Origin: a virus | Direction: 5' to 3' (one strand) | Length of the DNA: 64,000 bases | Virus record (IMG/VR): IMGVR_UViG_3300042546_000155 | Shown: positions 1-64,000 of the stretch, in pieces | Numbering within the stretch: the first letter of the stretch is position 1 | How the letters are laid out: every line of letters starts with the position of its first letter | Notes under the pieces: generated by a model | What the model was told of the DNA's origin: nothing | Database searches by the model: none | What the model saw: only the letters and a program-made list of their open reading frames with translations | Translations under genes and position numbers: made by a program

Positions 1-29
1 CCTGTGCCTTATCATCCGACCCGCAGCCC
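1..29 (-). tRNA. possible 5' end of a tRNA gene truncated by the window edge
   Basis: Reverse complement GGGCTGCGGGTCGGATGATAAGGCACAGG starts just after a sigma70-like promoter (36-65) and resembles acceptor 5' strand + D-arm; the rest is outside the window. Confidence 0.3.
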
Positions 30-71
30 AATTACTATATTACTATAGCCAGATTCAATTGTCAAACAGCA

Positions 72-254
72 TCAGGCTATCTTACTCTCCTTGAACTTGC
101 GTTGCAAGGAAACAGTAGCCTTATTTTTGAATGAATAGTATTTGCTCCATGCCTTTTCGAAGTCAAGGAATGTGCCATTATACACCGTCTTGCCAGACTT
201 GTCAATGGCTTCTACTATCCAGTAGGCGCTACGCTTTACGGTTTCCTCTTTCAT
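72..254 (-). CDS. hypothetical protein (early)
   Basis: 60-aa ORF downstream of the promoter at 285-313. Confidence 0.55.
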   Translation of the reverse strand: MKEETVKRSAYWIVEAIDKSGKTVYNGTFLDFEKAWSKYYSFKNKATVSLQRKFKESKIA

Positions 255-284
255 GCCGTAACCTCTTCTCTCAATCGTTCACAT

Positions 285-313
285 ACTATATAGGCAACAA
301 AACGCATAGTCAA
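285..313 (-). promoter_or_regulatory. sigma70-type early promoter
   Basis: TTGACT-N17-TATAGT preceded by AAAAAAAGTTC, the same upstream element as the promoter at 995-1023. Confidence 0.7.
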
Positions 314-385
314 GAACTTTTTTTACATTTTTTGTGCGACAATTTGACGCACCCTTAGTCTATAGACTGGATAGACTGTTTACAT

Positions 386-580
386 TTACTTTAGGACTGT
401 ATCGTAGTATTCCCGCTGCTTTTGTTCCATAGCAGCCTTTCGTTCCTTCTTGAAATTTTCAAACCACTCTTTAAGTCCAACATCATTCGTAAGATGTTCC
501 TGCCACTGTCTTTCGGACATTTGCCCAGAAATGTAGCACTCAAACAGTGGGTAAAACTTATCTTCCATTTCAGTCTCCAA
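386..580 (-). CDS. hypothetical protein
   Basis: ORF directly after the tRNA-like gene; GGAG upstream of the MEDKFYP start. Confidence 0.55.
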   Translation of the reverse strand: METEMEDKFYPLFECYISGQMSERQWQEHLTNDVGLKEWFENFKKERKAAMEQKQREYYDTVLK

Positions 581-583
581 ATT

Positions 584-674
584 TGGTAGGGGTGCCAGGT
601 AACGCTCCTGGTCGAGAACGGTAATCGGCCGCTAAAGGGTTTATAAGTCCCTCTTGTGTCTTACACCCACCCCC
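584..674 (-). tRNA. non-canonical tRNA-like RNA, anticodon UAU (Ile?), long variable arm, encoded CCA
   Basis: GGGGGTG/CACCCCT acceptor + A-CCA; mini D-arm GTGT-AAG-ACAC; AGAGGG/CCCTTT stem with CTTATAA loop; AGCGG/CCGTT variable arm; CCAGG-AGCGTTA-CCTGG T-arm. Confidence 0.7.
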
Positions 675-679
675 ACATG

Positions 680-886
680 TTACAGATATCCCAGAATACC
701 ACCGATTGGTAATACAAAGATACCGATACAGCGAAGGATAAACTTTGCCGTGATAGGATTGTCAATGCTATGCCAGATAGCCATGACATTGAAGATCCAA
801 CCTAGTGCTAGTGCTGCACCCACGGTAAAGAATCCAGCAACAGTACCAATAGCAAGAATATCGTCTAGTTTCTGACTCACTTTCAC
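680..886 (-). CDS. small two-TM membrane protein between the tRNA genes
   Basis: Two hydrophobic segments; probable GTG start after AAGGA; the ORF-track start (931) lies inside tRNA-Arg. Confidence 0.55.
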   Translation of the reverse strand: MKVSQKLDDILAIGTVAGFFTVGAALALGWIFNVMAIWHSIDNPITAKFILRCIGIFVLPIGGILGYL

Positions 887-898
887 ATCCTTATATAA

Positions 899-975
899 TG
901 GCGGTCCCGGAAGGACTCGAACCTTCAACAACCCGCTTAGAAGGCGGATGCTCTATCCAGTTGAACTACGGAACC
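899..975 (-). tRNA. tRNA-Arg(UCU)
   Basis: GGTTCCGTAGTTCAACTGGATAGAGCATCCGCCT-TCT-AAGCGGG...GGTTCGAGTCC...GCCA; canonical cloverleaf with CCA. Confidence 0.95.
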
Positions 976-994
976 AAATCTCTAGTGTCTGATT

Positions 995-1023
995 ATTATA
1001 TATGCCACAAACGGGAATGTCAA
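995..1023 (-). promoter_or_regulatory. sigma70-type promoter for the tRNA cluster
   Basis: Exact TTGACA-N17-TATAAT 20 nt upstream of tRNA-Arg. Confidence 0.85.
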
Positions 1024-1049
1024 GAACTTTTTTTAGATATTTTTAGGAA

Positions 1050-1289
1050 TTATTCCGAAAATTCCACATCGAAGGCATCATTTATATTACCAAATTGTGT
1101 CTTTTTTAAGACGAAGGAAGGGGTGAAGCCGGCGAAGGCTCCTCCCCGTTCAAAGAACTCACAAGCCGCTGATGCATCGTCCTCAAAGAAAAACTCACTG
1201 ATGACCTGTGCCGTTGCTTCCTCAAACACAACCCAAAGCAATTCATCATTGTCATTGAACTCAGGATAATAAGTGTATAGCTTCTTCAT
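1050..1289 (-). CDS. hypothetical protein
   Basis: ATGA-coupled to the helicase stop; 79 aa. Confidence 0.65.
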   Translation of the reverse strand: MKKLYTYYPEFNDNDELLWVVFEEATAQVISEFFFEDDASAACEFFERGGAFAGFTPSFVLKKTQFGNINDAFDVEFSE

Positions 1290-2665
1290 ACTTTCAATCC
1301 TTTGAACTTGTTCTGTTTGTCATAAGCGGGCTTCGGTGTTGGCACATATTCTTCCTGTCCAGAATCAGACAAGTCTTGTGCCGACTGTTCTACATCATAC
1401 AGCTTCATCTTCGCTCTGTCAACCCCAATAACAAATCTTTTATTCATTGCAGGATCGGCATAACGGTTCTTCAACTGCTTTACCATAAGCTGGTTAAGTT
1501 GCTGCAACTGTTCTGAGGCAACAAGTGCCACGAAGAAATCTGCCGTTGCAGGCAAGCCGAAAGATTCAGAGGTATCTTCCATGCCAGGATCAGAACTGGA
1601 ATATCCGCTTCTGGTTAACTGTGTGGCAGACCAGATTGGCACATTCTGTTCTACGGCGAGACCTCGTAACTCCTCGGCAATTGCTTTAACATAGGTATAA
1701 GAATTAACACCATTACCAGGCTTGATACGGGATGACGCACAAATATTGAGATAGTCGACCATGATAACATCAGGCACGAATCCTTTCTTTAGGTTAAGTT
1801 CGTTCAACAAAGACCTAAAGTGAATAGTCGATGCCGTTGCTGTGGCATACTCTTTGATAATGAGTTTGCCGTTTGTCTTCTGTTTTAGATTGTTCACTCT
1901 CTTGTCATAAAGATCCTTAGGAAGTTCCATTAGATCATCAAATGTAATATTCATAAGGTTGGCGTCGATACGCTTTGCAACTTCCTCTTCGGCAAGTTCT
2001 AGGGTAATGTATAGAACATTCTTACCCATAGCAAGATACGAGGCAGAGAAATGACAAAGGGTAAGAGACTTACCACCACCAACACCACCCATGACAACAT
2101 TGAGGGTCTTTCTAGGCACACCATTCTTTGTGATCTTGTTAAAGAAATCCAAGTCAAAGCTTAGGCGTTCTTCCACTCTATGATAGTGTTCGTAACGCTC
2201 ATCGGCTTGTTCTAGATAATCGTGACCAACATTCGGATCAAAAGATATACCCAAAGCATCAGACAGCAAAGAAGGTATAGCGCCCTTATCGAGTTTCCCC
2301 TTTCCATTCATAATCTCCAATGATGTTGTAATAGCATTATAGATGGCACGTTCCTGACAAAACTTTTCGGTGGAATCGGCTAGCCACTCTTGGTTTGTCT
2401 GTGTCTCATCTTCTTTTAACTCTTTCAGAGTATTCTGAATATTCTTAACCGTGTCATCAGTCGTGCCTCTGATATTGCTCACTTCGATATCGAGAGCATC
2501 AAATGTCGGCTGCTGATTATACTTCAAGATGAAGCCGGCCACTTCTTTGAAAAGTAGCCGGTCTTCTGAATTAGAAAAGTATTCTTCTTTTAGAAAGGGA
2601 AGAACTTTTCGTGTATAATCCTCATTCCTGATCAGGTTCTTTAGGATTGTCTGTTCTAGTCTCAC
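1286..2665 (-). CDS. 41: replicative DnaB-like helicase (T4 gp41)
   Basis: Walker A GGVGGGKS, VLYITLE, VDYLNI, SATQLTR, SESFGLPATADF; synteny uvsX-40-41; probable GTG start at 2665. Confidence 0.95.
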   Translation of the reverse strand: MRLEQTILKNLIRNEDYTRKVLPFLKEEYFSNSEDRLLFKEVAGFILKYNQQPTFDALDIEVSNIRGTTDDTVKNIQNTLKELKEDETQTNQEWLADSTEKFCQERAIYNAITTSLEIMNGKGKLDKGAIPSLLSDALGISFDPNVGHDYLEQADERYEHYHRVEERLSFDLDFFNKITKNGVPRKTLNVVMGGVGGGKSLTLCHFSASYLAMGKNVLYITLELAEEEVAKRIDANLMNITFDDLMELPKDLYDKRVNNLKQKTNGKLIIKEYATATASTIHFRSLLNELNLKKGFVPDVIMVDYLNICASSRIKPGNGVNSYTYVKAIAEELRGLAVEQNVPIWSATQLTRSGYSSSDPGMEDTSESFGLPATADFFVALVASEQLQQLNQLMVKQLKNRYADPAMNKRFVIGVDRAKMKLYDVEQSAQDLSDSGQEEYVPTPKPAYDKQNKFKGLKV

Positions 2666-2960
2666 TCGCACCTTCCACTTCTGATGCATCTAGCAATAGA
2701 GCATTTAAAATAAGACCAATAGTTGTGTTAAACTTTTGGTTCTTTCTTAGGGTCATCATAGACAAATCGTTTGTCTTGATAATCTCATAGTCAAACTGCA
2801 ACTTAGGGATATCATCCTCATCCAGTTTGAATCTTACAGTAGTATAACGATACACTACTCCAGTGAAAGGGTCAACAGTTAATTCAATAGGGCATGTTGA
2901 TCCGTCTTCTTTAGGATCAAACAAGTCATCCCTAAACTTATATTCATTCTCCAGTTCCAT
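2622..2960 (-). CDS. 40: head vertex assembly chaperone (T4 gp40-like)
   Basis: Position between uvsX and 41, matching size, GVVYRY...LQFDY pattern. Confidence 0.65.
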   Translation of the reverse strand: MELENEYKFRDDLFDPKEDGSTCPIELTVDPFTGVVYRYTTVRFKLDEDDIPKLQFDYEIIKTNDLSMMTLRKNQKFNTTIGLILNALLLDASEVEGASETRTDNPKEPDQE

Positions 2961-4011
2961 CCTCGACCTCCTCTACCTCATCGGCTTCATTATACTTACC
3001 ATATAGATACTCGGCTTGTGCGCCTTCATTGATAGCATCTAGGATTTCCTTGGTAAAGAACTTCTCAGGATTCTTTTTGATTTCCTTTTCGAATGCCTTA
3101 GCACCATTAGGGAACTCAAAACGAGTTGATACTTTCTTGACAATACCGTAACGCTCGGCCATGTCAAGTAATCCATAATATCTATCTAGACCTGACTGAT
3201 AGTTTAGCCAGGTTTCAACCTTCTTATCTTCTACAGTCATACGAGACTTTTTAAGGTGTGCTGTAATGACTGCACCAGTTCGACCATTATCGTCATCTAG
3301 TGTCTTGTCCTTCTTCTTAGAAAGAAAGATGATGGTTGAAGCCGCATACTCTAGACCAGAACCACCGCCCATCTTCTTAACAGGCACATATGAACCAACA
3401 ACATCGTAAACATGGTTAGTTACGATTAGAGGAACCTTAGCCTTGCCAAGTTTAAGAGTAAGAACACGGAAGGCACCACGCACCAACTGGGCTCGTGTCA
3501 TGTCTCGTGTATCTTTACCTTCGGCAATATCGTTCATTTCTTTATCAGTTGAAAGATTGCCGAGTGAATCGAGAACAAACACCATTGGTGGCTTGTCCTT
3601 ACCCTCTAGATACTTATCGAGGATCTTTACTGCCTGTGTGCGAAACTCTTGGACAGTAGCCACAGGAACAATGCCAACACGCCGTGCGTCAATGCCACGA
3701 TCAGTAATGAACTGCTTGGAGATAGCGGACTCTGACTCAAAGTAAAATACAAACCCATCAGGATGATCCTCTAGAAACTGCTTTACGATATTGAGAGCAT
3801 AGAAAGTTTTACCAACAGAAGGTTCACCGGCAAATGCTGTAACTTTATTCTGTGGAAGGCCACCATAGATTGTGCCTGATAGTAGGGCATTCATAGCATA
3901 GTTACCTGTGCCAATAAAACCGGACACATCACCTGCTGCCACACCATCATCGACAATAGTAGCGTATTCGTTGTCGGTCTCAGCCAACAACTGATTGAAA
4001 ATGTCTGACAT
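2944..4011 (-). CDS. uvsX: RecA-like recombinase UvsX
   Basis: GEPSVGKT, FESE, LDSLGNL, DMTRAQ, MGGGSGLEYAAS; start MSDIF after GGAGA. Confidence 0.95.
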   Translation of the reverse strand: MSDIFNQLLAETDNEYATIVDDGVAAGDVSGFIGTGNYAMNALLSGTIYGGLPQNKVTAFAGEPSVGKTFYALNIVKQFLEDHPDGFVFYFESESAISKQFITDRGIDARRVGIVPVATVQEFRTQAVKILDKYLEGKDKPPMVFVLDSLGNLSTDKEMNDIAEGKDTRDMTRAQLVRGAFRVLTLKLGKAKVPLIVTNHVYDVVGSYVPVKKMGGGSGLEYAASTIIFLSKKKDKTLDDDNGRTGAVITAHLKKSRMTVEDKKVETWLNYQSGLDRYYGLLDMAERYGIVKKVSTRFEFPNGAKAFEKEIKKNPEKFFTKEILDAINEGAQAEYLYGKYNEADEVEEVEDGTGE

Positions 4012-4027
4012 AAGATTCTCCTTTTCG

Positions 4028-4564
4028 TCAGATGAATGATATTTCGGCTTTTCCTTGGTATTCTTTATCAAAGACAAACCAAGCGAAGGCAAGCATACCA
4101 CCTTTGTGGTTGCCAAAGCCTTGCCTTTCTGAAAACACATATACATTTCTTAACATGTTAAGAGAGAACAATTTATCACGCCTCTCCTTACCTTCTAGAA
4201 AGGTTAGTTTCTGAAAGATTGCTACCTTCTTTCTTGCACAATGCAATGAATGAATGGCAAACTTAGTGCCGATGTTAAAAGGGGGATTGGTGACGATGTT
4301 ATCGTGCAACTCCCAACTGTTAAGAAAGTCAAAGTGCTTGTCGCCATAACCACGATCTACAAGGTCAGTTGAGTAAACATCATAGCCTTGTAGCTTCAAT
4401 AGCTTTGAGATAGCACCATCACCACATGCGGGCTCCCAGACATTACCATCAAACTTCTCTCTTTCGAGCAAAGCCATAGTAGCATCTGAGGGTGTAGGAT
4501 AAAAGTCATCTTGGACACGGTTGTTGCCGTGCCCAATTAGACGATGTAAAGACTTTACACTCAC
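4028..4564 (-). CDS. small N6-adenine DNA methyltransferase
   Basis: DFYPTP, WEPACGDG SAM motif, NPPF catalytic motif. Confidence 0.85.
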   Translation of the reverse strand: MSVKSLHRLIGHGNNRVQDDFYPTPSDATMALLEREKFDGNVWEPACGDGAISKLLKLQGYDVYSTDLVDRGYGDKHFDFLNSWELHDNIVTNPPFNIGTKFAIHSLHCARKKVAIFQKLTFLEGKERRDKLFSLNMLRNVYVFSERQGFGNHKGGMLAFAWFVFDKEYQGKAEISFI

Positions 4565-4746
4565 GCAACTTCCTTGAAATGCTGTTGCAGTTCAGGCGAT
4601 AGCTTACCATATAGGTCGCCAGGAATCCCGACTCGAATAACCTTTGCTAGTTCATTCACACTGTTTGCATCAACATGTCCTTTAGGCTCGAACTCATAGA
4701 TGCGAGCGGGTGAGTGTTTAAGGTTCTTATCTGTCTTCTTACTCAT
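4561..4746 (-). CDS. hypothetical protein
   Basis: Coupled to the gp43 stop and to the MTase start. Confidence 0.55.
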   Translation of the reverse strand: MSKKTDKNLKHSPARIYEFEPKGHVDANSVNELAKVIRVGIPGDLYGKLSPELQQHFKEVA

Positions 4747-7283
4747 GAGAAAAAGTCCTCCAGGCTTGCGCTTCGTTCTGCTTTCCATCCGATTGCTTCA
4801 AGAATGATCTTCAAGGCATCGAGGAAAGCTTTCTCGAATTGTGTATTATAGTCGATATACTTGTGTAAGTCAAGCTGCTCTGGTATACCTCCTTGTGGGA
4901 ATGCAATCACATTCGATTGAATGGTGTTCGGTTCTTTCAGGAAGATATACTTGATCTTCTCGCCGCCATTGATTACCGGATATTTAGCAGTAAGGTTATG
5001 CTTGCGTAGAAGATGGTTATATACAAGAGAGCCACGAACATGGATAGGGCAACCGGATGCATATACAGATTTACTATCTGCGTATTTAACGAGACCATTA
5101 ACTCCCCTAGGGAAAGCAATGTCCGCCAAATCCAGAGTTTTAAATTCACTACGGAAAGTCTCAATAAAAGACTGGACAGCCGCTTCATCTGCGGAAAAGA
5201 TAACATCAATTGCCTCTTTCAGTTTTTCTCTACATGCTGATGGTGTGGAACTCTTGACCATTTCAAGACCCATAACCTTCTTCTTAGGCTTAGCATACTG
5301 CACACCTTCGGAGTTATGGACATTGAGAATGTAACGCTTCTTGGCAGTCCAGATAGCCTTGTCGGCTAGGACCTCTCGCTTCATTACAATCTTTTGCTGG
5401 AATACGTTAGTATATTCACCAAGATCCTTACAAGCCTTATCAATAACCGGTTGAAGGGCAGTTTCACAGACCTTATCCATGAAGGCGATGCCTCTTGCAG
5501 CCTCAACTTCTTGCCCCAAAGTCTTGACGACAATCTGAGCAAGATTAAGATAGACTGAATCCGTATCGACTGCAATGACATAATCATCCCCTGTTTTTAG
5601 TATCTTTCGAAGATACTCGTTAAGTGCCTTTTCAATCCAGCGAATTGATAGCTGACCTGTAGTTGTGACTGCCACCGCATTGCGAAGATCATAGAACCTA
5701 AAGAACTTGGAACCCATGGCACCATAGAGTGAATTGAGCGATACCTTCTTGGAGAGTTGTAGGTTCTTGAACTTGGAAATCTTATTTTTAAGTTCTGCTT
5801 TCTTTTGGGGATCTTTTTCAACTTCGTATAGCGACTCAGCATCCAACATTTCTTTCTTATAGACCTTACGGTCATTGAACATCTTCTCAACCATTTCAGG
5901 CATGAAGCCCTGCTTATCACGGCGATAGAATTGTCCATTGGCTGTTAGACAAAGATTGTCATCCTTTAGAAGGGATAAGTCAATAGACCTAGTAAGGAGT
6001 TTATCCACAGTAATGTCGCCTGCGATAAGATTACGCATAGCAGGGGTGTAAAGACTAGGATCAACAATCGTCTCCGGCGAGATATTGGATCCCATAATGA
6101 CAGAAGGATACTCACTATTGACGTCGAAACTAGCAACCCAATCATGAAATCCAATAAGAGGGTCCTTAACATAGGCGCCAACATAAGCTGCTTCCTTTTC
6201 ATGTCTCTCAATAGGTGGAACAACGATGTTCTTACTCTTTAGATGATGGAAGCAAATGACATCCCACATTCTAACTTGAGCGAACACATCTTCAAAGTTA
6301 CACTTGTTATCATAAGATAGAGTTAGAGCAAGTTCAACGAACTTACCCTTGTCATCGATACGATCAACAAGTTCAACGTCTTTGATGTTATAGTCAATAA
6401 ACTTCTGATAATCCTCTTTGTAGAGGTTATGCAGAGAGCCATATTCTTCATACGATAGTTTACGCTCACCCAATTCGACATGGGCAATATTATCCAGTCG
6501 ATAGGACTCTTGCGAATACCCACCTGATGCATACTTCTTATACAATGTGATCATGTCAAGTGTAGCAATGCCGAGAATGGACCATCCTTTACCACGACGG
6601 CCCATTCCCAAATCGAGAACCTTATCTTGCAACACGCCCCAAGGAGAAAGCCTACGAGCAACCTTATCACCTTCTAGTTTGGTAATGCGGTTGACAAGAT
6701 AAGGAATATCGAACTGCTCAACGTTCCAGCCGGTGATGATATCTGGATACTCAGACTCCCACCACCCAAGGAACTTCATAATCAAATCATGCTCATCATA
6801 ACATTCAAAGTATGTTACATCGTCACGGCGGTTATCATATGTGTCCAATCCAAATGTGACAAAGCGACCGTCCATCTTGACCGTGATGGCGGTTAGAGGT
6901 TCACTAGCAGTTTCAGGCTCAGGAAAGCCGTTCTCTGATCCTACTTCGATATCGATGTTTGCCACTTTGATTAGAGAGATATCCCAATCGACGGTGCCGG
7001 GATACTCGTCCGCAATGAAACAATACTGGTAGCGTTGATTACCATAAATCTTAAAGTTCTCAACACCATCATATTGCTTCACGAAGTCACGAGTATCACG
7101 GATCGATCCAGGCTTAACTGGACCGACATAATCTCCGTAGATTGTCGTGTATTTGGTTGGCTTGTCAGAAGGCACAAAAAGAGTCGGGTAGTAATCGACC
7201 TTATGTCGAACCCGACGACCGTTCTCAACACCACGGTAAAGAATTTTACCGCCCCATACTTCAACGTTTGTGTAAAATTTCAT
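4743..7283 (-). CDS. 43: family B DNA polymerase (T4 gp43)
   Basis: Exo DIEV, GWNVEQFD, YNIKD; pol motifs DVNSEYPS, KVSLNSLYG, DTDS, KKRY; C-terminal clamp-binding SLEDFF. Confidence 0.97.
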   Translation of the reverse strand: MKFYTNVEVWGGKILYRGVENGRRVRHKVDYYPTLFVPSDKPTKYTTIYGDYVGPVKPGSIRDTRDFVKQYDGVENFKIYGNQRYQYCFIADEYPGTVDWDISLIKVANIDIEVGSENGFPEPETASEPLTAITVKMDGRFVTFGLDTYDNRRDDVTYFECYDEHDLIMKFLGWWESEYPDIITGWNVEQFDIPYLVNRITKLEGDKVARRLSPWGVLQDKVLDLGMGRRGKGWSILGIATLDMITLYKKYASGGYSQESYRLDNIAHVELGERKLSYEEYGSLHNLYKEDYQKFIDYNIKDVELVDRIDDKGKFVELALTLSYDNKCNFEDVFAQVRMWDVICFHHLKSKNIVVPPIERHEKEAAYVGAYVKDPLIGFHDWVASFDVNSEYPSVIMGSNISPETIVDPSLYTPAMRNLIAGDITVDKLLTRSIDLSLLKDDNLCLTANGQFYRRDKQGFMPEMVEKMFNDRKVYKKEMLDAESLYEVEKDPQKKAELKNKISKFKNLQLSKKVSLNSLYGAMGSKFFRFYDLRNAVAVTTTGQLSIRWIEKALNEYLRKILKTGDDYVIAVDTDSVYLNLAQIVVKTLGQEVEAARGIAFMDKVCETALQPVIDKACKDLGEYTNVFQQKIVMKREVLADKAIWTAKKRYILNVHNSEGVQYAKPKKKVMGLEMVKSSTPSACREKLKEAIDVIFSADEAAVQSFIETFRSEFKTLDLADIAFPRGVNGLVKYADSKSVYASGCPIHVRGSLVYNHLLRKHNLTAKYPVINGGEKIKYIFLKEPNTIQSNVIAFPQGGIPEQLDLHKYIDYNTQFEKAFLDALKIILEAIGWKAERSASLEDFFS

Positions 7284-7591
7284 TCTGGATAGATGATCTG
7301 TGGTTCGTTGATGATTAGTCCAGAGAAGCATTCGGTATGCGATTCAATGAACTGCTTAATTGGATTAGCCATGAATAGAACAAGGTTCTTATTTAGAACG
7401 AACTCCTTGTCCTGACTCCAATGTGTGAATGGAGAAAGAGCAACACCCGGACGGTTCTTATCCTTCTCATAAGGAATGACCATGATGCGGGCAGCATCCT
7501 TAATCTTGATTTCTGTGTCGGTGACTTCCACCACCTCTGCAACAACATCTTCGCCTGTGTATAGACGGATAACTTTCAAATTCTTTGCCAT
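7280..7591 (-). CDS. conserved hypothetical protein upstream of gp43
   Basis: VIRLYTGEDVVAEV motif; coupled to gp43; similar to 51619..52032. Confidence 0.65.
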   Translation of the reverse strand: MAKNLKVIRLYTGEDVVAEVVEVTDTEIKIKDAARIMVIPYEKDKNRPGVALSPFTHWSQDKEFVLNKNLVLFMANPIKQFIESHTECFSGLIINEPQIIYPE

Positions 7592-7803
7592 TAGTCTGCA
7601 ATCTCCATTAGATAGTCGTAAACACCGACTGTTACCCACTTCTCTGGAATTAGAGTAGTGCGGTTGCCATTCTCATTCACGAATGAATAAGAGTTATCAA
7701 GATCCATAATCTTGACGATTCGTTCCCACTTGCCATCAAAGGCTCGCTGCTTAAAAGAGGTTTCTAGAACCTGCATGTTCTTCTCACTGGTCACCATTTT
7801 CAT
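7591..7803 (-). CDS. hypothetical protein
   Basis: ORF abutting its neighbours. Confidence 0.55.
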   Translation of the reverse strand: MKMVTSEKNMQVLETSFKQRAFDGKWERIVKIMDLDNSYSFVNENGNRTTLIPEKWVTVGVYDYLMEIAD

Positions 7804-7966
7804 TCTCCTTATTATGATTGTGTAGTGCTACCTCAACATCAACTCGTAGTTCCCAGAGGCGTCTTAGCAACTCTCTCTTGTATGCCGACTCAGGCATCAC
7901 CAGAAGACCGAGGTTGATTAGATTTCTTGAGATATAGTAGCGGAAGATAAACCAATTATGTTTCAT
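7784..7966 (-). CDS. hypothetical protein
   Basis: ORF in a tightly packed minus-strand run. Confidence 0.5.
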   Translation of the reverse strand: MKHNWFIFRYYISRNLINLGLLVMPESAYKRELLRRLWELRVDVEVALHNHNKENENGDQ

Positions 7967-7969
7967 ATC

Positions 7970-8596
7970 TTAATCCCAAAGGTTTTGATAATACTTGCCG
8001 AACAGGCGAGTCCCGTTATGAATGCGTTCATTATAGCGTTTTAGACCCTCCATGTCAACCCAATAGTCAGGATTTGTTTGCTCTAGACGATAACACTTAC
8101 CGTATTCTTCGTCTTCTTCGTCAATGTGATTAAAGGTTGGTATTCCGTGATAGAACTGTTCTTCCCACTTACGATCAGGATCGGCAAGTTGCTCAAATGC
8201 CCAAATCATTTCATTGAGAACCCAGTCCCACTTGTAATGAACCCAGTTATCAGCACCCCATGGATTGTCAGGTGTGATATTGGTGTGGCGCATATGAGGC
8301 GGTACATCCTCCTCATCAACCATAGGAGAACCGTGCTTGGTATCTCTTAGTTGTTTGAGCATAGGAAGAATGATTGGTGATAGTGTGGTGTCCATGTTCC
8401 ATGTATCATACTTATCAATGCGAACATAGAACTTACGCTGTCTCTTAGAATCAACCCACTGTAAGAACTTCTGAACCCATGTTTCAGAAAGCCAATCACC
8501 AAACTTTTCACGGGCATCTTCACTGAGGAATGGAATCTTATCGGCAATCTGATAAGGACCAATCCAGTTCTTATATGGGCCAATATTAACCTTCAT
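7970..8596 (-). CDS. conserved phage hypothetical protein (Trp-rich)
   Basis: 208 aa; IDKYDTWNMD...WDWVLNEMIWAF...LFGKYYQNLWD. Confidence 0.7.
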   Translation of the reverse strand: MKVNIGPYKNWIGPYQIADKIPFLSEDAREKFGDWLSETWVQKFLQWVDSKRQRKFYVRIDKYDTWNMDTTLSPIILPMLKQLRDTKHGSPMVDEEDVPPHMRHTNITPDNPWGADNWVHYKWDWVLNEMIWAFEQLADPDRKWEEQFYHGIPTFNHIDEEDEEYGKCYRLEQTNPDYWVDMEGLKRYNERIHNGTRLFGKYYQNLWD

Positions 8597-8843
8597 TCTT
8601 ATGTCTCTCTTTCATCTTACGAAACAGTCCGATAGGACCCTTTTCATCTTCGCTCATGGTCATCGCTTCACGAACTTCTAGAATAGGATCAATGCTTGTT
8701 TGAATTTCAATTAGATAATTCAAAAAGGAATAACCATGCTCTGATAGATCAAGAACCTCTAGAACGGTTCCCTTTGATAGCTTACCGGGTGTAGAACCAA
8801 CATGGATCCATACATCATCACCCTTCTCATACTTTGTCTTCAT
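8586..8843 (-). CDS. hypothetical protein
   Basis: Start MKTKYEKGD after AGGA; overlaps the Bfd stop. Confidence 0.6.
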   Translation of the reverse strand: MKTKYEKGDDVWIHVGSTPGKLSKGTVLEVLDLSEHGYSFLNYLIEIQTSIDPILEVREAMTMSEDEKGPIGLFRKMKERHKNEG

Positions 8844-9006
8844 AATGTTTCCTAATTTCTTCTTTGATGTTACGAACACAGGTAGCACATTCAATTGAAC
8901 ATCTATGCTTTTCCATGATTTCTTGAACGGTAGGTATTCTTGGGCTGCTTTCAACGACTCGTTTGATATCGCTGGAAGATATAGCGTTACAGGAACATAA
9001 GATCAT
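8827..9006 (-). CDS. bfd: Bfd-like [2Fe-2S] ferredoxin (59 aa, not in the ORF track)
   Basis: MILCSCNAISSSDIKRVV...CSIECATCVRNIKEEI: CxC...CxxC Bfd pattern; GAGGT RBS; promoter TTGACC-N17-TATAAT at 9030-9058. Confidence 0.8.
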   Translation of the reverse strand: MILCSCNAISSSDIKRVVESSPRIPTVQEIMEKHRCSIECATCVRNIKEEIRKHYEDKV

Positions 9007-9059
9007 CTTTACCTCTCATAATACTATATATTATAGCAGAATAGATTTCGGAGGTCAAC

Positions 9060-9443
9060 ATGCCCGCTTTACTTTTATCTTTCGTTTCCTCAGGTGCCTT
9101 GAAATGGGTTGCCATTCTAGTCCTAGTTTTTGGGATCATTGGTGGTGCCTATTCTCAACATCGCAAGATTGTAGATTCCGAGGTACAGGCAGCACTCCAG
9201 CAATATAACATAAATGAACTTCAACAAGCATTGAAGGACAAAGATACATACATCAAACAGATGGAAGATATCAGCAAGAGCAAGAGTGAGATTGTGGCAA
9301 ACCTCTATATCGAGAAAGATAAACTGGAAGAGAAGTTAAGTTCGATCATGTCAAACATTGATAAGAACACTGGCACAGAACATGACAGACAATCCTCTAA
9401 AGTTCTAAAAGACACATTTAAGTCTCTCGGAGAAATGAAATGA
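9060..9443 (+). CDS. putative inner-membrane spanin (Rz-like)
   Basis: N-terminal TM followed by coiled coil; GGAGG RBS; ATGA-coupled to a lipoprotein. Confidence 0.65.
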   Translation: MPALLLSFVSSGALKWVAILVLVFGIIGGAYSQHRKIVDSEVQAALQQYNINELQQALKDKDTYIKQMEDISKSKSEIVANLYIEKDKLEEKLSSIMSNIDKNTGTEHDRQSSKVLKDTFKSLGEMK

Positions 9444-9721
9444 AAAAAGTTATTCTATTGTTAGCCGTAATGTTACTGGCTTCTTGTAATGATCAACAAC
9501 AGATTGTGACGACATATCGTCATATGGTTGTGCATCCTGACGAGGCAATGTATCACTGTCCCGTTCTAAAAGAGTTTCCTGATTGGAAGACTCTGACTGA
9601 CAGTCAGGTGGCGAAGACTGTTGTTCGTCTTCATAAGAACAATTTGACATGCAAAAGTTCCATTGAATCTATCCGCAAGTTTCTAAATGATGCGGATGCA
9701 AGGTTGAAAAAGGGGAGCTAA
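9440..9721 (+). CDS. putative outer-membrane spanin lipoprotein (Rz1-like)
   Basis: MKKVILLLAVMLLAS-C lipobox; Pro- and Cys-containing mature part; follows the i-spanin-like gene. Confidence 0.7.
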   Translation: MKKVILLLAVMLLASCNDQQQIVTTYRHMVVHPDEAMYHCPVLKEFPDWKTLTDSQVAKTVVRLHKNNLTCKSSIESIRKFLNDADARLKKGS

Positions 9722-9731
9722 ATGCTCCCCT
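9707..9731. terminator. hairpin between convergent spanin and holin-like genes
   Basis: GGGGAGC-TAAAT-GCTCCCC with an A-run on the left (U-tract on the minus strand). Confidence 0.7.
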
Positions 9732-9736
9732 AAATC

Positions 9737-9973
9737 TTATTGCTTTGGTGGCTCTGTCATTAGAGCAGCATGAACCGTTGTAATCTGGGTGATAAATCTC
9801 ATGATAATCATGATAACACCACTTACGGCGGTTGCTGCCGGAACTACCATATTATCTGGTACTCCCCATCCTAGAAGCAAAGCATTCCAATCAACCATTC
9901 CGAGCTTTTCAGTAGCCCATGGAAGAACTGAAACAACTAGAGCCATAAGATATGTCTTGTATGGAAACATCAT
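9737..9973 (-). CDS. small membrane protein, putative holin
   Basis: Two hydrophobic helices; late promoter ACTAAATA at 10009-10016; adjacent to the spanin pair. Confidence 0.5.
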   Translation of the reverse strand: MMFPYKTYLMALVVSVLPWATEKLGMVDWNALLLGWGVPDNMVVPAATAVSGVIMIIMRFITQITTVHAALMTEPPKQ

Positions 9974-10027
9974 ATTCTCCAATAGTAGTGTCCGTAATTG
10001 GACACCACTATTTAGTTTTCCGATGCT

Positions 10028-10264
10028 TTACTGAATCTGATAGATTGCAGTTCCACAAGATGGCTTGATTACAGGAGAGCGTTCCCAAGGACGAAGCCAG
10101 CCATAGTGCCAAGTTCCCTGAACACAATACATACCACGATGCACTGGAACAGACCAATCACCAGCGAATGGTGGATCCTGCACAGGGTTATAATATGTGC
10201 CATAAGGTGCAGCGAAAGCAGAAGTGCTAACGAGCATAGCCAGAACGACTAGGGCCTTTCTCAT
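10028..10264 (-). CDS. small exported protein
   Basis: Signal peptide MRKALVVLAMLVSTSAFA; two Cys. Confidence 0.65.
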   Translation of the reverse strand: MRKALVVLAMLVSTSAFAAPYGTYYNPVQDPPFAGDWSVPVHRGMYCVQGTWHYGWLRPWERSPVIKPSCGTAIYQIQ

Positions 10265-10551
10265 AGACCTAGAAATCCTAGGCCTAGAAGACCACGCTTC
10301 TTACCTGAAGGAGCGATATCAATCTCAATGTCACCGTCATCATTATCGACAACGACATTTGCGCCCGGAGGAGCAGTCACAACCATACCGTGCGGAGTAA
10401 CCTGAGCGGCTGGAGCTAGAAAGCCCTTGCTCTTAGTTGGACCAGGAACAGCGGCAGTGACGCCATTGTGAGTCTCGTCCTGTGTAGTTAGAGCAAGTGC
10501 TGAGCCGGTTAGACCGAGGACGATAACAGTTGCCATATAAAACTTATTCAT
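10261..10551 (-). CDS. small exported protein
   Basis: Signal peptide ...LGLTGSALA. Confidence 0.65.
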   Translation of the reverse strand: MNKFYMATVIVLGLTGSALALTTQDETHNGVTAAVPGPTKSKGFLAPAAQVTPHGMVVTAPPGANVVVDNDDGDIEIDIAPSGKKRGLLGLGFLGL

Positions 10552-10567
10552 TATGCATTCACCTTTC

Positions 10568-10801
10568 TTATGCTAAACCCGTACCATCATGTTCGGGGGT
10601 TTCTACCGGCGCCAATTTGACTGGCGCCGTATTCGTAAAATTCTCTGGATGCTTTAAGACTTCCGCTAGAAAGTTAACAAAGTCCAATAGATGTTCCTTG
10701 TTATAGTTAGCGCCAATCTTACCCTCTTCCCTGATATAGGAAGAGATAAGGCAATAGGCTTCGGTTACAGCGGAATGACTTACTTTATCTCCTACAATCA
10801 T
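10568..10801 (-). CDS. hypothetical protein
   Basis: GGGAGA RBS; CTAAATA at 10828-10834. Confidence 0.6.
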   Translation of the reverse strand: MIVGDKVSHSAVTEAYCLISSYIREEGKIGANYNKEHLLDFVNFLAEVLKHPENFTNTAPVKLAPVETPEHDGTGLA

Positions 10802-10830
10802 TTGTTTCTCCCTTAAAAGGTATATCTTAT

Positions 10831-11940
10831 TTAGAAGGCAATATCAAAGAAGTTCACCTTCTTTGCGACAACCTTTGTTAGGACTAGTTCATGGTCGTCA
10901 CGAACAAAAGTCATGGTTCCAAGAACAGGGTCTAGAGCAACCAAGTCCTCTGGCTTAAATGAAATTGAAACATAGTTTTCATTATCATCAACCGCAACAG
11001 GCTGCGGACGGTTACTATTCATATACTTGTTCTTACCCTCATTAGAGCTGGTGTATGTGTAGTCAACATGAATGCTACCCAGCAAAGGATTGCCAGACCA
11101 CATTTCATCGGCAGTGTCAATGATGATACCCTTCTTTTTCAGAGTAACTTTGTAAGAAGCCTTGTTGGCATATTCAATCTTAGCATTGAGCATTTCCAAA
11201 GACTGCTCTGGAGTCTCATCATATCGATTCATTTCTTCGATAAGAGCCTTCATCATGTCAAAGTTGAACTTATCGAAAAGGGTTGATACCTTTACGACTC
11301 GACCGATATGGTTCTTATTAAGAAGATTGTCCTCGCAATACTCTTTCACAAACTCTGGAGTTAGACCAGAAAACTCTAGTGAATAGAACAAACGACCAGG
11401 ACGATTGCGCATATGCTCATCGACACGCCACTTGTCGTTACAAGTTAGAATGAATAGCTTCTTAGAAGGAAAGACACCATCAAGGAGTGTTAGCATAACT
11501 TCCTGCTGCTCACGGTCATATACCTTTTCAAACTCATCGAAAAGGACAATGGCAGGCTGCTGAATATCCTGAATGAACTTATTGAACTGATCACCAGACC
11601 AAGGCTGGTTGATGATAATCGTAGGAAGGTTGTGCTGCTGGGCACCCTGAACCACGAGGTTCTTGGCAAGCATTGTCTTACCAGAACCCTTCTCACCAGA
11701 GAGAAGGACGCCAGTTGCATTAGGACGGCTTAGAAAGGTGCTTAGAATACGGTTGGTATGACGCTGGGTATCACCGTATAGCTTACCCGGCTGAGCGAAG
11801 TCATCGACACGCTCGAAATACATATTCTCAAAAGGATCCTTAGCAATGGTAAAATTGCCAGTAGGAAGAACCTTATGAACGCACATAGAGGTTTCATCAC
11901 TAGGACGGAACACCTTACCATTCTGTAGAAACTGCGTCAT
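10831..11940 (-). CDS. AAA+ ATPase
   Basis: GEKGSGKT Walker A, VLFDEFEK Walker B, RPGR Arg finger; promoter TTGACA-N17-TAATAT at 11970-11998. Confidence 0.85.
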   Translation of the reverse strand: MTQFLQNGKVFRPSDETSMCVHKVLPTGNFTIAKDPFENMYFERVDDFAQPGKLYGDTQRHTNRILSTFLSRPNATGVLLSGEKGSGKTMLAKNLVVQGAQQHNLPTIIINQPWSGDQFNKFIQDIQQPAIVLFDEFEKVYDREQQEVMLTLLDGVFPSKKLFILTCNDKWRVDEHMRNRPGRLFYSLEFSGLTPEFVKEYCEDNLLNKNHIGRVVKVSTLFDKFNFDMMKALIEEMNRYDETPEQSLEMLNAKIEYANKASYKVTLKKKGIIIDTADEMWSGNPLLGSIHVDYTYTSSNEGKNKYMNSNRPQPVAVDDNENYVSISFKPEDLVALDPVLGTMTFVRDDHELVLTKVVAKKVNFFDIAF

Positions 11941-12001
11941 CTTTCCTCACATCATTCATCTTATAAAGCATATTAAACTAGTCTAAACGGAATGTCAAGC
12001 C

Positions 12002-12166
12002 CTAGCACTTAAATTTTACAACGGCATCTTTCCATTCACCGTTCATAGGAACTTGTGCCTGAGAAGACTTCAAATGACATACCTTAGGCTCAATCTTTAC
12101 CTGGTGCGTCTCACATTCGCCTGATGTAAGACAAATCGATATGACTGCAAATACTAGTTCTTTCAT
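12002..12166 (-). CDS. small Cys-containing exported peptide (54 aa, not in the ORF track)
   Basis: MKELVFAVISICLTSGECETHQVKIEPKVC...KFKC; GGAG RBS. Confidence 0.5.
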   Translation of the reverse strand: MKELVFAVISICLTSGECETHQVKIEPKVCHLKSSQAQVPMNGEWKDAVVKFKC

Positions 12167-12167
12167 A

Positions 12168-14266
12168 TTAAACTCCATATATTGTTAAGGCAGATAGATA
12201 CATGATGCCAAACATGAGAGTGGCACCAATAACAGCACCCAACAATCTTAGTTCAATATCGGTCTTATCATTCACCTTGGGACTTGGAGACCGCTCTGTG
12301 GTAGTATCGCTCGAATATTGACAAACGATCTTCTTCCGAGTAGTCGTCGGGAATTGGTATACCTTTGCACTTTTGCCAGACTTCATCAGCCATCTCCAAC
12401 ATAAATTCACGATCTTTTATATCTTCTATTTTATCAGTCTTTGATTTTGTCATTATAATACACCAATAGTTCGCACAAGTCAACTGTTTTCTGAATGTCT
12501 CTTTTACTTATTCTGTGTTCTGCCAAAATCTGCAATTGCTCGTTCCTGTTCTCGCAGGTACTCATCTGTCTTAGTATCTCTATGCAGACTTCCAGGTCCT
12601 CGTTTATCAATTCGAACATGTTGAGTCTCCTTCTTTCGGATCCAATCGGTACATGCTCTAGCTTGTTGATCCGTGATTTCTCCATTACAAACTGGTTTCA
12701 TCTTCGGATACATAAAAACTTGATCTAATATAGGTATAGTCATATAAAGAAAAATGAAGACCGCCCCAAAAGTGAACGGTCTAGTTTCATACCATCTTTT
12801 GAGCATAGTATTATTTATGCTTCTTCTTTTCGCTTGAAGATAAACTCCTTCTTCTTTTCAACTGGCCATTCAGCAAAGTAAGGACCATTCATCTCATCAA
12901 ATACTCGCAGGTATTCTTTCTCATCAACTACACGATGGGAAAAGATTTCTTCGCCGATCCACTTCTGACCAACTTCACTCATATCAGGATCATCTTTGGT
13001 AATTTCAGAGATAACATCCTCAATAGCCCAATCATCAGGTGCATCATCAGGCAACTCAACTGCATGAACATGACGAAAAGAACTTACGGTTTCAACCAAC
13101 ACGATCTTAGACATATTTTAGTTTCTCCTCAATCCATTCTTGGTATTGCTCTTGACTAGAAAAGTAGTTTATCACAAGATCAAGAGCGTTACGCATTTCA
13201 TCATCATTCATATCCGCATGACGATATGCTTCTTTTAGATTTTGCCTAGTGATTTCATCCATAATGTCGTAGTCAATATCAAGTGTAAATTTGCTCATTT
13301 CTTTTCCCACCATGTTATCTTTGGATTATGAAACTCATATGCCTGAACCAACTGCTCGGTCGTCCATATTTCAGGAGTAGTAAAGTTTCCTTCAAGCCAC
13401 CTTGTAAACCGAACCCAGTCTTTGCCTTTCATAATATTGAGACCTAACTCGGTATATTCTGGAACGTCATCACCATACACATCAATACGACCAGCACACC
13501 AGTCTTTACCGTTTTCATCAATCCACTTCTTGTTGACTGGACCCATCCAGTTTGTTGAGTATCTTACTTTCATCTTACCACTCCGGTGCGAATGATTTGC
13601 CACGAGTAAAAACATACGATACATCTGATCCATATGCAGGACAGATATGCACCTCTTCGGGTATACCGTTTATATCTTTCTCACCTGCTTCACCACAAAT
13701 GAAAAAGACACCAAAATGCTTTTCAGCGAAAACATTATGACGCAGAAACTTATTCATTATTTCAATGCGGTGTGCCGCCAGTTCATAGTCATCTTGGCTA
13801 CAGTTATCCCAATCACGGAGACGTTCCACGAGTTCTTCATTTGTCATTTTATCAGTCATTTCTTTTTCCCTACATCATCAAGATTTGTGCCGTCAGTAAT
13901 ATACTGATATGGACCTTTGGAATACAGAGGGGCAGTCCTGGCCGCCTTAGCAAGAATAGCCTTGCGAGTTTCTTCGCTCTCTTTATGCAGATTAGCCATC
14001 ACGGAACGATTAGCCGTGGCATTTGCAGGTGCATTACACACCTCTTGAATAGATTTTTCGTGATGTTTGGTAGAACGATCTACCTGCAATGAATTAGAAT
14101 AATCAGACTTCCAGGAAGTATTCTTAGTCTTCTTTGCCTTAATCTGCTTAGGCGAAACACCCATCTTTACCAACCATGCATCATGCTCGGAACGATCATG
14201 CTTGGTCTGCTTGCGCTTGCGCTTGCGAAGATTGGTCGTGGTATAATAGACGGGAAGAAGCGGCAT
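12168..14266 (-). CDS. run of about 9 small hypothetical genes (e.g. 12268-12453, 12434-12619, 12504-12806, 12815-13114, 13107-13298, 13295-13573, 13575-13859, 13856-14266)
   Basis: Tightly packed or overlapping ORFs with RBSs downstream of the promoter at 14290-14318; no function recognised. Confidence 0.55.
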
Positions 14267-14289
14267 ATAAATCTCCATTGACGATATGG

Positions 14290-14318
14290 AGTATAGCAAA
14301 ATCTAGTGGTGTTGTCAA
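14290..14318 (-). promoter_or_regulatory. sigma70-type early promoter
   Basis: TTGACA-N17-TATACT. Confidence 0.75.
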
Positions 14319-14320
14319 GC

Positions 14321-14348
14321 AAAAAGGGTGCGACGTTTTGTCGCACCC
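14321..14348 (-). terminator. intrinsic terminator after pmoC
   Basis: GGGTGCGAC-AAAAC-GTCGCACCC-TTTTT. Confidence 0.8.
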
Positions 14349-14373
14349 CAGTTTACATTCGTTTACATTTACC

Positions 14374-15144
14374 TTACTCGGTTAGGAGAGCAACGCCTTC
14401 CTTACCAACTAGAGAATGAACACGTCCTAGGATCTGTAGCACAACACCAAAGACACCTAGTGCCATCCATCCAAAGAATACGAAGCCCCAATGTAGCGGT
14501 GCCACAAATAGCTCTTCCATAAACCAGAATGTATGACCCCACTCATTGAGCCCAACGTTTGGAATAATCATGAATGGACCAATAGCAACAATCAGGAACG
14601 CAAGGCTATATCCCTGTGCGAAGTAAGGAATACGGGTCTTCGCATAGAAGAACGCACCAACAGCGATGATTGAATAGATTGGATAACTCATGTAGAACTC
14701 AATGATATGTGACGGAGTGAAGTCGGTATCACGAATGACTGTCATATGCCAGGTACCATCTTGTTCGGTGAAGAAACTTGCACCCCAATAGATAGCAACA
14801 GCATAAACAACCAACCACTGAACTAATACAGTTAGACGACGCATTTCTTCACGAGGTGAGAGGCTTGCGAGGTCACGGTCTCTTGTCTTCCATAGGTAAC
14901 CTGCTAGTGCAAGACCTGAAACCAATTCTAGTGGAATTTCTGTCCAGAGGATACTCATCCAGTATGTCTGGAACTCTGGTGCGAACGAGTCAAGGCCGGC
15001 ACGCCAACCATATACTTGTTCATAAATACGGACTATTAGATAAAAGGTATTTAGAAGGGCTAGGCCGATCCACATACCCCTAAGGTCAACGACCTCATTA
15101 ACGCCGGTAGCCACGGCTTTCGCCGATTGATTTACAACGCTCAT
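14374..15144 (-). CDS. pmoC: particulate methane monooxygenase subunit C (Methylocystis-type)
   Basis: GLDSFAPEFQTYW, WGASFFTEQDGTWHMTVIRDTDFTPSH (Asp/His/His metal ligands), PNVGLNEWGHTFWFMEELFVAPLHWGF; TAGGAG RBS. Confidence 0.98.
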   Translation of the reverse strand: MSVVNQSAKAVATGVNEVVDLRGMWIGLALLNTFYLIVRIYEQVYGWRAGLDSFAPEFQTYWMSILWTEIPLELVSGLALAGYLWKTRDRDLASLSPREEMRRLTVLVQWLVVYAVAIYWGASFFTEQDGTWHMTVIRDTDFTPSHIIEFYMSYPIYSIIAVGAFFYAKTRIPYFAQGYSLAFLIVAIGPFMIIPNVGLNEWGHTFWFMEELFVAPLHWGFVFFGWMALGVFGVVLQILGRVHSLVGKEGVALLTE

Positions 15145-15166
15145 ATATCACTCCTATTTTATTATT

Positions 15167-15207
15167 GACCGGGTCTTCCGGGATAGGTTACCCGGTCTGT
15201 TATTTAG
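15167..15207 (-). promoter_or_regulatory. T4-type late promoter (CTAAATA) plus 5' leader hairpin of pmoC
   Basis: CTAAATA at 15201-15207, matching the boxes before gp22 and gp3; 8-bp stem GACCGGGT/ACCCGGTC. Confidence 0.65.
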
Positions 15208-15293
15208 CAGTCCCTATTGACTACTTGACAATAGTATGACATAGATTGCCGATGGAAAACAGTCAATCCTAGACAATCTGCTATCAATTTTCG

Positions 15294-17271
15294 TCATTCG
15301 TCAGGAACTTCCATATTAGGATTAAGTAAAGGAATAGTTCCTGTTGCTCCTCCATACGACATAGATACACCAGGCTTTGATGACTGCCATCCTTTTCTAT
15401 AACCATCAGATGGTGGAGGTGCGCCGTTAATTTGTGCCATGCTTTCTTCATATGTGCCTGGACCGAGAGAACGATTTTCAGTCGTCATTGGTACTTGAGC
15501 ATTAACCGCCGTGGGGAATACCACCATTAAGATCAAGATCAAAAATTTCATCATACATTCTTTCCTCTTTTCTTTTTGAATAGATACCATTGCAGTCTTA
15601 TAAAACCAATGACACGATTGATATAGTCGATCAGATATATATCTCTCTTGTTAAGCCTCAGGCGTAGTTGATTGTTTTCATCTTCATACTTTTGTATGAG
15701 ATATGCAGCACGGCGAGGGACAGAGTTGCAATGAACATGATTAGCCTTTTCAACCCAATCTGCTAACTCGTGTAGTTGTTTGATTAGTTCATCATTACTC
15801 ATACGACATATACCATAAACCAAGCGATGAAAAGTGCAATTGTAATAAGGACGGGAACAAACCCAAAGGCATATACTAGTCCTCCGATAATTGCAATCCA
15901 TAACGCTATACCGAACAATTCAACTTTCATCTATTCTCTCACCTATTTCATTGACGTGGAAACCAGGACGGATATCTGTATCTTCCGTTGTTATCTTGAA
16001 GAACTTGATAACATGGTTAGAATACCATCTGTCCCGGTCTCCACCGTCGAACTTTTGTTCTCTTATATAATCATCAAACAGTTTGTTATATTCTGCTTGA
16101 GTTATTGATTTCATTCAACTGATCTTCTAATTCTGCGATACGTTGTCGTAGTTTAGCGTTTTCTTCAATCAAACCCAATGCGGCAGATGATGAAATTTCA
16201 GTCACCTGTTTTGTCCCATCCTTATTAAACTTCATCGTCATAGTTCGTTCATCGTTCATTCTTTATACTCCTTAGACATACAATAACAGCAAAAAATAAA
16301 ACTACTATGGGCACTAAAACTAATGGTTCATGAGTTAGTCCATACATAGGAGCAGAGGCAAGTATGCAAATCAATCCAGTTATGATTAGAAACTCTTTCT
16401 TACTCACAAATCAGCCTTCATCATCGTCTCACTTCCAAAACGCATACGCTTCAATAGCATACTTGTTTCTGGTAGAATACGGTTCATAAAATATTCTGCG
16501 GTATTGTGTCTGTCCTTATCGTCAGTCATCTTTACATAATTCTCTTATTAGTTCGGCAATCTTCAAACAGTTTTCAGAGTTATACACATTAGACCAATAT
16601 GCTTGATCTTCACCGTTTGTTGGTCGTTTGCTGAAATACTGTGACGTTGATTCTAACCATAATATTGCTTCAAACGCTGTCATTCTACAATCTCCTCATA
16701 ACCACGATGCTTCGTAATAGATAGAACGATATTCATCCTTAGAATGTTCTTCAGTTAGCCAGTTTTTAGCCTTCGTGAATAGTTCTATATCACGAGCCTT
16801 CTGTTCCTCATGAGGATCGTATTCGTCTTTTTCCTCTGTGAAATAAGCCTTACCAAAGAAAAAACCTGTTACAAGTTCATCATAATGGCTATCATTCTCC
16901 CATACATTAATAATATAATCAAGGTCATCTTTATCTAGATCGATCTTCTGGCCATCATCAAATCCGGCAGCAAAGGCTTCAACGATAAATCCATGAAGGT
17001 TGACACGTTTATTCCAATAACCCATTTCAAGTAACACAGACGAAACAGGAAATCCATCGACCTTTTGTTCTTTGGAAAAAGAACACTTATTACCGTAGAG
17101 ATACATATCAAGACCCATGTTTCAATCCTTTCTTGACTTCCTTTTCCGATACAACATTTCCGCAACTACAAAAGGATCTATTCCAGGAAAGTATCCTTTT
17201 TCTTGGAGATACTCAGCCTGTCTAATATACTCTATTTGCTCTCGGAAGTCAAGTTCTTTCCACGATTTCAT
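15294..17271 (-). CDS. run of small hypothetical genes (includes a signal-peptide protein at 15294-15554 and the MGLDMYL-type protein 16696-17118)
   Basis: Packed small ORFs; no function recognised. Confidence 0.5.
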
Positions 17272-17352
17272 CAAAACCTCGGAATACTAAATAGAAGTGT
17301 AGGTCGCAGGACGGGAATCCTCACCTACTCTAAACCTGATCGGAGGTCCAGC

Positions 17353-18048
17353 ATGGATATTTATACTACAACCAACTACCGCAAAATCTGGGAACATTTC
17401 AACGGTCCTATTCCTAAAGACGAACAAGGAAGATCGTATGAAATCCATCACATCGACGGTAATCATTCCAATAATCATATAGATAATCTCCAGTGTGTTT
17501 CTATACAGGAACATTACGATATTCATTTTTCCCAGAACGACACATACGCTTGTTTGAGAATATCTCAAAAACTCAAAATGTCCCAACAAGAAATCTCTGA
17601 CTTTGCCACCAAGTTGAATAACGAAAGATGGTCTGATCCCGAATACTATGCCAGAATGTTAGAAATCAATAACGCTCCTGAGATAAGAAAACTAAGGTCA
17701 GATAATCTAAAAAGACAATGGGATGATCCAGAGTTTCGTGATAACATGGTGGCCATTAGAAACTCTCCTGAATACTTGGAAGAAAGATCAAAGATAAGTT
17801 CAAAGGTTTGGTCCAATACTGCCAAAAGAGAAGCATTATCAAAGAAGCATAAAGAAACATGGTCTGACCCTAAAAAGAGACAAGAGCAGTCGGAAAGACG
17901 AAAGAAGTATTTCCAAACTGCTCCTGTGTTTCATTGCTCATGCTGTAATCGTGATATAAAAGGACAACACAACTGGAATCAACATCTAAACTCCAAACAA
18001 CATCAGAACTCGTCTGGAGTTAGTGCCATCATTGTTTGTGATCCTTGA
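17353..18048 (+). mobile_element. free-standing HNH homing endonuclease with C-terminal zinc finger
   Basis: YEIHHIDGNHSNNHIDNL...EHYDIH; repeated basic W-x-D/N-P-E helices; CSCC...HLNSKQH; opposite strand with its own ACTAAATA (17286-17293) and GGAGG RBS. Confidence 0.85.
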
Positions 18049-19706
18049 CGAATCTTTTTCAGTAAGAAACTGGCTTCTGGCAAGACATTCTCCATAAAAT
18101 AAGTTGCGGTAGTATGTCTTGCTTTGTCGTCGGTTGCCAAACAAATACGAATATGCGCCAATCCTAACAAAACCAATCCAAACATTTTCATATATGGATA
18201 ACTTGCTGCACCAGCATCATTAGGATTCTTCATACCATTTGCTGCTAACCATTCAGTTGCTTGCTTTAGTTCGCTTACGGCTTGTGTCATTGGCTGAACG
18301 ATATGGTTGATATCGTGTTCATAAGAACTTGTTAGGAATGTTTCAGTATCTTTGAAGAAAGTCATAATAGCACGACCCATGTTCTTTGGCAACTTACGAC
18401 CAACAAGATCAAGAGCCTGAATACCATTAGCACCTTCATAGATCATGGCAATACGGGCATCACGGACAATCTGTTCCATGCCATTGTCACGGACATAACC
18501 ATGACCGCCCCATACTTGCTGCATCTTGATAGCGTTCTCAACACCATAATCAGTAACAACACCTTTGAGAACTGGAGTCATAAGACCAAGACGATCTTCC
18601 GCTTCTTCTCCACCCTTATCAACTAATGTGGCTGCTTCTAATACTAATAGACGGGCAGCTTCATTAATGCTGCGAACATCCATAAGCATACGCCTAATAT
18701 CAGGATGTGAAAGAATAGCGACACTAGGACCGCTAAGAGCGACGGCACTCTTACTCTGGATTCTGTCTTTGGCATATTGTAAGGCATTTTGAAACGCTAA
18801 CTCCGATTGTGATAGACCATGAATAGCACAGCCTAATCTAAGTTCATTCATCATAATAAACATGCCCTGGAGACCACGGCATCTTTCACCGATTAGGAAT
18901 CCTGTAGCACCATCAAAGTTCATAACACAAGTTGGTGAACCATGAATACCCATCTTAGATTCAATAGAACCACAAGATACTTTGTTGCGTGACATATCAG
19001 GAAGAATCTTTGGCACAGCAAACAAACTAATACCTTTGACACCTTCTGGGTCGCCTGCCGCACGGGCGAGGACGAGGTGAAGAATGTTCTTTGTTAGATC
19101 ATGTTCACCACCAGAAATAAAAATCTTCTGGCCAGTAATCTCATATGATCCATTCTGTTTATCTACTGCTTTAGTCTTGAGCAAACCAAGGTCAGTGCCG
19201 CAATGTGGTTCAGTAAGACACATTGTTCCTGTCCATTCACCACGCACCATTGGTGGAATGAATGTTTCTTTCTGTGCATCTGAACCAGAAACTAGTAGTG
19301 TTTGTATCGCTCCACGAGTAATGCCAGCAAAAAGAGACCAAGCCATGTTAGATGAGGATACAAATTCGTTTGCAGCAACCGCAAGTGTAAACGGCATACC
19401 TTGGCCGCCAAATCTTTCCGGAACTGATAGACCAATCCAACCTCCCTCTGCAAACTGTTTGTATGGTCCGTGGAAACATTCAGGCACATGAACACTCAAT
19501 GGTTCTACTGGTTCTGTAAAAGGAAACATAGGTGTTTTTTGTGAAAGTTTGCAACCTCTCCAATCACCTTCTTGATTAGTTGGTGCAATAGTTTCTTCTG
19601 ATAATTTTGCAATCTCTGTTAGGATTGGCTCTGTTAACTCGTTATCAAACTTTAGAACATCACGAAGAAGGAACAGGGTGGAATCTACTGGTGCTTTATA
19701 CTTCAT
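18003..19706 (-). CDS. acyl-CoA dehydrogenase (long proteobacterial type)
   Basis: GTMCLTEPHCGTDLG, GQKIFISGGEHD, KMGIHGSPTC, GGHGY, IYEGANGIQALDL. Confidence 0.93.
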   Translation of the reverse strand: MKYKAPVDSTLFLLRDVLKFDNELTEPILTEIAKLSEETIAPTNQEGDWRGCKLSQKTPMFPFTEPVEPLSVHVPECFHGPYKQFAEGGWIGLSVPERFGGQGMPFTLAVAANEFVSSSNMAWSLFAGITRGAIQTLLVSGSDAQKETFIPPMVRGEWTGTMCLTEPHCGTDLGLLKTKAVDKQNGSYEITGQKIFISGGEHDLTKNILHLVLARAAGDPEGVKGISLFAVPKILPDMSRNKVSCGSIESKMGIHGSPTCVMNFDGATGFLIGERCRGLQGMFIMMNELRLGCAIHGLSQSELAFQNALQYAKDRIQSKSAVALSGPSVAILSHPDIRRMLMDVRSINEAARLLVLEAATLVDKGGEEAEDRLGLMTPVLKGVVTDYGVENAIKMQQVWGGHGYVRDNGMEQIVRDARIAMIYEGANGIQALDLVGRKLPKNMGRAIMTFFKDTETFLTSSYEHDINHIVQPMTQAVSELKQATEWLAANGMKNPNDAGAASYPYMKMFGLVLLGLAHIRICLATDDKARHTTATYFMENVLPEASFLLKKIRQGSQTMMALTPDEF

Positions 19707-19855
19707 GTTTTGATCCTTCCTTTGCTTCTCTTTCTTCTAGTTCGATCATCCATTGCTTGACCTTATGTAACATATTATGTTCAACAGGTCTTTCGGATGA
19801 ATAGTGAACATTAAATGCCAAACTAGCATCTATCAAACCTTTTAGTTCTTGCCAC

Positions 19856-20800
19856 TTATCCATTCTTCATCGACTCCAATATGTCGTCTAGTGTATATTG
19901 CGGAGTAAAGTTCAACATCATTTTTATCTTGTCTGTATTAGCAACAAGGTAAGCAACATCACCTTCTCTGCGTTCCTTATACTCAATAGTCATTTCACCA
20001 TTATGAATGATTTCATTGGCTTTGTCAACTATTTCTTTTACTGTATATCCTTTGCCTGAACCAACATTAAGAACATCATTAGTCCTCATTGCCATTCCGC
20101 TCATATGCTTATAGGAAAGTAAATGTGCTTTACAGATATCAATCACATGAACATAATCACGAATACAGGTACCGTCTCTAGTTGGCCAATCATTACCGTA
20201 GATTGTGGCAGTCTTGCTTCGGGCAAGAAGTGGAATCAGGTGAGTTTCAGGATCATGTTCCTCATACAAACCTGCTTCTACATTTCTACCACATGCATTG
20301 AAATAGCGAAGGCACATAACATTCATTTGATAAACACTGGCAAGAATTTCTTCCACCACTTGCTTAGTATGTCCATAAACAGATAGAGCATTCATTGGTC
20401 GGTTCTCGTTAAGATGACCAAACATACTATCATGGCTTTCACCATATACCGCAGCAGTTGATGAAAAGATAAAGTTCTCTGCTCTTTCTACTATTGCCCG
20501 GTCAATGAGCCTAATACTCCCCACCAGATTGTTTTGGTGGTACATAAAGGGTTCTCGCATACTTTCTTCGACACTTGTGTAGGCGGCGAAGTGAAAGATG
20601 GCGTCCGCTCTCGCAGGAAGATTAATGGTATCGCTAACCAAATCAGTATTATGATAAAAATCATAAAGAGACCTAAGATGTTGCTTTTCATGTTTATCTA
20701 TTCCATGTATGATGCAATCGGGATATGTCTTTCTCAATTCATAGCACATATGACTGCCAATATATCCATTACAGCCTGTGACTACGAATGTTTTAGACAT
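19856..20800 (-). CDS. galE: UDP-glucose 4-epimerase
   Basis: TGCNGYIGSH, HFAA, FSSTAAVYG, YGHTK, LRYFNACG, DGTCIRDYVHV. Confidence 0.9.
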   Translation of the reverse strand: MSKTFVVTGCNGYIGSHMCYELRKTYPDCIIHGIDKHEKQHLRSLYDFYHNTDLVSDTINLPARADAIFHFAAYTSVEESMREPFMYHQNNLVGSIRLIDRAIVERAENFIFSSTAAVYGESHDSMFGHLNENRPMNALSVYGHTKQVVEEILASVYQMNVMCLRYFNACGRNVEAGLYEEHDPETHLIPLLARSKTATIYGNDWPTRDGTCIRDYVHVIDICKAHLLSYKHMSGMAMRTNDVLNVGSGKGYTVKEIVDKANEIIHNGEMTIEYKERREGDVAYLVANTDKIKMMLNFTPQYTLDDILESMKNG

Positions 20801-21791
20801 GCTTGCTCTCCACAATATACTTTAGGCACATACGAACGGAGTCATCAACTTTCATCTTGGCTTCCCAACCAAGCTGTTCTTTGGCCTTGTCAACATTAGG
20901 GATACGAACCTTAACATCGTTCTCATACTCACCGACAGTTTCGTAAAGAGGATAGTAAGGTGTGAATAGCTGATATTCATTAGCAGCAACATCAATGATC
21001 TTTTCTGCTAGAACACGCATTGAGATTGGTTCTGGATTGCCTAGATTGTAAGTCTCATTGTCTGTCTTCTCCAAGAAGGAGTAATCTGCAATTGCCTGTG
21101 CTACTTCGTCAATCCATGTAAAGCAACGAACCTGTAGACCGTCGCCAATGATTGGAAGAGGCTTCTTCTTTTCGATTACGATGTTCTTAATGTAGTCGGC
21201 AAAAACATGAGAGATACCAACTTCCTCATCTTCGCTCTTTTCATATGGGGTGATGATGTTGAATGGACGCCAGATGGTGTATTTTAGACCATGCTGCTTA
21301 AAGTATGCTCTTGATACTCTTTCACCAACAAACTTAGATAGACCATAATCGGTTGATGGTGCTGGATACTGTTCAACAATATCTTCCGCAACTGGCTCAC
21401 CGATAACCTGTGGGCAGTTCTCATAGACCATAGAAGACGAAATATAAACTACCTTCTTAACATTGTGTGCAACGGCAGCACGAAGGACATTATCGTGTAG
21501 AGTAATGTCCTTATACATTTCACCGCAATACTTATTGAAGCCACCTACACCATAGATTGTAGCAGCGGCCTGAATGATATAGTCTGGCTTTACCTGTTCA
21601 ACAAGCCTATTAACACTAATACCATCTGTAAGATCACACTTGATAAAAGTATAATCTGTACCAGCATGTCCTAGGCGTTCACCATAACGGGCAAGGTTAT
21701 CAACACCATAAACAACATACTTCTTCTTTAGTAGCAGCGGGATAACCGCCTGCATTAGTGAGCCTTCACTTCCTGTAACCAAAATCTTCAT
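20793..21791 (-). CDS. NAD-dependent sugar epimerase/dehydratase (extended SDR)
   Basis: ILVTGSEG, SSSMVY, YGLSK, RPFN, GDGLQVRCFTWI. Confidence 0.88.
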   Translation of the reverse strand: MKILVTGSEGSLMQAVIPLLLKKKYVVYGVDNLARYGERLGHAGTDYTFIKCDLTDGISVNRLVEQVKPDYIIQAAATIYGVGGFNKYCGEMYKDITLHDNVLRAAVAHNVKKVVYISSSMVYENCPQVIGEPVAEDIVEQYPAPSTDYGLSKFVGERVSRAYFKQHGLKYTIWRPFNIITPYEKSEDEEVGISHVFADYIKNIVIEKKKPLPIIGDGLQVRCFTWIDEVAQAIADYSFLEKTDNETYNLGNPEPISMRVLAEKIIDVAANEYQLFTPYYPLYETVGEYENDVKVRIPNVDKAKEQLGWEAKMKVDDSVRMCLKYIVESKHV

Positions 21792-23032
21792 AGCATATCT
21801 CCAACTTTATAAATGCCCGTATTACTTAGTTTACTTTCTGGGAACATTTTCCAAATATCAGCAACGACACAATGATGTTTAAATCTAGTGATCTTATAAC
21901 CCATTTTATCAGGGTCTGTAAAATCATCATGTGGCGTCATAACGATTACAGCATCAAACTTATTCTCTGCCGGAATGTTCATGTCTTCGATATGTAGGGG
22001 ATCTACAATCCATGCATCAACACCATGCTTTCTACAAACCTTCTTCATCTTGAATGATAGACTGTTACGAGTATCATCACAGCCCTTCTTAAAGGTAGCA
22101 CCTAGAATAAGAACCTTCTCTACCTCAGGGTTGATTTCTTTGATACGGTTAAAGACATAATCTGGCATGCCTTCATTGATAAGGAAGCTAGTTTGAATAA
22201 GGTCGCCGAAAGGAATATCAGAAAGAAGAAAGCGACCGTCCTTGAAAAGGCAAGGGCCTCCGACATTAGGTCCAGGATGAGGCACATCCATTCTCGGGTA
22301 ATCGAAATTACATGCGTCGATAACTTTGTCAATGTTCACTCCATGCTTTTCACCAATCATCCACATTTCATTGGCAAACGCAAAGGTAACATAACGATAC
22401 ATGTTAGTCATCAACTTGCCAAGTTCTGCCTCACGAGGAGTCAGTTGGAAGATTTCATTGTTAATAAAGGATCTAAAAAAGTTTTTAGCAACCCTAAACG
22501 AAAAATCATTGAATGCACCCACGATCTGTGGCAACTTAGTCGTTTCAATGATTGACTTGCCCTGAACAACACGCTCAGGACAAAACACTAGATAATAATC
22601 GATACCCTCAATCCATCCATGCTTCTGAAAGTGCTTACGAAGAACCTCAGTTGTGCCTGGTGATACAGTTGATCTTAGAACAATCAACTGGTGTTTCTTC
22701 ATACGAGAAACAAGATTATCGTCAATAAAATTAAAAAGATCATCAAGTCTTGCATTGCCTTCTCCATCTACCGGTGTGCCAATCATGATAGCAACCACAT
22801 CAGCATCTTGAATGAAGTCAAAGTCTGTAGAAAACAGTAGTCGCTCTTTCTGTAAATTGTCTCTTAGAATATCAGCAGCACCTTCTTCAATATATGGTAC
22901 AATACCTTTGTTGAGCATATCGACCGCTGCCTGGTTAACATCAATACCATAAACTGTATGTCCTGCTTCTGCTAGAACACAAGAGAATGGAAAGCCAACA
23001 TGTCCACCTGCGCCAATAACTGCTACCTTCAT
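21788..23032 (-). CDS. nucleotide-sugar dehydrogenase (UDP-glucose/UDP-ManNAc dehydrogenase family)
   Basis: VIGAGGHVG, RSTVSPGTT, CPERV, GPNVGGPCL catalytic Cys, FKKGCDDTRNS. Confidence 0.9.
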   Translation of the reverse strand: MKVAVIGAGGHVGFPFSCVLAEAGHTVYGIDVNQAAVDMLNKGIVPYIEEGAADILRDNLQKERLLFSTDFDFIQDADVVAIMIGTPVDGEGNARLDDLFNFIDDNLVSRMKKHQLIVLRSTVSPGTTEVLRKHFQKHGWIEGIDYYLVFCPERVVQGKSIIETTKLPQIVGAFNDFSFRVAKNFFRSFINNEIFQLTPREAELGKLMTNMYRYVTFAFANEMWMIGEKHGVNIDKVIDACNFDYPRMDVPHPGPNVGGPCLFKDGRFLLSDIPFGDLIQTSFLINEGMPDYVFNRIKEINPEVEKVLILGATFKKGCDDTRNSLSFKMKKVCRKHGVDAWIVDPLHIEDMNIPAENKFDAVIVMTPHDDFTDPDKMGYKITRFKHHCVVADIWKMFPESKLSNTGIYKVGDML

Positions 23033-23796
23033 GCGTATAATCTCCTTGGTGTAATTGTAAAAGCAGGATTATCTTTTACGCCTTCAACATTAAACATCTT
23101 AGTATCCTTTAGATGCGTCACCCACTGTTCATCCTTATAACGAAGTGGACAATACTTCAACCATTGATCGGTAGCATTTGCTTGAACAAGGTGCCACCAA
23201 TCATTCGTTTCAGGATCGGGAAGCCTTCTTATATGGGAAGACTTAGCCCACCAAAAGTTTCCGCTATAATGCGGTATCGGATCATTGCTATAGTTTACAC
23301 CAGATACATCATACTTGTCAAGCCTTTTTACGCATTCCTCCCACTTCTCTAGAACACCCCAATTAAGGTATTGCCTCCAATAAACACTTCGCTTGAAAGC
23401 CTTCATATCAGAATTGTTTAGGAGCTTATCCGTTCCTGTAATTGCCTTAGAGTGGAAATACAGGACATTGAAATCACCTCTTTGACATTCTTGCCACAAC
23501 CGTTTCAATGTAATGACTTCGGTTGTTGATGTGGATTCTATCAGTGATAGCATGTCGCAATCATTCTTGTGTGAATTGTTTACGAAATGGATTTCTAGAT
23601 TGTTGAAGTTGTATGATTCGCATAGTTCTTTAAAATAATGTGTGCGTCTATCATCCTGCGTTATGGCAGTAATGATGAAGCGGTCTAGGTTTTCCACTAG
23701 ACCACTATCTTCCATTATCTTAAACTGCTCCATAACAACAGACAACCATATGGCGGGATTGTCTGTTAGATATGTGTGATAATATCCTATGTTCAT
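23029..23796 (-). CDS. putative glycosyltransferase-like protein
   Basis: LYFHSK...HYSGNFWWA pattern; location in the sugar cluster. Confidence 0.5.
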   Translation of the reverse strand: MNIGYYHTYLTDNPAIWLSVVMEQFKIMEDSGLVENLDRFIITAITQDDRRTHYFKELCESYNFNNLEIHFVNNSHKNDCDMLSLIESTSTTEVITLKRLWQECQRGDFNVLYFHSKAITGTDKLLNNSDMKAFKRSVYWRQYLNWGVLEKWEECVKRLDKYDVSGVNYSNDPIPHYSGNFWWAKSSHIRRLPDPETNDWWHLVQANATDQWLKYCPLRYKDEQWVTHLKDTKMFNVEGVKDNPAFTITPRRLYA

Positions 23797-25007
23797 TCTA
23801 CAATTTCAAATGTTGGGAAGTACCGAACAAAGATATCCTTGTGTGTATGTGCAGGTCTAACAGACTTGACCTTCTTAACAATCTCATCATAGAAATTCCA
23901 TGCGAGAGGAATGAAGCAAACAGGCTGCTTCTCAAAGTAGTTAAGAGTTAGATAGTTCAAAGGATAGATTGGTGCTGCTACGCCAGGCGTGAACTTCAAT
24001 TGCTTTAGAGGATTTTCATCAATGATGAAATCAGGCTTCTCATTAGCAAAGTTCAATAGTGTGTTACCCTTTGCTGCTGCTCCAAACCCAACAACAGGAA
24101 TGCCACGATCACGATACAAACGAATTGTTCTCGCAAACAACTCCGCTACCTTATAGCACTTTTCGGCATACTCTGTATATGTCTTAGGATCATATAGACC
24201 AAGTTTTGCTTCTTCATCAATAAGGTTCTTAACTTTTTGACTGAATGTCATATCTTTTGAAATGACAAAGATGTAACTTGTGCCGTGAATAGGATGCTTT
24301 AGAACATCAATCAAGTTTAAACCAGCACGACGACATAGAGCCTGTGCCGAATAGATATTATAGAATGATACATGCTCATGGTAAATCGTATCAAACTCAC
24401 CATTTAGAATCATGTCTGCCTGTGATGTGGTGCAGAAGATTAGTCCATCATTACTCAGTCTATCACGAGCATGTTTCAATAGTTCTAACTGATTAGCATT
24501 ATGAGCGAAGGCATTCATACAAGTAATGATATCAAACTTGATACCTGGATATTCTTGTCCTGTGAAGAAACCACAATGAACATTATGATTCTTAGAAGAA
24601 ACAGGATACAAGTTCTCAGCAGGATCGACACCATATGTTGTTGCGCCAGTTCCACCCCATGCATTTAGAAATGAACCATCGTTACAACCAATGTCTAATA
24701 CCGTCCTTGGAGTCGATCCTTTGATCTTAACGATCTGATCAACGAACCAATCAAAGTAATCTAGTTGCGTCTTAGCTGTTCCAGACACATAGGCATAGTC
24801 CTTGAACATAAGTTCTGGATTGACCTGATGCGTCAATTGCACATGATAACAATGTGTGCATCTATTGATAGCAAGAGGGAATGTCTGTTCGGGATCATTC
24901 TCATGATCCTTATATGAATTGGCAAGGGGTTGATGCCCTAGATCCAATACAGGAACTAGAGCATCAGAGCCACAAGCAATGCAATGTGTGATAGGTGTGC
25001 AATCCAT
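23793..25007 (-). CDS. NDP-hexose C-methyltransferase
   Basis: CIACG...CTHC zinc domain, LDIGCNDGSFL, FDTIYHEH, GAAAKGNTLLN, LAWNF. Confidence 0.88.
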   Translation of the reverse strand: MDCTPITHCIACGSDALVPVLDLGHQPLANSYKDHENDPEQTFPLAINRCTHCYHVQLTHQVNPELMFKDYAYVSGTAKTQLDYFDWFVDQIVKIKGSTPRTVLDIGCNDGSFLNAWGGTGATTYGVDPAENLYPVSSKNHNVHCGFFTGQEYPGIKFDIITCMNAFAHNANQLELLKHARDRLSNDGLIFCTTSQADMILNGEFDTIYHEHVSFYNIYSAQALCRRAGLNLIDVLKHPIHGTSYIFVISKDMTFSQKVKNLIDEEAKLGLYDPKTYTEYAEKCYKVAELFARTIRLYRDRGIPVVGFGAAAKGNTLLNFANEKPDFIIDENPLKQLKFTPGVAAPIYPLNYLTLNYFEKQPVCFIPLAWNFYDEIVKKVKSVRPAHTHKDIFVRYFPTFEIVE

Positions 25008-25008
25008 A

Positions 25009-26046
25009 TTACTCTCCCAACCAACGTGGATTATCTAGATACCACTTAGTTACTTCTTCGATTCGTTGCGAAAGAGCGATCTTAGGCTCCCAACCAAGAC
25101 TGCGCATAAGCTCACCAGAAAGAGCATAGCGAAGATCATGACCGGGCCTGCTACTGTGAAAGTCAACCATTTCATAATTAAGTTCCTTACCCTGGGATTT
25201 AGCGATCATCTTAGCGAGTGTTAGATTATCAATCTCTTCCTTGCCTACGATGTTAAACTTGGCACACATTGGCTGATTGAAAATCTTATGTGGCGATTCA
25301 GGCTTCTTTGTAATGAGGAAGTGAATAGCATCGGCAACATCACGAGCATGAATGTAGAAACGAGAACCAGCCTCAGTCTTTTCTGCATTAGAGTGAATAT
25401 AAATCTTCTCACCCTTACGAACTCGATTGATACAAAGAGGAATGAACTTCTCTGGTGTCTGTCTCTCACCAAACACATTCATTGTATGAGTAATCATCAT
25501 GGGAATCTTGTATGTGTTCTCATATGCTACACATAGTTCCTCGGCTGCTGCCTTAGATGCAGAATAAGGATTGGTTGAGTTATAACGATCATACTCGCCA
25601 TATGCTACGCCAGGAGGTGCTGAACCAAAGATTTCATCGGTAGAGAAATATAGAAATGTCTCTAGTGGCTTCTCTAGCTTACGAGCATACTCCAATAGAT
25701 GGGCAGTTCCCATTGTATTGTCATTGATACATTCTAGAGGGTGTGTAATAGAACGATCAACATGAGAAGAAGCCGCTAGATGCAGAATGATATCCACATC
25801 ACCAATGAAACTAGCAGTAAGAGGATTGATCTCTGCCTTTAGGTCGGAGAATACCGTGCGGATACGCTTGCGTTGCTCTGGCGTCTTTGTATCAAGAACC
25901 TCAGCAATACGGTTTAGATTGCCCGAATAATCTAGGCGATCTAGGGTAATGATATTCCAATCTGTCCTATCAAGTAGAACATCAATAACATGATGGGCAA
26001 TAAATCCGCATCCACCTGTGATCAAAACATTCTTGCTCATATTCAT
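25009..26046 (-). CDS. rmlB: dTDP-glucose 4,6-dehydratase
   Basis: TGGCGFIA, AASSHVDRSI, STDE, PYSASKA, RPGHDLRY. Confidence 0.9.
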   Translation of the reverse strand: MNMSKNVLITGGCGFIAHHVIDVLLDRTDWNIITLDRLDYSGNLNRIAEVLDTKTPEQRKRIRTVFSDLKAEINPLTASFIGDVDIILHLAASSHVDRSITHPLECINDNTMGTAHLLEYARKLEKPLETFLYFSTDEIFGSAPPGVAYGEYDRYNSTNPYSASKAAAEELCVAYENTYKIPMMITHTMNVFGERQTPEKFIPLCINRVRKGEKIYIHSNAEKTEAGSRFYIHARDVADAIHFLITKKPESPHKIFNQPMCAKFNIVGKEEIDNLTLAKMIAKSQGKELNYEMVDFHSSRPGHDLRYALSGELMRSLGWEPKIALSQRIEEVTKWYLDNPRWLGE

Positions 26047-26714
26047 TCCTTATTCAGTGGCGGGAATACTGTTTTCATATTCACCTTGCCAAACTTTTCA
26101 AACACGACTACACTATCATAAAAGTAAACACCTGTCAAGCCTTCACCGATAGCATACTTCTTTTCGAGAACATCTGTGCTGCTTTCCTTCCATGAGTAAT
26201 GTAGCACATCAATGTAATCTTTGGCATATTCAATGAATGTGCCTGGACGATTTAGTCCTCCGCCATTGTAAGGCATATAACTTGTGTGGCAATCTTCGCA
26301 AATGAAGATACTACCAACAGGCATCTTGGGAAAGACTTTTTCGAAGGTAAGGATCTGCTGATCCATAAAGTGTCCACCATCATCAATGAATACATCAATC
26401 TTGGTATGCTTAGTTAGAAAGTCATCCCAAAACTTGGCGTCACCCTGATCACCAATTACAACATCGATATTCTTTTCCTTATACTGTAACTTAGCACATT
26501 CAGTATCAACATCAACACCAGTGATATGCATCTGTGCGCCGAAATAGTTAGACCACATTTCTAGTGATCCGCCTCGCTGCACACCAACTTCTACCATGTT
26601 AAACTTCTTACCGATATAGCGGCTCAAATGTCTTTCGTAAATGTCAAAGTATGGTTCCCACTTATCGGATGAATGTGTCACATTATCAAAACATTTTCTA
26701 AGGGTCGTCATCAT
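26043..26714 (-). CDS. class I SAM-dependent (sugar O-)methyltransferase
   Basis: EVGVQRGGSL, GVD, GDQ, DDGGH, ED motifs. Confidence 0.8.
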   Translation of the reverse strand: MMTTLRKCFDNVTHSSDKWEPYFDIYERHLSRYIGKKFNMVEVGVQRGGSLEMWSNYFGAQMHITGVDVDTECAKLQYKEKNIDVVIGDQGDAKFWDDFLTKHTKIDVFIDDGGHFMDQQILTFEKVFPKMPVGSIFICEDCHTSYMPYNGGGLNRPGTFIEYAKDYIDVLHYSWKESSTDVLEKKYAIGEGLTGVYFYDSVVVFEKFGKVNMKTVFPPLNKE

Positions 26715-26720
26715 AATCTC

Positions 26721-27461
26721 CTAACTAAACTTGTATGCTTTTAATGTCTGTTGAACATCTGAATACTGGTAATCAATACCAAATTCTTCTTTCATATATC
26801 TAGGAAAGAAATCTCTCATGAGATAATCCATTTCATTAAATGCGGCAGTCTTATCATACATGCTACTTTCTGGAACCATATGTCTAGCAGTTGAGGCATG
26901 AACGACATGGGCAGTTGCTTGTAGGTAATAACAAAGAACTTTATCAATTCCCCAACTTGCTTCCCAGTTGAGTGTATCTTTACTATAGTCTTCGATGAAA
27001 CGAATCACCTTACGAAAGATATCATTTCTAAAGAATGGAATACCAATCTCGATAAAGTTCGTTTCAGCAAACACCCATTCAGGATTATGCTTCAAACAAT
27101 CATAAGTCTGAAACGAAGTTGTCGCCTGCTGGAACAAACGAAAGTCAAACTTCCTCGCCAAATCTAATGCGAGATTTACAGACCGAATGTCTGTTACATA
27201 ATCGTCATCCCAGAAGCCGATATAATCATAATCTTCCCACTTGATGATCTTAGACAACTCAGGAAGGATCTTCCACTTGAAGCCTTTATGTTCAACTAGA
27301 AAGTCATATGTGTCGGGCTCCGGCTCAAAATCATTGTAGAGAACAAGACAGGTATCATATGTGCGTTCAGGCTTAGTGTAACGCCAATGATTGTCCTTTT
27401 CATAGTCCTCATGGAAGTATAGAGGGCGGCCTGTGGGGGAAATAATTAATGCTTTATTCAT
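26721..27461 (-). CDS. putative glycosyltransferase (DUF707-like)
   Basis: YDYIGFWDDD, TNFIEIGIPFF, WGID. Confidence 0.65.
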   Translation of the reverse strand: MNKALIISPTGRPLYFHEDYEKDNHWRYTKPERTYDTCLVLYNDFEPEPDTYDFLVEHKGFKWKILPELSKIIKWEDYDYIGFWDDDYVTDIRSVNLALDLARKFDFRLFQQATTSFQTYDCLKHNPEWVFAETNFIEIGIPFFRNDIFRKVIRFIEDYSKDTLNWEASWGIDKVLCYYLQATAHVVHASTARHMVPESSMYDKTAAFNEMDYLMRDFFPRYMKEEFGIDYQYSDVQQTLKAYKFS

Positions 27462-28311
27462 TGATCACACCTTGATATACATTTTGTTCAAACCAGTTTA
27501 GAAAACGGTCTTCGTTAAAGTTTCTTTGATGCTCATCGTCACGAAACATAGGTTGCATATACATTTCGTTGTAAGCATCCTTATTACTATCTAGTTCAAT
27601 TATTTTATTGATAAACTCTAGATCAGATGCATAGTCATAGCGATTGAGAAATGCCTTAGGGTTGAAGTCTAACGCAACAGTCGGTGAACCCCAATAGATT
27701 GGAACAGTCTTGGCACACAAAGCCTCAAATAGTTTCTCTGTGCAATAGCCAGGATACGAACTATTCTCAAAGCAAAGATTGAATCTATAATTGCTCATAA
27801 ACTTAACCTTCTCTACCACATCGGCAGGCGTCCATCCATTCATGTTATTGAATAGAGGACCACCAGCATCGATACGCTTATATCGTGACACTGTATGAAA
27901 GTAGGCGTTACGATATTCGCATCCAGGATTTCTAACAACAAACGAACAAAATTCACTGTTGTCATAATCGTCAACAGTCCTTGTCTCTCTATCTCTTAGT
28001 ATATGATGATCATACTCATAAATCAAATAGAGAGGTAGTCGATACATCTTGTTTGAAACAGGATGATCGAAAGACATAGCAAAGTGGCAATCATAATCGT
28101 GAGGACGCTGGTTCTCACCTGTGTAGAAGATACGAACACAGTTCTTAAATCTTCCATTAGTGTCACCAAAGTTTCTATCACCAAATATGAGATAGTCCGG
28201 GCGCTCATCGTCCCGGACTACATTGTATCGTTTTGACAAAACATCGGTGAAGTAGTTTTTTACTCCATCGATGGTGTCAGCAAATCCTAGTTTTAGTTGC
28301 TTGTCTGAAAT
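27454..28311 (-). CDS. GT10 alpha-1,3-fucosyltransferase-like protein
   Basis: FYTGEN, FCSFVVRN, YRFNLCFENSSYPGYCTEKLFEA...PIYWG; frame open to an ATT at 28311 behind AAGGAG. Confidence 0.85.
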   Translation of the reverse strand: MSDKQLKLGFADTIDGVKNYFTDVLSKRYNVVRDDERPDYLIFGDRNFGDTNGRFKNCVRIFYTGENQRPHDYDCHFAMSFDHPVSNKMYRLPLYLIYEYDHHILRDRETRTVDDYDNSEFCSFVVRNPGCEYRNAYFHTVSRYKRIDAGGPLFNNMNGWTPADVVEKVKFMSNYRFNLCFENSSYPGYCTEKLFEALCAKTVPIYWGSPTVALDFNPKAFLNRYDYASDLEFINKIIELDSNKDAYNEMYMQPMFRDDEHQRNFNEDRFLNWFEQNVYQGVINE

Positions 28312-29231
28312 GATATGACTCCTTCACCAGCTTCATCACCATAAAACTTTAAAACTTTTTCTTTCAGTTCAGGAACTCGATCCCACTGGTGAACAATACA
28401 ATACTTATCACCCTTTGGTGTGGCGACAATATGATCATTGATCACAGGCTGAACATCACGGTAGTTCTTATCATACTGCTCTAGCTGCTTAGGATCAGTC
28501 TTTGCTCTCTGTCCAATTTCACCAAAGCCTGCCTCAACAGCCTTGCGAATTGTACCTAACTGAATAGCCCAACCATCTTCGTTTGTCGATTTCTGAATCT
28601 CTGCACTGTAAGGTAACTGATTAACAATGAAGTTAAACACTGCCTGATCGACAATCGGTGTATGACGGTTGATAGATAGCTGGAAGATCATGAGCAATAG
28701 AGCGGCAACATCTTCTGACATACCTGCAATCGTTCCTACATTGTAAATCATTTCTTCACGATAGATATTATGAAAGAAAGGCCCGAAGGTGTCAAGCAGG
28801 TTCTTATCACCCCATGGCTCATCTTTATATAGAAGGCCTTCGGATGAACAGATTAGAGAGTTTGTTACCTTTAGATTCTCAAGGAGAAAGTCAGAAGGGT
28901 TTGTCTGAAAGATAACATCCCTTGTATCAGTTACCACAACATATCTATAGTTTTCACGATGCTCGTTTAGAAAACCCCATAGATAGAAAAATCTTTCAAC
29001 ATGTGGCGCTAGGCGTGTCTCACTCTTAAATCCACCATTACCATCTGGTACACCATAAGCATACACGGTAACATTCTTCTTAGATAGCTTATCGATTGTT
29101 TCTTTTGTAATGTTGGTAGCACAGATAACGATATCACCTGAGAACTCGGTTTGCTTGATTGAGTTAACCCAGTATTGTAGCTTTTCGTAATCGTAGTTTG
29201 ATGCCCCGCCGATGATCAGGTCTTTTTCCAT
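28293..29231 (-). CDS. putative glycosyltransferase
   Basis: RFF, VTDTRDVIFQ, NVG, DQAVFN, HQWDR; location in the sugar cluster. Confidence 0.65.
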   Translation of the reverse strand: MEKDLIIGGASNYDYEKLQYWVNSIKQTEFSGDIVICATNITKETIDKLSKKNVTVYAYGVPDGNGGFKSETRLAPHVERFFYLWGFLNEHRENYRYVVVTDTRDVIFQTNPSDFLLENLKVTNSLICSSEGLLYKDEPWGDKNLLDTFGPFFHNIYREEMIYNVGTIAGMSEDVAALLLMIFQLSINRHTPIVDQAVFNFIVNQLPYSAEIQKSTNEDGWAIQLGTIRKAVEAGFGEIGQRAKTDPKQLEQYDKNYRDVQPVINDHIVATPKGDKYCIVHQWDRVPELKEKVLKFYGDEAGEGVISFQTSN

Positions 29232-29971
29232 GGAAATTTGCCCCCATAATATGCTTCTTGTGTCTTGTTACCTTCATCGAAAAATTCTTTGGTAACTGAA
29301 TTAGGATTGCCATCTAGACGATAGCAAAGTGTATGCTTGCCGTTTGTATCATATCGACAATGATCTTTTACACCATAGTAATAGATACGATCACCACCCC
29401 AACCGGCATGCCATAGATGACATGTCTTCTGGATAAACTCTCTGCGGAAACAGAAAGAAGATGTATCGATTAGATAGTGCTTACCATGAGGAGAACCACG
29501 AGACAGAAAGATTTCCCACTTGCCTAGACTCTCACAGTTATCGTCACAAAGATAATCTCTTGTAGGAGAGAAAATCTTACGAAGTGAATATGCAAAGTCT
29601 AATTGCTTAGTTTCGATTGTCTCAATAAGAGTGGCGACATGATCTGGTTCATACCAGTTATCTTCATCTAGAAAGAGAACATATTCTGAGTTGAGAAGAT
29701 GCGGCATTGCAGCATAGATACGATGCCCGTAGAAGTCACCGCCAGTCTTACCTGTGTTCTCTGGAAGAATGGTGATTTCATATCTATCACGATCAATGCC
29801 AGAGAATGCTTCCGTGTCTGCAACATTATCACTGTATTGAGGTCCATCAATAACGATATAATGCTTACACTTGTAAGTCTGATTTGCTACAGACTTCATA
29901 GCATCAACTAGTTTAGGAGAACCGATTGTAGGTGTGATAACCGCTACAGGCTTTTCGATTACAAGTTTCAT
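29216..29971 (-). CDS. GT2-family glycosyltransferase
   Basis: VITPT, SVANQT, VIDG, FLDEDN DxD. Confidence 0.8.
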   Translation of the reverse strand: MKLVIEKPVAVITPTIGSPKLVDAMKSVANQTYKCKHYIVIDGPQYSDNVADTEAFSGIDRDRYEITILPENTGKTGGDFYGHRIYAAMPHLLNSEYVLFLDEDNWYEPDHVATLIETIETKQLDFAYSLRKIFSPTRDYLCDDNCESLGKWEIFLSRGSPHGKHYLIDTSSFCFRREFIQKTCHLWHAGWGGDRIYYYGVKDHCRYDTNGKHTLCYRLDGNPNSVTKEFFDEGNKTQEAYYGGKFPWKKT

Positions 29972-30537
29972 TTCACTGTTGCCCAAAGAACATCGTTTCT
30001 TTCATGACCATCAAGGTAGTGAATATTGTAGTTTGGATTGATCTTCTTAATCCGTTCTACAGCATCTTCTTTAGTAACGAAAGACCATTCTGCTGAACCG
30101 AACAAACGACAGTCATCAATGATAATGGTATGATCGTTACGACCGGTTGCTGCAATGATATCTAGTTCATCCAATACAGGAGAACCACCAGACTTACCAC
30201 CAGGAAGCGGTCCCGAAGCATGTGCATCTAGCCAGAATGTAGCAGGTCCTTCTAACTTTGAAACGATTTCCTTGAGACAATCAATAGAGTCACCCTGATG
30301 ACAAACTACCTCTGTATTCTTACTAAAGTTTTCAACGGCATTGTCATACAGTTGCTTGTCTAGTTCGATTGTATGGATTGTTTTGAATAGATTAGTTTTG
30401 AGGACCATTGAAACTGTATCACCATGATAGGTTCCTGTTTCAATGAATGTATCGCCGTTCTTATACTTCTCTAGATTTTCTTTAGAAATGTGAATGTCGG
30501 GACGAACATATTCTGTATCAATAATTGTAAGCTGCAT
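29968..30537 (-). CDS. SAM-dependent methyltransferase-like protein
   Basis: FIETGTYHG, TIELD, GDS, FWLDAH, IIDD. Confidence 0.7.
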   Translation of the reverse strand: MQLTIIDTEYVRPDIHISKENLEKYKNGDTFIETGTYHGDTVSMVLKTNLFKTIHTIELDKQLYDNAVENFSKNTEVVCHQGDSIDCLKEIVSKLEGPATFWLDAHASGPLPGGKSGGSPVLDELDIIAATGRNDHTIIIDDCRLFGSAEWSFVTKEDAVERIKKINPNYNIHYLDGHERNDVLWATVK

Positions 30538-30600
30538 AATCTACCTCATATAAAAGAAGGCCGGGACTTGTATGAACAGAGGTCCCGACCGTGTTATTTT

Positions 30601-30608
30601 TATTTATA
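30601..30608 (-). promoter_or_regulatory. T4 late promoter upstream of the glycosylation cluster
   Basis: Exact TATAAATA. Confidence 0.6.
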
Positions 30609-31151
30609 TCACTTAGGTGTTAGCGAGTCCGCAATCTTCTGGACGCCATCCGCCCACGCTTTCGTACCCTCGTTGAGAAGCTGCCTCGTCGTCTCCCCGA
30701 CGCCGAACGGATCCAAGATATCGATTTTCTTAGCCTTCTTCTCCTCGGGAATATAGCGTTCAAGAGCGATTTTAAGTAGACCATTGACCAACTCCGCATT
30801 TTTTACAACAACAGTGTCAGCAAGAGTGAACTTGCGAGTAAAGGCACGATTTGCAATGCCTTGATAGATGTAATCGTTTTCCTCGGCTTCATGTGAACCA
30901 GTAATAGTTAGTTCACCTTCCTTCAATTCAATATCAAGGTTCTGCTTGCCGAAACCAGCAACAGCCATTTCGATCACAAAATGTTCATCATCAATCTTTT
31001 TGATATTGTATGGAGGGTAATTAGATGCCTTTGCCAATTGTTCATTAGAACGGCGCAAAGTATCTAGAATGGCATCAAAGCCGATAAATTGACGGGATAG
31101 CGAATCAGGAATACCAAAGTTATCGGTATTGAATTTCTTGAAAGTTTCCAT
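30609..31151 (-). CDS. small heat-shock protein Hsp20 (IbpA-like)
   Basis: NYPPYNI, IEMAVAGF, GIANRAFTRKFTLA, NGLLKIAL. Confidence 0.93.
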   Translation of the reverse strand: METFKKFNTDNFGIPDSLSRQFIGFDAILDTLRRSNEQLAKASNYPPYNIKKIDDEHFVIEMAVAGFGKQNLDIELKEGELTITGSHEAEENDYIYQGIANRAFTRKFTLADTVVVKNAELVNGLLKIALERYIPEEKKAKKIDILDPFGVGETTRQLLNEGTKAWADGVQKIADSLTPK

Positions 31152-31204
31152 GTGTTTCTCCTTTTCAGCGAGATTATAAAAGACGATACCTTTCGGCTAT
31201 CATC
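31149..31204 (-). promoter_or_regulatory. ROSE-like RNA thermometer in the hsp20 5' UTR
   Basis: 5' hairpin GAUGAUA...UAUCGUC, then UCUC-G-CU-GAAA-AG-GAGA pairing the SD with a bulged G. Confidence 0.7.
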
Positions 31205-31234
31205 ATACATTATATAGTAAACATCGGGTGATTG

Positions 31235-31789
31235 TCAAGTGGAATAGTAGGTGGAAAATGTAAAAGTGTTACCTGATGTTTCACCGGTGACTGAGGAACC
31301 ATTAACAACGGTATTCGATACATTAGCCAAAACTAGAACATCGAAACCAGCACCACCACCATCAACTACACGGTAGATATCACCTACCTTCTGGCCTCCA
31401 GCTAATACATTTTCTCCTGTATCCATTCTGCCATTTTTGTTACCTTTACCACCACCCATCATGCCAAGGGTGCTACTAAGCATCCCATACGCCTTTACAA
31501 CACCCGAACCTTCGGCAGGTGTTGGCAGACCAGTTACATGAGGTATAATGCCTTGAACATCTGGTGATCCTTGATCTAACAAAGAAACGACAAGAGGGAC
31601 ACCTCCGACCAAGACATTACCCGGTGATAGAGATAGCAAAGCACCTAGATTATTGTGTGTATTTAAATCACCAGCTACCGCAACAGGCTTACCCTCAACA
31701 AACACATTCATTGGGTTGCCAGGACCTGGTGTGGTTAAAGCACCACACATTCTTAATGCACCGATGAAATGAACTGGAAATCCGCTCAT
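31235..31789 (-). CDS. PAAR-like spike-tip protein with C-terminal extension
   Basis: HFIGALRMCGA...NVFVEGKPVAVAGD...NVLVGG...H...AEGS; Cys/His pattern. Confidence 0.55.
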   Translation of the reverse strand: MSGFPVHFIGALRMCGALTTPGPGNPMNVFVEGKPVAVAGDLNTHNNLGALLSLSPGNVLVGGVPLVVSLLDQGSPDVQGIIPHVTGLPTPAEGSGVVKAYGMLSSTLGMMGGGKGNKNGRMDTGENVLAGGQKVGDIYRVVDGGGAGFDVLVLANVSNTVVNGSSVTGETSGNTFTFSTYYST

Positions 31790-32382
31790 GAATCCTTCCT
31801 AGGTCTTCCTCTGCCCCGTTTAACAGGAACAGGCTCAACTTTTGCTTCTTCTGTATTTATATTGATAACTTTAATCTCGGCGGACACTCCGGTAGAACCA
31901 AAGCCACCTGTGCGACTTGTCTTAACAAGAGGCATGAAATTGATTTCTTCAATCTTATATTCTACATTCTTGACTAGTTCGGCCTGTGCAACACGATCAC
32001 CGTTATTGATCGTTACAGGGTTACCAGACACATTATGAATGAGGACATACACCTCTTGAACATAGTCAGCATCTATAACACCCTCGGCATTGACAAGTGC
32101 TAGACCCTGCTTAAGTGATAAACCAGAACGAGCATGAACACGAACCGAATAACCCTCTGGAATGTCGAATACAAGACCAGTAGGTACCATCACCCTGTCA
32201 CCAGGACTAATGGTAATCGATTCTCTCATTTCACGATTGATTGGCTTATTGAATTGTGTGTAACCCTGACAAACAGATTTGCCAGCCGGCTGGAATGCCA
32301 GGTCAAAACAAGCAGACTGTTCGGTCTGATGAACTGGGAGTCTAACTGAAGGATGTGTTTTCCAAACTTTCAATGTTTCCAT
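31786..32382 (-). CDS. dut: dUTPase
   Basis: ACFDL, ARSGLS, GVIDADY, GDRVAQ, RTGGFGSTG; C-terminal KRGRGRPRK AT-hook-like tail. Confidence 0.93.
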   Translation of the reverse strand: METLKVWKTHPSVRLPVHQTEQSACFDLAFQPAGKSVCQGYTQFNKPINREMRESITISPGDRVMVPTGLVFDIPEGYSVRVHARSGLSLKQGLALVNAEGVIDADYVQEVYVLIHNVSGNPVTINNGDRVAQAELVKNVEYKIEEINFMPLVKTSRTGGFGSTGVSAEIKVININTEEAKVEPVPVKRGRGRPRKDS

Positions 32383-32397
32383 AATATACTCACTTTC

Positions 32398-32817
32398 TTA
32401 TTCTTCGGTGTATTTCTTCTTGCCTAGAGAATACTTAGCAACTAGATTCCATTCTGACTTCTCGCCGTATGATATGATCTTGATACGGTTAATAGGAGTC
32501 AAAGGCTCTTGTGACTTCTTAGGATCGACTAATGAAACCAATCCCCATTCTGCTAGAAGATTGGCAATCGTGTTACGACGACCTCTATCTTCCTCAGAGA
32601 AGTCTGTTGGCTTGTTATCTAGAATAAACATTTCTTTGAAATGAACAAGGTAGTAATGCCCTTGCTTATGTAGAATATGACAAGACTGATAAAGAGTCTT
32701 ATCTTTCTTAGACGCCACACCAATGCGGGTCAGCGTCTCCTTTACCTTTAAAAAGGCTTGAGGGTCGGGAAGTTTAACTTCCACGAACTCGTCTAGGTTT
32801 ACTGTCATCTGTGCCAC
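32398..32817 (-). CDS. regA: translational repressor RegA
   Basis: FLKVKETLTRIGVAS, LYQSCHILHKQG, HFKEMF, RRNTIANLL. Confidence 0.95.
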   Translation of the reverse strand: MAQMTVNLDEFVEVKLPDPQAFLKVKETLTRIGVASKKDKTLYQSCHILHKQGHYYLVHFKEMFILDNKPTDFSEEDRGRRNTIANLLAEWGLVSLVDPKKSQEPLTPINRIKIISYGEKSEWNLVAKYSLGKKKYTEE

Positions 32818-33181
32818 CCTTATGAATCTGTTTTTTTATTTCTTCTATCTGGTTGGCATTTAGTAAAACCATCACTTCTTTCGCCTTTTCGTAAGAGTAG
32901 TTGTAATACTCTTTCACAGCTTCCAGATTCTCAATGGTCTCACGCTTCTGCCATGGTCTAAATGGACGTTTGTATCCACGGATGGTATTTAGTAAATACT
33001 GATATTGCAGGGATCCTGGCAACGAGGGATAACGGTTCATTTCATTTGCTTGCAAAACGCAATCATAGTGAAACGAGAGGGCCCGGTTCACTACGAAAGC
33101 ATTATAATCTTTTTCGGTTTCCAAGACATCCTTCTTAGTTTGAAGGATGCTTGGAATGATATCTCTGAATAGGTCTGTCAT
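32774..33181 (-). CDS. 62: clamp loader small subunit (gp62)
   Basis: YNAFVVNRALS, ANEMN, KEYYNYSYEKA; synteny 44-62-regA. Confidence 0.9.
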   Translation of the reverse strand: MTDLFRDIIPSILQTKKDVLETEKDYNAFVVNRALSFHYDCVLQANEMNRYPSLPGSLQYQYLLNTIRGYKRPFRPWQKRETIENLEAVKEYYNYSYEKAKEVMVLLNANQIEEIKKQIHKGGTDDSKPRRVRGS

Positions 33182-33558
33182 TGTATAGCAACCAACTTTC
33201 TAACAAGATAAGGTAAATTACAATTCTCGGATATGAGTCTGATAAAATTCTTATCAGTTTTTTTAACCCAAAGAATGTATAATAGATACTCAGGATTTTC
33301 ATTGAAGATATCTATAATACGATCACCTTTATACATACCAAATGGCATAACGTCTGTTGACTCGTTATATGGATACTCCTTTATGATTTCATCAAATCGT
33401 TTGTCTATGATAGAAGCATACTCTTCCCGAGTTATCTCACCTTTCAATTTTTCGTTGAACGTTTCCTCAACGAAACTCTGGACGAATCCATGTTCAATTA
33501 CTGTTCTTTGAGTTGCCTTGAATTGTCCTGTTTGAAACCTTGATGCTCTAGCATACAT
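33178..33558 (-). CDS. hypothetical protein with MPFGxYKG motif
   Basis: Inserted between genes 44 and 62 and coupled to both. Confidence 0.6.
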   Translation of the reverse strand: MYARASRFQTGQFKATQRTVIEHGFVQSFVEETFNEKLKGEITREEYASIIDKRFDEIIKEYPYNESTDVMPFGMYKGDRIIDIFNENPEYLLYILWVKKTDKNFIRLISENCNLPYLVRKLVAIQ

Positions 33559-34493
33559 TACTTTACCTCACACTCAACCATCAGTTCTGTTAGACATGCA
33601 ACTAGATTGATTTCTTGATCGGCAACGAACGCTGCCTGATACTGATACTTAGCAAGTGTAATAACAGCCGCTGGTACACTCTCGGGCTTTAGATATTCTG
33701 ACAAACCGTCATAGATGTTACGAAACACACGGGCTGGATCAACATCTGAATTGAGAACGACCCACTTACGCATAGCACCAAAGTCTTTACTCTTTAGTGT
33801 CTTGATAAGTTCGTCTAGTTTGCGAACATCATTAACCTGACTAAGAACACCAGCATCAATGTTTCCAGAAGTAGAATACCTCTGGAGTTCGTTAAGAGTC
33901 CTACGATAGTCTGGAAAATATCGCTCAACAATCTTTGCCAATACTTGCTTGTCATATTCAATACCCTCTTGCGAAAGAATGTTTGTTAGTCGCTTAAACA
34001 TCTGCATTGCCATCTTTGACTTTTCATCACCCTTAAGGGAGAAGTCAATGACAGAACAGCGAGAATGAAGGGCATCAATCAGACGAGCCTTAAAGTTACA
34101 GGTGAAGATAAACGAACAGTTTTCACTAAACTCCTCGATGGCACCACGCAGGCCTGCCTGCGCCTCTGGAGTTAGATAGTCTGCTTCGTCAAGGATGATA
34201 ACCTTACGACCACCTGTAAGAGATACAGTAGAGGCATAACCCTTGATCTTTGTTCTAAGGGTGTCAATACCTCTTTCATCGGACGAGTTAATGAAAAGAT
34301 GATTAAGGCCAATCTCCTCACACATCGCCTTTGCCACTGTAGTCTTACCGCAACCGGCAGACCCAGTGAGCATTAGATTTGGGATTTCTCCCTTTGTCAC
34401 ATACTCCTGAAAGACCTTCTTTAGGCGATCAGGAAGAATACAGTCCTCAATCTTGTGAGGACGATACTTCTCAACATATAGATATTCACTCAT
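33558..34493 (-). CDS. 44: clamp loader large subunit (gp44)
   Basis: VEKYRP, GSAGCGKTT, IILDEAD, SRC. Confidence 0.95.
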   Translation of the reverse strand: MSEYLYVEKYRPHKIEDCILPDRLKKVFQEYVTKGEIPNLMLTGSAGCGKTTVAKAMCEEIGLNHLFINSSDERGIDTLRTKIKGYASTVSLTGGRKVIILDEADYLTPEAQAGLRGAIEEFSENCSFIFTCNFKARLIDALHSRCSVIDFSLKGDEKSKMAMQMFKRLTNILSQEGIEYDKQVLAKIVERYFPDYRRTLNELQRYSTSGNIDAGVLSQVNDVRKLDELIKTLKSKDFGAMRKWVVLNSDVDPARVFRNIYDGLSEYLKPESVPAAVITLAKYQYQAAFVADQEINLVACLTELMVECEVK

Positions 34494-34651
34494 TCATTCC
34501 CCTTATCATAGCGGATTGCATTGATATACATTATAGCAGAAACGAGAAGATAAAACAACCAGTGCATGATATCATTCTCATCGATAGCAAAGTAGATAAG
34601 GGCAGCCACAAGATTGGCCGCCCCCACAAGTTCAAATGCCAGTTCAATCAT
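34490..34651 (-). CDS. small membrane protein (53 aa)
   Basis: Hydrophobic ORF, ATGA-coupled on both sides. Confidence 0.5.
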   Translation of the reverse strand: MIELAFELVGAANLVAALIYFAIDENDIMHWLFYLLVSAIMYINAIRYDKGNE

Positions 34652-34944
34652 GGTGCAGTCTTCTCAATAACTGCGGTATAGAACTCCTCAAAGTCGGTGT
34701 TCTCCTGAACCTCATCCTTGAAGTTTGCCTTAAAGTATGCACGAGACATACGGCGAAATAGCTTCTTATCGATGCCTAGCTTGTCGCAGACTTCATTAAC
34801 GGTTTCTTTCTGCAACTCACGCTCCGCCCCCACACGAGTCATTGAGTCATTCATTTCAATAACAGCCTTTTTAAGTGTCTTACGATCTTCATCGGTAAGA
34901 CCCTGAACCGAGCGTTGCTGCTGGTTATGACCAATCATACTCAT
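34648..34944 (-). CDS. dsbA: DsbA-like double-stranded DNA-binding protein
   Basis: SMTRVGAERELQKE...LGIDKKLFRRMSRAY...F..E pattern. Confidence 0.6.
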   Translation of the reverse strand: MSMIGHNQQQRSVQGLTDEDRKTLKKAVIEMNDSMTRVGAERELQKETVNEVCDKLGIDKKLFRRMSRAYFKANFKDEVQENTDFEEFYTAVIEKTAP

Positions 34945-35053
34945 TAGAGGCCTCCGTATCCAATACCACAATGCTTCTGCTTTGCGGTCTGTTTCGTTTC
35001 GAGTAGTTCAATAACCTTCAATAGAAGGCTTACCATATAACGATCATCAAACA

Positions 35054-35320
35054 TTAGTTTACCTCAATAATTGCGGATGGATTGATACAAAGGCGGCCAT
35101 CTTTACTACCTTTGATGTATGAATAGGTAACAACCGGATATCCACCAGAATCTACACAAACTTTTTGAAATGCATTGCGCTCCAGATCGTTCTGGTGAGC
35201 AACATATAACATTGCAATGACAGTAAGCACAGAAATACCGACTGTGCCGAGAATAATTACACCAAGTGGATCAAGCCATTCAGAAACGGCTCGACTTGCA
35301 AACTGACGATCACCCATCAT
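35054..35320 (-). CDS. hypothetical membrane protein
   Basis: One TM and C..GG...C. Confidence 0.55.
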   Translation of the reverse strand: MMGDRQFASRAVSEWLDPLGVIILGTVGISVLTVIAMLYVAHQNDLERNAFQKVCVDSGGYPVVTYSYIKGSKDGRLCINPSAIIEVN

Positions 35321-35973
35321 TACTTTGTCTCCAGAGCAATGAAGTATGTAAGAGTATTGTTGGCATTCGTAAACTTAGCAAACGCACCAGCCTGAACCTC
35401 AACGGTGTAATCATCAGGAAGCAACTTTAGATTGTCGATCTTGAAGGTTGCAACGAAGTCCTTGCCAGCATAGTCACCAATCTTGACTGAACCCTGATTG
35501 GAAGTATCGTTTGCCTTTTCATGAATCTTGATAAGAAGTTCACCGTTCTTACCAATGACAGATAGATTAGGAATAGAGTTAAGAACTGCTCTCTTGATCC
35601 AATTCTGAAAAGATGAATTGAGTAGGGTGAACTTAACATCAACCGACTTTAAAGCAAGTTCCTTATCTGGTGGGGTGATGATTAGGTTTGTAGAACAACC
35701 GAGATAGTTAAACGACATTTCACCATCAAAGATCGTAACAGAATCCTTGTCGAATGTAATCTCGGTATTCTTGATAAGAGTTAGATTGGCAAGGAACTGA
35801 TTAAGATCATAGATGCCAAACTGATTTGGGATTTCATCCTCAAGAGTAGCCTCTACAAGAATAGACTTTTCGGGGGAGATAGTTTTCTGAACCTTGCCTT
35901 CATTTAGAACAACGCCGCTATTGATAGAGGCAAAGTTCTTTAGAACATTCAAGGTATTTTCACTTAGCTTCAT
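35320..35973 (-). CDS. 45: sliding clamp (gp45)
   Basis: MKLSENTLNVLKNFASIN, FGIYDLNQFL, YFIALE. Confidence 0.95.
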   Translation of the reverse strand: MKLSENTLNVLKNFASINSGVVLNEGKVQKTISPEKSILVEATLEDEIPNQFGIYDLNQFLANLTLIKNTEITFDKDSVTIFDGEMSFNYLGCSTNLIITPPDKELALKSVDVKFTLLNSSFQNWIKRAVLNSIPNLSVIGKNGELLIKIHEKANDTSNQGSVKIGDYAGKDFVATFKIDNLKLLPDDYTVEVQAGAFAKFTNANNTLTYFIALETK

Positions 35974-35984
35974 TATAAACTCCT

Positions 35985-36581
35985 TTATACGGGATGATGA
36001 AATATGGTACGAGGTTTTTCGATTCCTGTCAAGAGCAAACTGACTTCCTTATTCAGTTCAGCCAGAGTGCCGTTGTTGAAGACGGTATAATCAGGAAAGA
36101 TATCAGTCCATGCGGTCTCCGATATGTGCATCTTTGCAAGTTCTTCGGTGCTAGGATATTTACCTCTAGAAACATGAATTATCTTGCCGCCGACACTCCG
36201 GATAAAATCGATTTCATTCGGGAAGCGGCAATCGGAGATAACAACATCTTCATAACCATGGATACGCTTCTCTAAGGCAGCAATCCATATGTTATCAGCA
36301 ATGCCATGGCGACAAGCTTCGGTACCAAACTTTTGTAGAATGAGACGAGGAGTTACCTCGTATCCTAGCTTATGTGACCACCATGGATCAACAGTCTCAC
36401 GAAAGGTCCGTGAGGCATTACTATCACCTTCTAGAAGGCCCCGTGGCCACATAAAGATTGTGGCAACGGCATCCTTTAGAGCATCAGCAAAGGCAAACTT
36501 TCTATAGCCGTGATCTTTAACGAGAAGATCGGCTACGGTGCCCTTGCCGGATCCGATAAACCCGACAAGGCCGATAATCAT
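35985..36581 (-). CDS. 1: dNMP kinase (gp1-like)
   Basis: IGLVGFIGSGKGT, FADALK, PRLILQKFGTE, SDCRFPNE, HISE. Confidence 0.9.
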   Translation of the reverse strand: MIIGLVGFIGSGKGTVADLLVKDHGYRKFAFADALKDAVATIFMWPRGLLEGDSNASRTFRETVDPWWSHKLGYEVTPRLILQKFGTEACRHGIADNIWIAALEKRIHGYEDVVISDCRFPNEIDFIRSVGGKIIHVSRGKYPSTEELAKMHISETAWTDIFPDYTVFNNGTLAELNKEVSLLLTGIEKPRTIFHHPV

Positions 36582-37384
36582 CGCAAAGCACCTGTAAGAG
36601 CGGCGACGGCTGGTAGATCACCCTGGAACGCATATGTTCCAACATGTGTAGTCTTCATCCATGGGCATAGCCAAACCTTGATGCCAATAGCACGAGCATT
36701 CTGACAGAACATATAGTCCTCCGATAGATAGCGGTGTGATTGTGGGTCGATGACTGTATCAAAGTAGGCGTGAATGTAGCGAGTACCATCAAAGTTGGCC
36801 TGACCGATATGATCTGGCTTATAGTTCAACTCTGGATACTTTTCAGCATAAGTATCAAACACTTCACGCTTTACCATCATGAAGCCGGTACCAATCTCCA
36901 TAACTTCAACTGGCTCGGTAACTCTGAATGACTTAGTACCAGGAACTGGATTGAAAACGAAGTCACCGGTGACCTGATCTAGCTCATTAGGATTGAAGCC
37001 TTCCTTGTCAGCATGGTTCTTAACTGCATTGACAATGTTAGCCCAATTGATTGTCTTCTTAGGATATGGACCACCAATGATATCACGATCCATTGCTAGA
37101 AGGGCGATAACATCTTGTGGATTGAACTGAATGTCGGCGTCGATAAACAACATATGAGTGCAACCAGAACGAAGAAATTCATCAACGAGATAGTTTCTGG
37201 CACGGGTGATTAGAGATTCATTGAAGATGAATGAGAAGCGACACTCCACGCCATACTGAATGCACAGCCCTTGAAGGTCTAAACATGCTTTGGCATAAAG
37301 TCCTGTGCAAACACCACCGTAGCAGGGGGTGGCGATAAACAACTTTCTCTTTCTCAATTCATCTGTTGTAATTTTAATTTCCAT
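36578..37384 (-). CDS. GT-A fold glycosyltransferase-like protein
   Basis: IATPCYGG, ESLITRARN, FIDADI, GTGFM, SEDYMFC. Confidence 0.7.
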   Translation of the reverse strand: MEIKITTDELRKRKLFIATPCYGGVCTGLYAKACLDLQGLCIQYGVECRFSFIFNESLITRARNYLVDEFLRSGCTHMLFIDADIQFNPQDVIALLAMDRDIIGGPYPKKTINWANIVNAVKNHADKEGFNPNELDQVTGDFVFNPVPGTKSFRVTEPVEVMEIGTGFMMVKREVFDTYAEKYPELNYKPDHIGQANFDGTRYIHAYFDTVIDPQSHRYLSEDYMFCQNARAIGIKVWLCPWMKTTHVGTYAFQGDLPAVAALTGALR

Positions 37385-37456
37385 AATGTTCTCCATACAC
37401 GAAAAGCGTGGAGCCCAAAAAGGCACCACGCTTATATATAGTATTCTTTTTAAGAA

Positions 37457-37678
37457 TTAGTTAGCAAGGCGATAGAAAGCGGTGCGCTTGCCATTGACCT
37501 TACGCCAATTGGTATAGATGGTGTAATGCTCACGAAGATCGTAAACTCGCTTGGCAACTGCCTCATATGGCACACGAGCCATGCGGGCAATAGAAGCGGC
37601 AGTAATGCCTGGACCAGTGTTATGGTTTAGCAGGGCGGTTTCAATCTTCTCAATCTGAGTCTTACGGGGTGTAGCCAT
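37457..37678 (-). CDS. small winged-helix DNA-binding protein
   Basis: ITAASIARMARVPYEAVAKRVYDLR...IYTN...FYRL; GGAGA RBS. Confidence 0.6.
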   Translation of the reverse strand: MATPRKTQIEKIETALLNHNTGPGITAASIARMARVPYEAVAKRVYDLREHYTIYTNWRKVNGKRTAFYRLAN

Positions 37679-37702
37679 TATATAATTCTCCATTCAAAGT
37701 TT

Positions 37703-37770
37703 TGGTGTTGGTGGTCGTGAAAGGAAAGGACCCGTGTATAACCACCAACACCATTTTATTATACACGGGT
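37703..37770 (-). ncRNA. H-type pseudoknot element between the cobS-like gene and the wHTH gene
   Basis: Interleaved perfect inverted repeats 37703-37715/37741-37753 and 37730-37741/37759-37770. Confidence 0.65.
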
Positions 37771-37783
37771 ATTCTTATATTAC

Positions 37784-38971
37784 TTAGAAAGCAACTTCCG
37801 CAGTAACATCGGGAGTCGCCTGTTCAGCCACAGGAGCCGGGTCAATCGTCTCATCGACTTTCTTATACAGTTCCATGAAGGCATTCTTAGTATCCACATC
37901 GAAACGGTTCAGACAAAGTTCAATTGCTTTCACTTTGTTCTGACCAAAGATTGCATAAGCCTCGCAGATATGAACGAGACGACGGGTAGAGATAATCTCG
38001 GACAAAGCACCTTCATAGAAGGACTTGCGAATAACATCTGCCCAAGTGACCATCTTATCAACAAAGTCGGTGTTAGAAACACCAGAAGCATTGAGGACAT
38101 TGTTGAGGATTTTAGCCTCAACTTTAGCAGACGGATATTCTTGTTCCATTGTAATGCTGAAACGCTCAAGGAACGCTTCGTTCATAACATTGGTGCCGAT
38201 GAAACGGCCGTCATCAGAACCCTTACCCTTAGTGTTTGCAGTTGCAATCACATTGAAGCCAGGAGCAGGATGAACAACACGATTGGTCTTTTTAAGATAA
38301 ACAGCCTTGCCTTCAAGGACAGGCTGAAGGCACATCATCTTATTAGAACCAAGATCCACTTCGTCAAGAAGGAGAACGGCACCACGAGTCATGGCAGTAA
38401 CAACAGGTCCGTCCTGCCAGACAGTTTCACCGTTAACAAGGCGGAAGCCACCGATCAAATCATCTTCGTCGGTTTCAATAGTAATATTGACACGGACACA
38501 TTCACGCTTTTCATTAGCGCAAACCTGTTCGACCATCATAGTCTTGCCGTTGCCAGAAAGACCAGTAATGTAAGCGGGATAAAACTTACGAGACTTGATA
38601 ATAGCACGAACATCAGGGAAGTTGCCAAACGGGACATAGCCAGTTGCCTTTTCAGGCACAAGCGACATTTCAGCATTATGCGAAAGAACAGACGGAGCAA
38701 CCATAGCAACTGCTACAGTCGGCTCAACGGGAGCCACAACCTTAGCAGGCTTAGAAACAACCTTAGCGGCAGTTTCAGAACCATGCTCGGTGATTGCATA
38801 AAGACCACGACCGAGACGGCGGTCAGCATCATTCAAGAACCAATGAGGCCAAGCGAGATTATACTTTTCAGTAACCTCTTTAACCTGGGCACGAGTGATT
38901 TCACGGATAGCACCAAACTCAAAACGCACCTTGTCGAAAAACTCGGTACGAGCAGCAGCAACCTTAGTCAT
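37784..38971 (-). CDS. CobS/MoxR-like AAA+ ATPase
   Basis: GLSGNGKT, DLIGG, LLLDEVD, ATANTKG, AFLERF, STRRL; start at the second Met behind GAAAGGAA. Confidence 0.9.
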   Translation of the reverse strand: MTKVAAARTEFFDKVRFEFGAIREITRAQVKEVTEKYNLAWPHWFLNDADRRLGRGLYAITEHGSETAAKVVSKPAKVVAPVEPTVAVAMVAPSVLSHNAEMSLVPEKATGYVPFGNFPDVRAIIKSRKFYPAYITGLSGNGKTMMVEQVCANEKRECVRVNITIETDEDDLIGGFRLVNGETVWQDGPVVTAMTRGAVLLLDEVDLGSNKMMCLQPVLEGKAVYLKKTNRVVHPAPGFNVIATANTKGKGSDDGRFIGTNVMNEAFLERFSITMEQEYPSAKVEAKILNNVLNASGVSNTDFVDKMVTWADVIRKSFYEGALSEIISTRRLVHICEAYAIFGQNKVKAIELCLNRFDVDTKNAFMELYKKVDETIDPAPVAEQATPDVTAEVAF

Positions 38972-39004
38972 ATGAGTTCCTTTCACAATTCTCATTATGC
39001 ATAT

Positions 39005-39054
39005 ATTATAGCGGAAGGAAGGGCTTTTGTCAAGCCCCTCCTAAGTGTTTGATT
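39005..39054 (-). promoter_or_regulatory. sigma70 promoter plus IHF-consensus site
   Basis: TTGACA-N17-TATAAT (39005-39033); AATCAAACACTTA = WATCAANNNNTTR at 39042-39054. Confidence 0.75.
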
Positions 39055-41238
39055 TTACGCTACTTTCTTGGAATGACCAGCAATCCGTTCCACAAACTGG
39101 CGCAAAAGAACACGGTTTACCGTCTTTTTCTGGGCAAACTTGGAGAAAGCGGAAGCCATCTTTTTGACGGTCATTTTCTTATCACCGGAGTTATCGATTT
39201 CCAGATTGTTCTCCGTGTCTTTCATGGCAGAGGTGTTGATGATATAATACTCATCATAGCCCGCACTCTTGACAGGATAGTATTTGTTGTCACTCCAGTA
39301 TTTACGAGCCTTCGTAAAGGCATCGGGATTGCCATTAGAGATACCATACTCGTTATCAATACGCTTGAAGTTATTGTAGTCGTAAAGAAAGAAGCCGACG
39401 AGATTGCAGCCGGTGCTATCTTTTAGAATACGCAGCAGCGTATTGGTGTTTTCACGAGTGGCACTCCAATGATGAGGATACCAATCGTAAGTCTTATTGG
39501 TGATCGGATCGACATAGAAATAACGAGTGTTATGCCCCTTTGTAAAGTTGCGAGGTTCGTTGGAGTTTTCAATACCAGCAGAACCATTCGACTCGCCATC
39601 GGTGAGCCAAACAACATTCGTGATTTCCAGCTTGTTACGAGTCGTAAACTCACGGATGACCTTGGGTGCAATCATGATTGCATCATTAAGCGGGGTACCG
39701 CCCATTGTGTCACTCGCAAGATAATGACCCATACCAGCAGCCCAAAGGAACGACATTGCGAAATTCATTTCCTGAATGTTCATTCGGGAAGAGAGGAAGT
39801 TGCGCAATACCAAGCGGGAGCCTTTAATCACATTCTGCTTACCGATGTAAGAGAACGGATTATCAGCACCAGAATCCTTGAAGCCATAGACCTCGAAAGG
39901 CACACCAATCTGCTTACAGAACAGGGTAAGCGAAAACAACTGCTTCAAAGTCTCTTGAAGGTTGTAATGCATAGAACCGGACCAGTCAATGAACATAACA
40001 AAGCCATGGTTCTTACCCTTAGGCGTAGTAGCAAGACGACGGAAGATATCGTCGTTATACTTGTAAGAATGAAGCTTGTTGGTGTCGATAACACCAGTCT
40101 TAGCCACATTGATACGAGCATAAAGTTCGGCAGCCTTACGCTGTTCAAACTCCTTGACCATGAAAGAGATTGTTTCTTTCTCTTTCATTTTCCACTGGGT
40201 CATAAGACGACGGCAATCATCAAATGCCGCATTGCTAAGAGGCGTAGCATAAGGCGACTTTTTATTGCCAGAAAGTTCATCACGCCAATCTTTGATAACG
40301 ACCTTATAGTCATTAACAGCCTTATCCCAATTGACATTAGGCATTGTCAGATAAACGAAAGTGGAGTTTTCGTTCTTAACAATTTCCTCAGACTTACGCT
40401 GCCAAGTTTCATCAGTCTCGGAGCGAGGAGCATTAGAAGGAGCCTCTGACTGACCAGCGCCCTTACCGAAGCCACCAGCACCCGAAGACTCGCCTTCGCT
40501 TCTTACACCCTGGCTTTTGCCGTTTTCATCTCCATCACCTTCATCACCATCAATTTCCTCATAATCAAGGTCGTCAAGATCAACATCATCATCACCTTCT
40601 CCTGCAATTAGGTCGATTTCCATTTCATTTTGTTCTTCGAGTTTCTTCTTACAATAGGCGTAAATTTCCTCAGTAAGAGAAACAACATCATCCCAAGTTT
40701 CAGCGTTTTCAACTTTCTTGAGAAGAACCTTTTCTTCGGAAGAGAAGGTAATATTCATATGCACATTACCACCCTTGAAATAGATATTCAAGCGGTCGAT
40801 AAAGTTCATTGAATTGATATCACGGTTAGCGGTACCGAAAAAGTCACGCTCAACCAGTTCTTTGTAGCCAGCAAGATAGTTGCGACGGCAGCCAGGATAA
40901 CGGCGCTTTTGACGCTTATCAATACGAGCATCCTCGATAACATTCAAGAAGCCTTGAACGGTACGACGGAGAGCCTCGGAGACTTTCTCACCAGGAAAAA
41001 TCTTAGCAGCAAGATCATCGGCAGTCTGCTTATAAACATCGGCAGACGGAGTATCAAGAGCATGACCAGTTTCATGAACCAGCAAAAGGTCCTCAAGGTC
41101 ATTAGAGATACCCTGCCAGATGGGCAGCATAAGGACACGGTTCTTAAGGTCAAACATAGCCGTCTTAAGCGCCGGGTTGCGCTGGACGGTGATGTTTTCC
41201 GTAGCGAGGAGTTTAGCAAGAAGCGACTTATCCGACAT
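39055..41238 (-). CDS. CobT-like VWA protein with N-terminal HExxH peptidase-like domain
   Basis: HETGH, NVIEDARI, acidic linker, MIDAS DWSGS, GGTPL, LTDGES. Confidence 0.85.
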   Translation of the reverse strand: MSDKSLLAKLLATENITVQRNPALKTAMFDLKNRVLMLPIWQGISNDLEDLLLVHETGHALDTPSADVYKQTADDLAAKIFPGEKVSEALRRTVQGFLNVIEDARIDKRQKRRYPGCRRNYLAGYKELVERDFFGTANRDINSMNFIDRLNIYFKGGNVHMNITFSSEEKVLLKKVENAETWDDVVSLTEEIYAYCKKKLEEQNEMEIDLIAGEGDDDVDLDDLDYEEIDGDEGDGDENGKSQGVRSEGESSGAGGFGKGAGQSEAPSNAPRSETDETWQRKSEEIVKNENSTFVYLTMPNVNWDKAVNDYKVVIKDWRDELSGNKKSPYATPLSNAAFDDCRRLMTQWKMKEKETISFMVKEFEQRKAAELYARINVAKTGVIDTNKLHSYKYNDDIFRRLATTPKGKNHGFVMFIDWSGSMHYNLQETLKQLFSLTLFCKQIGVPFEVYGFKDSGADNPFSYIGKQNVIKGSRLVLRNFLSSRMNIQEMNFAMSFLWAAGMGHYLASDTMGGTPLNDAIMIAPKVIREFTTRNKLEITNVVWLTDGESNGSAGIENSNEPRNFTKGHNTRYFYVDPITNKTYDWYPHHWSATRENTNTLLRILKDSTGCNLVGFFLYDYNNFKRIDNEYGISNGNPDAFTKARKYWSDNKYYPVKSAGYDEYYIINTSAMKDTENNLEIDNSGDKKMTVKKMASAFSKFAQKKTVNRVLLRQFVERIAGHSKKVA

Positions 41239-41263
41239 ATGTGTTCCTTTCACGATTTTCATA

Positions 41264-41315
41264 AGTATAGCAAATCAGGCCGGGTTTGTCAAGTCCTAAT
41301 GGAATCAATCACTTA
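41264..41315 (-). promoter_or_regulatory. sigma70 promoter plus IHF-consensus site
   Basis: TTGACA-N17-TATACT (41264-41292); AATCAATCACTTA at 41303-41315. Confidence 0.75.
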
Positions 41316-41445
41316 CGAAGATATACATATAGCCAAGAAACGGAATAGATCAGAATGTAAACGGCAGCGACCATTAGGAAAACTTCCGCAATCTCACCGG
41401 TATGCTTAAGCTTATCAAAATCGAAATAGTTAGGGGTATAATGCA

Positions 41446-43062
41446 TCATTTAACCTTTCTGAAAACGAAAACGGGTTCATATTTCAGCATGATCTTTTTG
41501 CCATTGTTTTCAATCTGACAAAAGTTTTTCATCTTGCCTTCAAGGATGACTTCCGTTTCTTCTTCGCCGGTAATAGGGTTGATTGTTACCTTTTCACCAG
41601 TCTCAACCATTCTGTTTCCGCCCGGCATTTGAGCAAGAGCCATCTTTAGAGTTCCGACATATTCCATTCCCAACTCTTTTAATATATTACAGGAATCTTC
41701 CTCTAATGTCAATAGCTTCCCATCAAATGCAGCATCAGCAATGTTCCAAAGAAGATAACGATCCGGTCGTAGGTAGCTAACGGCAGTCTCCAGAGTAGGT
41801 CGTAGAAAACCATCAACCCAATCCTCATATTGCGAAAACTTGTGACAAGATTGTTCGGGATCATCCGAATAGACCTCTTTTGCAAAATAAGGTGGTGAAG
41901 TGAACACCATATCAAGCTTGCCCTTATACTTTTGAAAGCCAGGCTGAAACTGTGCTACCTCAGACCCACACTGAAAAATCTCATATGTGTGTGACTTAGG
42001 GAACAGACTGCCATTCTCTCTTACATTCTCATTGAAGAAATCTGCCACTTCATGGTACTTAGTGCGACCAGGAGTAGTGTTATGGTCTGTATTAGGATCA
42101 GTACCAATGTAATGAATCGTTCTCTTGTCATCTACAGACATAGCTCCTACGATACGACCTGCCCAACCACTAGAAGGATCCCAAATGTTGATTACATCTT
42201 GATCCTTGATATGATCAGTGAAACGCTCATAAAGATAACGAGCGGTGAGTGGTGGATAGTTCACCGCATACTGACAGAAAGACACTCTAAATGATTTAAG
42301 ACCTAGAGGGAATATCTTCTGTCCTAGTTTGAATAGACGAATGGTGTATGCATTGGTCTTGTTACGATCAACATTGGTGCGACAACGCTCTGGTACCTTA
42401 TCAGCATAATCAGCGTCCACAATCACATTCTGTTTCTTGCCTAGAGTAGCAGAATAGCCTGTGTAAACCTTATCTTCTTTGATAGGGCAAAGCCAGTAGT
42501 CCCAACCTTCTTTGTCTTTCATAAACTCAATAAACTGGTCAGCAGACTCAACATGATATGGAATGTTGTTTATGCGTCCGGTATCACCAATGCTAATAGG
42601 ATTGGAATAATGGTAAAAAGAGTCACGCTTAAAGTGTCTAGAGGCATAAGTAACGAAGGTGTCCAGATAGTCATCATCAGCAAAATAATCATAGATCGAC
42701 TTAGCCTTGCCTTTTGTTGAATATGAAATGCCCGTCTTCATCATGGTAGGGAACCATTGATTGACAGCATTGCCTACTACAGAGGTGTTACGAATAACAT
42801 CTTTCTCACCTGTGCGAAGGTCGAGCGTTTCAAACTCATGAACTGGAAATGAAACCATCTTCTGAAAGTTATCAACTATACCATCTTTGGTAAAACCCAC
42901 ACGAGGAGGAATGCCTTCTTCATCCCATAAGCGCACAACCTCTTTACGCATATCAATGACCCACTGACGAAACTCATCATTGGTCATCCATAGCAGTTCT
43001 TCAAATGTCTTATTGACAGGAGAGTTTAGTAACTGGTCATTGCGTTCATAAAACCATTGCAT
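41446..43062 (-). CDS. amino (N4C/N6A) DNA methyltransferase, large
   Basis: WDPSSGWAGR SAM motif, GTDPN, FTSPPYF. Confidence 0.8.
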   Translation of the reverse strand: MQWFYERNDQLLNSPVNKTFEELLWMTNDEFRQWVIDMRKEVVRLWDEEGIPPRVGFTKDGIVDNFQKMVSFPVHEFETLDLRTGEKDVIRNTSVVGNAVNQWFPTMMKTGISYSTKGKAKSIYDYFADDDYLDTFVTYASRHFKRDSFYHYSNPISIGDTGRINNIPYHVESADQFIEFMKDKEGWDYWLCPIKEDKVYTGYSATLGKKQNVIVDADYADKVPERCRTNVDRNKTNAYTIRLFKLGQKIFPLGLKSFRVSFCQYAVNYPPLTARYLYERFTDHIKDQDVINIWDPSSGWAGRIVGAMSVDDKRTIHYIGTDPNTDHNTTPGRTKYHEVADFFNENVRENGSLFPKSHTYEIFQCGSEVAQFQPGFQKYKGKLDMVFTSPPYFAKEVYSDDPEQSCHKFSQYEDWVDGFLRPTLETAVSYLRPDRYLLWNIADAAFDGKLLTLEEDSCNILKELGMEYVGTLKMALAQMPGGNRMVETGEKVTINPITGEEETEVILEGKMKNFCQIENNGKKIMLKYEPVFVFRKVK

Positions 43063-44023
43063 TTAGCATTCCTTCAAACTGTGCATAATATTGGTCAGGC
43101 GTCTTGAGGACGGTAAAAAGTTTGTTCTCAATTTCTTCGAAGTGATCAATATACTCTAAACTGTGATACTTGTCAAGATACTCATCGAATGATCTTACCC
43201 TCTGCCAATCGGTAGCGACAAAGGTTTTATCTTCGTCATAGTTATCCCAGACAAAGGGAAAGATGCCACATGCAACGGCTTCAACATATCTTGAGGTTGT
43301 TGCTTTAGGATCCATCCAGTTAAAGCATAATGTGGACCGTGAAAGCAATAGAGTAGGAAGAATGTCTTTCATCTTACCCCATCTTTGGTCTCTCTTGAAA
43401 CCATGAAAACGACCAATGAACCATGTATCAAGGTCGCTCTTATGAATCTGTTTTAGAATTGTATGGCGCTGGTCGCCTGATAGCTTACCATCAATTGTCT
43501 TGCGCTTGTCCGAACCCCAATATACAAAGTCAATCGTCTTCTCATCATGAGGGAAAAGAAAACTATGGTTCTTGATGAAACGATATTTCATACCATGAAC
43601 ATTACCAAAGTCACATTCATCAATCGTCTCATATGTAATGTTCATATTAGGGAAGACTTTAGTTCTGTATAGTTCTTCATCGTCACGGCGATCTGACCGT
43701 AGAATGATGACCTTCTTGCCTTCAAAGTATGGTTTGATTGTCTCAAGATGCTCATTAGATCGTTTCAAATCTAATGTGTGAATAGCACCAGGGATCCAAT
43801 AAGTGAACTCTGCTTCACTGGGTATGATGATAATGTCTGCATTTTTGATTGCTTCTGGTTCACGACGAGGCTTCATGTTGAAACCGAAATTGTAATAATA
43901 CCATTCATGCTCAGGATGATTGCGCACATACAACTTTAGCAACTCAAAGAATGAGTCCATGATATGTTCCAACGGAACGATATAGTTAGCCGAAGAACGG
44001 AGACGACAAATACAAATCTTCAT
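43046..44023 (-). CDS. T4 beta-glucosyltransferase-like GT-B protein
   Basis: KTIDFVYWGS and TSRYVEAVAC...WDNYD recall T4 BGT KTLDVIYGGS and TLRVWETMAS...DEEFD; similar length. Confidence 0.55.
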   Translation of the reverse strand: MKICICRLRSSANYIVPLEHIMDSFFELLKLYVRNHPEHEWYYYNFGFNMKPRREPEAIKNADIIIIPSEAEFTYWIPGAIHTLDLKRSNEHLETIKPYFEGKKVIILRSDRRDDEELYRTKVFPNMNITYETIDECDFGNVHGMKYRFIKNHSFLFPHDEKTIDFVYWGSDKRKTIDGKLSGDQRHTILKQIHKSDLDTWFIGRFHGFKRDQRWGKMKDILPTLLLSRSTLCFNWMDPKATTSRYVEAVACGIFPFVWDNYDEDKTFVATDWQRVRSFDEYLDKYHSLEYIDHFEEIENKLFTVLKTPDQYYAQFEGMLNAMVL

Positions 44024-44826
44024 CCTGCTACATTCCATACCAGACAAGGCTCTTTTCGGGAGTGTCCTTCGTGATATTCTTTCATGACATGCCATACCTT
44101 TGCATCATAGGTAGGTGCAGAAGGATAAGGCGGTGTATGTTCTTTCTTCACTGGCTTGTCAAACTTGTATGGCGACTTGTGCAGTATGGCACGCCCGATT
44201 TCTCTAGGGCCCATTGTATGTCCTACAGATACCACATGAACTTCTGCATCAGGCCATGCAAGTTGCAATGCTCTCGTTAGAGTGCCAGATGATCCTACGG
44301 ACCAGACCTCTTTGGGAGAAACCGCAATAGAACGAGCAACACGAATAATACAAGCAATCGAGGTAGGGTGTTCAACACCAATTGGAAGTAATGCTCTTTC
44401 GTCAGGCAATTCTGCAACATAGTCTTTAGCCCTCTTTTGCGTAACCGGAAGCATACCGTTCGGGACCCAATGATATTCACCGCCAAGTTCAATGCCACGC
44501 TTTTGATACTCATGTAATTTATCCATCGATCTTTCTGCCATAAAGATTACGGCTTTTTTGTTATAACGATTGCAAATGAAGGGGAGGGAGATTTGAGCAT
44601 AGCCAGTTGCAGGCGATGATCCATACACCCACTCTTTTATGTTTGCATATTCAGTCGCATGACCAATAAGATAGTCACCGGCTCTCGCCTTAGAACCAAC
44701 AGAAAGAAGGTCATCACGAACAACATGATAACCTTCGTGTTCTACAATCACTGGTGCAGGATTGGGATCAACCCAATTGCCGATTAGGCTTAGATAGTCT
44801 TCTGCTGTTTCATTGTATAGCGTCAT
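44020..44826 (-). CDS. fold-type II PLP-dependent enzyme (ACC deaminase/D-Cys desulfhydrase-like, minimal)
   Basis: VVRDDLLSVGSKAR (PLP Lys), SVGSSGTL phosphate loop, PTYDAK, LVWNV. Confidence 0.75.
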   Translation of the reverse strand: MTLYNETAEDYLSLIGNWVDPNPAPVIVEHEGYHVVRDDLLSVGSKARAGDYLIGHATEYANIKEWVYGSSPATGYAQISLPFICNRYNKKAVIFMAERSMDKLHEYQKRGIELGGEYHWVPNGMLPVTQKRAKDYVAELPDERALLPIGVEHPTSIACIIRVARSIAVSPKEVWSVGSSGTLTRALQLAWPDAEVHVVSVGHTMGPREIGRAILHKSPYKFDKPVKKEHTPPYPSAPTYDAKVWHVMKEYHEGHSRKEPCLVWNVAG

Positions 44827-45437
44827 CTTTGCTCACTAGTTCAAAAGCATCCTCAGGGAATGTTTTATTTGGTTGCTGACCGATAAGTGTTACAATACCA
44901 GCGTCGGCAATCATCTTGTCTATTATGTATATCTCATCTATTAGAAGTTCACGATTGACATAAGGAAAGCCTGGCTTCAATCTTACAACATCACCAGACT
45001 TAAATGTGTTAAAGTCAACTTTCACTTCCAGCGATCCTTAATCTCTTTCACCCGCTCATTCATAAATGTTTCTAGAATCTCACGAACATTGTCATACTTA
45101 GGATTGTTTCTCACATGATATAATTCTAGGGTATAAGCAGAGAGAACAAGTTGTTCATGCGAGTAGTGGTGGGTCTTGTGCGGGTCTGGTTTTTCCATTA
45201 GTGAAATGCTCCTGTTTTGATTAGGCCAGAGACATAGATTAAAGTAATCACCAACTGGATTATGATTAACGACCACTTACGCCATGATAGAGCAACAACA
45301 AGCCATCCTAGATTACCTGCCATTGATAGATAGACATTAAGCGGGTATATGTTTACAGAGGTTAAATAGGCACCACACAATAGAATTGCTGTTGATGCCC
45401 ACTCAAATACAAACTCAACTTGCTTCGGCACAGACAT
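44810..45437 (-). CDS. three small hypothetical genes (44810-45025, 45022-45198, and 45198-45437, a 3-TM protein)
   Basis: Coupled ORFs; the last is very hydrophobic. Confidence 0.55.
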
Positions 45438-45560
45438 TTACATCACCCATTTGCGAGAGTCCGGTCCACAGATTATCTATGTTATAGGTATAATACCCAA
45501 AGGGAGTATTAACAATGGTAATCATATCGATTCCTTTCATTGATGATCTATCATAGATGA

Positions 45561-47285
45561 TCAACCCTCTTTTGTCAAGGTGCTAAAGTTCTTTACCTTC
45601 TCAAACTTGATAGTTCTTTCAAATCTATCAATCATTGTGTCCTTATGGGAAATGACAAACACATTAGTTCCTTCATGTCCGATATCCCACATGATACGGA
45701 TAAACTCATCAATACCGCTAGAGTCCATAGCACGATCTAGTATCTCATCGAACACAAGGATATTGACATTGACACTATTCTTTAGTTTGGCAATCTGTCG
45801 CCATGTTAGAAGAATAGCAAGGTCAATTCTTAACTTCTCTCCTTCTGAGAAATTGTGGTATGAGAACTCGTCTCGGTATCTAGACTTGATAGATTCTTCG
45901 AATGACTCATTGATATTAAAGTTGACGAAGAAGCCAAGTTTTGCAAGATACTTGTTGATGTGTTTGTTAATGATGGGTAGATACTGCTTAATGATCTTAG
46001 TTTTGATTCCACCATCTTTGAGTAGAGTAGTAGCGAGGTCGATGTATTGACGCTCATCTAAAAGGGTCTCCTTCTCCTTTTGGAGGGTGGAAATATCATG
46101 TTGCACTGTTTCAAGTTGTCGTTCTGACTCTTGGGTGGTTTTATCTGACCCAGAGAAGGATTCAATCTGCTCAACAACTTGGCGCAGATTATTAGCAATA
46201 TTGTTATAGGAAGACTTAGCAGATGCCAAGTCCATCTTAAGGATGTTGATGTTAGTAAGGATCTTTTCAATCTCATCGATTTCCGTTAGAACCGAGTCAA
46301 TCTGCTTTTCAACTTTATTTAGTCCGTCGGAAAGTTCATTGATCTTAACATCATTATCTTCGATCATCTTTTTTGAAAACTCAGGATCAATATCCTGACG
46401 ACAAGTCGGACATGTGCCTGTAGCTGCAAAGAAGTCAATGTCTTTGACATACTTATCACGATTAGCTTCCATCTTTGCTCTGAAAGATAGTAGCTTAGAA
46501 TGCTTAGACTTAAAAGGTGATAGATCAAGATCCTTTTCAAGAGCCTTCTCTAGCAAGACTTGACGATTAGCCACACCTTGCTTTTCAATAGCAACCTGTT
46601 CCTCTAGGCCCTGCTTCTTTGCTTCTAGTTCTCTTAGCTTTTCTTCACTGTTGGCCTTGAGTGAAGCGAGAGTCTTTTCGATATAAGACTTGTTTTCATC
46701 CTTAGATGTTAGAATGACACGGTTCTTCTCCAAACCTTCACGATTAGCCTGTAGTCTATTCTTAACCACGGTTGACATGGCTGTAAAGATTTGAATGTCT
46801 AGAAGGTCTTCAATAACTGCACGGCGATCATTAGCTGATAGCTGCATGAATGGAACGAACGATGCCGAGCCGAGGATGACCACCTGTGTAAAGGACTTGA
46901 AGTTCATCTTAAGGATATGCTTCTCAAGATATTCTTGATAATCCTTCGCAGCGGCATCTTGATTCAACATGACACCATCACAATAGATTTGAAAGAGATT
47001 TGGTTTTGCACCACGAACAACTTTATATCTTTTGTTGTTTATGGAAAACTCAATCTCAACCTCACAGTTCTTATTGTTGATAGAGTTTACAACATTACCC
47101 TTGTTCACCTTACGAAAAGGCTTACCGAATAGCACAAAAGTCAATGCGTCGAGGAAGGTTGACTTCCCCGACCCATTGTGGCCCATGATTAGAGTATTCT
47201 TGTGCGTATCTAGTTCAATTTCTGTCCATACATTACCTGCGGACAGAAAATTCTTCCACTTGACATAATGAAAAGTTATCATCAA
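45561..47285 (-). CDS. 46: recombination endonuclease ATPase subunit (gp46, Rad50/SbcC-like)
   Basis: [13 protein letters not shown] zinc hook, FSEGEK, FDEILD, SH. Confidence 0.95.
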
Positions 47286-49066
47286 AACTCTCTTGTTGGA
47301 ATCTTACCCTCTAGTAGATCGGAGATTTCTTCACCCGATAGAGTTTCGTATTCTAACAGACCATTAGCAAGTTTGTCAAGGTCTTTTCTTTTCTCTGTAA
47401 GGATTTTCTTAGCAGTAAGATATCCTTCTTCAACAAGCCGCTTGATTTCCATATCGACTACCTTCTGAGTTTCTTCGGCAATCTTTGGTGCATGGAACAT
47501 ATCTGCACCTGGTGTTGAGTATGCCATACGACCTAGAACAGGAGAGAAACCATACTCGGTGACCATAGAACGAGCAAGTTGAGTTGCCATCTGAATGTCA
47601 CCAGATGCACCAGAAGATACCTTGTCATCACCAAAGATCATTTCTTCTGCTACACGACCACCCATAGCCATTGCTAGATTGGCGATCATTTCATCATAGT
47701 GCATGGAGATTTTATCTCGCTCTGGTAGGGACTGAACCATACCCAAAGCACGACCACGAGGAATGATTGTTGCTTTGTGAATTGGAACAGAACCAGGCAT
47801 GTTAAGAGAGACTAGAGCATGACCAGCTTCGTGATATGCAGTCATCTTCTTTTCTTCGTCAGTCATCATTAGTGAACGACGCTCAGGACCCATAAGGATC
47901 TTATCACGAGCATCTTCAAACTCCATACTAGTAACGATACGCTTTGATCTTCTAGCAGCAAGCAAAGCCGCTTCATTGACTAGATTAGCAAGGTCAGCAC
48001 CAGAGAAGCCAGGTGTTCCCTTTGCAACTCGCTTTAGATCAACATCAGAACCAATTGGAACCTTGCGAGTATGAACCTTAAGGATCTTTTCACGACCAAT
48101 AAAGTCTGGGTTAGGAACTTGAATCTGACGATCAAAACGACCAGGGCGCAATAGAGCCTTATCTAGAACATCTGCACGGTTTGTAGCAGCGACAATGATA
48201 ATGCCTTCATTAGTTTCAAAGCCATCCATTTCAACTAGCATAGCGTTTAGTGTTTGATCACGCTCATCATTACCTGATATACCGTTTGCTCTTGAACGAC
48301 CAACAGCATCGATTTCGTCAATGAAGATAATGCATGGTGCATTCTTCTTTGCTTGTTCAAACATATCTCTAACACGACTAGCACCAACGCCGACGAACAT
48401 TTCAACGAAGTCGGAACCAGAGATAGAGAAGAAAGGAACATTTGCTTCACCAGCAACCGCTCTTGCTAACAGTGTCTTACCTGTTCCTGGAGGTCCGACG
48501 AGTAGAACACCCTTTGGAATCTTTCCACCAAGTCTATGAAACTTTTCTGGTGATTGTAGAAACTCTACAACCTCTTGCAAGTCTTCTTTGGCATGATCAA
48601 CACCAGCAACATCATCGAATGTTACCTTAGTCTGATTTTCAGTAAGAAGTTTGGCCTTAGACTTACCAAGTCCCATAACACCGCCCGGACCTCCGGCTCG
48701 ACCTCGTGATAGAAAAATCCATAGTGCGAAGAATAGGAAAACAGGAAGTAGATTGATCAATAGACCAAACCAAAAATTACCTTGTTCTTCTTTAACTGTG
48801 ATATTTACTTTGTGCTGTTCAAGGCGAGGGAGTAGATTACTAACTCCGGTGACTGTGGTGGTGAACTGTCGGTTATCCATATAATGTCCGACAACTTCGG
48901 TTCCTATAATTGTTACATCATGAACTCTTCCAGCATCGACTTGTGCAATAAAGTCACTGTAGCCGATTTCACTGATTGCTTTCTGTTTAGGATTATCAAA
49001 CATAAAGGCAACTAGACCGATGGTCAGTCCAATAAGTATAATCCATGGTAAATTCTTTTTAATCAT
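47282..49066 (-). CDS. ftsH: ATP-dependent zinc metalloprotease FtsH
   Basis: Two N-terminal TMs, [39 protein letters not shown]; TATAAATA at 49093-49100. Confidence 0.97.
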
Positions 49067-49095
49067 ATCAAACTTCCTTAAGTTTATCGAAGTAT

Positions 49096-50172
49096 TTATA
49101 CAGTCTCGACCTGTAAGGCCTCATTGTATATGTCCATCATAAAGTGTTTCATTTTACCGCTATCTAATGGTAATGTTAGCGTATCGATATACTTACGAAG
49201 GATCGTAGGGGTATCTTCCGCTTCATTTACTTCGTCTGCTTCTTCGTTCTCTAAGAGAACTGTTGGATCTTCTACGACCGTGATATCTAAAGGACTTGCC
49301 TTATAGATAGAATCAAATAGTAGATCGAAGGCATATGGGTTAGACTTATTGATAACAACAAGCTTAACATAAGTATTCTTATATCTAGAAAAGTCTGTTT
49401 TCTGTATCTTCTCTACGATTTCAGGATTAGCAACATCATCATACTTTGCAATCCTAAACATTCTATATGGATTCTGGACGAACTCTAAAACTCTGGACCC
49501 CGTATCAAATAACGAAAAACCTCGGGGATCATTATAATCATGCCAAGTATATTCTCCAAAAGCGCCAATATAGGATACATTACCAATAGTGCTACGATGA
49601 TGATAGTGACCTGAATATACCTTATCAAATTTATCAAATGCGATGCGTTCCATACCATGGTCTGATATCTGTCCTCTATGCATTGTAAAGCCTGTCAACT
49701 CAAGGTGACCCATGAGAATAGATGCTTTAGGTTTGGTGATTGCTTCTAGTGCTTCTGCACGATTGGAGTCTGTGATCCATGGCATTAGCTGAATGTCTAA
49801 GCCATCAATGTTGATGATTTCAGGAACTGAATAGATGTTAATATTAGAGTATCTACCACGGACAACTTCGTCTAGAGCATTGACCTCGTGAGTATCTTTG
49901 TAATACATATCATGATTACCAACAACGATATGCGTTTCAATACCTCTTTCTGCTAGAGGTTCAAAGAAATCTTCACGAAGGCGCTTGGCAGACATAAAGT
50001 TGATATACTTACGGCGATCATAGATATCACCAAGATGAATGATATGCTTGATACCATGTTCATCAATCTGATTGAAAAACCATTGCCAACATTGCTTTTG
50101 ATACAACTGAAATGCCGGGTTGTCATTTCTGACCCCGGCATGTGTATCTGTTACCATCGCAATCTTTGCCAT
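49096..50172 (-). CDS. 47: recombination endonuclease nuclease subunit (gp47, Mre11/SbcD-like)
   Basis: DTH, GDIYD, GNHD, GHLE, SGHYH. Confidence 0.95.
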
Positions 50173-50235
50173 ACCCAATCCTTAAAGTCTAGTATTAAGT
50201 TCAAAGAAACAGTATATATCATAAAGATGATATTG

Positions 50236-50618
50236 TCAATCGTCTTTGGTAATTTCATTATAGATATCAACCTCGGATTGTCTTATCCATCCCAAATTGA
50301 TCATTCTACGAAACACCTTCTGCTTATCCTCAGGGTTAAGCGGAACAGGTTCTACGATCTTATCACAAAACCATTCTAAGTTTTGCTCAATCTCTTTAAC
50401 AATATCATCCGTGTCCATTATCGTGGTCCCATCTTATATCGAGTTGACTGAACCATTTCCTGATCATATTCTAGTAAAGCCTTATCAATAGCTTTACGAA
50501 TACCTTCTAGTCTCATTCGATAGTTACTACGAATATGAACACGCTCACCTTTATTCTTAAGGGATGTGATCAATGTCTGTACCTGAAAGGGCACATCATA
50601 CTGATTCTCTTCCGTCAT
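50236..50618 (-). CDS. two small hypothetical genes (50236-50418, 50418-50618)
   Basis: Coupled ORFs between genes 55 and 47. Confidence 0.55.
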
Positions 50619-51183
50619 CATTCTCTCCTTCAACAAACTTTTCTAAGCCTTCCTTGGCCTTCTTTCTTTCGAGTTTCTTTAGAAGTTCTCTTTCCTCAAA
50701 ATCTCGTATGAAGTCATTAATGTTATCATAGATGTTTGAAGAAATCAAGTGATTTCCATCGGCATCAATCATAAGTGAGGCATCATTAGTATGCAGAACA
50801 CTTTCTTGAAACCTCTTATACATTATATATTTGTTCTTCTTTTCTTTGTTCTTCCTTCTCTGAAAGGCGTAGTAACTAATCTGTGTGAAGTATGCAAAGG
50901 GGTTCTCTGACTTCTCGGGATTGAAGTTATCGAAATACATGAAACAGTTTTCAATTGCATCCGATATCATTTCATCACGATATGAGTAGTTCATGAACAA
51001 AGGCTTGGTGCTAAGATGCTCCGCAATGTCCTTAATACACTTACCAATGTAGTTTGAGATAACAGGCTTTGTTAGTCCATGCTGTTCTGCATAGGCACAC
51101 TGTTTCTTGTATTCTACAATCTCTTCCAAAAACTTCTTATTATCTACATAATGACGCTTAACTTTTTTTGCCATTTTATTCAC
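50596..51183 (-). CDS. 55: late-transcription sigma factor (gp55)
   Basis: HYVDNKKF, YIGKC, YSYRDEMISDAIENC, NPFAYFTQI. Confidence 0.95.
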   Translation of the reverse strand: MNKMAKKVKRHYVDNKKFLEEIVEYKKQCAYAEQHGLTKPVISNYIGKCIKDIAEHLSTKPLFMNYSYRDEMISDAIENCFMYFDNFNPEKSENPFAYFTQISYYAFQRRKNKEKKNKYIMYKRFQESVLHTNDASLMIDADGNHLISSNIYDNINDFIRDFEERELLKKLERKKAKEGLEKFVEGENDDGRESV

Positions 51184-51201
51184 TTTCTTTCATTTTTGGG
51201 C

Positions 51202-51309
51202 TTGACAACATTTTCAACTTAGGGTATAATGGTCTTTAAGAAACCACCACCTAAACCTTAACCAAGAGCAACCGTCGAGCGAAGCGAGACAAACTTGCGT
51301 TAGCAAGTT
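51202..51309 (+). promoter_or_regulatory. counter-oriented consensus sigma70 promoter followed by two hairpins (candidate origin or small RNA)
   Basis: TTGACA-N17-TATAAT at 51202-51230; GTC-GA-GC-GAA-GC-GA-GAC (51274-51290); AACTTGC-GTTA-GCAAGTT (51292-51309). Confidence 0.6.
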
Positions 51310-51313
51310 CACC

Positions 51314-51619
51314 TTACTTGAACCCTGGTTCGGTAAGTGTAATAAGTTTCGCTATCTGCTTCTCAAGGATAGGACCTCTGTTAGGCCACTTGATGATAGG
51401 CTGATCGGAGTTCTTTGCTAGGTTCTGTAGCAAAGGCATATAAATCTTCCTAATAGCTTCTAATCTCTTTTTAAGATCGGCCACTTCGTCTTGTGTCGGT
51501 GCGATGGCGTCTGCGATAATGTCGTCTTCGTTACCGAAAGAAAAGCCGAAATCATCGGTTAGGTCCGCATCGTCAAATGTGAGATATGGATTAGTTTCTT
51601 TTGTGGTGGTCGTTGCCAT
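51314..51619 (-). CDS. hypothetical protein
   Basis: DFGFSF...PLLQNLAKN...IKWPNR. Confidence 0.7.
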   Translation of the reverse strand: MATTTTKETNPYLTFDDADLTDDFGFSFGNEDDIIADAIAPTQDEVADLKKRLEAIRKIYMPLLQNLAKNSDQPIIKWPNRGPILEKQIAKLITLTEPGFK

Positions 51620-52032
51620 TAGTGATATATCCTTTTCTGTGCGAATGCTTCAAGAGCCTCGGCTATACTATCTTCCTGTTCTTCTGTAAGACTTAGTTCG
51701 TCATTGGCAGGATCATTATACTTTAGGTACTCACTAACACTTTCCCAATAGGACGCATTAGTTTTTTCTGATACATCTGTTATTATCATAATTTTTTCGG
51801 ATTGTAAAGTAAATTCTTGCGTTTCAACCATTCTAGGAAAGACCCATGGCATAAAAGCAATACTATAGAAGCCAGTTTTCTCAGAAGGTATATAAACAAC
51901 TTTAAGAGGATGATAAAGATGATACATTAGATTATCATCATCACCAACCTCTACTACTTCCGCTATTAAATCATCCCCATTATCGAGACGAATAAACTTT
52001 GCTCTAGGATATTCACTGTAATCATCCATCAT
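51619..52032 (-). CDS. conserved hypothetical protein downstream of uvsW
   Basis: IRLDNGDDLIAEV...FMPWV. Confidence 0.7.
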   Translation of the reverse strand: MMDDYSEYPRAKFIRLDNGDDLIAEVVEVGDDDNLMYHLYHPLKVVYIPSEKTGFYSIAFMPWVFPRMVETQEFTLQSEKIMIITDVSEKTNASYWESVSEYLKYNDPANDELSLTEEQEDSIAEALEAFAQKRIYH

Positions 52033-53504
52033 CTATCCTTCATGTTTATTTTGTAGATTTTGAACTCGAACCCTTCTTCACCATAGACTTTGAGTCTTTC
52101 AAAGAAATGCTTAAGGGTAAAGTTCTCTCTTGCTTTCCACTTAAAGTCATCGGCAATGTCATAGAGAGTGGCGGATTTTTTCTTGTCACTAACCCGAAGC
52201 CCTCTACCGATTGATTGTAAGTTACGGATCTTGGACTTGGAAGGAGATGCAAATATGACGTTATCCAAGGCCACGATGTTAGTACCAGTAGACAAAACAC
52301 CAACGGACCCAACAATAATAGCATTACGCTCGTTCTCGACGATCCTTCGAATTTCTTCTCGGTCTTCAACCTCAGTTCCTCCATGTATATAAAATACTTT
52401 TCTGCCTTCTTTTACACGCTTATTTAGCATGTCGTATAAAACGGCTCCATGCTTCTCCACATAGTTAAATAGCAGTAGAGTATTGCCCTCTAAGGAGAGG
52501 GCAAGATTTACAATGAACTTGTTTCGCTCCTTATTAGATACAATATAGTCAATCTCTGCCTGATAGTCGGCAGTCTTCATATACTGACATTCTTCGTCAG
52601 AGTATTTTAGCAACAGGCACTTGATGGTTAGTTTAGCAAGCTGTTCCTTATCCATCAGTTCTTTAGATGTAGTTGCTTTATAGATTTCACCAAACAAACC
52701 GGTAAGCACCCATTCATGCGTCTTAGCACCAGATAGAGTACCAGTAACACCGATACGATACGCAGCATTGGTACACTTAGAAATGATATCAGATAGTGCC
52801 TTTGCTTGTGCTTGATGAACTTCGTCACAGATTACATAATCAAACTTCTGAAAGTATTCTTTAGGTAATCTTTGTAGTGACTGCCAGGTAGATATGATGA
52901 TAGGATGCTCTGCCTCTTTATCACGACCTGAATATACTCTCCAACAATACTTATTCATATCCTTACCATTCTTTACAGAATAGTCTTGAAAGTCGGAGAA
53001 TAACTGTTCTACAAGCGCCGACCTAGGAACGATGATAAGACCTCTCTTCCCTTTGGTAAGCAAATACATAGAGACCAAGTAAAGAAGCAAAGACTTGCCT
53101 GAACCAGTAGGAGACAGCACAAGACGACGCTTAGAGCGTATTGCGTGAACGAAAGAGTTAAGCTGATAGTCTCTAGGAGGATGCTTGGGGTTGAGTTTTT
53201 CAATAAACTCATTTGCTTCTTCCACTGAAAATGATGTGCCATACTGTTCATCCTCATACTCATAGGTATAACCTCTCTTGCGTATCCACTCCATTACCTG
53301 AGGAGCAAGACCACGAAGAATGATACGCTTATTGGCATCAAAGAGGCGAAGATATCCATCCCAGAGTTTCATTTTGTAAGAAGGGACAAATTGAAACCCG
53401 GGAGGACGGAATGAGAATGCGTCTCTGAGTTCCCATGCTACACCTTCACTACAGGTGACATGAATATAAGACTCATTCAAATTCCTAATGATCAAGTGTT
53501 CCAT
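52029..53504 (-). CDS. uvsW: SF2 DNA helicase UvsW
   Basis: PRDYQ, SPTGSGKS, DEVH, TGT, QSIGRGLR. Confidence 0.95.
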   Translation of the reverse strand: MEHLIIRNLNESYIHVTCSEGVAWELRDAFSFRPPGFQFVPSYKMKLWDGYLRLFDANKRIILRGLAPQVMEWIRKRGYTYEYEDEQYGTSFSVEEANEFIEKLNPKHPPRDYQLNSFVHAIRSKRRLVLSPTGSGKSLLLYLVSMYLLTKGKRGLIIVPRSALVEQLFSDFQDYSVKNGKDMNKYCWRVYSGRDKEAEHPIIISTWQSLQRLPKEYFQKFDYVICDEVHQAQAKALSDIISKCTNAAYRIGVTGTLSGAKTHEWVLTGLFGEIYKATTSKELMDKEQLAKLTIKCLLLKYSDEECQYMKTADYQAEIDYIVSNKERNKFIVNLALSLEGNTLLLFNYVEKHGAVLYDMLNKRVKEGRKVFYIHGGTEVEDREEIRRIVENERNAIIVGSVGVLSTGTNIVALDNVIFASPSKSKIRNLQSIGRGLRVSDKKKSATLYDIADDFKWKARENFTLKHFFERLKVYGEEGFEFKIYKINMKDR

Positions 53505-53956
53505 TATCTACCGTCAAAGTGCTTTCTATAGTCTGTGTATGTCTTTAGGTCCCATGTGCGATTGTTTAGAGATTTAAGAACAAACTCGCAATAGGAGACA
53601 ATTTCTTCGTGTGCTATTTTCTTAAGCAACAGTTTATTTAGTTCGGGATCAGTTTCGAGTAGTCTAGCAATCTTGGGGTTAGAATGAACATGCTGCATAT
53701 ACTCCCAACCACGCTTATCACATTCTTCCTGTGTAAGATGACCAGCATAGTAATCTTCACGCAAGCCTTTCATGTTTTTAAAGTCCGTATCTATCTTACG
53801 GACAAGATGACGATGATAGGACATAATGTTAAGATACTTACCGTGTAGATTGGAAATCTTCAAGAGTTCCAAATCAATAGCGGAAGAATCGAGTTTAGTA
53901 TCCTCTGACCATTCCTTCATCAAATCTTCAATAGCTACTGGTGGTTTAAGATTCAC
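53504..53956 (-). CDS. uvsY: recombination mediator UvsY
   Basis: WSEDTKLD...LHGKYL...YYAG...LNNRTW; position upstream of uvsW. Confidence 0.8.
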   Translation of the reverse strand: MNLKPPVAIEDLMKEWSEDTKLDSSAIDLELLKISNLHGKYLNIMSYHRHLVRKIDTDFKNMKGLREDYYAGHLTQEECDKRGWEYMQHVHSNPKIARLLETDPELNKLLLKKIAHEEIVSYCEFVLKSLNNRTWDLKTYTDYRKHFDGR

Positions 53957-54007
53957 CGCATACCTCCATGTGACAAAAATACTAACAATTATAGTGGAAA
54001 TAAACGG

Positions 54008-54532
54008 TTATGTCAAGCGTTCAATTTCAAACACATCGTAACGGAATGTGAAGTCTGCGGTAGGAATGTTATCAGCATCTTGCTTGGTGTCAAAGTTGAT
54101 ACCGCCAACATCTGTGGGGTGACAGTTCAAGAATTTGATACGAATATTAGGATTGTTAGAGTTTGTATTGATTGTTAGATATCCATCAAAGTAAAGAGGA
54201 TTAGTATCTTTCAATGATCTTCTTGGATACTTATCAAGATTAGAAGATTGTCCTAGACTATTCATCCACTTGTATGTTTCATGCCATACACGCAAATCTT
54301 CGTCCATCAATGCGGTAATCACTAATGGCTCAAATGTCATTTTACTGCCGTGTCTATATGTATCAACGAAAGGAGTAGGAACAGCAATAGGAGTTAATGA
54401 CACAGAAGGAATTGTGACTGTCTGACAAAAGTATCTTAGAAATGGCTTATCAGGAATAAAGAAAGTAAACTTCGTAGGTTGAAGAATAGATGTATTCTCT
54501 GGTGTAGTTGTCAGAACTGATTTGGTTGTCAT
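54008..54532 (-). CDS. 3: tail tube terminator / completion protein (gp3-like)
   Basis: LQPTKF, YFCQTVTIP, DEDL..W..Y.W, FTFRY; late promoter at 54550-54557. Confidence 0.75.
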   Translation of the reverse strand: MTTKSVLTTTPENTSILQPTKFTFFIPDKPFLRYFCQTVTIPSVSLTPIAVPTPFVDTYRHGSKMTFEPLVITALMDEDLRVWHETYKWMNSLGQSSNLDKYPRRSLKDTNPLYFDGYLTINTNSNNPNIRIKFLNCHPTDVGGINFDTKQDADNIPTADFTFRYDVFEIERLT

Positions 54533-54560
54533 TAGATTCCTCCGTCAGTTATTTAGTCAT

Positions 54561-54588
54561 AAAAAAAGCGGAGCCCGAAGGCCCCGCT
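54561..54588 (-). terminator. intrinsic terminator after the major capsid gene
   Basis: AGCGGGGCC-TTCG-GGCTCCGCT-TTTTTT. Confidence 0.9.
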
Positions 54589-54619
54589 CTTAAGTTTTGG
54601 CTTTCGCCACGCATCTAAC

Positions 54620-55969
54620 TTAGGTTAGATTGCGAACACGGAAGATACGGTAGTAGATGTTTGCCTGACCGGAAACATCACGGCTACCAACAACGCCGTC
54701 ACCAGCGGTGGTTGCGAATGGGTTAGCAACCATGCCGTAACGAGTCTTGAAGCCAATCTTTGGCTGGAAGGTATCCTGACCGATTGCACGGACCATCTGT
54801 AGTGGAACGTATGGGCAGTAGAATAGACCAGCGTCGAATGGTGAAGAACCACGATAACCAACGGTTACTAGCTCGTCGCCGTTTGCTGAACCACCGAAGT
54901 AAGGATCGATATAAACCTTAATACGGCCGTGTAGCATACCAACGAAGGTGTTGCCAGTATCGTCAACGGTTAGGTCGGCTGATAGGGCTGGGGTGTAAGA
55001 AAGAACACCAGCCATAGCCATAGCAGATGCAACGTCTGATGAAACGATCAGAACGTTACCCTTACCACGGCGGGTAGCCTTAGCAATAGCATTAGCTTCA
55101 CGCTCAATGTGGAAGATAAGTCCCTTGAACTTCTCAACTGACCAACGGCCGTTTGAGTCTGTGTCAAGATCGAATGTACCAGCGGTTGTAACACCATACT
55201 GAGCACCAACTGTTGCTGAACGATAAATTGTGCGGATAACCTCACGATTGATTTCAGCAAGAATCTCTGTTGAGAGAATGTTGGCTAGCTCGGTCTCAGC
55301 ATCAAGGCCGTGAATTGCCTTAAGATCCTGAGCAAGCTCGGTGGTGTATTCTGCCTTTAGCGCACGGCTGCGAGCAGTAACAGTAACCTTATCGATGGCG
55401 AAAGCCATTTCAGCGAATGCGTTTGAAGCTGCATCGCCTAGTGCTTCTGCCTGTGCTGTGGTCATACCAACGCCAGTTGGGAATGAGTTAGCAGTCCAGT
55501 TAGCACCTTCTGCGAATGGGTTATTGTTGCCGGCTGGCTGTGAACCGTTAAGAGCAGAAGTATTACCGGTTGCATTCTGTGATGAGAAAGCAGTATTGGC
55601 TTCATAGAATAGAGCCTCGCTGCCACCCATTGACTTATACTTTGAACGCATTGCGAAGATTAGGCCGGTTGGACCGGTCATTGGCTGAACGCCGCAAACG
55701 TCATAAGCGATTAGGTTTGGAAGCGCACGGCGAACTAGGGAGATAAGAATTGGGTCGTATGAAGCGACATTAGTTCCGGTACCTAGACCACCACCAGAGT
55801 TAGTTGGAGCGGCTTCGTTTAGTGTGCGGCTTTCCTCAGCCATTGCCTTTTCCTGGTTCTCAAGAATAACGGCAGTAACGGCACGACGATAAGCATCCTT
55901 GATCTTACCAGCGCCGTCGTGGTCAAGAACTGGGGACCACTTGTTTTCTAGCTGTTCTGTTAAATACAT
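54620..55969 (-). CDS. 23: major capsid protein (gp23)
   Basis: KWSPVL, GVQPMTGPTGLIFAMR, SRALKAEYT.ELAQDLKAIHGLDAE, FYCPYVPL, FQPKIGFKTRYG. Confidence 0.98.
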   Translation of the reverse strand: MYLTEQLENKWSPVLDHDGAGKIKDAYRRAVTAVILENQEKAMAEESRTLNEAAPTNSGGGLGTGTNVASYDPILISLVRRALPNLIAYDVCGVQPMTGPTGLIFAMRSKYKSMGGSEALFYEANTAFSSQNATGNTSALNGSQPAGNNNPFAEGANWTANSFPTGVGMTTAQAEALGDAASNAFAEMAFAIDKVTVTARSRALKAEYTTELAQDLKAIHGLDAETELANILSTEILAEINREVIRTIYRSATVGAQYGVTTAGTFDLDTDSNGRWSVEKFKGLIFHIEREANAIAKATRRGKGNVLIVSSDVASAMAMAGVLSYTPALSADLTVDDTGNTFVGMLHGRIKVYIDPYFGGSANGDELVTVGYRGSSPFDAGLFYCPYVPLQMVRAIGQDTFQPKIGFKTRYGMVANPFATTAGDGVVGSRDVSGQANIYYRIFRVRNLT

Positions 55970-56008
55970 TTTAGTTTCCTTCTTTCTGTTAACTAAAGTT
56001 AGTTTAAA

Positions 56009-57442
56009 TTACTTTGGGAGAGTTCTGCCAAGGGCCTGAACATAACGAGCCATTGGACCTTCAAGATTGCTCTCGTTGATTACTGATGGATCGCTTGACT
56101 CAACTAGGTCTAGAACGCCATCTGCCTTAACAGCAGTTGGGAAATAGTTCTCCCTTAGTGTTGAAATCTTATCGATAAATTCTTCGTCTGATGTATAGGT
56201 AACGTTCTCGGCAAGACCCTTTAGCTTCTCTGCCTGAGTTGATGTTAGACCTTCACAAACAGCAGAAACTAGCTCATACTTGCGTGATTCGTTAAGTGCA
56301 GATGATAGTGCAACATTGCGCTCAATTTCTTCGTTAAGTTTGGCTTCTAGTTCCTCAACTGTTGCTGATAGTTCCTCAACTACAGGTACAGAATCCTCTG
56401 GAATGTCGATATAGTGTTCAGCGAATAGGGCACGAAGACCACTGATGAAATCTTCTGTAAGTTCGCTACGGAGAGCGGACTCAACAGCAACTTCATTTTC
56501 TTCAATCCACTGTTCAACAACATAGTTTAGATAGTCATCAACGTCGGTTGATAGCTGTTCGTAGATTTCAGCAACTCTTTCTTCTAGAGTTTCGGCATAA
56601 GCCTGCTCTAGTAGAGCTACTTCCTCTTCTAGCTTTGCCTTAACGGCTGCTTCGAAGATTGTTGTTGCCTTAGCATGGAACTCCTCAGAAAGGTTCTCAC
56701 CTTCTAGAAGGGCATCAACATGCTCTGACATATCAACTTCGTATGTCTCTAGTGATTCTGCAATCTCATCTGATTCCTCTGAGACGAACTCAAAGTTCTC
56801 ATCGATAGCAGCAAGAATTTCTTCTTCATCAAGACCAGCTTCGATGGCTTCTGCAATAAAGTCTTCTAGTTCTTCTGAAAGTTCTAGTTCTTCATCGCAC
56901 TTTTCTTTACCTTCGTGCTTCTCATCTTCATCTTCTTTTTCTTCTTTGTCTTCTTTTTCTTCTTTGTCGTGCTTACGGGCTTCTTTAAGAGCCTTAATGC
57001 GCTCGGCTAGAGTTGGAGCATTTTCTTCTTCAACTACTTCACCTTCATTTACTTCATCTTCTGATAGCTTCTTAGTTGGCTCGGGTGCAACTGAACCCTT
57101 ACCAGCACGAGAAGAATCCTTACCAACTGCTGATGCAGCGGCAGCGCCTAGATTGCCTGATGGAAGTGAAGTTGGTGTCTGTCCACCAATATCCTGCTGC
57201 TGACCTTCGAAATCAGCATTATCAGAAGAACCAGCACCGTTCTGTGAACGCTTCTTATCTTCTTTCATCTTTGAACCTGGGCGTAGTGTCTTAGCATTGC
57301 CTGTTGAAGCGGTAGAAGGATCTACAGGATCAGGATTCGATACGCCACCATTACCCACTGATGGATAAGGATTGCTACCATAACCTTCCCCTAGAGTCTT
57401 TCCCTCTAGAACAGCCTTTGCTGCTTCTGTTAATGATGCCAT
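56009..57442 (-). CDS. 22: prohead core scaffold (gp22)
   Basis: LSEEF..KATTIFEAAV, DYLNYVVEQW, FISGLRALFAEHYI; late promoter at 57473-57480. Confidence 0.92.
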   Translation of the reverse strand: MASLTEAAKAVLEGKTLGEGYGSNPYPSVGNGGVSNPDPVDPSTASTGNAKTLRPGSKMKEDKKRSQNGAGSSDNADFEGQQQDIGGQTPTSLPSGNLGAAAASAVGKDSSRAGKGSVAPEPTKKLSEDEVNEGEVVEEENAPTLAERIKALKEARKHDKEEKEDKEEKEDEDEKHEGKEKCDEELELSEELEDFIAEAIEAGLDEEEILAAIDENFEFVSEESDEIAESLETYEVDMSEHVDALLEGENLSEEFHAKATTIFEAAVKAKLEEEVALLEQAYAETLEERVAEIYEQLSTDVDDYLNYVVEQWIEENEVAVESALRSELTEDFISGLRALFAEHYIDIPEDSVPVVEELSATVEELEAKLNEEIERNVALSSALNESRKYELVSAVCEGLTSTQAEKLKGLAENVTYTSDEEFIDKISTLRENYFPTAVKADGVLDLVESSDPSVINESNLEGPMARYVQALGRTLPK

Positions 57443-57484
57443 TGGAATGATACTCCTTTTATTCCTAATTGTTATTTAGTATTT

Positions 57485-58132
57485 TCAAAGTTTTGAGATA
57501 TAGTTCTCGAAAATCTTCAAGGCGACATCTTCAATATCGTGTTTTGATGCCTCAGTAATGAGTTTCTTTGCACGATAGTAATCTTGTTCTTTCCAGTTAC
57601 CATTTTCAAAAATCCACTCCTTACCTTCCATGATGCCTCGAACGAATGCGTCTTGTGCGCTAGGATCAGCAACAACGTCTGCCGCAGTTGCTAACTTATA
57701 GTCGTCTTGTACCTGTTGGTATCCATTATATGGTCTAAGAGACCCTACGCCTCTTGTTGACACACCAAGACTTGCACCACCATCTAATAAACTCTTAACA
57801 ATTTTTCCGTTAGGAGTATCCAAAATTTTTGCTTTACCAATAAAATTAGTCCCGTCAGGTTTCAATGATGTAATCATGTGGGACACACGATCTAGGTTGA
57901 TTTGAGGATTCTCAGGATGACCTAGTTCACCAAATGCTCTGTTCTTTTGAACATATTCTCTATTGTAACGATCTGCTTCTTTTGAAAGAACGCTCATAGG
58001 ATAAACACGACCGTTACGATTTTGCTTTTCTGCTTGCATGAAGATACCGGTGATATAATGGTTCTTACCACCCTTACCATCTGATTCTACCAGATATTGA
58101 ATATCTTGAATTTCTTCTCTAATGAGTTTCAT
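57485..58132 (-). CDS. 21: prohead protease (gp21)
   Basis: GIFMQAE..NRNGRVY, GELGHP, VSH, GVSTRGVGS, DVVADPS. Confidence 0.95.
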   Translation of the reverse strand: MKLIREEIQDIQYLVESDGKGGKNHYITGIFMQAEKQNRNGRVYPMSVLSKEADRYNREYVQKNRAFGELGHPENPQINLDRVSHMITSLKPDGTNFIGKAKILDTPNGKIVKSLLDGGASLGVSTRGVGSLRPYNGYQQVQDDYKLATAADVVADPSAQDAFVRGIMEGKEWIFENGNWKEQDYYRAKKLITEASKHDIEDVALKIFENYISKL

Positions 58133-58143
58133 CTATTTATTCC

Positions 58144-58764
58144 TTAACTTCTACCAGCTTGGATGGCACTAGCAACATGCTTTGCAAAGTCTTTAACTGT
58201 TACTGGGCGACCTTTAACGCCTGTCATCTTACCTAATGTCTCACCAGCTTTATCATGAATGCGACGACCAAGAGACTTAGGTTCACCAGTTAGTTTAACT
58301 TCTGGTGCTTCTGGCTCTGCCTTAGGGGCCTTAGGCTTCATTTTTTCTTTTCTTTTCTCGGTCGATGCGTCTCTTAGACCATGCTTTGCTTCTGGCTTTT
58401 TCTTTTCTTTATCTAGAACATCTGCTGCTCTTTTATAGCCAGCCTTCTTGCGGGCTTCAATATCTGCTGGAGAAAGTTTTCCACCTTTACCAAATCCCTT
58501 TGGTGTTGTGGTAGCTTGATATTCTTTTTCAGTTTTTCTCTGAGCAATCTTAGCCTTCCAATAAGCCTTCTTCTCTGCATCTGATTTGCCTACAAGAGGA
58601 CCAGACTTAGCGCCATAACCACGATAACCCATTAGCTCGGTTAAGTTTAGTGATCTTTTGACTTCTAATAGTTTCTGCTCACGAATAGAATCGATACGAT
58701 CCTCGAAATATTCGTTTGCTTCTACTAGATTTTTATTGAGGATGGCGTCGAGAAGTTCGCTCAT
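58144..58764 (-). CDS. basic putative internal head protein
   Basis: Helical core-protein-like N-terminus, LTE site, Lys-rich remainder; head gene cluster. Confidence 0.55.
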   Translation of the reverse strand: MSELLDAILNKNLVEANEYFEDRIDSIREQKLLEVKRSLNLTELMGYRGYGAKSGPLVGKSDAEKKAYWKAKIAQRKTEKEYQATTTPKGFGKGGKLSPADIEARKKAGYKRAADVLDKEKKKPEAKHGLRDASTEKRKEKMKPKAPKAEPEAPEVKLTGEPKSLGRRIHDKAGETLGKMTGVKGRPVTVKDFAKHVASAIQAGRS

Positions 58765-58765
58765 A

Positions 58766-59290
58766 TTACTGACCTCTACCTGTTACGCCGTAGTTGAAAT
58801 CTCTTGGTGCTGCGGTCTGTCCTTGATCATAATCACGACCATCTTTCTTGAGGTCAATGAATAGAGTTAGAGCATCGCCGTTTGTATTACCAGCAGAAGA
58901 AAATACGATATTACCCGTGCTATTAGCAGAATCGACAATTGAAATGGCAGCAGACATACCTTCAACTTCAAAGTTATAGTCAAAACTTCCGTCACCGACT
59001 GCAACAAAAGGAATGTTCTCTCCATTAGTGCCCTGCCACTTTAGAAAGATATGTCCCTTATTTTTGAAAACGCCTTGTCCATAAATTCTCTTAATTGATG
59101 TTCTATAAAGTGACTTTCTGTCAGTGCCAGTTCCTAGAATCTGATTATTAGCATTCATTGAAAATGCTAATGATGCAACATCAAGCAATACAGTATTTGC
59201 TTCTGCTGTACCGTCAGAGACACCGACCCACTTGACAAGTGATCTTCTATTAGTGTCTACCAAAACTTGTTTGTATAGAATGTTTGCCAT
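58766..59290 (-). CDS. putative virion structural protein
   Basis: Beta-rich composition; located between gp20 and gp21. Confidence 0.55.
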   Translation of the reverse strand: MANILYKQVLVDTNRRSLVKWVGVSDGTAEANTVLLDVASLAFSMNANNQILGTGTDRKSLYRTSIKRIYGQGVFKNKGHIFLKWQGTNGENIPFVAVGDGSFDYNFEVEGMSAAISIVDSANSTGNIVFSSAGNTNGDALTLFIDLKKDGRDYDQGQTAAPRDFNYGVTGRGQ

Positions 59291-59292
59291 TG

Positions 59293-60138
59293 TTAATTCC
59301 TAATTGAAAAGTTTAATAGTTTCTTGAAGGACTCAAGGTCTTCGTTCAACATGTTCTCTACGATCTTTTTGTTTCTAGTATTGACCGAGTCATAAACTTC
59401 AAGTATTCTTTTAGCCATACTGTTATTTAGGGTAATTGTTCTTCCATTGATATTTAAATCTTTTGAATCAATACCTTCTTTAACCATCTTGCGAATGTCT
59501 GTAATTTTGTTTTCTTGAATTTGCTTTTGTCTAGAAGTCCATGAACTACCAGTTTTTGGTTTTTCATAACTAACATCACCCGTTTTAGATTGCTTTATTG
59601 GTGCTGGTGTAGATGATGATTGACTATCATCGCCAGAAGAAGGAGCAGTAATGTTTTTCTTTATTGATCTATAAGCTCTAAGACCTTTTTTACCGCCAAC
59701 TTTAGTTACGGCTCTTTCGATTGCTCTTCCTGCTCCACCACGAACTAATGCTCTACCGGCTCCGCTTGTGACTGCCCTTGCTGCACCTGTTGTAATAGCT
59801 CTACCAGCAGCGCCAGCAATCATTTCACCGCCAACTGCTAGTGCAGGACCGAGAAGTTCGTTTAGTTGTTCTTCCGAATCATGAACAATTGCTTCCGACA
59901 TTTGTAGAACGCCTTCCTTGCTGAAAGGAATAGTGAGATACTTGTCGATCATTCTTGAATAGTAAAGAGCAACTAACTGGTTGTTAGGATAAATTCTATA
60001 TGTCACTCTCTTAAACAATAGCATAGAAGGCATGTTTGGAAATCCTGCTTTAACAGGGTTTGACTTACCAGATGCTTCATTTAAAACACTATGATCTTTG
60101 GTATCATATTCTTCACGAATCTGTTTAAGAGTTTTCAT
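59293..60138 (-). CDS. putative internal head/core protein
   Basis: MKTLKQIRE N-terminus, several LxE/IxE sites, GAxRA repeats. Confidence 0.55.
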   Translation of the reverse strand: MKTLKQIREEYDTKDHSVLNEASGKSNPVKAGFPNMPSMLLFKRVTYRIYPNNQLVALYYSRMIDKYLTIPFSKEGVLQMSEAIVHDSEEQLNELLGPALAVGGEMIAGAAGRAITTGAARAVTSGAGRALVRGGAGRAIERAVTKVGGKKGLRAYRSIKKNITAPSSGDDSQSSSTPAPIKQSKTGDVSYEKPKTGSSWTSRQKQIQENKITDIRKMVKEGIDSKDLNINGRTITLNNSMAKRILEVYDSVNTRNKKIVENMLNEDLESFKKLLNFSIRN

Positions 60139-60147
60139 CTTTGTTCC

Positions 60148-61395
60148 TTACTGTGCGAAATAGTTAGAAGCAATTTCCTTCTTGCGTTCTTCTAGCTTTT
60201 CGATAGTCTTTTCTTGAAGAATAGCCTGGAAGTTTTCTCTCATATCGTCAAGGTTATTCTCAAGGATATTGTCAAATGCCTCTTGAATAATTTCTTTGTT
60301 ATTCATTTTAGTTTCCTCGTAGATTGTTTTGGTTGTACCTGTAGCACCTGGTGCATATCTTGTGTCTGGTTTGTTGAAGTTTTCTTCACAATTCCAACGG
60401 CGTAGTGCCTTATTAATTCTTGAATCGGGATCGTTTGCAGTCTTAGCAGATGTTAGACGCTTCTTCATTCCACCCATGCGTGAACAGAATGACTTACGGC
60501 GGGACGCTCTTTTGCCCTTAGGGTTCTTTTCTGTTACTGCTGTCTGTAGTTTAGAACCTGGGTTCTCTCTCTTATATGCATCAACTGCCTTTTGCGATAG
60601 ACCGTCTGTCTTGTCCTTGCGATTAACTGACTGCCAATCTTCTTGGTAGATGCCTCGTTCAGTAGAAGTGGGATACTTATTTTCTTCGTATGTTGCTCTC
60701 TCTGTATAACGAGAAACACTGGCTTCGACTTGCTCTGTAGGAACACAATTAGGTACCATACGGTTACCCTTTTTCTTTAGTCCCTTGGCTGTATAGCCTT
60801 TCCAGCAAGCACCTTTAAGATCGTTCTTCTCTTCCACTTTTGCTACCCTTCTGGTGTTACCTGTAAGATCGCCAACAACATTAACTCCACCATTATGATC
60901 GTATTCGCCTAGTTCATTCAGCTTTTCTTCTGCAATGTTACCAAAGTTCTTATTTGCATCCATTTTAGTTGGATCAAATGCTTTAAAACCTAACTTATCA
61001 TTATGATATTTATAATGTTTGTTTTTGATATACTTTAAGTTGTTTCCATTCTGATCATTATATGCCATCATGTTTGTAGTGGTGTATCGTTCTACTGGAT
61101 TTACACCGGGATCACCAGTGACATATCCTAGTCCTCTAACAGCACTTGTACCAATTTCTTCTTTAAGTTTATTCTTATCTGCTTTATCGGCCTTATCAAG
61201 CATTGCATAGTAATCAGGTCTTTCACCTATATGATCCCTAGCAACTTGCTCTGCCTTTTTCTGATTAGTATTATGTTCTTTTTCATGCTTCGCACCTTTC
61301 TTAACAAGGTCACGAACTCTTGCTAAAGAAATCTTAAACTTCTTTGCAATCGCTTCGTTGCCTAGTGTTCTTACATCGGTGCTTTTTAGAGACAT
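60148..61395 (-). CDS. multi-domain putative internal head protein with gp67-like C-terminus
   Basis: EKEH...ARDH..E.PDYY, CWKGY...VPNCVP and RRKSFCSRM...ALRRWNC modules; internal RBS + ATG at 60306. Confidence 0.6.
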   Translation of the reverse strand: MSLKSTDVRTLGNEAIAKKFKISLARVRDLVKKGAKHEKEHNTNQKKAEQVARDHIGERPDYYAMLDKADKADKNKLKEEIGTSAVRGLGYVTGDPGVNPVERYTTTNMMAYNDQNGNNLKYIKNKHYKYHNDKLGFKAFDPTKMDANKNFGNIAEEKLNELGEYDHNGGVNVVGDLTGNTRRVAKVEEKNDLKGACWKGYTAKGLKKKGNRMVPNCVPTEQVEASVSRYTERATYEENKYPTSTERGIYQEDWQSVNRKDKTDGLSQKAVDAYKRENPGSKLQTAVTEKNPKGKRASRRKSFCSRMGGMKKRLTSAKTANDPDSRINKALRRWNCEENFNKPDTRYAPGATGTTKTIYEETKMNNKEIIQEAFDNILENNLDDMRENFQAILQEKTIEKLEERKKEIASNYFAQ

Positions 61396-61397
61396 GA

Positions 61398-63272
61398 TTA
61401 ATCCTTATGTGGCACTAGAATGCCATTCTCGTTGAGGTGTGTTACTGTGCCATTAGGTGCAGCATACTTGCCACTACCAACATAGACCAGTCCTAAATCT
61501 TTTGCTTCTTCTGCTACAGTCTTTTTCTTCTTAGCTGGTTCTTTCTTAGGAGGTGTAGAACCCTTCTTAGACTGAATAGTTGCAAGTTTGATCTTCTTAT
61601 CCATCATGTTGGATTCATGATCACGGCTTGCTGTTTCTGCCTTACCTGGTTCCTGATCTGGTCCAGCAATCTTGTCCACTTCTTTCTGAACATGTGCCTG
61701 AGCAATTTGCTGTTGAGCACCAAAAGCAATCTGATTTTGCATATCTTGTTGCTGTTGCTGTGCCATCACTTCGGCGTTTTGCTGGTCAATCTGCGCCTGA
61801 ACCTGTCCTTCTTCCTCCATCTGGGCATTCATTTCTTCAATGTCATCATCTGTCTGTTGAAGAATGTTTTTACGAACCCACATGATAGAATAATACTTAC
61901 CGACGAAAGGATCGACCTTAACTAGTGTATCGAGACGAACATTGATAAGCTCTGCCTCTTTAAGTTCGTCAAAGTTATTGTCTTTCTTGAAGTCATACCA
62001 AATATCTTCTTTAAACTCGTTCCATTCTTCTTCGGTACAAACATTCTTAAGAACTAGCTGCACACGGAGAACTTCATCGAACAATGAAGCAAACTTGTTA
62101 CGAAGACGGGTAACGAACTTATTAAACTTTAGTTCGTCTCTTGTGATTTCTGTGGTACGACCAAGTGAGAATCCGTTATTCTGTTCTAGACGAGAGACGG
62201 GAACACCAAGTGACTTGTATAGCTTGGTCTGGAAATACTTAACATCTTCTAGCTCACCAAGGTTACGAGCGCCTTCTAGTGTGCTAATTTCAGTTCCTTT
62301 TGATCCTTCACGGCGTGGTAACCAGAAGTCTTCAAGCATTGATAGATGCTTACGGTCGTCTCTAATCTCACCAGTGTTTGAATCGTAAACCAACTTGTTA
62401 CGATACTTGACCATGATATCACGGACATACTGTTCCGCTTTAACTGTTGGCATATTACCAACATCGATATAGAACACTCTACGCTCGGGAGCACGGCTTA
62501 GACGATAGATAACAGTGGCGTCCTCAACCATGCGTAGGTTGTTAAATGGCTTAATTGATTTATGAAGATATGATAGAACCATGGTCTGCTTTGGATCCAT
62601 GATACCTGAATTGATGTTAACGATAGAGTCTGGAGCAATCTTAGAACCTAGATTAGTTCCTGCACCGATAAGACCCTTTTCGTTGTAAAGGTAGTATTCG
62701 ATCTGCTTTCTGATAATCTCAACACCAGTATTAGGATCACGCATCTTTTGAATTTCACGGATCTTACGGATACGGCGAGGATCAATATACTTGATTTCTT
62801 GAATGCCTAGGGTGGGGTTCGTTTCATCGATAGTTAGATGATAGAATAGTCTGCCGTCGATATACCAACGACGAAAGATTTCATGACCCATATTACCAAA
62901 GTTAAGTAGCTTCAATACATAATCAAATTCTTCTTCAATACGCTTTTTAATAGCAGGAGGAAGTTTGACTTCATCCATATTGATTTCAACCGATGTTCCA
63001 GAATCTTCTACAACGATGGCCTCATTTACGATTTCATCGATTGCCGATTCCGCTTCTGGCTGAATAGCAAGTTCACGATACTTTGTGATAAGTTGTGTTT
63101 CGTTACGAAAGGTGCCGTCAAGATCGACATAAGTGCCGTAATAGCCCGCACCTGCAATTGTCACCGCCCCGTCATCATTCTGAGGCAGTGTGAATGTTTT
63201 ATTTTTTGGTTCTTGGAGTTGTTGGTCTACAGCCTTCTTCTCGGAACCGATTTCAAATCCAAATAACTTCAC
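61398..63272 (-). CDS. 20: portal protein (gp20)
   Basis: LFGF, FRRWYIDGR, IYRLSRAPERRVFYIDVGN, EDFWLPRREG. Confidence 0.97.
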   Translation of the reverse strand: MKLFGFEIGSEKKAVDQQLQEPKNKTFTLPQNDDGAVTIAGAGYYGTYVDLDGTFRNETQLITKYRELAIQPEAESAIDEIVNEAIVVEDSGTSVEINMDEVKLPPAIKKRIEEEFDYVLKLLNFGNMGHEIFRRWYIDGRLFYHLTIDETNPTLGIQEIKYIDPRRIRKIREIQKMRDPNTGVEIIRKQIEYYLYNEKGLIGAGTNLGSKIAPDSIVNINSGIMDPKQTMVLSYLHKSIKPFNNLRMVEDATVIYRLSRAPERRVFYIDVGNMPTVKAEQYVRDIMVKYRNKLVYDSNTGEIRDDRKHLSMLEDFWLPRREGSKGTEISTLEGARNLGELEDVKYFQTKLYKSLGVPVSRLEQNNGFSLGRTTEITRDELKFNKFVTRLRNKFASLFDEVLRVQLVLKNVCTEEEWNEFKEDIWYDFKKDNNFDELKEAELINVRLDTLVKVDPFVGKYYSIMWVRKNILQQTDDDIEEMNAQMEEEGQVQAQIDQQNAEVMAQQQQQDMQNQIAFGAQQQIAQAHVQKEVDKIAGPDQEPGKAETASRDHESNMMDKKIKLATIQSKKGSTPPKKEPAKKKKTVAEEAKDLGLVYVGSGKYAAPNGTVTHLNENGILVPHKD

Positions 63273-63343
63273 AATCTTATCCTTTTATTAGACCTAAAAC
63301 CCATGGGGAAATGAATCCCCATGGATTGTAGTATTTATCCTGA

Positions 63344-63934
63344 TTAGGTTGTAGTGTTTGATACCCACCACTGATAGTCGAAGGTCACTGTATATTCTTC
63401 GATCTGATCACCTAGTGCCCAATCGAGGTCGATAGCAGCAACATCAGTTGGGAATGCACCGACTAGAGTGTATCTTTTGATAACATTCTGAGGTCCGGTC
63501 TTACCATACTGAGTAACAATAGCATCAGTTTGATATGATGCTGGAGGACTATAACCTGGTGAACGAATGTTACCAACATGTGAGTTGATAGTATTCATCC
63601 AAACTTCAAGGTTGTTACGAACAGAGAAGCTTTCATCATTGATGATAGTAACAGACCATTGTGAGAATGTTCTGGTACCAGCTACTTTGATTTCACGACC
63701 AAAGTATGGAATTACAATTGATGAAATACTGTCTGCTGGGAGCGAAGCTGCTCTACAAACGAATGATAGTGATCCAGTTGCGTTTAGTGCATTAACTCCA
63801 CCAGCGCCAACTACTGGAGGGACCGCAGCCCCTCCATAAGCACCAGTTGGAAATGGAATCGTAACTTGGAATAGACTAGGTCTTGCACCATCATTAAGCA
63901 AATTTGCTCTAAATGTGGATACGTCAAATGCCAT
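63344..63934 (-). CDS. 19: tail tube protein (gp19)
   Basis: GARPSLF, AASLP, GREIKVAGTRTF..W.VT.IND, FP....IDL.W, EEYTVTF. Confidence 0.92.
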   Translation of the reverse strand: MAFDVSTFRANLLNDGARPSLFQVTIPFPTGAYGGAAVPPVVGAGGVNALNATGSLSFVCRAASLPADSISSIVIPYFGREIKVAGTRTFSQWSVTIINDESFSVRNNLEVWMNTINSHVGNIRSPGYSPPASYQTDAIVTQYGKTGPQNVIKRYTLVGAFPTDVAAIDLDWALGDQIEEYTVTFDYQWWVSNTTT

Positions 63935-63963
63935 TTGTTTTTCTCCTTATGTGTTTCTATTTA

Positions 63964-64000
63964 TTAAAATCTACCGACAACTTCGGAGAAGGCGACACCT
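63964..64000 (-). CDS. 18: 3' end of tail sheath protein (gp18), partial
   Basis: GVAFSEVVGRF* immediately upstream of gp19. Confidence 0.75.
   Translation of the reverse strand, partial: GVAFSEVVGRF

What the first reader, a model, noticed from the sequence alone, without database searches (positions are those of the whole stretch)
584..674. Non-canonical tRNA-like gene: UAU anticodon, 3-nt D-loop, long variable arm, AGCGUUA T-loop
Seen: a complete five-arm cloverleaf with encoded CCA, in the transcript starting at the tRNA-Arg promoter. It has only one linker base before the D-stem, a D-loop of AAG (no GG), a T-loop lacking TTC, a 6-bp anticodon stem with an A.A mismatch, and a class-II variable arm. 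Established: bacteria usually decode AUA with lysidine-modified CAU, and tRNA-Ile lacks a long V-arm. Inference: it may be an AUA decoder for an AT-rich phage in a GC-rich host, a mischarged (Ser/Leu-identity) tRNA, or a decoy against anticodon nucleases.
Basis: partly seen in the sequence, partly recalled or inferred. Interest (0 to 1): 0.7.

Follow-up and report, generated by a model that had tools for sequence, protein, structure and literature searches.

The report
Rebuilt phage isoleucine tRNA (UAU)
This 91-base stretch is a real, strongly conserved phage transfer RNA for the rare isoleucine codon AUA; its shape departs so far from the standard cloverleaf that ARAGORN and Rfam both miss it, and I found no paper describing its family.

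Summary
It lies in the tRNA cluster of a 174.5 kb T4-like freshwater myovirus.

ARAGORN and Rfam do not call it. A covariance model built only from relatives of ordinary loop sequence, which ARAGORN calls tRNA-Ile(tat) where run, scores it 88.6 bits (E 2e-23).

The family occurs in over 120 viral contigs and always carries UAU. All five helices hold, four with compensatory changes. There is one copy in each of five related phage genomes.

The window copy belongs to a sub-lineage that changed its D-loop (UGGU to AAG) and T-loop (UUCGAAU to AGCGUUA). This sub-lineage still shows compensatory changes, so it is not a decaying pseudogene. Conservation is 99-100% and stops exactly at base 1 and at CCA, while the neighbouring tRNA-Arg is 78-90% identical.

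AUA codons in the phage align with isoleucine in related phages, not leucine, serine or tyrosine. The best reading is an AUA decoder charged with isoleucine.

The "variable arm" is a 5-bp, 7-nt hairpin with near-invariant GAU, the ordinary isoleucine anticodon. Its role is open.

This scan has noted the wider family in at least 94 other genomes. What is new here is the rebuilt D/T-loop variant.

The parts
584..674 (-). 91-nt non-canonical tRNA(UAU) gene. In RNA numbering: acceptor 1-7/81-87, G8, D-arm 9-19, A20, anticodon arm 21-41 (UAU at 30-32), second hairpin 42-58 (GAU at 49-51), CUCGA 59-63, T-arm 64-80, A88, CCA 89-91.
   Evidence: Fold. 88.6 bits, E 2e-23, against model R1 built from canonical relatives only. 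Covariation. Identity to relatives stops exactly at these two ends.
899..975 (-). tRNA-Arg(UCU), first gene of the same transcription unit. In many relatives it lies about 5 nt upstream of the UAU tRNA.
   Evidence: ARAGORN, Rfam 61.4 bits. Spacing in L008 and L010.
995..1023 (-). Consensus sigma-70-type promoter (TTGACA-17-TATAAT, 12 of 12) ahead of tRNA-Arg.
   Evidence: No terminator-like site between it and the element.
680..880 (-). Small hydrophobic ORF (66 aa from a GTG start) lying between tRNA-Arg and the UAU tRNA in this phage. It is absent at this place in many relatives.
   Evidence: ORF list, no Pfam match, present or absent among relatives.
386..568 (-). Downstream 60-aa ORF. Its GGAG ribosome-binding site starts about 7 nt after the tRNA's CCA, so tRNA 3' processing would cut just ahead of it.
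   Evidence: Sequence. The ORF start is conserved in relatives. No Pfam match.

Best explanation
It is a functional, single-copy phage tRNA that reads the isoleucine codon AUA with an unmodified-by-TilS UAU anticodon. The host isoleucyl-tRNA synthetase most likely charges it with isoleucine.

Shown here:
- It is transcribed from the tRNA-Arg promoter as part of the tRNA cluster, with ends defined by strict conservation from base 1 to CCA.
- The molecule keeps a 7/5 acceptor/T branch and a textbook anticodon loop (C/U32, U33, UAU, A37, A38), but its core is compacted: one linker base, a 4-bp D-stem with a 3-4-nt loop, and an anticodon stem of 6-7 bp.
- It carries a second 5-bp, 7-nt hairpin displaying GAU, followed by a 5-nt spacer.
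- The window's sub-lineage also replaced the D-loop (UGGU to AAG) and T-loop (UUCGAAU to AGCGUUA). One G and C56 remain, which could still form the outer G19:C56 elbow pair.

Inferred, not shown: the amino acid attached, use on the ribosome, and the role of the GAU hairpin.
For: Membership and structure:
- 88.6 bits, E 2e-23, against a covariance model built only from 51 canonical-type relatives, which ARAGORN calls tRNA-Ile(tat) in the three loci where it was run.
- Covariation: 99% of cells paired, 17 of 28 pairs with double changes, 0 of 500 shuffles as high, and slid controls at 0.133 or less against 0.452.
- The AAG-loop sub-lineage alone has 13 pairs with double changes, so structure was still under selection after the loops changed.

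Conservation and distribution:
- The element is 99-100% identical in loci where tRNA-Arg is 78-90% and the helicase gene 75-80% identical. Identity ends exactly at position 1 and at CCA.
- One copy in each of five related phage genomes. It always sits in tRNA clusters.
- Wherever the full scaffold was recovered, the anticodon was UAU. Scans for 34 other than U, or 35 other than A, recovered only CUUAUAA or UUUAUAA loops. Position 36 was not scanned separately.
- A73 is invariant and was not imposed by the search pattern.

Meaning of AUA:
- AUA codons align to Ile 33%, AUA 18%, Val 14% and Leu 11% in relatives, like AUU and AUC and unlike Leu, Ser or Tyr codons.
- The log-likelihood is best for the Ile profile, by 149 units over Val and 351 over Leu.
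- The phage encodes no match to the class Ia synthetase catalytic-domain family that includes IleRS (PF00133), nor to the TilS family PF01171, so host enzymes must serve.

From the literature, strong Ile determinants are A73 and the anticodon positions, with t6A37 at position 37 (PMC9976931).
Against: - E. coli-type IleRS (Trp905, typical of bacteria that have TilS) charges UAU tRNA poorly, and a UAU tRNA also reads AUG on E. coli ribosomes (PMC3575796).
- The D-loop bases reported as important for isoleucylation and editing (G16, D20, D21; PMC9976931) are absent.
- AUA is only 11% of Ile codons (338 codons). That is lower than other A-ending codons in this genome, so demand is modest.
- Allo-tRNA(UAU) species, the nearest described look-alikes, were inactive in E. 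coli reporter tests (PMC5389517).
- There are no expression, processing or charging data.
- The codon test shows what AUA means to the phage, not which tRNA delivers it. Its columns are also not independent, because one codon is compared with up to five genomes.
Confidence: 0.68

Rival explanations
1. It is a tRNA-shaped RNA that does not work in translation. It might be a decoy or sponge for a host tRNA-directed nuclease or toxin, or a regulatory or processing element in the polycistronic transcript.
For: - Sequence conservation is extreme, unpaired loops included, and far above the neighbouring tRNA-Arg.
- The D/T-loop rebuild sits in a lineage where A54 T-loops become steadily commoner: 1 of 27 and 1 of 29 in distant relatives, 7 of 25 here. 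That pattern would suit an arms race.
- Allo-tRNA(UAU) species were suggested not to act in translation (PMC5389517).
- AUA use is low.
Against: - The anticodon loop signature, A73 and the encoded CCA are all strictly kept.
- The scaffold is tied to a single anticodon whose codon the phage does use as Ile.
- It always sits among ordinary tRNAs, one copy per genome.
- No nuclease aimed at tRNA-Ile or at T-loops was found in this context.
- A decoy would be expected to mimic the host tRNA's loops, not depart from them.
Confidence: 0.14
2. It is a class-II-type tRNA charged through its long arm or A73 with leucine, tyrosine or serine, so that AUA is partly read as a non-isoleucine residue, as with nematode nev-tRNA-Ile(UAU).
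For: - It has a long extra arm and A73, as in bacterial tRNA-Leu and tRNA-Tyr.
- There is precedent: nev-tRNA-Ile(UAU) is charged only with leucine in vitro (PMC3333845).
Against: - AUA-aligned columns fit Ile far better than Leu (351 log-likelihood units worse). Ser and Tyr rank below the top six and are more than 680 units worse.
- A35 instead of the U35 that I recall TyrRS uses as a determinant (from memory).
- The D-loop and core elements that I recall E. coli LeuRS relies on (A14, the G18G19 setting) are absent (sequence; the LeuRS elements are from memory).
- G73 is the discriminator of E. coli tRNA-Ser, and A73 of human tRNA-Leu blocks SerRS (PMC9976931).
- The extra arm has a conserved loop sequence, unlike ordinary variable arms.
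Confidence: 0.06
3. The GAU hairpin, not the UAU hairpin, takes the anticodon position, because a 5-bp stem, 7-nt loop and 5-nt variable loop is the canonical class I layout. On this reading the molecule is a tRNA-Ile(GAU) with an inserted UAU hairpin.
For: - The second hairpin plus the CUYGA spacer reproduces the canonical anticodon-arm and variable-loop lengths.
- GAU sits at loop positions 3-5 and is invariant in 51 canonical members. It is GAU in 11 of 12 AAG-type members and GAC in the other.
Against: - The GAU loop lacks U33 (it has C, A, G or U there) and has U, G or C rather than A at position 37.
- The UAU loop has the complete Y32-U33-NNN-A37-A38 signature.
- The phage already has a normal tRNA-Ile(GAU).
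Confidence: 0.05

Closest known systems
TilS-independent bacterial tRNA-Ile(UAU), e.g. Mycoplasma mobile tRNA-Ile2 (PMC3575796)
   Same: It has a UAU anticodon read directly against AUA, an A37/A38 loop context and A73. It raises the same two problems: IleRS recognition of U34 and discrimination of AUG.
   Different: The Mycoplasma tRNA is drawn as an ordinary cloverleaf with pseudouridine at 55, and it is paired with an IleRS carrying Arg in place of Trp905. The phage tRNA has a compacted core, a 6-7-bp anticodon stem and a second GAU hairpin, and must use an unknown host's IleRS.
allo-tRNA(UAU), the tRNA-Sec-like tRNAs of Mukai et al. 2017 (PMC5389517)
   Same: Both have a long extra arm, a lengthened anticodon stem, a small tetraloop-type D-arm and UAU as a favoured anticodon. 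The canonical relatives of the window's gene score best against Rfam's tRNA-Sec model (28-31 bits), which is how allo-tRNAs were first found.
   Different: Allo-tRNAs have an 8/4 or 9/3 acceptor/T branch, a long D-stem and G73 or U73. They come from Clostridia, Proteobacteria and Acidobacteria, and some are associated with toxin-antitoxin systems. This family has a 7/5 branch (the fifth T-stem pair covaries), a 4-bp D-stem and an invariant A73, and it lives in T4-like phage tRNA clusters.
tRNA-Pyl and mammalian mitochondrial tRNA-Ser(UCN) (review PMC7609411)
   Same: [quoted passage not shown]
   Different: Those tRNAs have a 3-nt variable region and other anticodons (CUA, UGA). tRNA-Pyl has its own dedicated synthetase. 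Here there is a 22-nt extra region containing a hairpin.
Nematode nev-tRNA-Ile(UAU) (PMC3333845)
   Same: It is a class-II-looking body carrying UAU, with A73.
   Different: It is eukaryotic, derived from tRNA-Leu and charged with leucine in vitro. In this phage AUA behaves as isoleucine, and the extra arm carries a conserved GAU loop.

Membership tests
Canonical tRNA (Rfam RF00005 / ARAGORN) | Reaches the detection threshold of the standard models | tested here: not met
   No Rfam hit even at E<=10 on a 701-nt stretch. ARAGORN is silent at default settings and down to -ps80.
Canonical tRNA (Rfam RF00005 / ARAGORN) | 7-bp acceptor stem, 5-bp T-stem, 7-nt anticodon loop with U33 and a purine at 37, discriminator plus CCA | tested here: met
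   Sequence and fold. The pairs are supported by covariation.
Canonical tRNA (Rfam RF00005 / ARAGORN) | Conserved core bases U8, A14, G18G19, T54-Psi55-C56 | tested here: not met
   G8, D-loop AAG, T-loop AGCGUUA. Only one G and C56 remain. Relatives have UGGU and UUCGAAU.
Canonical tRNA (Rfam RF00005 / ARAGORN) | Is aminoacylated and used on the ribosome | not testable with these tools
   Only indirect evidence is available: AUA behaves as Ile in the phage's genes.
Phage two-hairpin tRNA(UAU) family (model R1, built here) | Significant score against a model built from canonical-type members only | tested here: met
   88.6 bits, E 2e-23, full length 1-92. Ordinary tRNAs of the same genomes score 34.5 bits or less.
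Phage two-hairpin tRNA(UAU) family (model R1, built here) | UAU anticodon, G8, A73, and a second hairpin with GAU at loop positions 3-5 followed by CUYGA | tested here: met
   All are present in the window copy and invariant or nearly so in the family.
allo-tRNA (PMC5389517) | 8/4 or 9/3 acceptor/T branch | tested here: not met
   G8 faces G80. The fifth T-stem pair covaries (CG 44, GC 7, AU 2, UA 2), so the branch is 7/5.
allo-tRNA (PMC5389517) | G73 or U73 discriminator (serine-type identity) | tested here: not met
   A73 is invariant in 56 of 56 and 12 of 12 distinct sequences.
tRNA-Sec (Rfam RF01852) | Gathering score of 47 bits, UCA anticodon, 8/5 branch | tested here: not met
   Canonical relatives reach 27.9-31.2 bits. 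The window copy gives no hit. The anticodon is UAU and the branch 7/5.
Class II tRNA (Leu/Ser/Tyr) identity | The codon read by the tRNA behaves as Leu, Ser or Tyr in the genome | tested here: not met
   AUA columns fit Ile. Leu is 351 log-likelihood units worse, and Ser and Tyr lie below the top six, more than 680 units worse.
TilS-independent tRNA-Ile(UAU) system (PMC3575796) | Partner IleRS adapted to U34 (Arg or Lys in place of Trp905) | not testable with these tools
   The host is not identified. The phage encodes no match to the class Ia synthetase family PF00133.

The most novel reading that the evidence does not exclude
The molecule may be a two-anticodon-arm adaptor. On this reading the conserved GAU hairpin is a surrogate identity element that lets an ordinary Trp905-type host IleRS, or another tRNA-Ile-specific factor, accept a U34 tRNA it would otherwise charge poorly, while the UAU arm does the decoding.

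In the window's lineage the elbow would then have been rebuilt (UGGU/UUCGAAU to AAG/AGCGUUA) under pressure from a host factor that recognises or cleaves standard T-loops. That would give a tRNA independent of TilS and of the usual T54/Psi55 elbow.
Probability: 0.17. Interest if true: 0.85.

Novelty: new variant of a known kind. Interest (0 to 1): 0.62.

Why it matters
- It shows how far a working tRNA can depart from the universal cloverleaf while staying under strict selection. The departures are one linker base, a 3-nt D-loop without GG, a T-loop without T-Psi, a 6-7-bp anticodon stem and a second anticodon-like hairpin.
- Standard annotation misses it, so the tRNA content of this phage group, and its independence from host TilS for AUA, is under-counted.
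- The pairing of UAU with a conserved GAU hairpin gives a direct, testable idea about how IleRS identity can be supplied in trans within one molecule.
- A compact, odd-shaped, naturally selected tRNA is also a candidate chassis for orthogonal translation.
- The step-wise spread of A54 T-loops through the phage's tRNA set hints at a selective agent acting on tRNA elbows that has not been identified.

Tried and rejected
- Folding energy alone: z = -1.49 on the minus strand and -0.27 on the plus strand. This is not informative.
- BLAST of the element and of a canonical relative against 50,697 deposited phage genomes gave no real match.
None of the 120 loci held a family member, only chance hits such as L462 and L415. 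I therefore cannot say whether bacteria carry it. Earlier notes of this scan say some do.
- Host origin of the invariant sequence: all 29 metagenome contigs carrying the AAG type show phage tRNA-cluster contexts, so there is no sign of a host copy. My first metagenome pattern had a miscounted spacer and found nothing.
- 8/4 alternative fold: rejected.
- Same scaffold with other anticodons: none found at positions 34 and 35. Position 36 was not scanned separately.
- Decaying pseudogene: rejected by covariation inside the AAG sub-lineage.
- Literature searches found no description of a 7/5 tRNA(UAU) with a GAU hairpin. No supplementary text is held for the allo-tRNA paper, so I could not compare sequences.
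- I did not resolve whether the phage's CAU tRNA (genome 156461-156536) is Met or Ile2, so I cannot say whether AUA is covered twice.

Full report
**Where it is**

The window is the minus strand of bases 91576-155575 of a 174,499-base IMG/VR virus record rated 100% complete. It is 39-45% GC. It encodes T4-type replication genes, including a gp41-like helicase at 1286-2689 and a RecA/UvsX-like protein upstream. The nearest deposited phages are Synechococcus myoviruses and the Methylophilales phage Melnitz, at about 58% helicase identity.

The flagged stretch, window 584-674 on the minus strand, corresponds to genome 154902-154992. It lies at the start of a cluster of 24-25 tRNA genes. It is 224 nt downstream of tRNA-Arg(UCU) (window 899-975). 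A perfect sigma-70 consensus promoter sits at 1023-995, and no terminator-like site lies in between.

**Is the observation right?**

Yes.
- a 7-bp acceptor stem with G1.U72;
- the single linker G8;
- the D-arm GUGU-AAG-ACAC;
- one base, then AGAGGG(A) / (A)CCCUUU around the loop CUUAUAA;
- a 5-bp, 7-nt hairpin AGCGG-CCGAUUA-CCGUU, followed by CUCGA;
- the T-arm CCAGG-AGCGUUA-CCUGG;
- A73 and CCA.

Folding energy is unremarkable (z = -1.49). ARAGORN finds nothing, even at relaxed thresholds. Rfam's tRNA model gives no hit at E<=10. Taken on its own, the sequence could therefore have been a chance fold.

**Relatives settle it**

A 23-mer from the T-arm and acceptor occurs in 32 viral contigs. 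The whole 91 nt is 99-100% identical in about 50 of the fetched loci. In those same loci the adjacent tRNA-Arg is only 78-90% identical and the helicase gene 75-80% identical at the DNA level.

An alignment with flanks shows that identity begins exactly at G1 and ends exactly at the terminal A of CCA. The upstream context differs between loci: in some the element lies directly after tRNA-Arg, in others after a small ORF. That is the footprint of selection on a processed RNA with those ends.

More distant relatives (L010, L050, L062) are 72-82% identical. They carry the D-loop UGGU and the T-loop UUCGAAU, and ARAGORN calls them tRNA-Ile(tat) of 92-94 nt.

On 56 distinct sequences:
- 99.0% of cells are paired;
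- 17 of 28 pairs show changes on both sides;
- the covariation score is 0.452, against 0.160 for shuffles (0 of 500 as high) and 0.133 or less for slid partners.

The D-stem is uninformative because the search pattern fixed it. The fifth T-stem pair covaries, so the branch is 7/5 and not 8/4.

A covariance model built from 51 canonical-type sequences only scores the window element at 88.6 bits (E 2e-23, full length). It finds exactly one copy in each of five related phage genomes, where ordinary tRNAs reach at most 34.5 bits.

**The window's form is a derived sub-lineage, not a wreck**

A metagenome scan for the AAG D-loop found 29 contigs. Together with the viral loci this gives 12 distinct sequences. 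Every one combines AAG with a non-standard T-loop (AGCGUUA, AGCAUUA or GGCAGUA), and G55-C56 is constant.

Within these 12 sequences, 13 pairs show changes on both sides and no shuffle of 500 reaches the observed values. Examples are the acceptor pairs GGGGGUG/CACCCCU, CGGCGCG/CGCGCCG and GGAGGUA/UACCUCU, and the T-stem pairs CCAGG/CCUGG, CUUGG/CCAAG and GCAGG/CCUGC.

Plausible intermediates exist. L235 keeps UGGU but has the T-loop AUCGAAA. L177 has the window's T-stem with UUCGAAA.

The change fits a trend across the phage group. T-loops beginning with A54 make up:
- 1 of 27 and 1 of 29 tRNAs in the distant relatives G003 and G002;
- 3 of 23 in G004;
- 5 of 24 in G001;
- 7 of 25 in the window's genome.

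In the window's genome, AUCGUUA occurs in Ile(GAU), Tyr and Thr(GGU). The window element's AGCGUUA is one change from that.

It is my inference that the remaining G of AAG and C56 could keep the outer G19:C56 elbow pair, while G18/Psi55 was replaced.

**What does it decode, and with which amino acid?**

In every copy where the full scaffold was recovered, the anticodon is UAU, in the loop CUUAUAA or UUUAUAA. Scans allowing other bases at position 34 or 35 found no other anticodon on it. A73 is invariant and was not imposed by the search.

I compared 174 crude ORFs of the phage with four related phage genomes and part of Melnitz. AUA codons align with Ile codons (33%), AUA (18%), Val (14%) and Leu (11%). 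This mirrors AUU and AUC and is unlike Leu, Ser, Tyr or Met codons.

A multinomial comparison of 477 AUA columns prefers the Ile profile by 149 log-likelihood units over Val and 351 over Leu. The columns are not independent, but the margin is large. AUA therefore means isoleucine to this phage, which argues against a nev-tRNA-like leucine reading (PMC3333845).

The phage encodes no match to the class Ia synthetase catalytic-domain family that includes IleRS (PF00133), nor to the TilS family PF01171. By inference, host IleRS is the charging enzyme.

Three cautions apply:
- E. coli-type IleRS accepts UAU poorly, and UAU also reads AUG on E. coli ribosomes (PMC3575796).
- D-loop bases reported to matter for isoleucylation and editing are missing (PMC9976931).
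- AUA is only 11% of Ile codons, 338 in all.

**The 'variable arm'**

It is not an ordinary class II arm. Its base (A-U, G.U, C-G) is invariant. Its loop carries G-A-U at positions 3-5 of seven. GAU is invariant in the 51 canonical sequences, and one of the 12 AAG-type sequences has GAC instead. The arm is followed by an almost invariant CUYGA of five bases, the canonical class I variable-loop length.

So it looks like a tRNA-Ile(GAU) anticodon arm without U33 or A37, sitting beside a longer arm with a perfect decoding loop. I reached this reading before consulting earlier notes (my note). Earlier follow-ups of this scan on other genomes reached the same reading, and later checks priced the 'IleRS recognises the second loop' idea at 13-42 in 100. 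I treat it as open.

**Comparison with known kinds**

- The compact core (one linker base, G8; a small D-loop; a lengthened anticodon stem; no GG or T-Psi-C in the window form) is what is described for tRNA-Pyl and mitochondrial tRNA-Ser(UCN) (PMC7609411).
- The long arm, the tetraloop-type D-arm and the UAU anticodon recall allo-tRNAs (PMC5389517). The canonical relatives score best against Rfam's tRNA-Sec model, at 28-31 bits, below the 47-bit threshold. The defining 8/4 or 9/3 branch and the G73/U73 discriminator are not met.
- Functionally the nearest system is the TilS-independent tRNA-Ile(UAU) of Mycoplasma mobile (PMC3575796).

My three literature searches found no description of this 7/5 two-hairpin family. 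BLAST of the window copy and of one canonical relative matched nothing real among 50,697 deposited phage records.

**Verdict**

This is a real gene: a member of a large, apparently undescribed family of phage tRNA(UAU), in a variant whose D- and T-loops were rebuilt so that standard tools miss it. It most likely supplies AUA decoding as isoleucine (about two in three). A non-translational role and a special role for the GAU hairpin remain open.

The scan has noted the wider family in at least 94 other genomes. The specific contribution here is the rebuilt-elbow sub-lineage, its exact-boundary conservation, and the codon-level evidence that AUA remains isoleucine.

Noticed in passing
genome G000:C1:154601-159192 (window 1-975 and beyond the window start): Seven of the 25 ARAGORN-called tRNAs of this phage have T-loops starting with A54. 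AUCGUUA occurs in Ile-GAU, Tyr and Thr-GGU; AUCGAUA in His, Asp and Glu-CUC; AUCGUGG in Lys-UUU. The share rises step by step from distant to close relatives: 1/27, 1/29, 3/23, 5/24, 7/25.
   Followed up: partly
genome G000:C1:157410-157486 and 158006-158082: The phage's tRNA-Leu(UAG) and tRNA-Leu(CAA) are 77 nt, so they lack the long variable arm usual for bacterial tRNA-Leu.
   Followed up: no
genome G000:C1:156461-156536: The only CAU-anticodon tRNA has an irregular acceptor stem (A1 facing A72, U6 facing U67). I did not resolve whether it is elongator Met, an initiator-like tRNA or Ile2.
   Followed up: no
window 14374-15144 (-): A 256-aa ORF matches Pfam AmoC (ammonia/methane monooxygenase subunit C) at E 2.7e-109. 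The phage therefore probably infects an ammonia- or methane-oxidising bacterium, like the freshwater pmoC- and amoC-phages described in PMC7674155 and bioRxiv 10.64898/2026.06.18.733297.
   Followed up: partly
L089:2590-2954: A relative that carries the AAG-type tRNA(UAU) also encodes a tmRNA (tag ANDNNAYEMALAA) just upstream of tRNA-Arg. Melnitz has a tmRNA too (L516:45984-46436).
   Followed up: no
L398 (uncultured bacterium MAG contig CALIRS010000218.1), near 1594-1620: An 89-nt tRNA-like sequence has the same GUGU-UGGU-ACAC D-arm, a GCA (Cys) anticodon and a long extra arm. This is reminiscent of the SelC*-type tRNA-Cys of PMC5389517.
   Followed up: no
window 177-205, 285-313 and 995-1023 (-): Three strong sigma-70-type promoter matches, two of them perfect 12/12, lie within 1.1 kb on the minus strand. 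That is more than shuffles give (7 found against a mean of 2.3).
   Followed up: no

What the first reader, a model, noticed from the sequence alone, without database searches (positions are those of the whole stretch)
14321..15207. Stand-alone phage pmoC built as a late-expressed monocistronic cassette
Seen: an intact Methylocystis-type PmoC with Asp/His/His (DGTWH...SH) and Asn/His/His (NEWGH...LH) metal ligands, and no pmoA or pmoB in the window. It has phage-like AT-rich codons, a CTAAATA box as before gp22/gp3, a 5' hairpin and a strong terminator. Established: pmoC-carrying large freshwater phages have been described, so the gene itself is not new. Inference: gp55-dependent expression sustains methane oxidation during virion assembly.
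Basis: partly seen in the sequence, partly recalled or inferred. Interest (0 to 1): 0.8.

Follow-up and report, generated by a model that had tools for sequence, protein, structure and literature searches.

The report
Phage pmoC gene with late promoter
A complete T4-like freshwater phage carries its own intact copy of pmoC, one subunit of its host's methane-oxidising enzyme, behind a phage late-promoter box; such phages have been known since 2020, so this adds regulatory detail to a known case.

Summary
Window 14374-15144 (-) encodes a full-length 256-aa PmoC, about 89-92% identical to PmoC of purified Methylocystis pMMO, with both metal sites intact. The complete 174.5-kb T4-like genome has no pmoA or pmoB. 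The gene has phage-like codons and is under strong purifying selection.

CTAAATA (15207-15201) is very probably a gp55-type late promoter:
- The genome encodes gp55.
- CTAAATA is the most enriched 7-mer upstream of ORFs and precedes wedge, sheath, tube, portal, scaffold and fibre genes.
- It is invariant before pmoC in seven relatives.
- In a distant lineage whose late genes use TATAAATA, pmoC carries TATAAATA.

"Insulated monocistronic cassette" is only partly right. Close relatives have the same two neighbour genes and no pmoC. In them the "pmoC terminator" and the next early promoter directly follow the upstream gene. That element is a resident, repeated PeSL-like terminator-promoter. The roughly 940-bp insert lies inside an early transcription unit with no terminator upstream, so early read-through is expected in addition to late expression.

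The role in sustaining methane oxidation is untested. The kind is known (Chen et al. 2020), and this scan has noted phage pmoC on at least six other genomes. Interest is modest.

The parts
14374..15144 (-). pmoC coding sequence, 256 aa, stand-alone
   Evidence: Pfam AmoC E 2.7e-109 and NCBIfam AmoC_BACT above its cut-off. Aligns with PDB 3rfr_C over residues 3-256. Ligands D129/H133/H146 and N200/H204/H218. dN/dS 0.03-0.13 against relatives.
15201..15207 (-). CTAAATA box, predicted gp55-dependent late promoter; the transcription start is predicted near 15195
   Evidence: Top-enriched upstream 7-mer in the genome. Precedes wedge, sheath, tube, portal, scaffold and fibre genes. Invariant in 7 relatives. 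The same motif was proposed as the late promoter of phage Aeh1, with C at -12 (PMC1524935).
15167..15197 (-). Leader hairpin HP2: GACCGGG pairs with CCCGGTC, and alternatively with an inner CCCGG at 15182-15178. It starts at the predicted 5' end of the late transcript.
   Evidence: Folds at -12.8 to -17.3 kcal/mol and leaves the SD free. Pairs are kept through changes in relatives, including L011, where all three segments changed together.
15207..15224 (-). Hairpin HP1 (GTAGTC...GACTGC). It abuts the box and shares its first C. Role unknown.
   Evidence: Seven-pair helix, 94% of cells paired, two pairs with compensatory changes. Folds at -9.1 kcal/mol, z -3.3.
15233..15241 (-). TGTCATACT, a conserved extended -10-like element with no -35 at 17 nt; candidate weak sigma70 promoter
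   Evidence: TGTCAT plus A/T, A/C, T is conserved in all 7 group A sequences. Not enriched genome-wide. This is inference only.
15270..15278 (-). GATTGTCTA, a conserved motif near the left end of the insert
   Evidence: Nearly invariant in the group A relatives: GATTGTCT is kept in all seven and L023 ends in G. Also present 5' of pmoC in L001 and L003, where the gene sits at another place in the genome. Not a repeated genome motif.
15151..15155 (-). Shine-Dalgarno AGGAG, 6 nt before the ATG
   Evidence: Read directly from the sequence. AATAGGAGTGA is invariant in relatives. Unpaired in the folds.
14325..14349 (-). Intrinsic terminator stem-loop (GGGGTGCGAC...GTCGCACCC plus a T run). Part of a resident PeSL-like element, not of the insert.
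   Evidence: Found by the scan. Folds at -19.2 kcal/mol, z -4.4. A homologous stem-loop sits directly after the upstream gene in the pmoC-less relatives L213, L223, L214 and L220. Further copies lie at genome positions 23443, 24167 and 26866.
14290..14318 (-). Early sigma70-type promoter TTGACA-N17-TATACT (preceded by TG) for the next gene; the second half of the PeSL-like element
   Evidence: 11 of 12 matches. One of about 50 such promoters on the coding strand. Present in the empty sites of relatives.
14351..15292 (-). Extent of the pmoC insert relative to pmoC-less relatives (about 940 bp: regulatory region, pmoC and about 24 nt)
   Evidence: Comparison of the occupied site with the empty sites in L213, L223, L214 and L220/L221.
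15294..15590 (-). Upstream neighbour, a small ORF of unknown function (98 aa from its first start codon; 86 aa from the start used in the neighbour comparisons). Last gene of an early unit; conserved flank.
   Evidence: ORF list. No family hit. It flanks both the occupied and the empty sites.
13856..14266 (-). Downstream neighbour, 136-aa ORF of unknown function; conserved flank
17224..17252 (-). Nearest upstream early promoter, TTGACT-N17-TATATT. No '-' strand terminator lies between it and pmoC.
50596..51183 (-). gp55 late sigma factor gene, the trans-acting partner of the box
   Evidence: phrog_234, late sigma transcription factor, E 1.6e-53.

Best explanation
This is an auxiliary metabolic gene. 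It is a stand-alone, fully functional-looking pmoC, long resident in T4-like phages of Methylocystis-type methanotrophs.

In this genome a roughly 940-bp insert lies in a hyperplastic region. It sits between the stop codon of a small early gene and that gene's resident terminator/early-promoter (PeSL-like) element. The insert consists of a conserved 149-nt regulatory region, pmoC and about 24 nt.

The regulatory region carries the lineage's gp55-type late promoter, CTAAATA. Host RNA polymerase with phage gp55 would start near 15195. The transcript would begin with a stable stem-loop, carry an exposed strong SD, and end at the resident terminator, giving a monocistronic late mRNA of roughly 880 nt.

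Nothing terminates transcription between the upstream early promoter (17252) and pmoC. The gene is therefore probably also read early, as the last cistron of that unit. A conserved extended -10-like element may add to this.

The protein would be inserted into host pMMO in place of, or alongside, host PmoC. This would keep methane oxidation, and hence energy supply, running while host gene expression is shut down.

Shown: gene identity, intact ligands, selection, absence of pmoA and pmoB, the genome-wide behaviour of the motif, the presence/absence polymorphism, and the resident nature of the terminator.
Inferred: the promoter's activity and timing, early read-through, and the physiological role.
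For: Gene:
- Identity and ligands.
- Purifying selection with near-saturated synonymous sites (dN/dS 0.03-0.13, dS 0.4 to more than 3).
- Codons adapted to the phage (GC3 0.42 against 0.87 in the host).

Genome:
- Complete T4-like genome with gp23, gp20, gp22, gp21, gp18, gp19, gp6, gp25, gp43, gp46, gp47 and gp55.
- No pmoA or pmoB.

Late promoter:
- CTAAATA is 28:4 strand-biased and is the top 7-mer upstream of ORFs (17 observed, 1.6 expected).
- It lies 17-60 nt before 11 identified structural genes.
- The same bias is seen in two related genomes (38:4 and 30:3).
- The box is invariant before pmoC in 7 distinct relatives while its flanks vary.
- In the distant genome G001 (core proteins 30-63% identical), the top upstream 8-mer is TATAAATA. 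It precedes gp6, gp18, gp19, gp22, gp23 and the gp3-like gene, and pmoC there carries TATAAATA.
- CTAAATA was proposed as a late promoter in phage Aeh1 (PMC1524935).

Leader:
- Long late leaders in this phage often carry a 5' hairpin (portal gene -20.6, pmoC -17.3 kcal/mol).

Insert and terminator:
- Empty sites in close relatives show the terminator and early promoter directly after the upstream gene.
- The stem-loop family is repeated in the genome.
- PeSL elements in T4-like phages are described in PMC4122927.

Read-through:
- No '-' strand terminator between 17252 and pmoC.

Expression in other phages:
- In three other pmoC-phages, pmoC is co-expressed with structural genes (PMC7674155).
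Against: - There is no transcript evidence for this phage or its group. Chen et al. found few RNA reads for the 159-168-kb pmoC-phages.
- The raw count of CTAAATA in the window is not above chance, and a second copy lies inside pmoC (15054-15048). A single box is therefore weak evidence on its own.
- One box also precedes the DNA polymerase gene, which is an early gene in T4.
- gp23 has no box of its own.
- In L001 and L003, pmoC alleles 94-95% identical to this one lack the box. Late-promoter control is therefore not obligatory for phage pmoC.
- gp33 and gp45 were not looked for.
- Whether phage PmoC assembles into host pMMO has never been shown.
Confidence: 0.7

Rival explanations
1. One reading: a self-contained, insulated, late-only monocistronic cassette that brought its own promoter, leader and terminator.
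For: The box, hairpin, SD and terminator are all present. Most pmoC variants in other phages also have a terminator within about 60 nt of the stop codon.
Against: The terminator and the following early promoter are homologous to the element that occupies the empty site in pmoC-less relatives, and that element is repeated in the genome. No terminator shields pmoC from the upstream early unit. The SD is not sequestered in a longer transcript.
Confidence: 0.15
2. pmoC is driven mainly by host sigma70 polymerase, through early read-through and/or the conserved TGTCATACT extended -10 element. Under this reading CTAAATA is not a working promoter.
For: The gene lies in an early region with about 50 canonical sigma70 promoters around it and no terminator upstream. 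TGTCATAMT is conserved and is followed at the right distance by the covarying hairpin HP1. Other lineages have TTGACT-N17-TATAAA before pmoC.
Against: CTAAATA is invariant in all relatives, and the box follows each lineage's late-box variant. The extended -10 element has no -35, unlike this phage's early promoters, and it is not enriched in the genome.
Confidence: 0.1
3. Phage PmoC does not sustain methane oxidation. It acts on the host in another way, for example as a dominant-negative or remodelling subunit, or in exclusion of other phages.
For: No functional data exist for any phage PmoC. Phage and host proteins differ mainly at the N-terminus and in the loop at residues 88-97.
Against: All six metal ligands and the whole membrane core are kept, under dN/dS of 0.03-0.13, across lineages whose core proteins are only 30-63% identical. 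That pattern is what is expected if catalytic function is retained.
Confidence: 0.04
4. Assembly chimera: host DNA joined to a phage contig.
For: Chen et al. noted that assemblies often break at pmoC.
Against: GC3 is 0.42 against 0.87 in a host pmoC, with only 73% nucleotide identity. The gene sits between the same phage neighbours in several independent assemblies, within 115 viral contigs that carry pmoC. The contig is complete, with a terminal repeat.
Confidence: 0.01

Closest known systems
pmoC-phages of freshwater lakes (Chen et al. 2020, Nat Microbiol, PMC7674155), the 159-175-kb group predicted to infect Methylocystis
   Same: Large phage with a stand-alone pmoC and no pmoA or pmoB. The Asp/His/His site is intact. 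The phage PmoCs cluster together next to Methylocystis sequences. An acyl-CoA dehydrogenase gene lies nearby. A late role had been inferred there from co-expression with structural genes.
   Different: That paper does not analyse promoters or terminators; the word 'promoter' does not occur in it. It had almost no RNA reads for this size class. New here: the late-promoter box and its lineage-specific variants, the empty-site relatives, and the resident terminator.
amoC in a marine T4-like phage 'flanked by a promoter and a terminator' (Gazitua et al. 2020, ISME J, PMC8115048)
   Same: The homologous subunit, alone, in a T4-like phage, described as a promoter-gene-terminator unit.
   Different: There the promoter was a BPROM sigma70 prediction and the gene lies next to gp23. 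Here the box is of the gp55 late type and the gene lies in the hyperplastic region between the acyl-CoA dehydrogenase gene and gp43.
T4-type late promoters, CTAAATA variant of Aeromonas phage Aeh1 (Nolan et al. 2006, Virol J, PMC1524935)
   Same: The same 7-mer, found upstream of orthologues of T4 late genes, with a gp55 homologue in the genome.
   Different: A different host group (alphaproteobacterial methanotrophs). No start sites have been mapped in either phage.
PeSL elements (promoter-early stem-loop) of T4-like phages (Arbiol et al. 2010, PMC2839356; Comeau et al. 2014, PMC4122927)
   Same: A compound terminator stem-loop plus early promoter. It is repeated with a conserved sequence in hyperplastic regions and lies at the edge of an insertion/deletion between close relatives.
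   Different: Only the right edge of the pmoC insert is such an element. The left edge is the stop codon of the upstream gene. PeSL-mediated recombination is therefore not shown.
Cyanophage psbA (D1) and other auxiliary metabolic genes of T4-like cyanophages
   Same: A single, labile, cofactor-binding core subunit of a host energy-conserving membrane complex, carried alone by T4-like phages and adapted to phage codon usage. This comparison rests on established knowledge and was not tested here.
   Different: A different enzyme. No turnover or repair cycle is known for PmoC.

Membership tests
PmoC/AmoC (Pfam PF04896; NCBIfam NF041641, TIGR03078) | Profile match above the curated cut-off over the full length | tested here: met
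   364.7 bits against 26.7; 359.8 against 319; 340.4 against 280.6.
PmoC/AmoC (Pfam PF04896; NCBIfam NF041641, TIGR03078) | Metal ligands Asp/His/His (D156/H160/H173 in Bath numbering) and Asn/His/His | tested here: met
   D129/H133/H146 and N200/H204/H218. They are aligned identically in 3rfr_C and 4phz_K. The Asp/His/His numbering follows PMC7674155.
PmoC/AmoC (Pfam PF04896; NCBIfam NF041641, TIGR03078) | Encoded in a pmoCAB operon | tested here: not met
   No PmoA or PmoB anywhere in the genome. The gene is therefore of the orphan (stand-alone) kind, which also exists in hosts (L211 and L234).
pmoC-phage (Chen et al. 2020) | A phage genome with hallmark genes that carries pmoC alone | tested here: met
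   T4-like core genes. Complete 174.5-kb contig.
pmoC-phage (Chen et al. 2020) | PmoC groups with phage-associated PmoCs next to those of the predicted host | tested here: met
   A clade of 34 rows: 32 viral PmoCs, including the window's, and two unnamed metagenome sequences, SH-aLRT 91, next to a Methylocystis cluster. The tree was a quick search without bootstrap.
gp55-dependent T4-type late promoter | A gp55 homologue is encoded | tested here: met
   phrog_234, E 1.6e-53.
gp55-dependent T4-type late promoter | An A/T-rich -10-type box (TATAAATA or a variant), without a -35, enriched upstream of late structural genes | tested here: met
gp55-dependent T4-type late promoter | Transcription start about 6 nt downstream of the box, late kinetics, dependence on gp55, gp33 and gp45 | not testable with these tools
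   No transcript data are available. gp33 and gp45 were not searched for.
Moron (autonomous promoter-gene-terminator insert) | Present or absent between the same flanking genes in close relatives | tested here: met
   L213, L214, L220/L221 and L223 lack it; L218 and L222 have it.
Moron (autonomous promoter-gene-terminator insert) | The insert carries its own terminator | tested here: not met
   The terminator is homologous to the one in the empty sites.
PeSL (terminator plus early promoter element) | A stem-loop directly followed by an early promoter, repeated with a conserved sequence, at indel edges in hyperplastic regions | tested here: met
   It lies only at the right edge of the insert.

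The most novel reading that the evidence does not exclude
The 149-nt region before pmoC may be a dual-phase control unit. A weak sigma70 extended -10 promoter and a gp55 late promoter would lie in tandem, and each would be followed at once by its own covarying 5'-terminal stem-loop. pmoC mRNA would then be made and stabilised throughout infection.

The phage also carries a Methylocystis-like ftsH, and a Methylocystis genome has ftsH directly 5' of an orphan pmoC. Together these could supply a repair kit for a labile PmoC subunit. That would make PmoC the counterpart of D1 (psbA/FtsH) in cyanophage-infected cells.
Probability: 0.15. Interest if true: 0.6.

Novelty: new member of a known kind. 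Interest (0 to 1): 0.3.

Why it matters
Phage pmoC may influence how much methane freshwater methanotrophs consume while infected, so when and how the gene is expressed is relevant to methane budgets.

The analysis gives the first cis-regulatory reading for the T4-like, Methylocystis-type pmoC-phages, for which published metatranscriptomes were uninformative. It predicts late expression from a lineage-specific gp55 box, probably on top of early read-through.

It also shows the gene as a presence/absence insert next to a PeSL-like element. This offers natural isogenic-like pairs (with and without pmoC) for ecological comparison.

None of this changes the known picture, and the physiological role remains unproven.

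Tried and rejected
- Annotated phage collection: neither DNA nor protein searches found a match.
- Pattern scan with the SD-containing leader motif: it returned mostly unrelated contigs because the motif is too generic, so one scan was wasted.
- Rfam: no family matched the window's leader and terminator region, or eight related loci.
- Pfam searches for AMO and Monooxygenase_B in the genome found nothing, but the control genomes did not ring either. I therefore repeated the test with real Methylocystis PmoA and PmoB by tblastn.
- GATTGTCTA as a genome-wide regulatory repeat: rejected. It occurs only by chance elsewhere.
- TGnYATAMT as an enriched promoter class: rejected (11 on the coding strand, 27 on the other).
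- Sequestration of the SD in longer early transcripts, as for T4 gene e or I-TevI: only a weak 5-bp helix, absent from the centroid and without covariation, so rejected.
I did not use that note as host evidence.
- The consensus fold of the group B leader gave only invariant pairs, so it offers no covariation test.
- No structure or complex prediction was run. The protein is about 90% identical to solved PmoC chains, so a model would add nothing.

Full report
**The gene**

The ORF at window 14374..15144 (minus strand, 256 aa) matches Pfam AmoC (E 2.7e-109). It also matches NCBIfam AmoC_BACT and CH4_NH3mon_ox_C above their curated cut-offs. It aligns end to end with PmoC chains from purified Methylocystis pMMO (3rfr_C and 4phz_K, residues 3-256). 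It is nearly identical to them from residue 18 on.

A 90%-identity cluster that is 92% identical to the query over its core holds a Methylocystis sp. MJC1 protein. "Methylocystis-type" is therefore correct.

**The genome**

The window lies in a single viral contig of 174,499 bp. At least 100 nt are repeated exactly at its ends, and CheckV rates it 100% complete. It is T4-like. Identified genes include:
- major head protein, scaffold, portal and prohead protease;
- sheath, tube and baseplate wedge subunits;
- DNA polymerase, the gp46/gp47 nuclease and UvsY;
- the late sigma factor gp55 at 50596-51183.

Neither the Pfam searches nor tblastn with real PmoA and PmoB from a Methylocystis pmoCAB operon (L232; best E 0.25) finds pmoA or pmoB anywhere in it.

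**Not a chimera, and under selection**

- pmoC has GC 0.46 and GC3 0.42, within the range of the phage's own genes (GC3 0.36 +/- 0.06). A Methylocystis pmoC has GC3 0.87 and is only 73% identical in DNA.
- 115 viral contigs carry a pmoC. About 50 of the 80 loci retrieved encode proteins 87-95% identical to this one.
- Against these relatives dN/dS is 0.03-0.13, while synonymous sites are near saturation (dS 0.4 to more than 3). The high protein identity therefore reflects constraint, not recent transfer.
- In a quick maximum-likelihood tree, 32 viral alpha-type PmoCs (the window's among them) and two unnamed metagenome sequences form one clade (SH-aLRT 91) next to Methylocystis sequences.
- Between this genome and G001 the core proteins are 30-63% identical, but PmoC is 93% identical.

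**The box**

CTAAATA lies at 15207-15201, 56 nt before the ATG.

- Taken alone the 7-mer is not rare: 14 in the window against 11.5 +/- 2.9 expected.
- Its distribution, however, is far from random. In the genome it is 28:4 in favour of the coding strand.
- It is the most enriched 7-mer in the 72 nt before ORF starts (17 observed, 1.6 expected), with ATAAATA close behind.
- [C/A]TAAATA lies 17-60 nt before the gp25-like, gp6 and gp8-like wedge genes, a tail fibre gene and its assembly gene, a 2278-aa gene, the sheath gene, the tube gene, the portal gene, the scaffold gene and the gp3-like gene.
- Canonical TTGAC[AT]-N17-TATAAT promoters, about 50 of them, fill the rest of the genome and are absent from the structural block.
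- CTAAATA was proposed as the late-promoter consensus of the T4-like phage Aeh1, with the C at -12 (PMC1524935).

**Comparative test**

- Seven distinct close relatives (group A) keep CTAAATA invariant before pmoC while the flanks vary.
- Two complete group A genomes show the same strand-biased excess (38:4 and 30:3).
- In a distant lineage (group B, genome G001) the top upstream 8-mer is TATAAATA (16 observed, 1.6 expected). It precedes gp6, gp18, gp19, gp22, gp23 and the gp3-like gene. CTAAATA is not enriched there, and pmoC there carries TATAAATA.
- The box before pmoC thus follows the late-box variant of whichever phage carries the gene. This is the strongest available evidence that it works as a late promoter.
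- In group B the box is also the -10 of a TTGACT-N17-TATAAA promoter. This is a composite early-plus-late design that the structural genes lack.
- L001 and L003 have 94-95% identical PmoC at another place in the genome and have no box.

**Leader**

By the Aeh1/T4 rule the start falls near 15195, at the foot of the hairpin GACCGGG...CCCGGTC (15197-15167; -12.8 to -17.3 kcal/mol). The SD AGGAG stays unpaired.

The pairs are kept in relatives. In L011 the 5' arm, the 3' arm and an inner alternative partner all changed together.

In this phage, half of the long late leaders carry a comparable hairpin (portal gene -20.6 kcal/mol), against 14% of control upstream windows. The leader is therefore phage-styled.

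A second hairpin (15224-15207) abuts the box and shows two compensatory pairs. A conserved TGTCATAMT lies 8 nt upstream of it. This could be a weak extended -10 promoter with its own 5' stem-loop. However, it has no -35 and the motif is not enriched in the genome, so it remains a hypothesis.

No Rfam family matches.

**Terminator and insertion site**

The stem-loop at 14349-14325 is strong (-19.2 kcal/mol, z -4.4). It is followed at once by TTGACA-N17-TATACT.

A search with the neighbouring acyl-CoA dehydrogenase found close relatives with the same two neighbours of pmoC and only 78-145 nt between them (L213, L223, L214, L220/L221). Some of their nearby proteins are 100% identical to the window's. 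In these empty sites the homologous stem-loop and early promoter follow the upstream gene's stop directly.

The same stem-loop sequence recurs at genome positions 23443, 24167 and 26866, mostly with a T run and a TTGAC promoter. This matches the PeSL elements described in hyperplastic regions of T4-like phages (PMC4122927).

The insert is therefore about 15292..14351. The terminator belongs to the backbone.

**Consequence for timing**

No minus-strand terminator lies between the early promoter at 17252 and pmoC. The SD is also not masked in a longer transcript. Early polycistronic transcripts should therefore run through pmoC to the resident terminator.

The best reading is early read-through plus a dedicated late promoter. 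It is not an insulated late-only unit.

**What is known already**

- Chen et al. 2020 described pmoC-phages of 159-527 kb. They showed the Asp/His/His site and the absence of pmoA and pmoB. From co-expression with structural genes in three phages larger than 300 kb, they inferred a role late in infection.
- They did not analyse promoters, and they had few RNA reads for the 159-168-kb phages.
- Gazitua et al. 2020 described an amoC flanked by a predicted promoter and terminator in a T4-like phage.
- This scan has noted phage pmoC on at least six other genomes, one of them already followed up with the same verdict.

The finding is a further member of a known kind with added regulatory detail.

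Noticed in passing
window 47282-49066 (-); L234:1874-4771: The phage encodes a full FtsH (Pfam Peptidase_M41, AAA, FtsH_ext). It is 66% identical to a Methylocystis FtsH that sits directly 5' of an orphan pmoC, separated from it by a terminator. FtsH is present in pmoC-phage genomes G003, G004 and G005 but not in G001 or G002. A possible link to PmoC turnover is untested.
   Followed up: partly
L010:5889-6003 and about 15 other distinct loci (alignment A2): In group B phages, pmoC has a composite TTGACT-N17-TATAAATA promoter. Its leader has invariant AAGAGTGGC and GACCACTTGA blocks around a covarying inner hairpin, followed by a T run. The leader resembles an attenuator, occurs only before pmoC in G001, and is not in Rfam.
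   Followed up: partly
genome positions 23443, 24167, 26866 (outside the window) and window 14346: A repeated stem-loop, GGTGCGACA-N4-GTCGCACC. It is mostly followed by a T run and a TTGAC early promoter, which makes it a PeSL-like family.
   Followed up: partly
window 16404-18134: An HNH endonuclease gene lies on the plus strand (17203-18048, Pfam HNH_3). It sits between the acyl-CoA dehydrogenase gene (18003-19706) and a 41-codon ORF (16404-16529). In relatives that ORF's sequence overlaps the 3' end of the dehydrogenase gene. This suggests an HNH cassette inserted with duplication of the gene's end.
   Followed up: partly
L212, L225, L231: These contigs share proteins 100% identical to window ORFs 16696-17118 and 16522-16683. 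They then continue into a DNA polymerase only 44% identical to the window's (group B-like) and have no pmoC. This points to strong mosaicism in this hyperplastic region.
   Followed up: no
L004 and L024, directly 3' of pmoC: Instead of a terminator, a small ORF with a signal-peptide-like start and a His-rich stretch follows pmoC. L002 has a similar ORF after its terminator.
   Followed up: no
window 15178-15195 (+): The complement of the pmoC leader hairpin reads as a terminator-like site on the plus strand (5-bp GC stem plus a T-rich tail). It could stop antisense transcription.
   Followed up: no
window 55970-56010 (-): The major head protein gene has no CTAAATA or ATAAATA box in its 39-nt upstream gap. 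It is probably co-transcribed with the scaffold gene from the box at 57479.
   Followed up: no
L211:3001-3771: Methylocystis sp. JAN1 has a stand-alone pmoC beside an AraC-type regulator gene, with no pmoA or pmoB adjacent.
   Followed up: no

Follow-up and report, generated by a model that had tools for sequence, protein, structure and literature searches.

The short region between a cobS-like gene and a small downstream gene of an uncultured freshwater T4-like phage contains two interleaved inverted repeats, one loop of which is antisense to the ribosome-binding sites (RBS) of the two genes upstream. This arrangement raises the question of whether the region is an RNA that acts on the translation of its neighbours or whether its repeats and its loop have other functions. 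The window analysed here is a stretch of 64,000 nucleotides from IMG/VR virus record IMGVR_UViG_3300042546_000155; the whole genome comprises 174.5 kb, and its T4-like character is apparent from genes for the gp45 clamp, a dNMP kinase and RegA.

Genomic context

Three genes of the minus strand form the locus, namely a cobT-like gene (VWA-type, phrog_459; 39055..41238), a cobS-like gene encoding an AAA+ ATPase of the MoxR/CbbQ type (37784..38971) and a gene for a winged-helix (wHTH) protein of 73 aa (37457..37678). The start codons of the first two were corrected to ATG 41238 and ATG 38971, respectively. The start of the wHTH gene is most likely ATG 37678 rather than 37693, given the conserved sequence MATPRK and the Shine-Dalgarno (SD) sequence GGAG (37691-37688) located 9 nt upstream. 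The assignment of a winged helix to its product in the first-pass annotation is borne out by the AlphaFold model (pLDDT 87), the best PDB matches of which are MarR-, ArsR- and Stf76-type domains; no match was found in Pfam or PHROG. A putative terminator-like hairpin followed by a T-run, read from the sequence 3' of the wHTH gene (37402..37432, minus strand), would close the cobS-wHTH transcription unit.

Megablast and tblastn searches of the GenBank phage collection gave no closely related match for either the region or the wHTH gene, and the nearest CobS proteins in this collection, with 54-55% identity, belong to Pelagibacter phages; for this reason, IMG/VR and metagenome contigs are the source of all comparative data. 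Among public sequencing runs, 24 DNA runs and no RNA run are listed as containing this DNA. Movement of the wHTH gene as a cassette among different upstream neighbours was considered and rejected, since cobS lies directly upstream in almost every locus. The divergence of this upstream cobS across loci is confined to its 3' end.

Architecture of the intergenic element

The element occupies the intergenic region between the cobS-like and wHTH genes and consists, on the minus strand, of two interleaved stems around a promoter -10 hexamer. The 5' arm of stem A (arm A, 37759..37770) has the sequence ACCCGTGTATAA, read as ACCCGTGTATA(A), and holds the -10 hexamer TATAAT. It is followed by the 5' arm of stem B (arm B, 37741..37753; TGGTGTTGGTGGT), by the 3' arm of stem A (arm A', 37730..37741; TTATACACGGGT, read as (T)TATACACGGGT), which lies inside the loop of stem B, by a CU-rich loop of 14 nt (37716..37729; CCUUUCCUUUCACG, read as CCTTTCCTTTCACG) and by the 3' arm of stem B (arm B', 37703..37715; ACCACCAACACCA). 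The initial description of two perfect stems interleaved without a spacer proved accurate: stem A has 11-12 bp and stem B 13 bp, arms B and A' adjoin and share a single T, and the order A-B-A'-B' is that of an H-type pseudoknot. Stem A encloses a loop of 17 nt and is followed by the tail CCTTTCCTTTC.

The nested minimum free energy fold of the region is more stable than those of shuffled sequences (z = -3.2). As a pseudoknot, loop 1 would span 13 bp with 4-7 nt and loop 3 would span 11 bp with 14 nt, a steric fit that is borderline by geometric estimate. The Rfam covariance models gave no match on the element even at E <= 1, and no intrinsic terminator was called at the element in a scan of positions 33000-45000. 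Each genome carries one loop motif and one promoter of the A/A' type.

Conservation and covariation of the stems

About 100 related metagenomic loci were compared, among which 35 distinct contexts of the main type were recognised and 29 entered the count of base pairs. In these 29 distinct sequences pairing is kept in 98.6% of cells, versus 24-52% when the partners are slid against each other. The stems are thus conserved, as the first-pass proposal demanded. Compensatory changes are present at 7 of the 13 pairs of stem B, in which 98.9% of cells are paired, and the B arms GACGTTGCAGGT, GGTGTTACAGGAT and TGATACTGACGGT are wholly different from one another and yet complementary to their respective partners. 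Internal one-sided changes in stem B produce G.U pairs on the mRNA-sense strand in about six cases versus one A.C, and the outermost B pair, which lies upstream of the predicted transcription start, is the least conserved.

Stem A also covaries. In the main family 1 of its 11 pairs is compensated, C-G being replaced by U-A in 8 of the 29 distinct sequences, while in a second family, with different arm sequences, compensation affects 5 of 15 pairs. One-sided changes in stem A are a mixture of sense-strand G.U and A.C, so that the strand and the chemistry of this stem are less certain than those of stem B. Taken over the loci compared, the substitution patterns demonstrate that both interleaved stems are real and are maintained by compensatory evolution. 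A small antisense ORF starting from a GTG in A' on the plus strand was rejected, as the peptide it would encode is altered at most positions wherever the stems make compensatory changes.

In some relatives the same interleaved architecture is present with a tRNA-like insert, or no cargo at all, in place of the CU-rich loop. The persistence of the architecture without the anti-RBS loop indicates that the stems have a primary function independent of this loop, and comparison of the loci suggests a modular scaffold carrying an anti-SD loop, a tRNA-like insert or nothing.

Promoter embedded in arm A

A sigma70-type promoter (37758..37786, minus strand) overlaps stem A. Its -10 hexamer TATAAT (37763-37758) is conserved; the -35 hexamer of the window (TAAGTA, 37786-37781) is degenerate, matching at 2 of 6 positions, and overlaps the cobS stop codon. 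A perfect TTGACA located 16-17 nt upstream of the -10 occurs in 13 of the 35 distinct main-type contexts, four others match at 5 of 6 positions, and 12, including the window, match at 2 of 6 or fewer; in the second family TTGACA is present in all loci. Arm B begins 4-8 nt past the -10 hexamer in every variant, and the predicted transcription start (~37752-37750) coincides with the first bases of arm B. Since predicted transcription begins with stem B, stem A could form only on read-through RNA coming from cobS. The overlap of stem A with the -10 and the position of stem B at the predicted start thus imply that the two stems belong partly to different transcripts. Of the pseudoknot originally proposed, the maintained interleaved stems stand, and a simply static structure is not supported. 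In a second promoter of the same genome (G000:22116), the spacer pairs with the SD of the promoter's own gene.

Complementarity of the loop to the cobS and cobT leaders

Conservation within the element is highest in the CU-rich loop, where 10 of the 14 positions are invariant and 3 nearly invariant. The antisense relationship to both upstream leaders on which the first-pass annotation rested was confirmed: the loop is complementary to the cobT-like leader over 12 nt (TCGTGAAAGGAA) and to the cobS-like leader over 10 nt. The sequence GTGAAAGGAA occurs three times in the window (37717-37726 on the plus strand; 38977-38986 and 41244-41253 on the minus strand) against an expectation of 0.16, a count reached in none of 100 shuffles, and the 174.5-kb genome contains the same three exact copies and no other. 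Complementarity to the cobS and cobT leaders is retained in all loop-carrying relatives, and in the loop variant CCUUUUCUUUCACG the pairing is kept by G.U. The predicted loop-leader duplex has an energy of about -18 to -19 kcal/mol versus -8.8 kcal/mol for pairing with the element's own SD, and masking of the SD of the wHTH gene by the loop was rejected as weak. The seed is predicted to be contained in the loop of stem B (~25 nt). Generic anti-SD likeness accounts for part of the complementarity, because GAAAGGAA is the SD itself and GAAAGGA is used by 13 genes of the genome.

With the corrected starts, the leader motifs are found 5 nt upstream of ATG, a spacing typical of SD sequences. The cobT promoter and leader (41244..41292, minus strand) comprise TTGACA (41292-41287), TATACT (41269-41264) and UCGUGAAAGGAA (41255-41244). 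The cobS promoter (39005..39041, minus strand) has TTGACA at 39033-39028 and TATAAT at 39010-39005; a covarying stem-loop (39041-39034 / 39024-39017) holds the -35 in its loop, forming a terminator/promoter composite that resembles the promoter-early stem-loops (PeSLs) of T4-type phages. The cobS leader itself forms a hairpin (38972..38995, minus strand; AUGAG 38995-38991 / CUCAU 38976-38972) placed directly before ATG, with UUGUGAAAGGAA in its loop and the motif at 38986-38977 within this loop. The stem of this hairpin covaries among relatives (AUGAGA/UCUCAU, AUCGAA/UUCGAU, UAAUC/GAUUA), and in single-sequence folds of about 15 of 19 main-type leaders the motif is predicted in a hairpin loop of 13-17 nt. 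The hairpin displaying the motif is a covarying feature of main-type genomes and is lost in the clade without the loop. RNAalifold found no consensus for the cobS leaders because the MAFFT alignment loses the variable registers of the stem.

Across relatives the distance from the leader motif to ATG is 4-8 nt and that to the -10 is 4-18 nt, and this tight spacing to ATG combined with variable spacing to the promoter ties the motif to the RBS. A use of the leader GTG as an upstream in-frame start was rejected since its frame relative to ATG is not conserved; a RegA operator was set aside as the source of the motif, as RegA is present but would leave the antisense copy unexplained.

Wherever a genome has the canonical loop, its leaders retain the GUG next to the SD (21 of 21 for cobS, 17 of 17 for cobT). 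Among loopless genomes, 4 of 8 distinct cobS leaders and all 5 cobT leaders deviate from GUG, as does the cobT leader of a lineage with a loop ending in CAUC. On the CobS tree all three losses of GUG from cobS leaders fall inside the loopless clade. Loopless genomes constitute essentially one clade, so the co-occurrence of loop and GUG rests on few independent events; a rough estimate based on branch lengths gives p ~0.05 for cobS alone and ~0.01 with cobT, and an independent-pairs test had no power, with only two independent losses of the element. The loop is not required for the leader motif, because the other half of the distinct loopless cobS leaders (4 of 8) still carry GUG. Of the flank changes, one is compensated (G010) and one, AGUG with CACG in G011 and G012, is not; a loop ending in CACU is found together with a leader AGUG. 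True covariation between loop and leaders is nearly absent because both are mostly invariant. Thus, of the expectation that loop and leaders would change together in related phages, the retained complementarity and the decay of GUG in loopless and altered-loop lineages only were observed; a clean compensatory series was not.

Proposed function and alternative explanations

On these observations, a role of the region between cobS and wHTH as a composite element of control at the RNA level has slightly less than an even chance. RNA initiated at the internal promoter would lack arm A, its stem B would be a 5'-terminal hairpin, and A' and the CU-rich motif would be open in the ~25-nt loop. Read-through RNA from the cobS promoter, which would be the main or only source in this window with its degenerate -35, would contain all four arms and would fold otherwise, either with stem A forming before an H-type pseudoknot or with A and B as alternatives; this would correspond to the T4 gene e / I-TevI principle of a structure that only upstream-initiated transcripts can form. 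Least certain are the steps by which the exposed loop might pair with the cobS and cobT leaders at (UC)GUGAAAGGAA(A), the contact with cobS possibly being loop to loop, as the motif lies in a hairpin loop. Such pairing might block access to the SD and reduce translation of the AAA+/VWA pair; the wHTH leader might act in trans, or the effect might arise in cis on co-transcripts of cobS and wHTH.

An anti-RBS function of the loop is plausible, if unproven, and as judged from sequence comparison falls slightly below an even prospect; of the anti-RBS guide first envisaged, a conserved loop complementary to the leaders in all its carriers remains, set against stems that also occur without it. The full model is doubtful: the 5' leader of the wHTH mRNA would be a riboregulator in which a stem-presented anti-SD loop kisses the hairpin-displayed RBSs of cobS and cobT, the stem containing the -10 arm would refold read-through RNA into a pseudoknot, the origin of the transcript would decide whether the guide is exposed, and the scaffold would be modular.

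A rather unlikely reading accepts the element as real and assigns its CU-rich loop another job, the match to the leaders being incidental and due to anti-SD likeness and phylogenetic inertia. Interleaved stems without the loop motif agree with it, as do the status of GAAAGGA as a common SD in this genome and the small number of independent events behind the GUG co-occurrence. The loop could then be the pyrimidine or U tract of a weak intrinsic terminator or 3'-end hairpin in which stem A would terminate or stabilise the cobS mRNA: this stem is GC-rich at its base and is followed by UCCUUUCCUUUC, in element-less relatives (e.g. L027 and L083) a strong GC hairpin occupies the corresponding position after cobS, and the cobS promoter is itself a stem-loop/promoter composite of the PeSL kind (PMC4122927). 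However, the site was not called by the simple terminator scan, and the second family has no U-rich tract after A'. Alternatively, the loop could be a tract binding S1, Hfq or another protein and aiding translation of the wHTH gene. Near-invariance at 13 positions, CAC among them, would not be required of a U tract or of a generic pyrimidine tract, and the retention of GUG and of the motif-displaying leader hairpin only together with the canonical loop would be left unexplained.

Two further readings involve protein binding. The alternative raised at the outset, in which TCGTGAAAGGAA is a double-stranded DNA operator through which the adjacent wHTH protein or another factor co-regulates cobT and cobS and autoregulates wHTH, is very unlikely. 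It would accommodate three copies within 3.6 kb, all ~40 bp or less downstream of -10 elements, one of them inverted as is tolerated in DNA binding, next to a gene for a MarR/ArsR-like winged helix, and co-conservation of the three sites would be equally expected. It is weakened by a genome of 165 kb and 99% completeness (G005), the wHTH protein of which is the most similar to that of the window (85% identity) and which has no copy of GTGAAAGRAA; moreover, the motif keeps an SD-like spacing to ATG but lies anywhere between 4 and 18 nt from the -10, it has no dyad symmetry, and its cobS copy lies in the loop of a covarying RNA hairpin. An equally slight probability attaches to a static H-type pseudoknot that is bound by a protein as a translational operator, comparable to those of T4 gene 32 and E. 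coli rpsO, for instance in autoregulation by the wHTH protein on its own leader RNA with the loop motif as part of the RNA site. The constant company of the wHTH gene, the gap of 0-1 nt between B and A' in both families, which would permit coaxial stacking, the similar summed helix lengths in the two families (24-25 bp and 21-22 bp) and an energy ~10 kcal/mol below that of the nested fold by a rough Dirks-Pierce-type estimate are in line with such a structure. Against it, arm A lies upstream of the predicted start, so that promoter-initiated mRNA could not form it; loop 1 is short for a stem 2 of 13 bp; proteins that are 75-85% identical accompany elements in which a tRNA-like insert or a short unrelated sequence takes the place of the loop; and neither similarity to the gene 32 operator nor an Rfam match was found.

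To our knowledge, no function has been established for the widespread phage cobS/cobT-like gene pair, and we are aware of hardly any documentation of base-pairing riboregulation among T4-like lytic phages. For T4, according to a review, no regulatory small RNA has been functionally characterised (PMC3014915). A conserved covarying RNA linking cobS and cobT to a small regulator would give a testable handle on the timing of expression of the pair, and the differences in cargo between relatives (anti-SD loop, tRNA-like insert or none) point to a reusable scaffold for RNA display. Even if the anti-RBS idea fails, the element is a well-supported new structured RNA motif of uncultured freshwater phages.

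Comparison with known systems

C/U-rich hairpin loops complementary to the SD region of target mRNAs are known from the c4 RNA of phages P1 and P7 and from S. aureus RNAIII and RsaE, and c4 RNA is encoded in the same gene cluster or transcript as its targets. The element resembles these antisense riboregulators in opposing a pyrimidine-rich loop to the SD of its targets and, like c4, it shares a cluster or transcript with its predicted targets; the predicted cobS site is also displayed in a loop, giving a kissing geometry. Unlike c4, RNAIII and RsaE, the putative regulator is an mRNA 5' leader and not a separate small RNA, there being no terminator after B', its predicted targets are encoded upstream, and the partners show essentially no covariation. 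5'-terminal stem-loops such as that of the ompA 5' UTR protect mRNA from 5'-end-dependent attack by RNase E. Stem B, located within 0-3 nt of the predicted 5' end, is similarly placed, but differs from stabilisers of the ompA type in its unusual length (13 bp) and in its large loop containing a conserved sequence or a tRNA-like insert.

The pseudoknot of T4 gene 32 is a small structure in the leader of the gene for the ssDNA-binding protein, where it nucleates gp32 binding (PMC3014915). The present element shares with it an H-type topology in a phage mRNA leader. In contrast to gene 32, its stems have 11-13 bp, it precedes a 73-aa wHTH gene, it has no sequence or Rfam relationship to the gene 32 structure, and one arm is located upstream of the promoter start; the analogy drawn in the first-pass annotation is not apt.

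PeSLs are composite terminator/promoter cassettes of T4-type phages (Arbiol 2010, PMC2839356; Comeau 2014, PMC4122927), which are present as many repeats per genome and have been proposed to mediate recombination (PMC2839356; PMC4122927). The cobS promoter of the window, with its -35 in the loop of a stem-loop, fits this description well. The intergenic element likewise belongs to a T4-like phage and joins an early sigma70 promoter to a conserved stem-loop in a short intergenic region followed by a small gene. Unlike PeSLs, it occurs once per genome, has an inverted repeat that extends over the -10 and the transcribed leader, and includes a second interleaved stem and a conserved loop.

In T4 genes e, soc, 49 and I-TevI, a promoter is placed within or immediately past the 5' strand of the leader helix; only transcripts initiated upstream form this helix, and promoter-initiated RNA is devoid of the 5' arm (PMC3014915). 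The element is comparable to the leaders of gene e (lysozyme), soc, 49 and I-TevI in having its -10 box in arm A and its predicted start after arm A. It differs from gene e and I-TevI in that the embedded promoter is of the early sigma70 type and not a late one (TATAAATA), stem A excludes the downstream SD and AUG (A' ends 39 nt upstream of the wHTH GGAG), a second interleaved stem is present, and the -35 has been lost in this window. The promoter at G000:22116, where the SD is directly sequestered, is a second example of the gene e/I-TevI logic. The promoter-in-stem design would thus extend the T4 principle that only read-through RNA folds to early sigma70 promoters and to an interleaved two-stem layout.

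Genomic context and architecture of the element

The source record is a complete 174.5-kb IMG/VR virus genome with a G+C content of 41%, of which the window reads the reverse strand. The phage is T4-like, encoding a gp45 clamp, a dNMP kinase and a RegA homologue, and its closest phages in GenBank, myoviruses of Pelagibacter and cyanobacteria, have a CobS identity of about 54-55%. Consensus sigma70 promoters are numerous, exact TTGACA-N16-18-TATAMT occurring 10 times against 0.09 expected. Among the public sequencing runs listed as containing this DNA, none is recorded as RNA. The minus strand carries, in order, the cobT promoter (41292-41264), the cobT-like gene (41238-39055), the cobS promoter (39033-39005), the cobS-like AAA+ gene (38971-37784), the element (37770-37703), a 73-aa winged-helix (wHTH) gene (37678-37457) and a terminator-like hairpin (37432-37402). 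Past this hairpin, a phrog_1574 gene with a weak Anp1-like glycosyltransferase match (36578-37384, minus strand) contains a conserved in-frame CGCTTTTCTTTCATC, a coding lookalike of the loop motif that is a false positive in loop pattern searches. In almost all related loci the direct upstream neighbour is cobS, with a gap of 100-200 nt.

The first-pass annotation described the sequence exactly: arms A, B, A' and B' are interleaved, forming 11-12 and 13 perfect pairs, with one T common to B and A' and the 14-nt CU-rich loop CCUUUCCUUUCACG between A' and B'. The sequence GTGAAAGGAA has three copies in the window against 0.16 expected and none elsewhere in the genome, and both leader copies lie 5 nt before true ATGs, at the Shine-Dalgarno (SD) position. 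An Rfam search of the element gave no match; the element is a real structured RNA that was previously uncatalogued.

Covariation of the stems

Searches with the wHTH protein yielded 28 + 61 loci in IMG/VR and 35 in metagenomes, in sets that overlap. Among them the element occurs in 35 distinct versions; the pair count used 29 of these, and 98.6% of their cells are paired, compared with 24-52% when the partners are slid. In stem B (B:B'), 7 of 13 pairs have changed in a compensatory manner, and complementarity is kept between wholly different B arms, e.g. TGATGCTGCCGGT, GACGTTGCAGGT, GGTGTTACAGGAT and TGATACTGACGGT. Its internal one-sided changes comprise about six G.U on the mRNA-sense strand against one A.C, a bias indicating that stem B is an RNA helix on the coding strand; stepwise G-C, G.U, A-U series occur in loci L072 and L076, L083, and L134. 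In the main family a single pair of stem A (A:A') is compensated (C-G to U-A in eight sequences), while in the second family, where the arms differ (e.g. ATACCCTGCTATAAT, ATACCTTGC..., ATTACCTAC..., ATTCCCTGA...), this stem comprises 15 bp, five of them compensated. Judged from these alignments, base pairing in stem A is under selection, its strand being less certain than that of stem B since its one-sided changes are a mixture of sense G.U and A.C. Both stems are kept by compensatory change.

A promoter inside the structure

The 3'-end of arm A holds a TATAAT, which is preceded at 16-17 nt by a perfect TTGACA in all second-family loci and in 13 of the 35 distinct main-type contexts; a further 10 main-type contexts have -35 matches of 4-5/6. 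Arm B always starts 4-8 nt past the -10 box, where sigma70 RNA polymerase should initiate, and its least conserved pair is the outermost, upstream of the predicted initiation point. RNA initiated at this position would lack arm A and carry stem B as a 5'-terminal hairpin, and stem A would form only on read-through RNA from the cobS promoter, which is expected everywhere because cobS lies directly upstream in almost all loci. In the window the -35 matches at only 2/6 positions, owing to its overlap with the cobS stop codon, and the main form here is probably the read-through RNA.

On that RNA the two stems may either coexist as a pseudoknot or alternate. The computed energies are -15.3 kcal/mol for stem A alone and -21.0 kcal/mol for stem B alone, and a rough estimate puts the knot ahead, provided that it is sterically feasible, loop 1 being borderline with 4-7 nt over 13 bp. 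Coaxial stacking is hinted at by the near-zero B-A' spacer, common to the two families, and by their similar total helix length (24-25 bp versus 21-22 bp). The pseudoknot originally proposed retains its interleaved stems, while the static knot gives way to a promoter-spanning, transcript-dependent fold.

The cobS promoter is itself structured: its -35 hexamer lies in the loop of an 8-bp stem-loop (39017-39041, minus strand; GGAGGGGC/GCCCTTCC), which covaries at the equivalent sites of loci L001-L076 (CGGGGGT/ACCCCCG, CGGAGGG/CCCTCCG, GGAAGGGG/CCCCTTCC). A plainer case of promoter-dependent folding lies outside the window at 22100-22190 (plus strand) of contig C1 of the whole phage genome (G000). 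The spacer of the promoter TTGACA-TTCCTTTTCCT-TAGTG-TATAAT (site 22116) is perfectly complementary, over 11 nt, to AGGAAAAGGAA, the SD of the gene downstream of this promoter, with a predicted fold of -35 kcal/mol; the SD would be masked on read-through RNA and free on promoter-initiated RNA.

The loop and the leaders of early genes

No other part of the element is as well conserved as the loop, where 10 of 14 positions are invariant and 3 more nearly so, while the surrounding stems vary. The leader motif (UC)GUGAAAGGAA(A) is found again in relatives before cobS and cobT as well as a few further early genes, always 4-8 nt from the ATG and 4-18 nt from the -10 box; this narrow ATG spacing and variable -10 spacing tie it to the ribosome-binding site, not the promoter. 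GAAAGGAA, being the SD, is conserved in all cases; what is informative is the GUG next to it. This GUG is present in 21/21 cobS and 17/17 cobT leaders of canonical-loop genomes, whereas in loopless genomes (the second family and two loci without any element) the position reads CUU, CUG or CAG in four of eight distinct cobS leaders, and the cobT leaders read CGAG in 5/5. In the sole main-type lineage whose loop ends differently (CAUC), the cobT leader reads CAGG, and GTGAAAGRAA was absent in a whole-genome search of the nearly complete genome G005. The loopless genomes fall into one clade and two singletons in the CobS tree, and all three cobS-leader losses lie within the clade (p ~0.05 by a branch-length estimate, ~0.01 with cobT events; a formal paired test has no power). 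The link between loop absence and leader GUG loss is suggestive, short of conclusive.

Main-type cobS leaders are predicted to form a hairpin with a covarying stem (AUGAGA/UCUCAU, AUCGAA/UUCGAU, UAAUC/GAUUA) and a loop of 13-17 nt displaying the motif; it is lost in the loopless clade. In the window this hairpin (38972-38995, minus strand; AUGAG/CUCAU) terminates at the start codon and exposes the SD motif in its loop, so that both complementary sequences would be loop-displayed. The loop variant CCUUUUCUUUCACG keeps pairing via G.U. As to the proposed co-variation of loop and leader, genome G010 has one compensated pairing (loop ending CACU, leader AGUG), but G011 and G012 combine AGUG with CACG, and true compensatory evidence in these sequences is thin.

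The leader (G)UGAAAGGA is common to a few other early genes, at C1:24403 and 160332 (plus strand) of the phage genome and at about 45539 (minus strand) of the window; that at 160332, e.g. ...gcataatGTGAAAGGAg..., lies behind a TTGACA promoter. Duplicates of the promoter-leader unit appear to be scattered over the genome, and there may be targets beyond cobS and cobT. The homologue of the RegA translational repressor (32422-32784, minus strand; PF01818, 149.6 bits) might act on the conserved early leaders too.

The second family

Second-family elements have the same A/B/A'/B' layout, but the place of the CU-rich loop is taken by a tRNA-like insert or by a short, unrelated stretch. The tRNA-like insert spans about 72 nt between A' and B' (L053:2390-2470, L078:186-256, L013:398-469, L046:2386-2457); its acceptor stem is GCGGAG, and CCA is encoded. 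ARAGORN either misses it or reports tRNA-??? with a 2-nt anticodon, and its Rfam tRNA score of 25 bits is below the cut-off of 29. The 'anticodon' arm has 5-8 bp and a loop of 4-6 nt always containing UUCC or UCCC. The insert could be an RNase P processing signal or another anti-SD display. The interleaved stems persist where the CU-rich loop is missing, which shows the scaffold to have an independent function; candidates for this function are promoter-dependent folding, 5'-end protection and processing between cobS and wHTH. The loop looks like cargo added to the scaffold.

Possible functions and comparison with known systems

The mechanism first suggested, in which the loop acts as an anti-RBS guide, is partly supported and is tentatively the best single explanation for the loop, weakened by the thin compensatory support and the uncompensated G011 and G012. 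A loop serving as a terminator or a protein-binding pyrimidine tract is a plausible but less likely reading; it would leave the CAC invariance and the leader behaviour unexplained. A strong GC-rich hairpin directly follows cobS in L027, which lacks the element (2900-3000), and in L083 and L121, which have extra spacer there; an RNA 3'-end or terminator function after cobS may be ancestral. The motif is unlikely to be a DNA operator for wHTH, the other option initially raised: it has no dyad symmetry, follows the ATG instead of the promoter, and is wholly absent from G005, which encodes the wHTH nearest to that of the window (85% identity). A protein-bound pseudoknot like that of gene 32 is not supported.

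In T4 genes e, soc, 49 and I-TevI, it is established that a helix forms in upstream-initiated transcripts only (PMC3014915); the predicted confinement of stem A to read-through RNA resembles this principle. The site at 22116 follows the logic of gene e, but with a sigma70 promoter. The -35-in-loop stem of the cobS promoter matches the composite terminator/promoter of the promoter-early stem-loop (PeSL) type (PMC4122927), and the predicted contact between the element's loop and the cobS leader hairpin loop has the geometry of kissing antisense systems. By class, the element would combine known kinds, namely T4-type transcript-selective structures and anti-SD riboregulation.

Follow-up and report, generated by a model that had tools for sequence, protein, structure and literature searches.

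A phage-encoded FtsH that groups with the pmoC-adjacent ftsH duplicates of Methylocystis

FtsH proteases act on many substrates in model bacteria. In cyanobacteria, FtsH removes damaged D1 during photosystem II repair, a cycle that is exploited by cyanophage psbA. In Methylocystis, an ftsH gene is found beside stand-alone pmoC; this pairing was noted by Dam et al. 2013 (PMC3794950), and its role, control of pMMO folding, is a published speculation of these authors. On the viral side, the passages of Chen et al. 2020 (PMC7674155) considered here describe pmoC-phages of freshwater lakes, T4-related and of about 170 kb, that carry a stand-alone pmoC and HSP20. In these passages, Methylocystis is the predicted host for phages with alpha-type PmoC, and both the role of stand-alone methanotroph pmoC and the reason why phages carry only pmoC are given as open questions.

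The window studied here is the whole 64,000-nucleotide stretch of DNA taken from the IMG/VR virus record IMGVR_UViG_3300042546_000155. It belongs to a phage of the same kind as these lake phages, as far as the above passages portray them. Beyond what they describe, ftsH is a second host-derived gene, linked to the same host locus. Its neighbourhood is organized as follows:

50211..50239 (-), sigma-70-type promoter-like site TTGACA-17-TATACT ahead of gp47, from a sequence match
49096..50178 (-), gp47-like Mre11/SbcD-type nuclease subunit (calcineurin-like phosphoesterase), from a Metallophos/SbcD-like profile match and synteny
49093..49100 (-), late-promoter motif TATAAATA before ftsH, an exact 8-mer that ends 26 nt before the ftsH ATG
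49073..49079 (-), ribosome-binding site AAGGAAG, 6 nt before the ftsH ATG, read from the sequence
47282..49066 (-), ftsH, a 594-aa membrane AAA+ zinc metalloprotease, from profile matches and motifs read in the translation
47350..47379 (-), promoter-like TTGACA-18-TAGAAT (11/12, with TG) inside the ftsH 3' end, positioned to drive gp46
45561..47285 (-), gp46-like Rad50/SbcC-type ATPase, from an SMC_N/SbcC-like profile match, likely ATG at 47282-47280

A preliminary description of this DNA had reported a complete FtsH that splits genes 47 and 46, with an exact TATAAATA overlapping the gp47 stop, and the three points were confirmed. The 594-aa open reading frame matches the Pfam domains FtsH_ext, AAA, AAA_lid_3 and Peptidase_M41 (PF06480, residues 9-92; PF00004, E 1e-47; PF01434, E 2e-64), and as a whole protein it scores 811.5 bits against the NCBIfam equivalog TIGR01241, for which the cut-off is 600. 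In the translation, a hydrophobic helix at about residues 7-23 and another at about 99-119 lie on either side of the periplasmic domain. The catalytic motifs are all intact: Walker A GPPGTGKT, Walker B DEID, the FVG pore loop, the SRH, HEAGH and the third zinc-ligand Glu. The ATPase, threading and zinc motifs of bacterial FtsH are all found in the phage protein, which is similar over its full length to the E. coli FtsH/HflB structure (7vhp, E 2.5e-196) and differs from it in being virus-encoded and in lacking the C-terminal tail. Judged on these features, the window gene is predicted to encode a working FtsH, that is, a hexameric, membrane-anchored, ATP-driven zinc protease.

The same features recur among relatives. 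Walker A, the pore loop, HEXXH and the third Glu (HEAGH and GGRVAEE) are matched in 28/28 phage FtsH representatives; Walker B and the SRH are intact in the four phage sequences that were read, including the two that miss the Walker B pattern (DEVD). The GC3 of phage ftsH is 0.30, as compared to 0.87 in the host copy, and 76 viral loci carry this ftsH, both of which indicate an old phage resident and not contamination. In favour of a passenger gene, an assembly chimaera or a decaying pseudogene without a role for the phage, ftsH is missing from some related phages. However, 28 diverged lineages have full-length frames in which the checked motifs are intact, codon composition is phage-like, the gp47-ftsH-gp46 synteny is repeated on dozens of independent contigs, and ftsH is translationally coupled to gp46. 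In addition, neither frameshifts nor relaxed constraint was seen in relatives. Such an explanation is already contradicted by these observations and is extremely improbable.

The gp47-like gene lies upstream of ftsH and the gp46-like gene downstream, all on the minus strand. The gp47 TAA stop (49096-49098) is contained in the exact TATAAATA, whereas at the other end the ftsH TGA stop and the likely gp46 ATG have one A in common (TGATG). Between the promoter-like site ahead of gp47 and gp46, no terminator-like site was found, so that ftsH can also be read within a 47-ftsH-46 unit.

The exact 8-mer TATAAATA was rejected as an enriched signal, since its five occurrences in the window, against 3.5 expected, are not significant; a position-specific analysis of 7-mers was used instead. 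There, no word is more enriched ahead of starts than [AC]TAAATA (about 10-fold). Of its 57 sites, 30 fall in the 80 nt before a start, as against about 5% expected, most often at a distance of 20-30 nt, and the genes that it precedes include those for baseplate, tail fibre, sheath, portal, scaffold and tube. The window genome thus has a T4-type late -10-like element at a short distance before starts and common to virion structural genes, and from this distribution [AC]TAAATA is concluded to be a genuine late-promoter motif in this genome. Upstream of ftsH, the gp47-ftsH-gp46 lineage has 19 distinct sequence variants, of which six contain the late motif; GTA-to-GTC changes among these six keep [AC]TAAATA. 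In variants of this lineage without the motif, the gp47 stop abuts the ribosome site. Sister phage lineages have a sigma-70-type (early-type) promoter before ftsH and no late motif. The late promoter previously assigned to ftsH is present in the window and appears not to be conserved.

The other two genes of interest, together with their signals, are located elsewhere in the window:

31209..31238 (-), perfect sigma-70 promoter TTGACA-18-TATAAT (12/12), early type, ahead of hsp20
30609..31151 (-), hsp20, IbpA-like small heat-shock protein, from a profile match
15201..15207 (-), late-promoter motif CTAAATA, 56 nt before the pmoC ATG, not the exact 8-mer
14374..15144 (-), pmoC, stand-alone particulate methane monooxygenase subunit C, 256 aa
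14325..14349 (-), intrinsic-terminator-like hairpin with T-run, 25 nt past the pmoC stop

The presence of pmoC and hsp20 in the same genome, also put forward in the preliminary description, is thus correct; the late promoters attributed to them fared differently. For pmoC, CTAAATA is in place although the exact TATAAATA is absent there, and among the 36 distinct sequences that precede pmoC in phages, 29 contain a CTAAATA-type late motif. For hsp20, the attribution has to be abandoned: besides the 12/12 sigma-70 promoter, no late motif belonging to this gene was found, and the two nearby TATAAATA sites precede neighbouring genes. The window PmoC is 86-87% identical to PmoC of a Methylocystis-genus MAG and 80% to that of Methylocapsa aurea; among phages, PmoC shares 86-93% identity with the host protein even though third positions have been recoded. 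Phage PmoC resembles the operonic and the stand-alone host copies to the same degree (about 91%), and these copies are identical according to Dam et al. 2013 (PMC3794950), so that a PmoC tree is unable to tell the source copy.

For FtsH, the best bacterial matches are in Beijerinckiaceae methanotrophs (65-70% identity), and the closest kin are the pmoC-adjacent 'FtsH1' of Methylocystis and related copies, with an identical set of domains. Trees of 117 and 93 sequences were obtained from quick IQ-TREE searches, with SH-aLRT as the sole support measure and references that include no gammaproteobacteria. The 28 phage FtsH lineages form one clade (SH-aLRT 99-100) inside the Methylocystis duplicates. 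This clade sits within a 46-row clade (SH-aLRT 99), in which 14 of the 18 host members adjoin pmoC, while housekeeping copies, with TPR-tilS-ftsH-glmM synteny, fall outside the phage and duplicate clade. When the host duplicates were constrained to a clade without phages, one chosen after the tree had been inspected, the likelihood was 39.5 lnL worse (AU test, p-AU 0.0003). Host FtsH copies share 96-99% identity in the AAA domain (99% for the two G047 copies); gene conversion between host paralogues was nevertheless rejected as a source of error, as the placement of phage FtsH is unchanged with this domain removed. A plasmid match gives Methylocystis as the donor genus. From these trees we infer that phage FtsH descends from a Methylocystis ftsH duplicate beside stand-alone pmoC, and not from the housekeeping tilS-ftsH-glmM gene.

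Phage FtsH and its Methylocystis pmoC-linked relatives are 64-70% identical overall but only 25-54% identical in the membrane and periplasmic parts, a divergence suggesting that partners of the protease may have changed. The phage copies also differ by their codon composition, which is that of the phage, and by the absence of the host C-terminal tail (about 40 aa). In hosts, ftsH-pmoC pairs are present in many Methylocystis genomes, with a spacing of 0.3-0.6 kb; the pair is sometimes plasmid-borne. As seen from gene order, the host pmoC-ftsH link is a genomic association. No hsp20 was found beside host ftsH-pmoC, and the gene clusters that precede the host duplicates match no Pfam family.

In contrast to the Methylocystis pair, ftsH and pmoC of the window are not adjacent: they are 32 kb apart, and ftsH is inside the gp47/gp46 operon. 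Pairing with stand-alone pmoC is, on the other hand, retained in sister phages. There, a pmoC-hsp20-M15 peptidase-ftsH cluster lies upstream of the DNA polymerase gene, with pmoC, hsp20 and ftsH all within about 4 kb and 1.3-2.0 kb between ftsH and pmoC, the interval being occupied by hsp20 and the peptidase. Because sister lineages keep this cluster, the gp47/gp46 position of ftsH is derived.

The preliminary description had interpreted the locus as an exchange system, in which phage FtsH removes host PmoC so that phage PmoC replaces it in pMMO, as for D1 and psbA, both genes being needed. In agreement with this, the window genome and its near-complete relatives have the two genes in intact form: among the four gp47-ftsH-gp46 genomes that are at least 94% complete, the three that cover the pmoC site carry both. 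The late motif before both genes in the window, their shared origin beside host pmoC, their clustering with hsp20 in sister phages and the identity of about 90% between phage and host PmoC, with which phage PmoC should fit host PmoA and PmoB, point in the same direction. However, the two genes are separable both ways. In B-type phages, pmoC was deleted in two separate events and hsp20-M15-ftsH was kept; in G004, a group-A relative, gp47-ftsH-gp46 is present with just 228 bp at the syntenic pmoC site. Conversely, three genomes that are 98-100% complete (G020, G022 and G027) contain pmoC and no ftsH, the ftsH slot of such phages being occupied by another gene or by nothing. G001 (164 kb, 94% complete; ftsH without a pmoC match), the fourth of the near-complete genomes, was discarded as a counter-example, its contig ends flanking the pmoC slot and making it uninformative. 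Hence both genes, ftsH alone and pmoC alone all occur, and the proposed co-occurrence of protease and replacement subunit does not hold across relatives. In part, this is the outcome that the preliminary description had named as speaking against its model. Timing also differs, since pmoC is late in 29/36 variants and ftsH early-type in sister lineages, most of the gp47-ftsH-gp46 lineage has no late motif before ftsH, and there is no sign that the protease discriminates host from phage PmoC. It is therefore unlikely that host PmoC has to be exchanged for phage PmoC, and we regard the exchange system as decidedly improbable.

The persistence of ftsH after pmoC loss and the fact that pmoC phages manage without it also fit a general membrane-proteostasis or host-takeover protease. 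Such an enzyme would serve the clients typical of FtsH (membrane proteins that are jammed or unassembled, LpxC, regulators of the sigma-32 type or phage regulators) or the late load of phage membrane proteins, and its relatedness to the pmoC-linked gene would reflect nothing more than co-captured DNA. The early sigma-70-type promoter in sister lineages, the loss of the host C-terminal tail and the diverged membrane part are consistent with it. So are the ftsH genes of unrelated jumbo phages of Pseudomonas and Microcystis, and another FtsH lineage (L158, L071/L072), unrelated to the present one, which comes from other viral records and forms a long branch in the tree. Against it, the donor is a methanotroph-specific duplicate and not the housekeeping ftsH, all close relatives found sit in phages with alpha-methanotroph-type pmoC or its remnants, and the ancestral arrangement has ftsH less than 2 kb from pmoC. 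A general protease is thus a possible explanation, though a somewhat improbable one.

The best-supported reading, which we hold with moderate confidence, is that phage ftsH has a role in PmoC/pMMO quality control. Service to pMMO is probable since the gene was copied from an extra host ftsH beside spare pmoC genes. Of the earlier interpretation, the functional link between FtsH and PmoC is thereby retained, supported by descent from a pmoC-adjacent duplicate and by the sister clusters, and the swap of host for phage PmoC is weakened. In this quality-control scenario, an ancestor of these phages would have made a single capture from a Methylocystis-type alphaproteobacterial methanotroph, taking the extra ftsH copy directly beside stand-alone pmoC. 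In the window lineage, ftsH would then have moved from the pmoC-hsp20-M15-ftsH block to between gp47 and gp46. Its transcription with the gp47-gp46 operon is suggested by the sigma-70-like promoter ahead of gp47, the lack of a terminator and the TGATG overlap with gp46, and in this sub-lineage ftsH has a late promoter of its own as well. During infection, phage FtsH may insert into the host cytoplasmic or intracytoplasmic membrane, where it could extract and degrade damaged, unassembled or surplus PmoC/pMMO subunits, mirroring the suspected job of the host pmoC-linked FtsH. New PmoC, host- or phage-made, could then be assembled, and methane oxidation, the cell energy supply, might continue while host protein synthesis falls.

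More speculatively, methanotrophs may run a D1-like pMMO repair with a sacrificial PmoC and a dedicated FtsH paralogue, both halves of which would have been captured by phages along with an Hsp20 holdase; we consider this unlikely. As in the cyanophage psbA case, the phage would supply a core membrane subunit of a host energy enzyme, of the type that the FtsH class removes. Unlike in that case, the protease itself is phage-borne here, and the likeness is an inferred one that does not imply membership. If such a cycle existed, cyanophage psbA would have its first counterpart outside photosynthesis, with the repair protease phage-borne too.

What is new here, as far as the trees indicate, is a phage FtsH clade inside the Methylocystis pmoC-adjacent duplicates; we found no published report of a pmoC-linked, methanotroph-derived FtsH in a phage. 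Phages appear to have taken pmoC plus the specific host ftsH beside stand-alone pmoC, and the gene has stayed intact through long divergence, which indicates PmoC assembly or turnover as a key step. The two genes form a concrete, testable pair. If their link is true, pMMO would have a repair or quality-control cycle, with a bearing on methane-sink biology and on heterologous pMMO expression; if it is false, this is still a rare phage-encoded FtsH with a traceable donor.

Genuine full-length phage FtsH is also encoded by Pseudomonas phages of the PA5oct group and by Microcystis phage MaAM05. These proteins are 39-52% identical to the present one and belong to phages of other, non-methanotroph hosts that have no pmoC; the low identity and the unrelated hosts suggest separate captures. 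MaAM05 was the only cyanophage record with ftsH in the FtsH searches, in which T4-like cyanomyovirus records were matched through gp46 only.

The window (minus strand, bases 91576-155575 of a 174,499-bp IMG/VR virus record rated complete by CheckV) contains the following features:

14325-14349, strong terminator after pmoC
14374-15144, pmoC
30609-31151, hsp20
45561-47285, gp46-like Rad50/SbcC ATPase, downstream of ftsH
47282-49066, minus strand, ftsH (594 aa; domains FtsH_ext, AAA, AAA_lid_3 and Peptidase_M41)
49093-49100, minus strand, late motif TATAAATA, spanning the gp47 TAA stop and ending 26 nt before the ftsH ATG
49096-50178, gp47-like Mre11/SbcD phosphoesterase, upstream of ftsH

Against the TIGR01241 FtsH equivalog (cut-off 600), the encoded protein reaches 811 bits, and it aligns over its full length with the E. 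coli FtsH structure 7vhp. Its Walker A and Walker B motifs, FVG pore loop, second region of homology (SRH), HEAGH and third zinc-ligand Glu are all in place. AAGGAAG lies between TATAAATA and the ftsH ATG, and the ftsH TGA stop overlaps a gp46 ATG by one base, the A of TGATG. Therefore, the arrangement reported in the preliminary description, a complete ftsH between genes 47 and 46 with TATAAATA over the gp47 stop, in a genome also carrying pmoC and hsp20, is real. The FtsH is intact and under selection, and a passenger gene or an artefact is excluded for practical purposes.

Close relatives of this FtsH are encoded on 76 viral contigs (47-89% identity). One set has the gene order of the window, uvsW ... 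gp47-ftsH-gp46. A second set (B-type phages) carries pmoC-hsp20-Peptidase_M15-ftsH-DNA polymerase B on a single strand, with pmoC and ftsH 1.3-2.0 kb apart; this distance is 8-10 kb in records of estimated ~350 kb. In pmoC phages lacking ftsH, gp47 adjoins gp46 directly or is separated from it by 0.5-0.9 kb, so that ftsH is an insertion there. At loci L012-L015, L020, L022-L024, L031 and L059, an extra 0.25-0.7 kb separates ftsH from gp46, which overlap in the window; the 47/46 junction is a site of repeated insertion. In the B-type lineage, a 221-aa Peptidase_M15_4 (D-Ala-D-Ala carboxypeptidase-like) protein (L039:5271-5936 and homologues) invariably separates hsp20 from ftsH; possibly this is an endolysin without relation to either. 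The slot between this peptidase and DNA polymerase is a variable cargo site of these phages, occupied by ftsH, by a carbamoyltransferase of 542 aa, by an unknown gene together with a holin-like one, or by no gene at all (examples at L102:5124-6752, L121:12558-13591 and L086:3665-4241).

In a tree of 117 FtsH sequences (IQ-TREE, LG+C20 PMSF), 28 of the 30 phage representatives formed a single clade (SH-aLRT 100), nested among the pmoC-adjacent bacterial copies, of which three had been sampled at that stage. A second tree of 93 rows, with 41 Methylocystis genomes added, placed the phage clade (99) within a 46-row clade (99), 14 of whose 18 host members are pmoC-adjacent. Housekeeping copies, identified by their TPR-tilS-ftsH-glmM synteny, fall outside. 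Constraining the 25 host duplicates to form a group of their own, phages excluded, cost 39.5 log-likelihood units (p-AU 0.0003, for a group defined only after tree inspection). The AAA domain is nearly identical between host paralogues, which suggests gene conversion; the tree was therefore rebuilt without AAA columns, and phage placement was the same. The evidence thus assembled demonstrates that phage ftsH was taken once, from a Methylocystis copy linked to stand-alone pmoC. In the phage clade, ~350-kb-type records branch first, followed by a contig whose pmoC is at a distance of 1.8 kb, and the last split separates the B-type from the gp47/gp46 lineage. The simplest history would be one capture, probably together with pmoC or from next to it, and a later relocation to the 47/46 junction. 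Both genes are old residents of the phage: GC3 is 0.30 in phage versus 0.87 in host ftsH, and 0.42 versus 0.78 in pmoC. PmoC is still ~90% identical to the host protein and FtsH is down to 64-70%, with 25-54% in the membrane and periplasmic part and the host C-terminal tail of ~40 aa missing. Outside the main clade, a long branch holds another phage FtsH lineage with 47-50% identity. It comprises L158 (in G025, a 259-kb record that also has pmoC) and L071/L072, and seems to have been captured independently.

Among bacteria, Beijerinckiaceae give the best matches, with Methylocapsa aurea and methanotroph MAGs at the top. Among 81 Beijerinckiaceae genomes sampled, two or three close ftsH copies occur only in those bearing pmoC, and the extra copies often adjoin pmoC. 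In one MAG (G038), the PmoC following the pmoC-linked ftsH is 86-87% identical to phage PmoC. The genus is Methylocystis, as the pmoC>ftsH region of G047 matches the M. iwaonis plasmid NZ_AP027145 at 90%. For strains SC2 and Rockwell, Dam et al. 2013 (PMC3794950) had already noted ftsH adjoining monocistronic pmoC, with the speculation that it serves as a pMMO folding check. Such pmoC>ftsH pairs are found on Methylocystis plasmids (G047:C4, at L276 and L297; G139:C4, at L351; M. iwaonis NZ_AP027145/6), and in G126, G128, G140 and G151 even the housekeeping tilS-ftsH is followed by a pmoC. The pairing is therefore mobile and recurrent in the host genus. Full-text literature searches turned up no publication on ftsH in phages with pmoC, and FtsH is not mentioned in the main text of the pmoC-phage paper (PMC7674155) or of the 2026 amoC-phage preprint.

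The check proposed earlier, co-occurrence of ftsH and pmoC, turned up all three combinations. Both genes are present in the window genome, in G002 and G003 (99-100% complete), in several large fragments and in two further pmoC records, G019 and G025. Each also occurs alone. One B-type variant has lost pmoC through a deletion of 595 bp inside the gene, of which 77 codons survive as a stub, and another through clean excision of the whole cassette (942 bp); both retain hsp20-M15-ftsH. G004 has gp47-ftsH-gp46, but the neighbours that pmoC has in the window lie just 228 bp apart. Conversely, G020, G022 and G027 (98-100% completeness) have pmoC without ftsH, and the slot of B-type clusters without ftsH holds the carbamoyltransferase, other small genes or nothing. 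G001 tells nothing either way, since the break in its contig falls at the pmoC slot. The phages bearing this Methylocystis-derived ftsH have alpha-type pmoC now or had it until recently. That ftsH and pmoC are independent of each other, and that phages of non-methanotrophs have ftsH too, favors a general membrane-proteostasis or takeover role, the kinship with pmoC then being just a trace of co-capture; we regard this as possible but doubtful.

The exact 8-mer TATAAATA is not enriched in the window (5 occurrences, 3.5 expected). Genome-wide, no words are more over-represented in the 80-nt regions preceding starts than ATAAATA and CTAAATA (~10-fold). There are 57 [AC]TAAATA sites: 51 fall on the coding strand, and 30 precede a start by no more than 80 nt (~5% expected), most of these at 20-30 nt. 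Among the genes so preceded are those of the baseplate wedge, tail fibre, sheath, portal, scaffold and tube, and we assign the motif as the phage late promoter. The motif is present 26 nt before ftsH, the commonest spacing, and 56 nt before pmoC, but absent before hsp20, which has a perfect TTGACA-18-TATAAT. As a TTGACA-17-TATACT site precedes gp47 with no terminator after it, ftsH also belongs to a 47-ftsH-46 unit; a TTGACA-18-TAGAAT site within the ftsH 3' end could drive gp46.

In the window's lineage, only 6 of 19 distinct ftsH upstream variants have the late motif, which GTA-to-GTC changes leave intact; in the remaining variants, the gp47 stop codon directly adjoins the ribosome site. The sister lineage instead has a conserved TTGACT-17-TATAAT promoter. 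For phage pmoC, the motif is found in 29 of 36 distinct upstream regions, at 51-88 nt. Stable late expression would thus be a trait of phage pmoC and not of phage ftsH. A conserved hairpin-forming 5' leader, possibly regulatory, follows the pmoC motif; motif and leader are shared by the window (15145-15210, minus strand), L037, L055, L094, L102, L118 and others. Together with the terminator, these elements make pmoC resemble a self-contained cassette for late expression. The differing promoter types, together with gene independence, weaken the model first put forward, in which host PmoC is replaced by phage PmoC, and we consider it improbable.

We give about even chances to phage FtsH acting on PmoC/pMMO to sustain methane oxidation during infection. 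It would clear damaged, unassembled or surplus subunits, and methane oxidation would thereby be kept running. Berube and Stahl are said to have described, in 2012, a stress role for AmoC3 in Nitrosomonas, which may be viewed as a parallel for spare C subunits and not as evidence.

Beside the pmoC slot, three ORFs of the window (16525-18045) are 100% identical to those at L063:1124-2650, despite only 67% identity between the FtsH proteins of the two phages, which indicates very recent recombination between their lineages.
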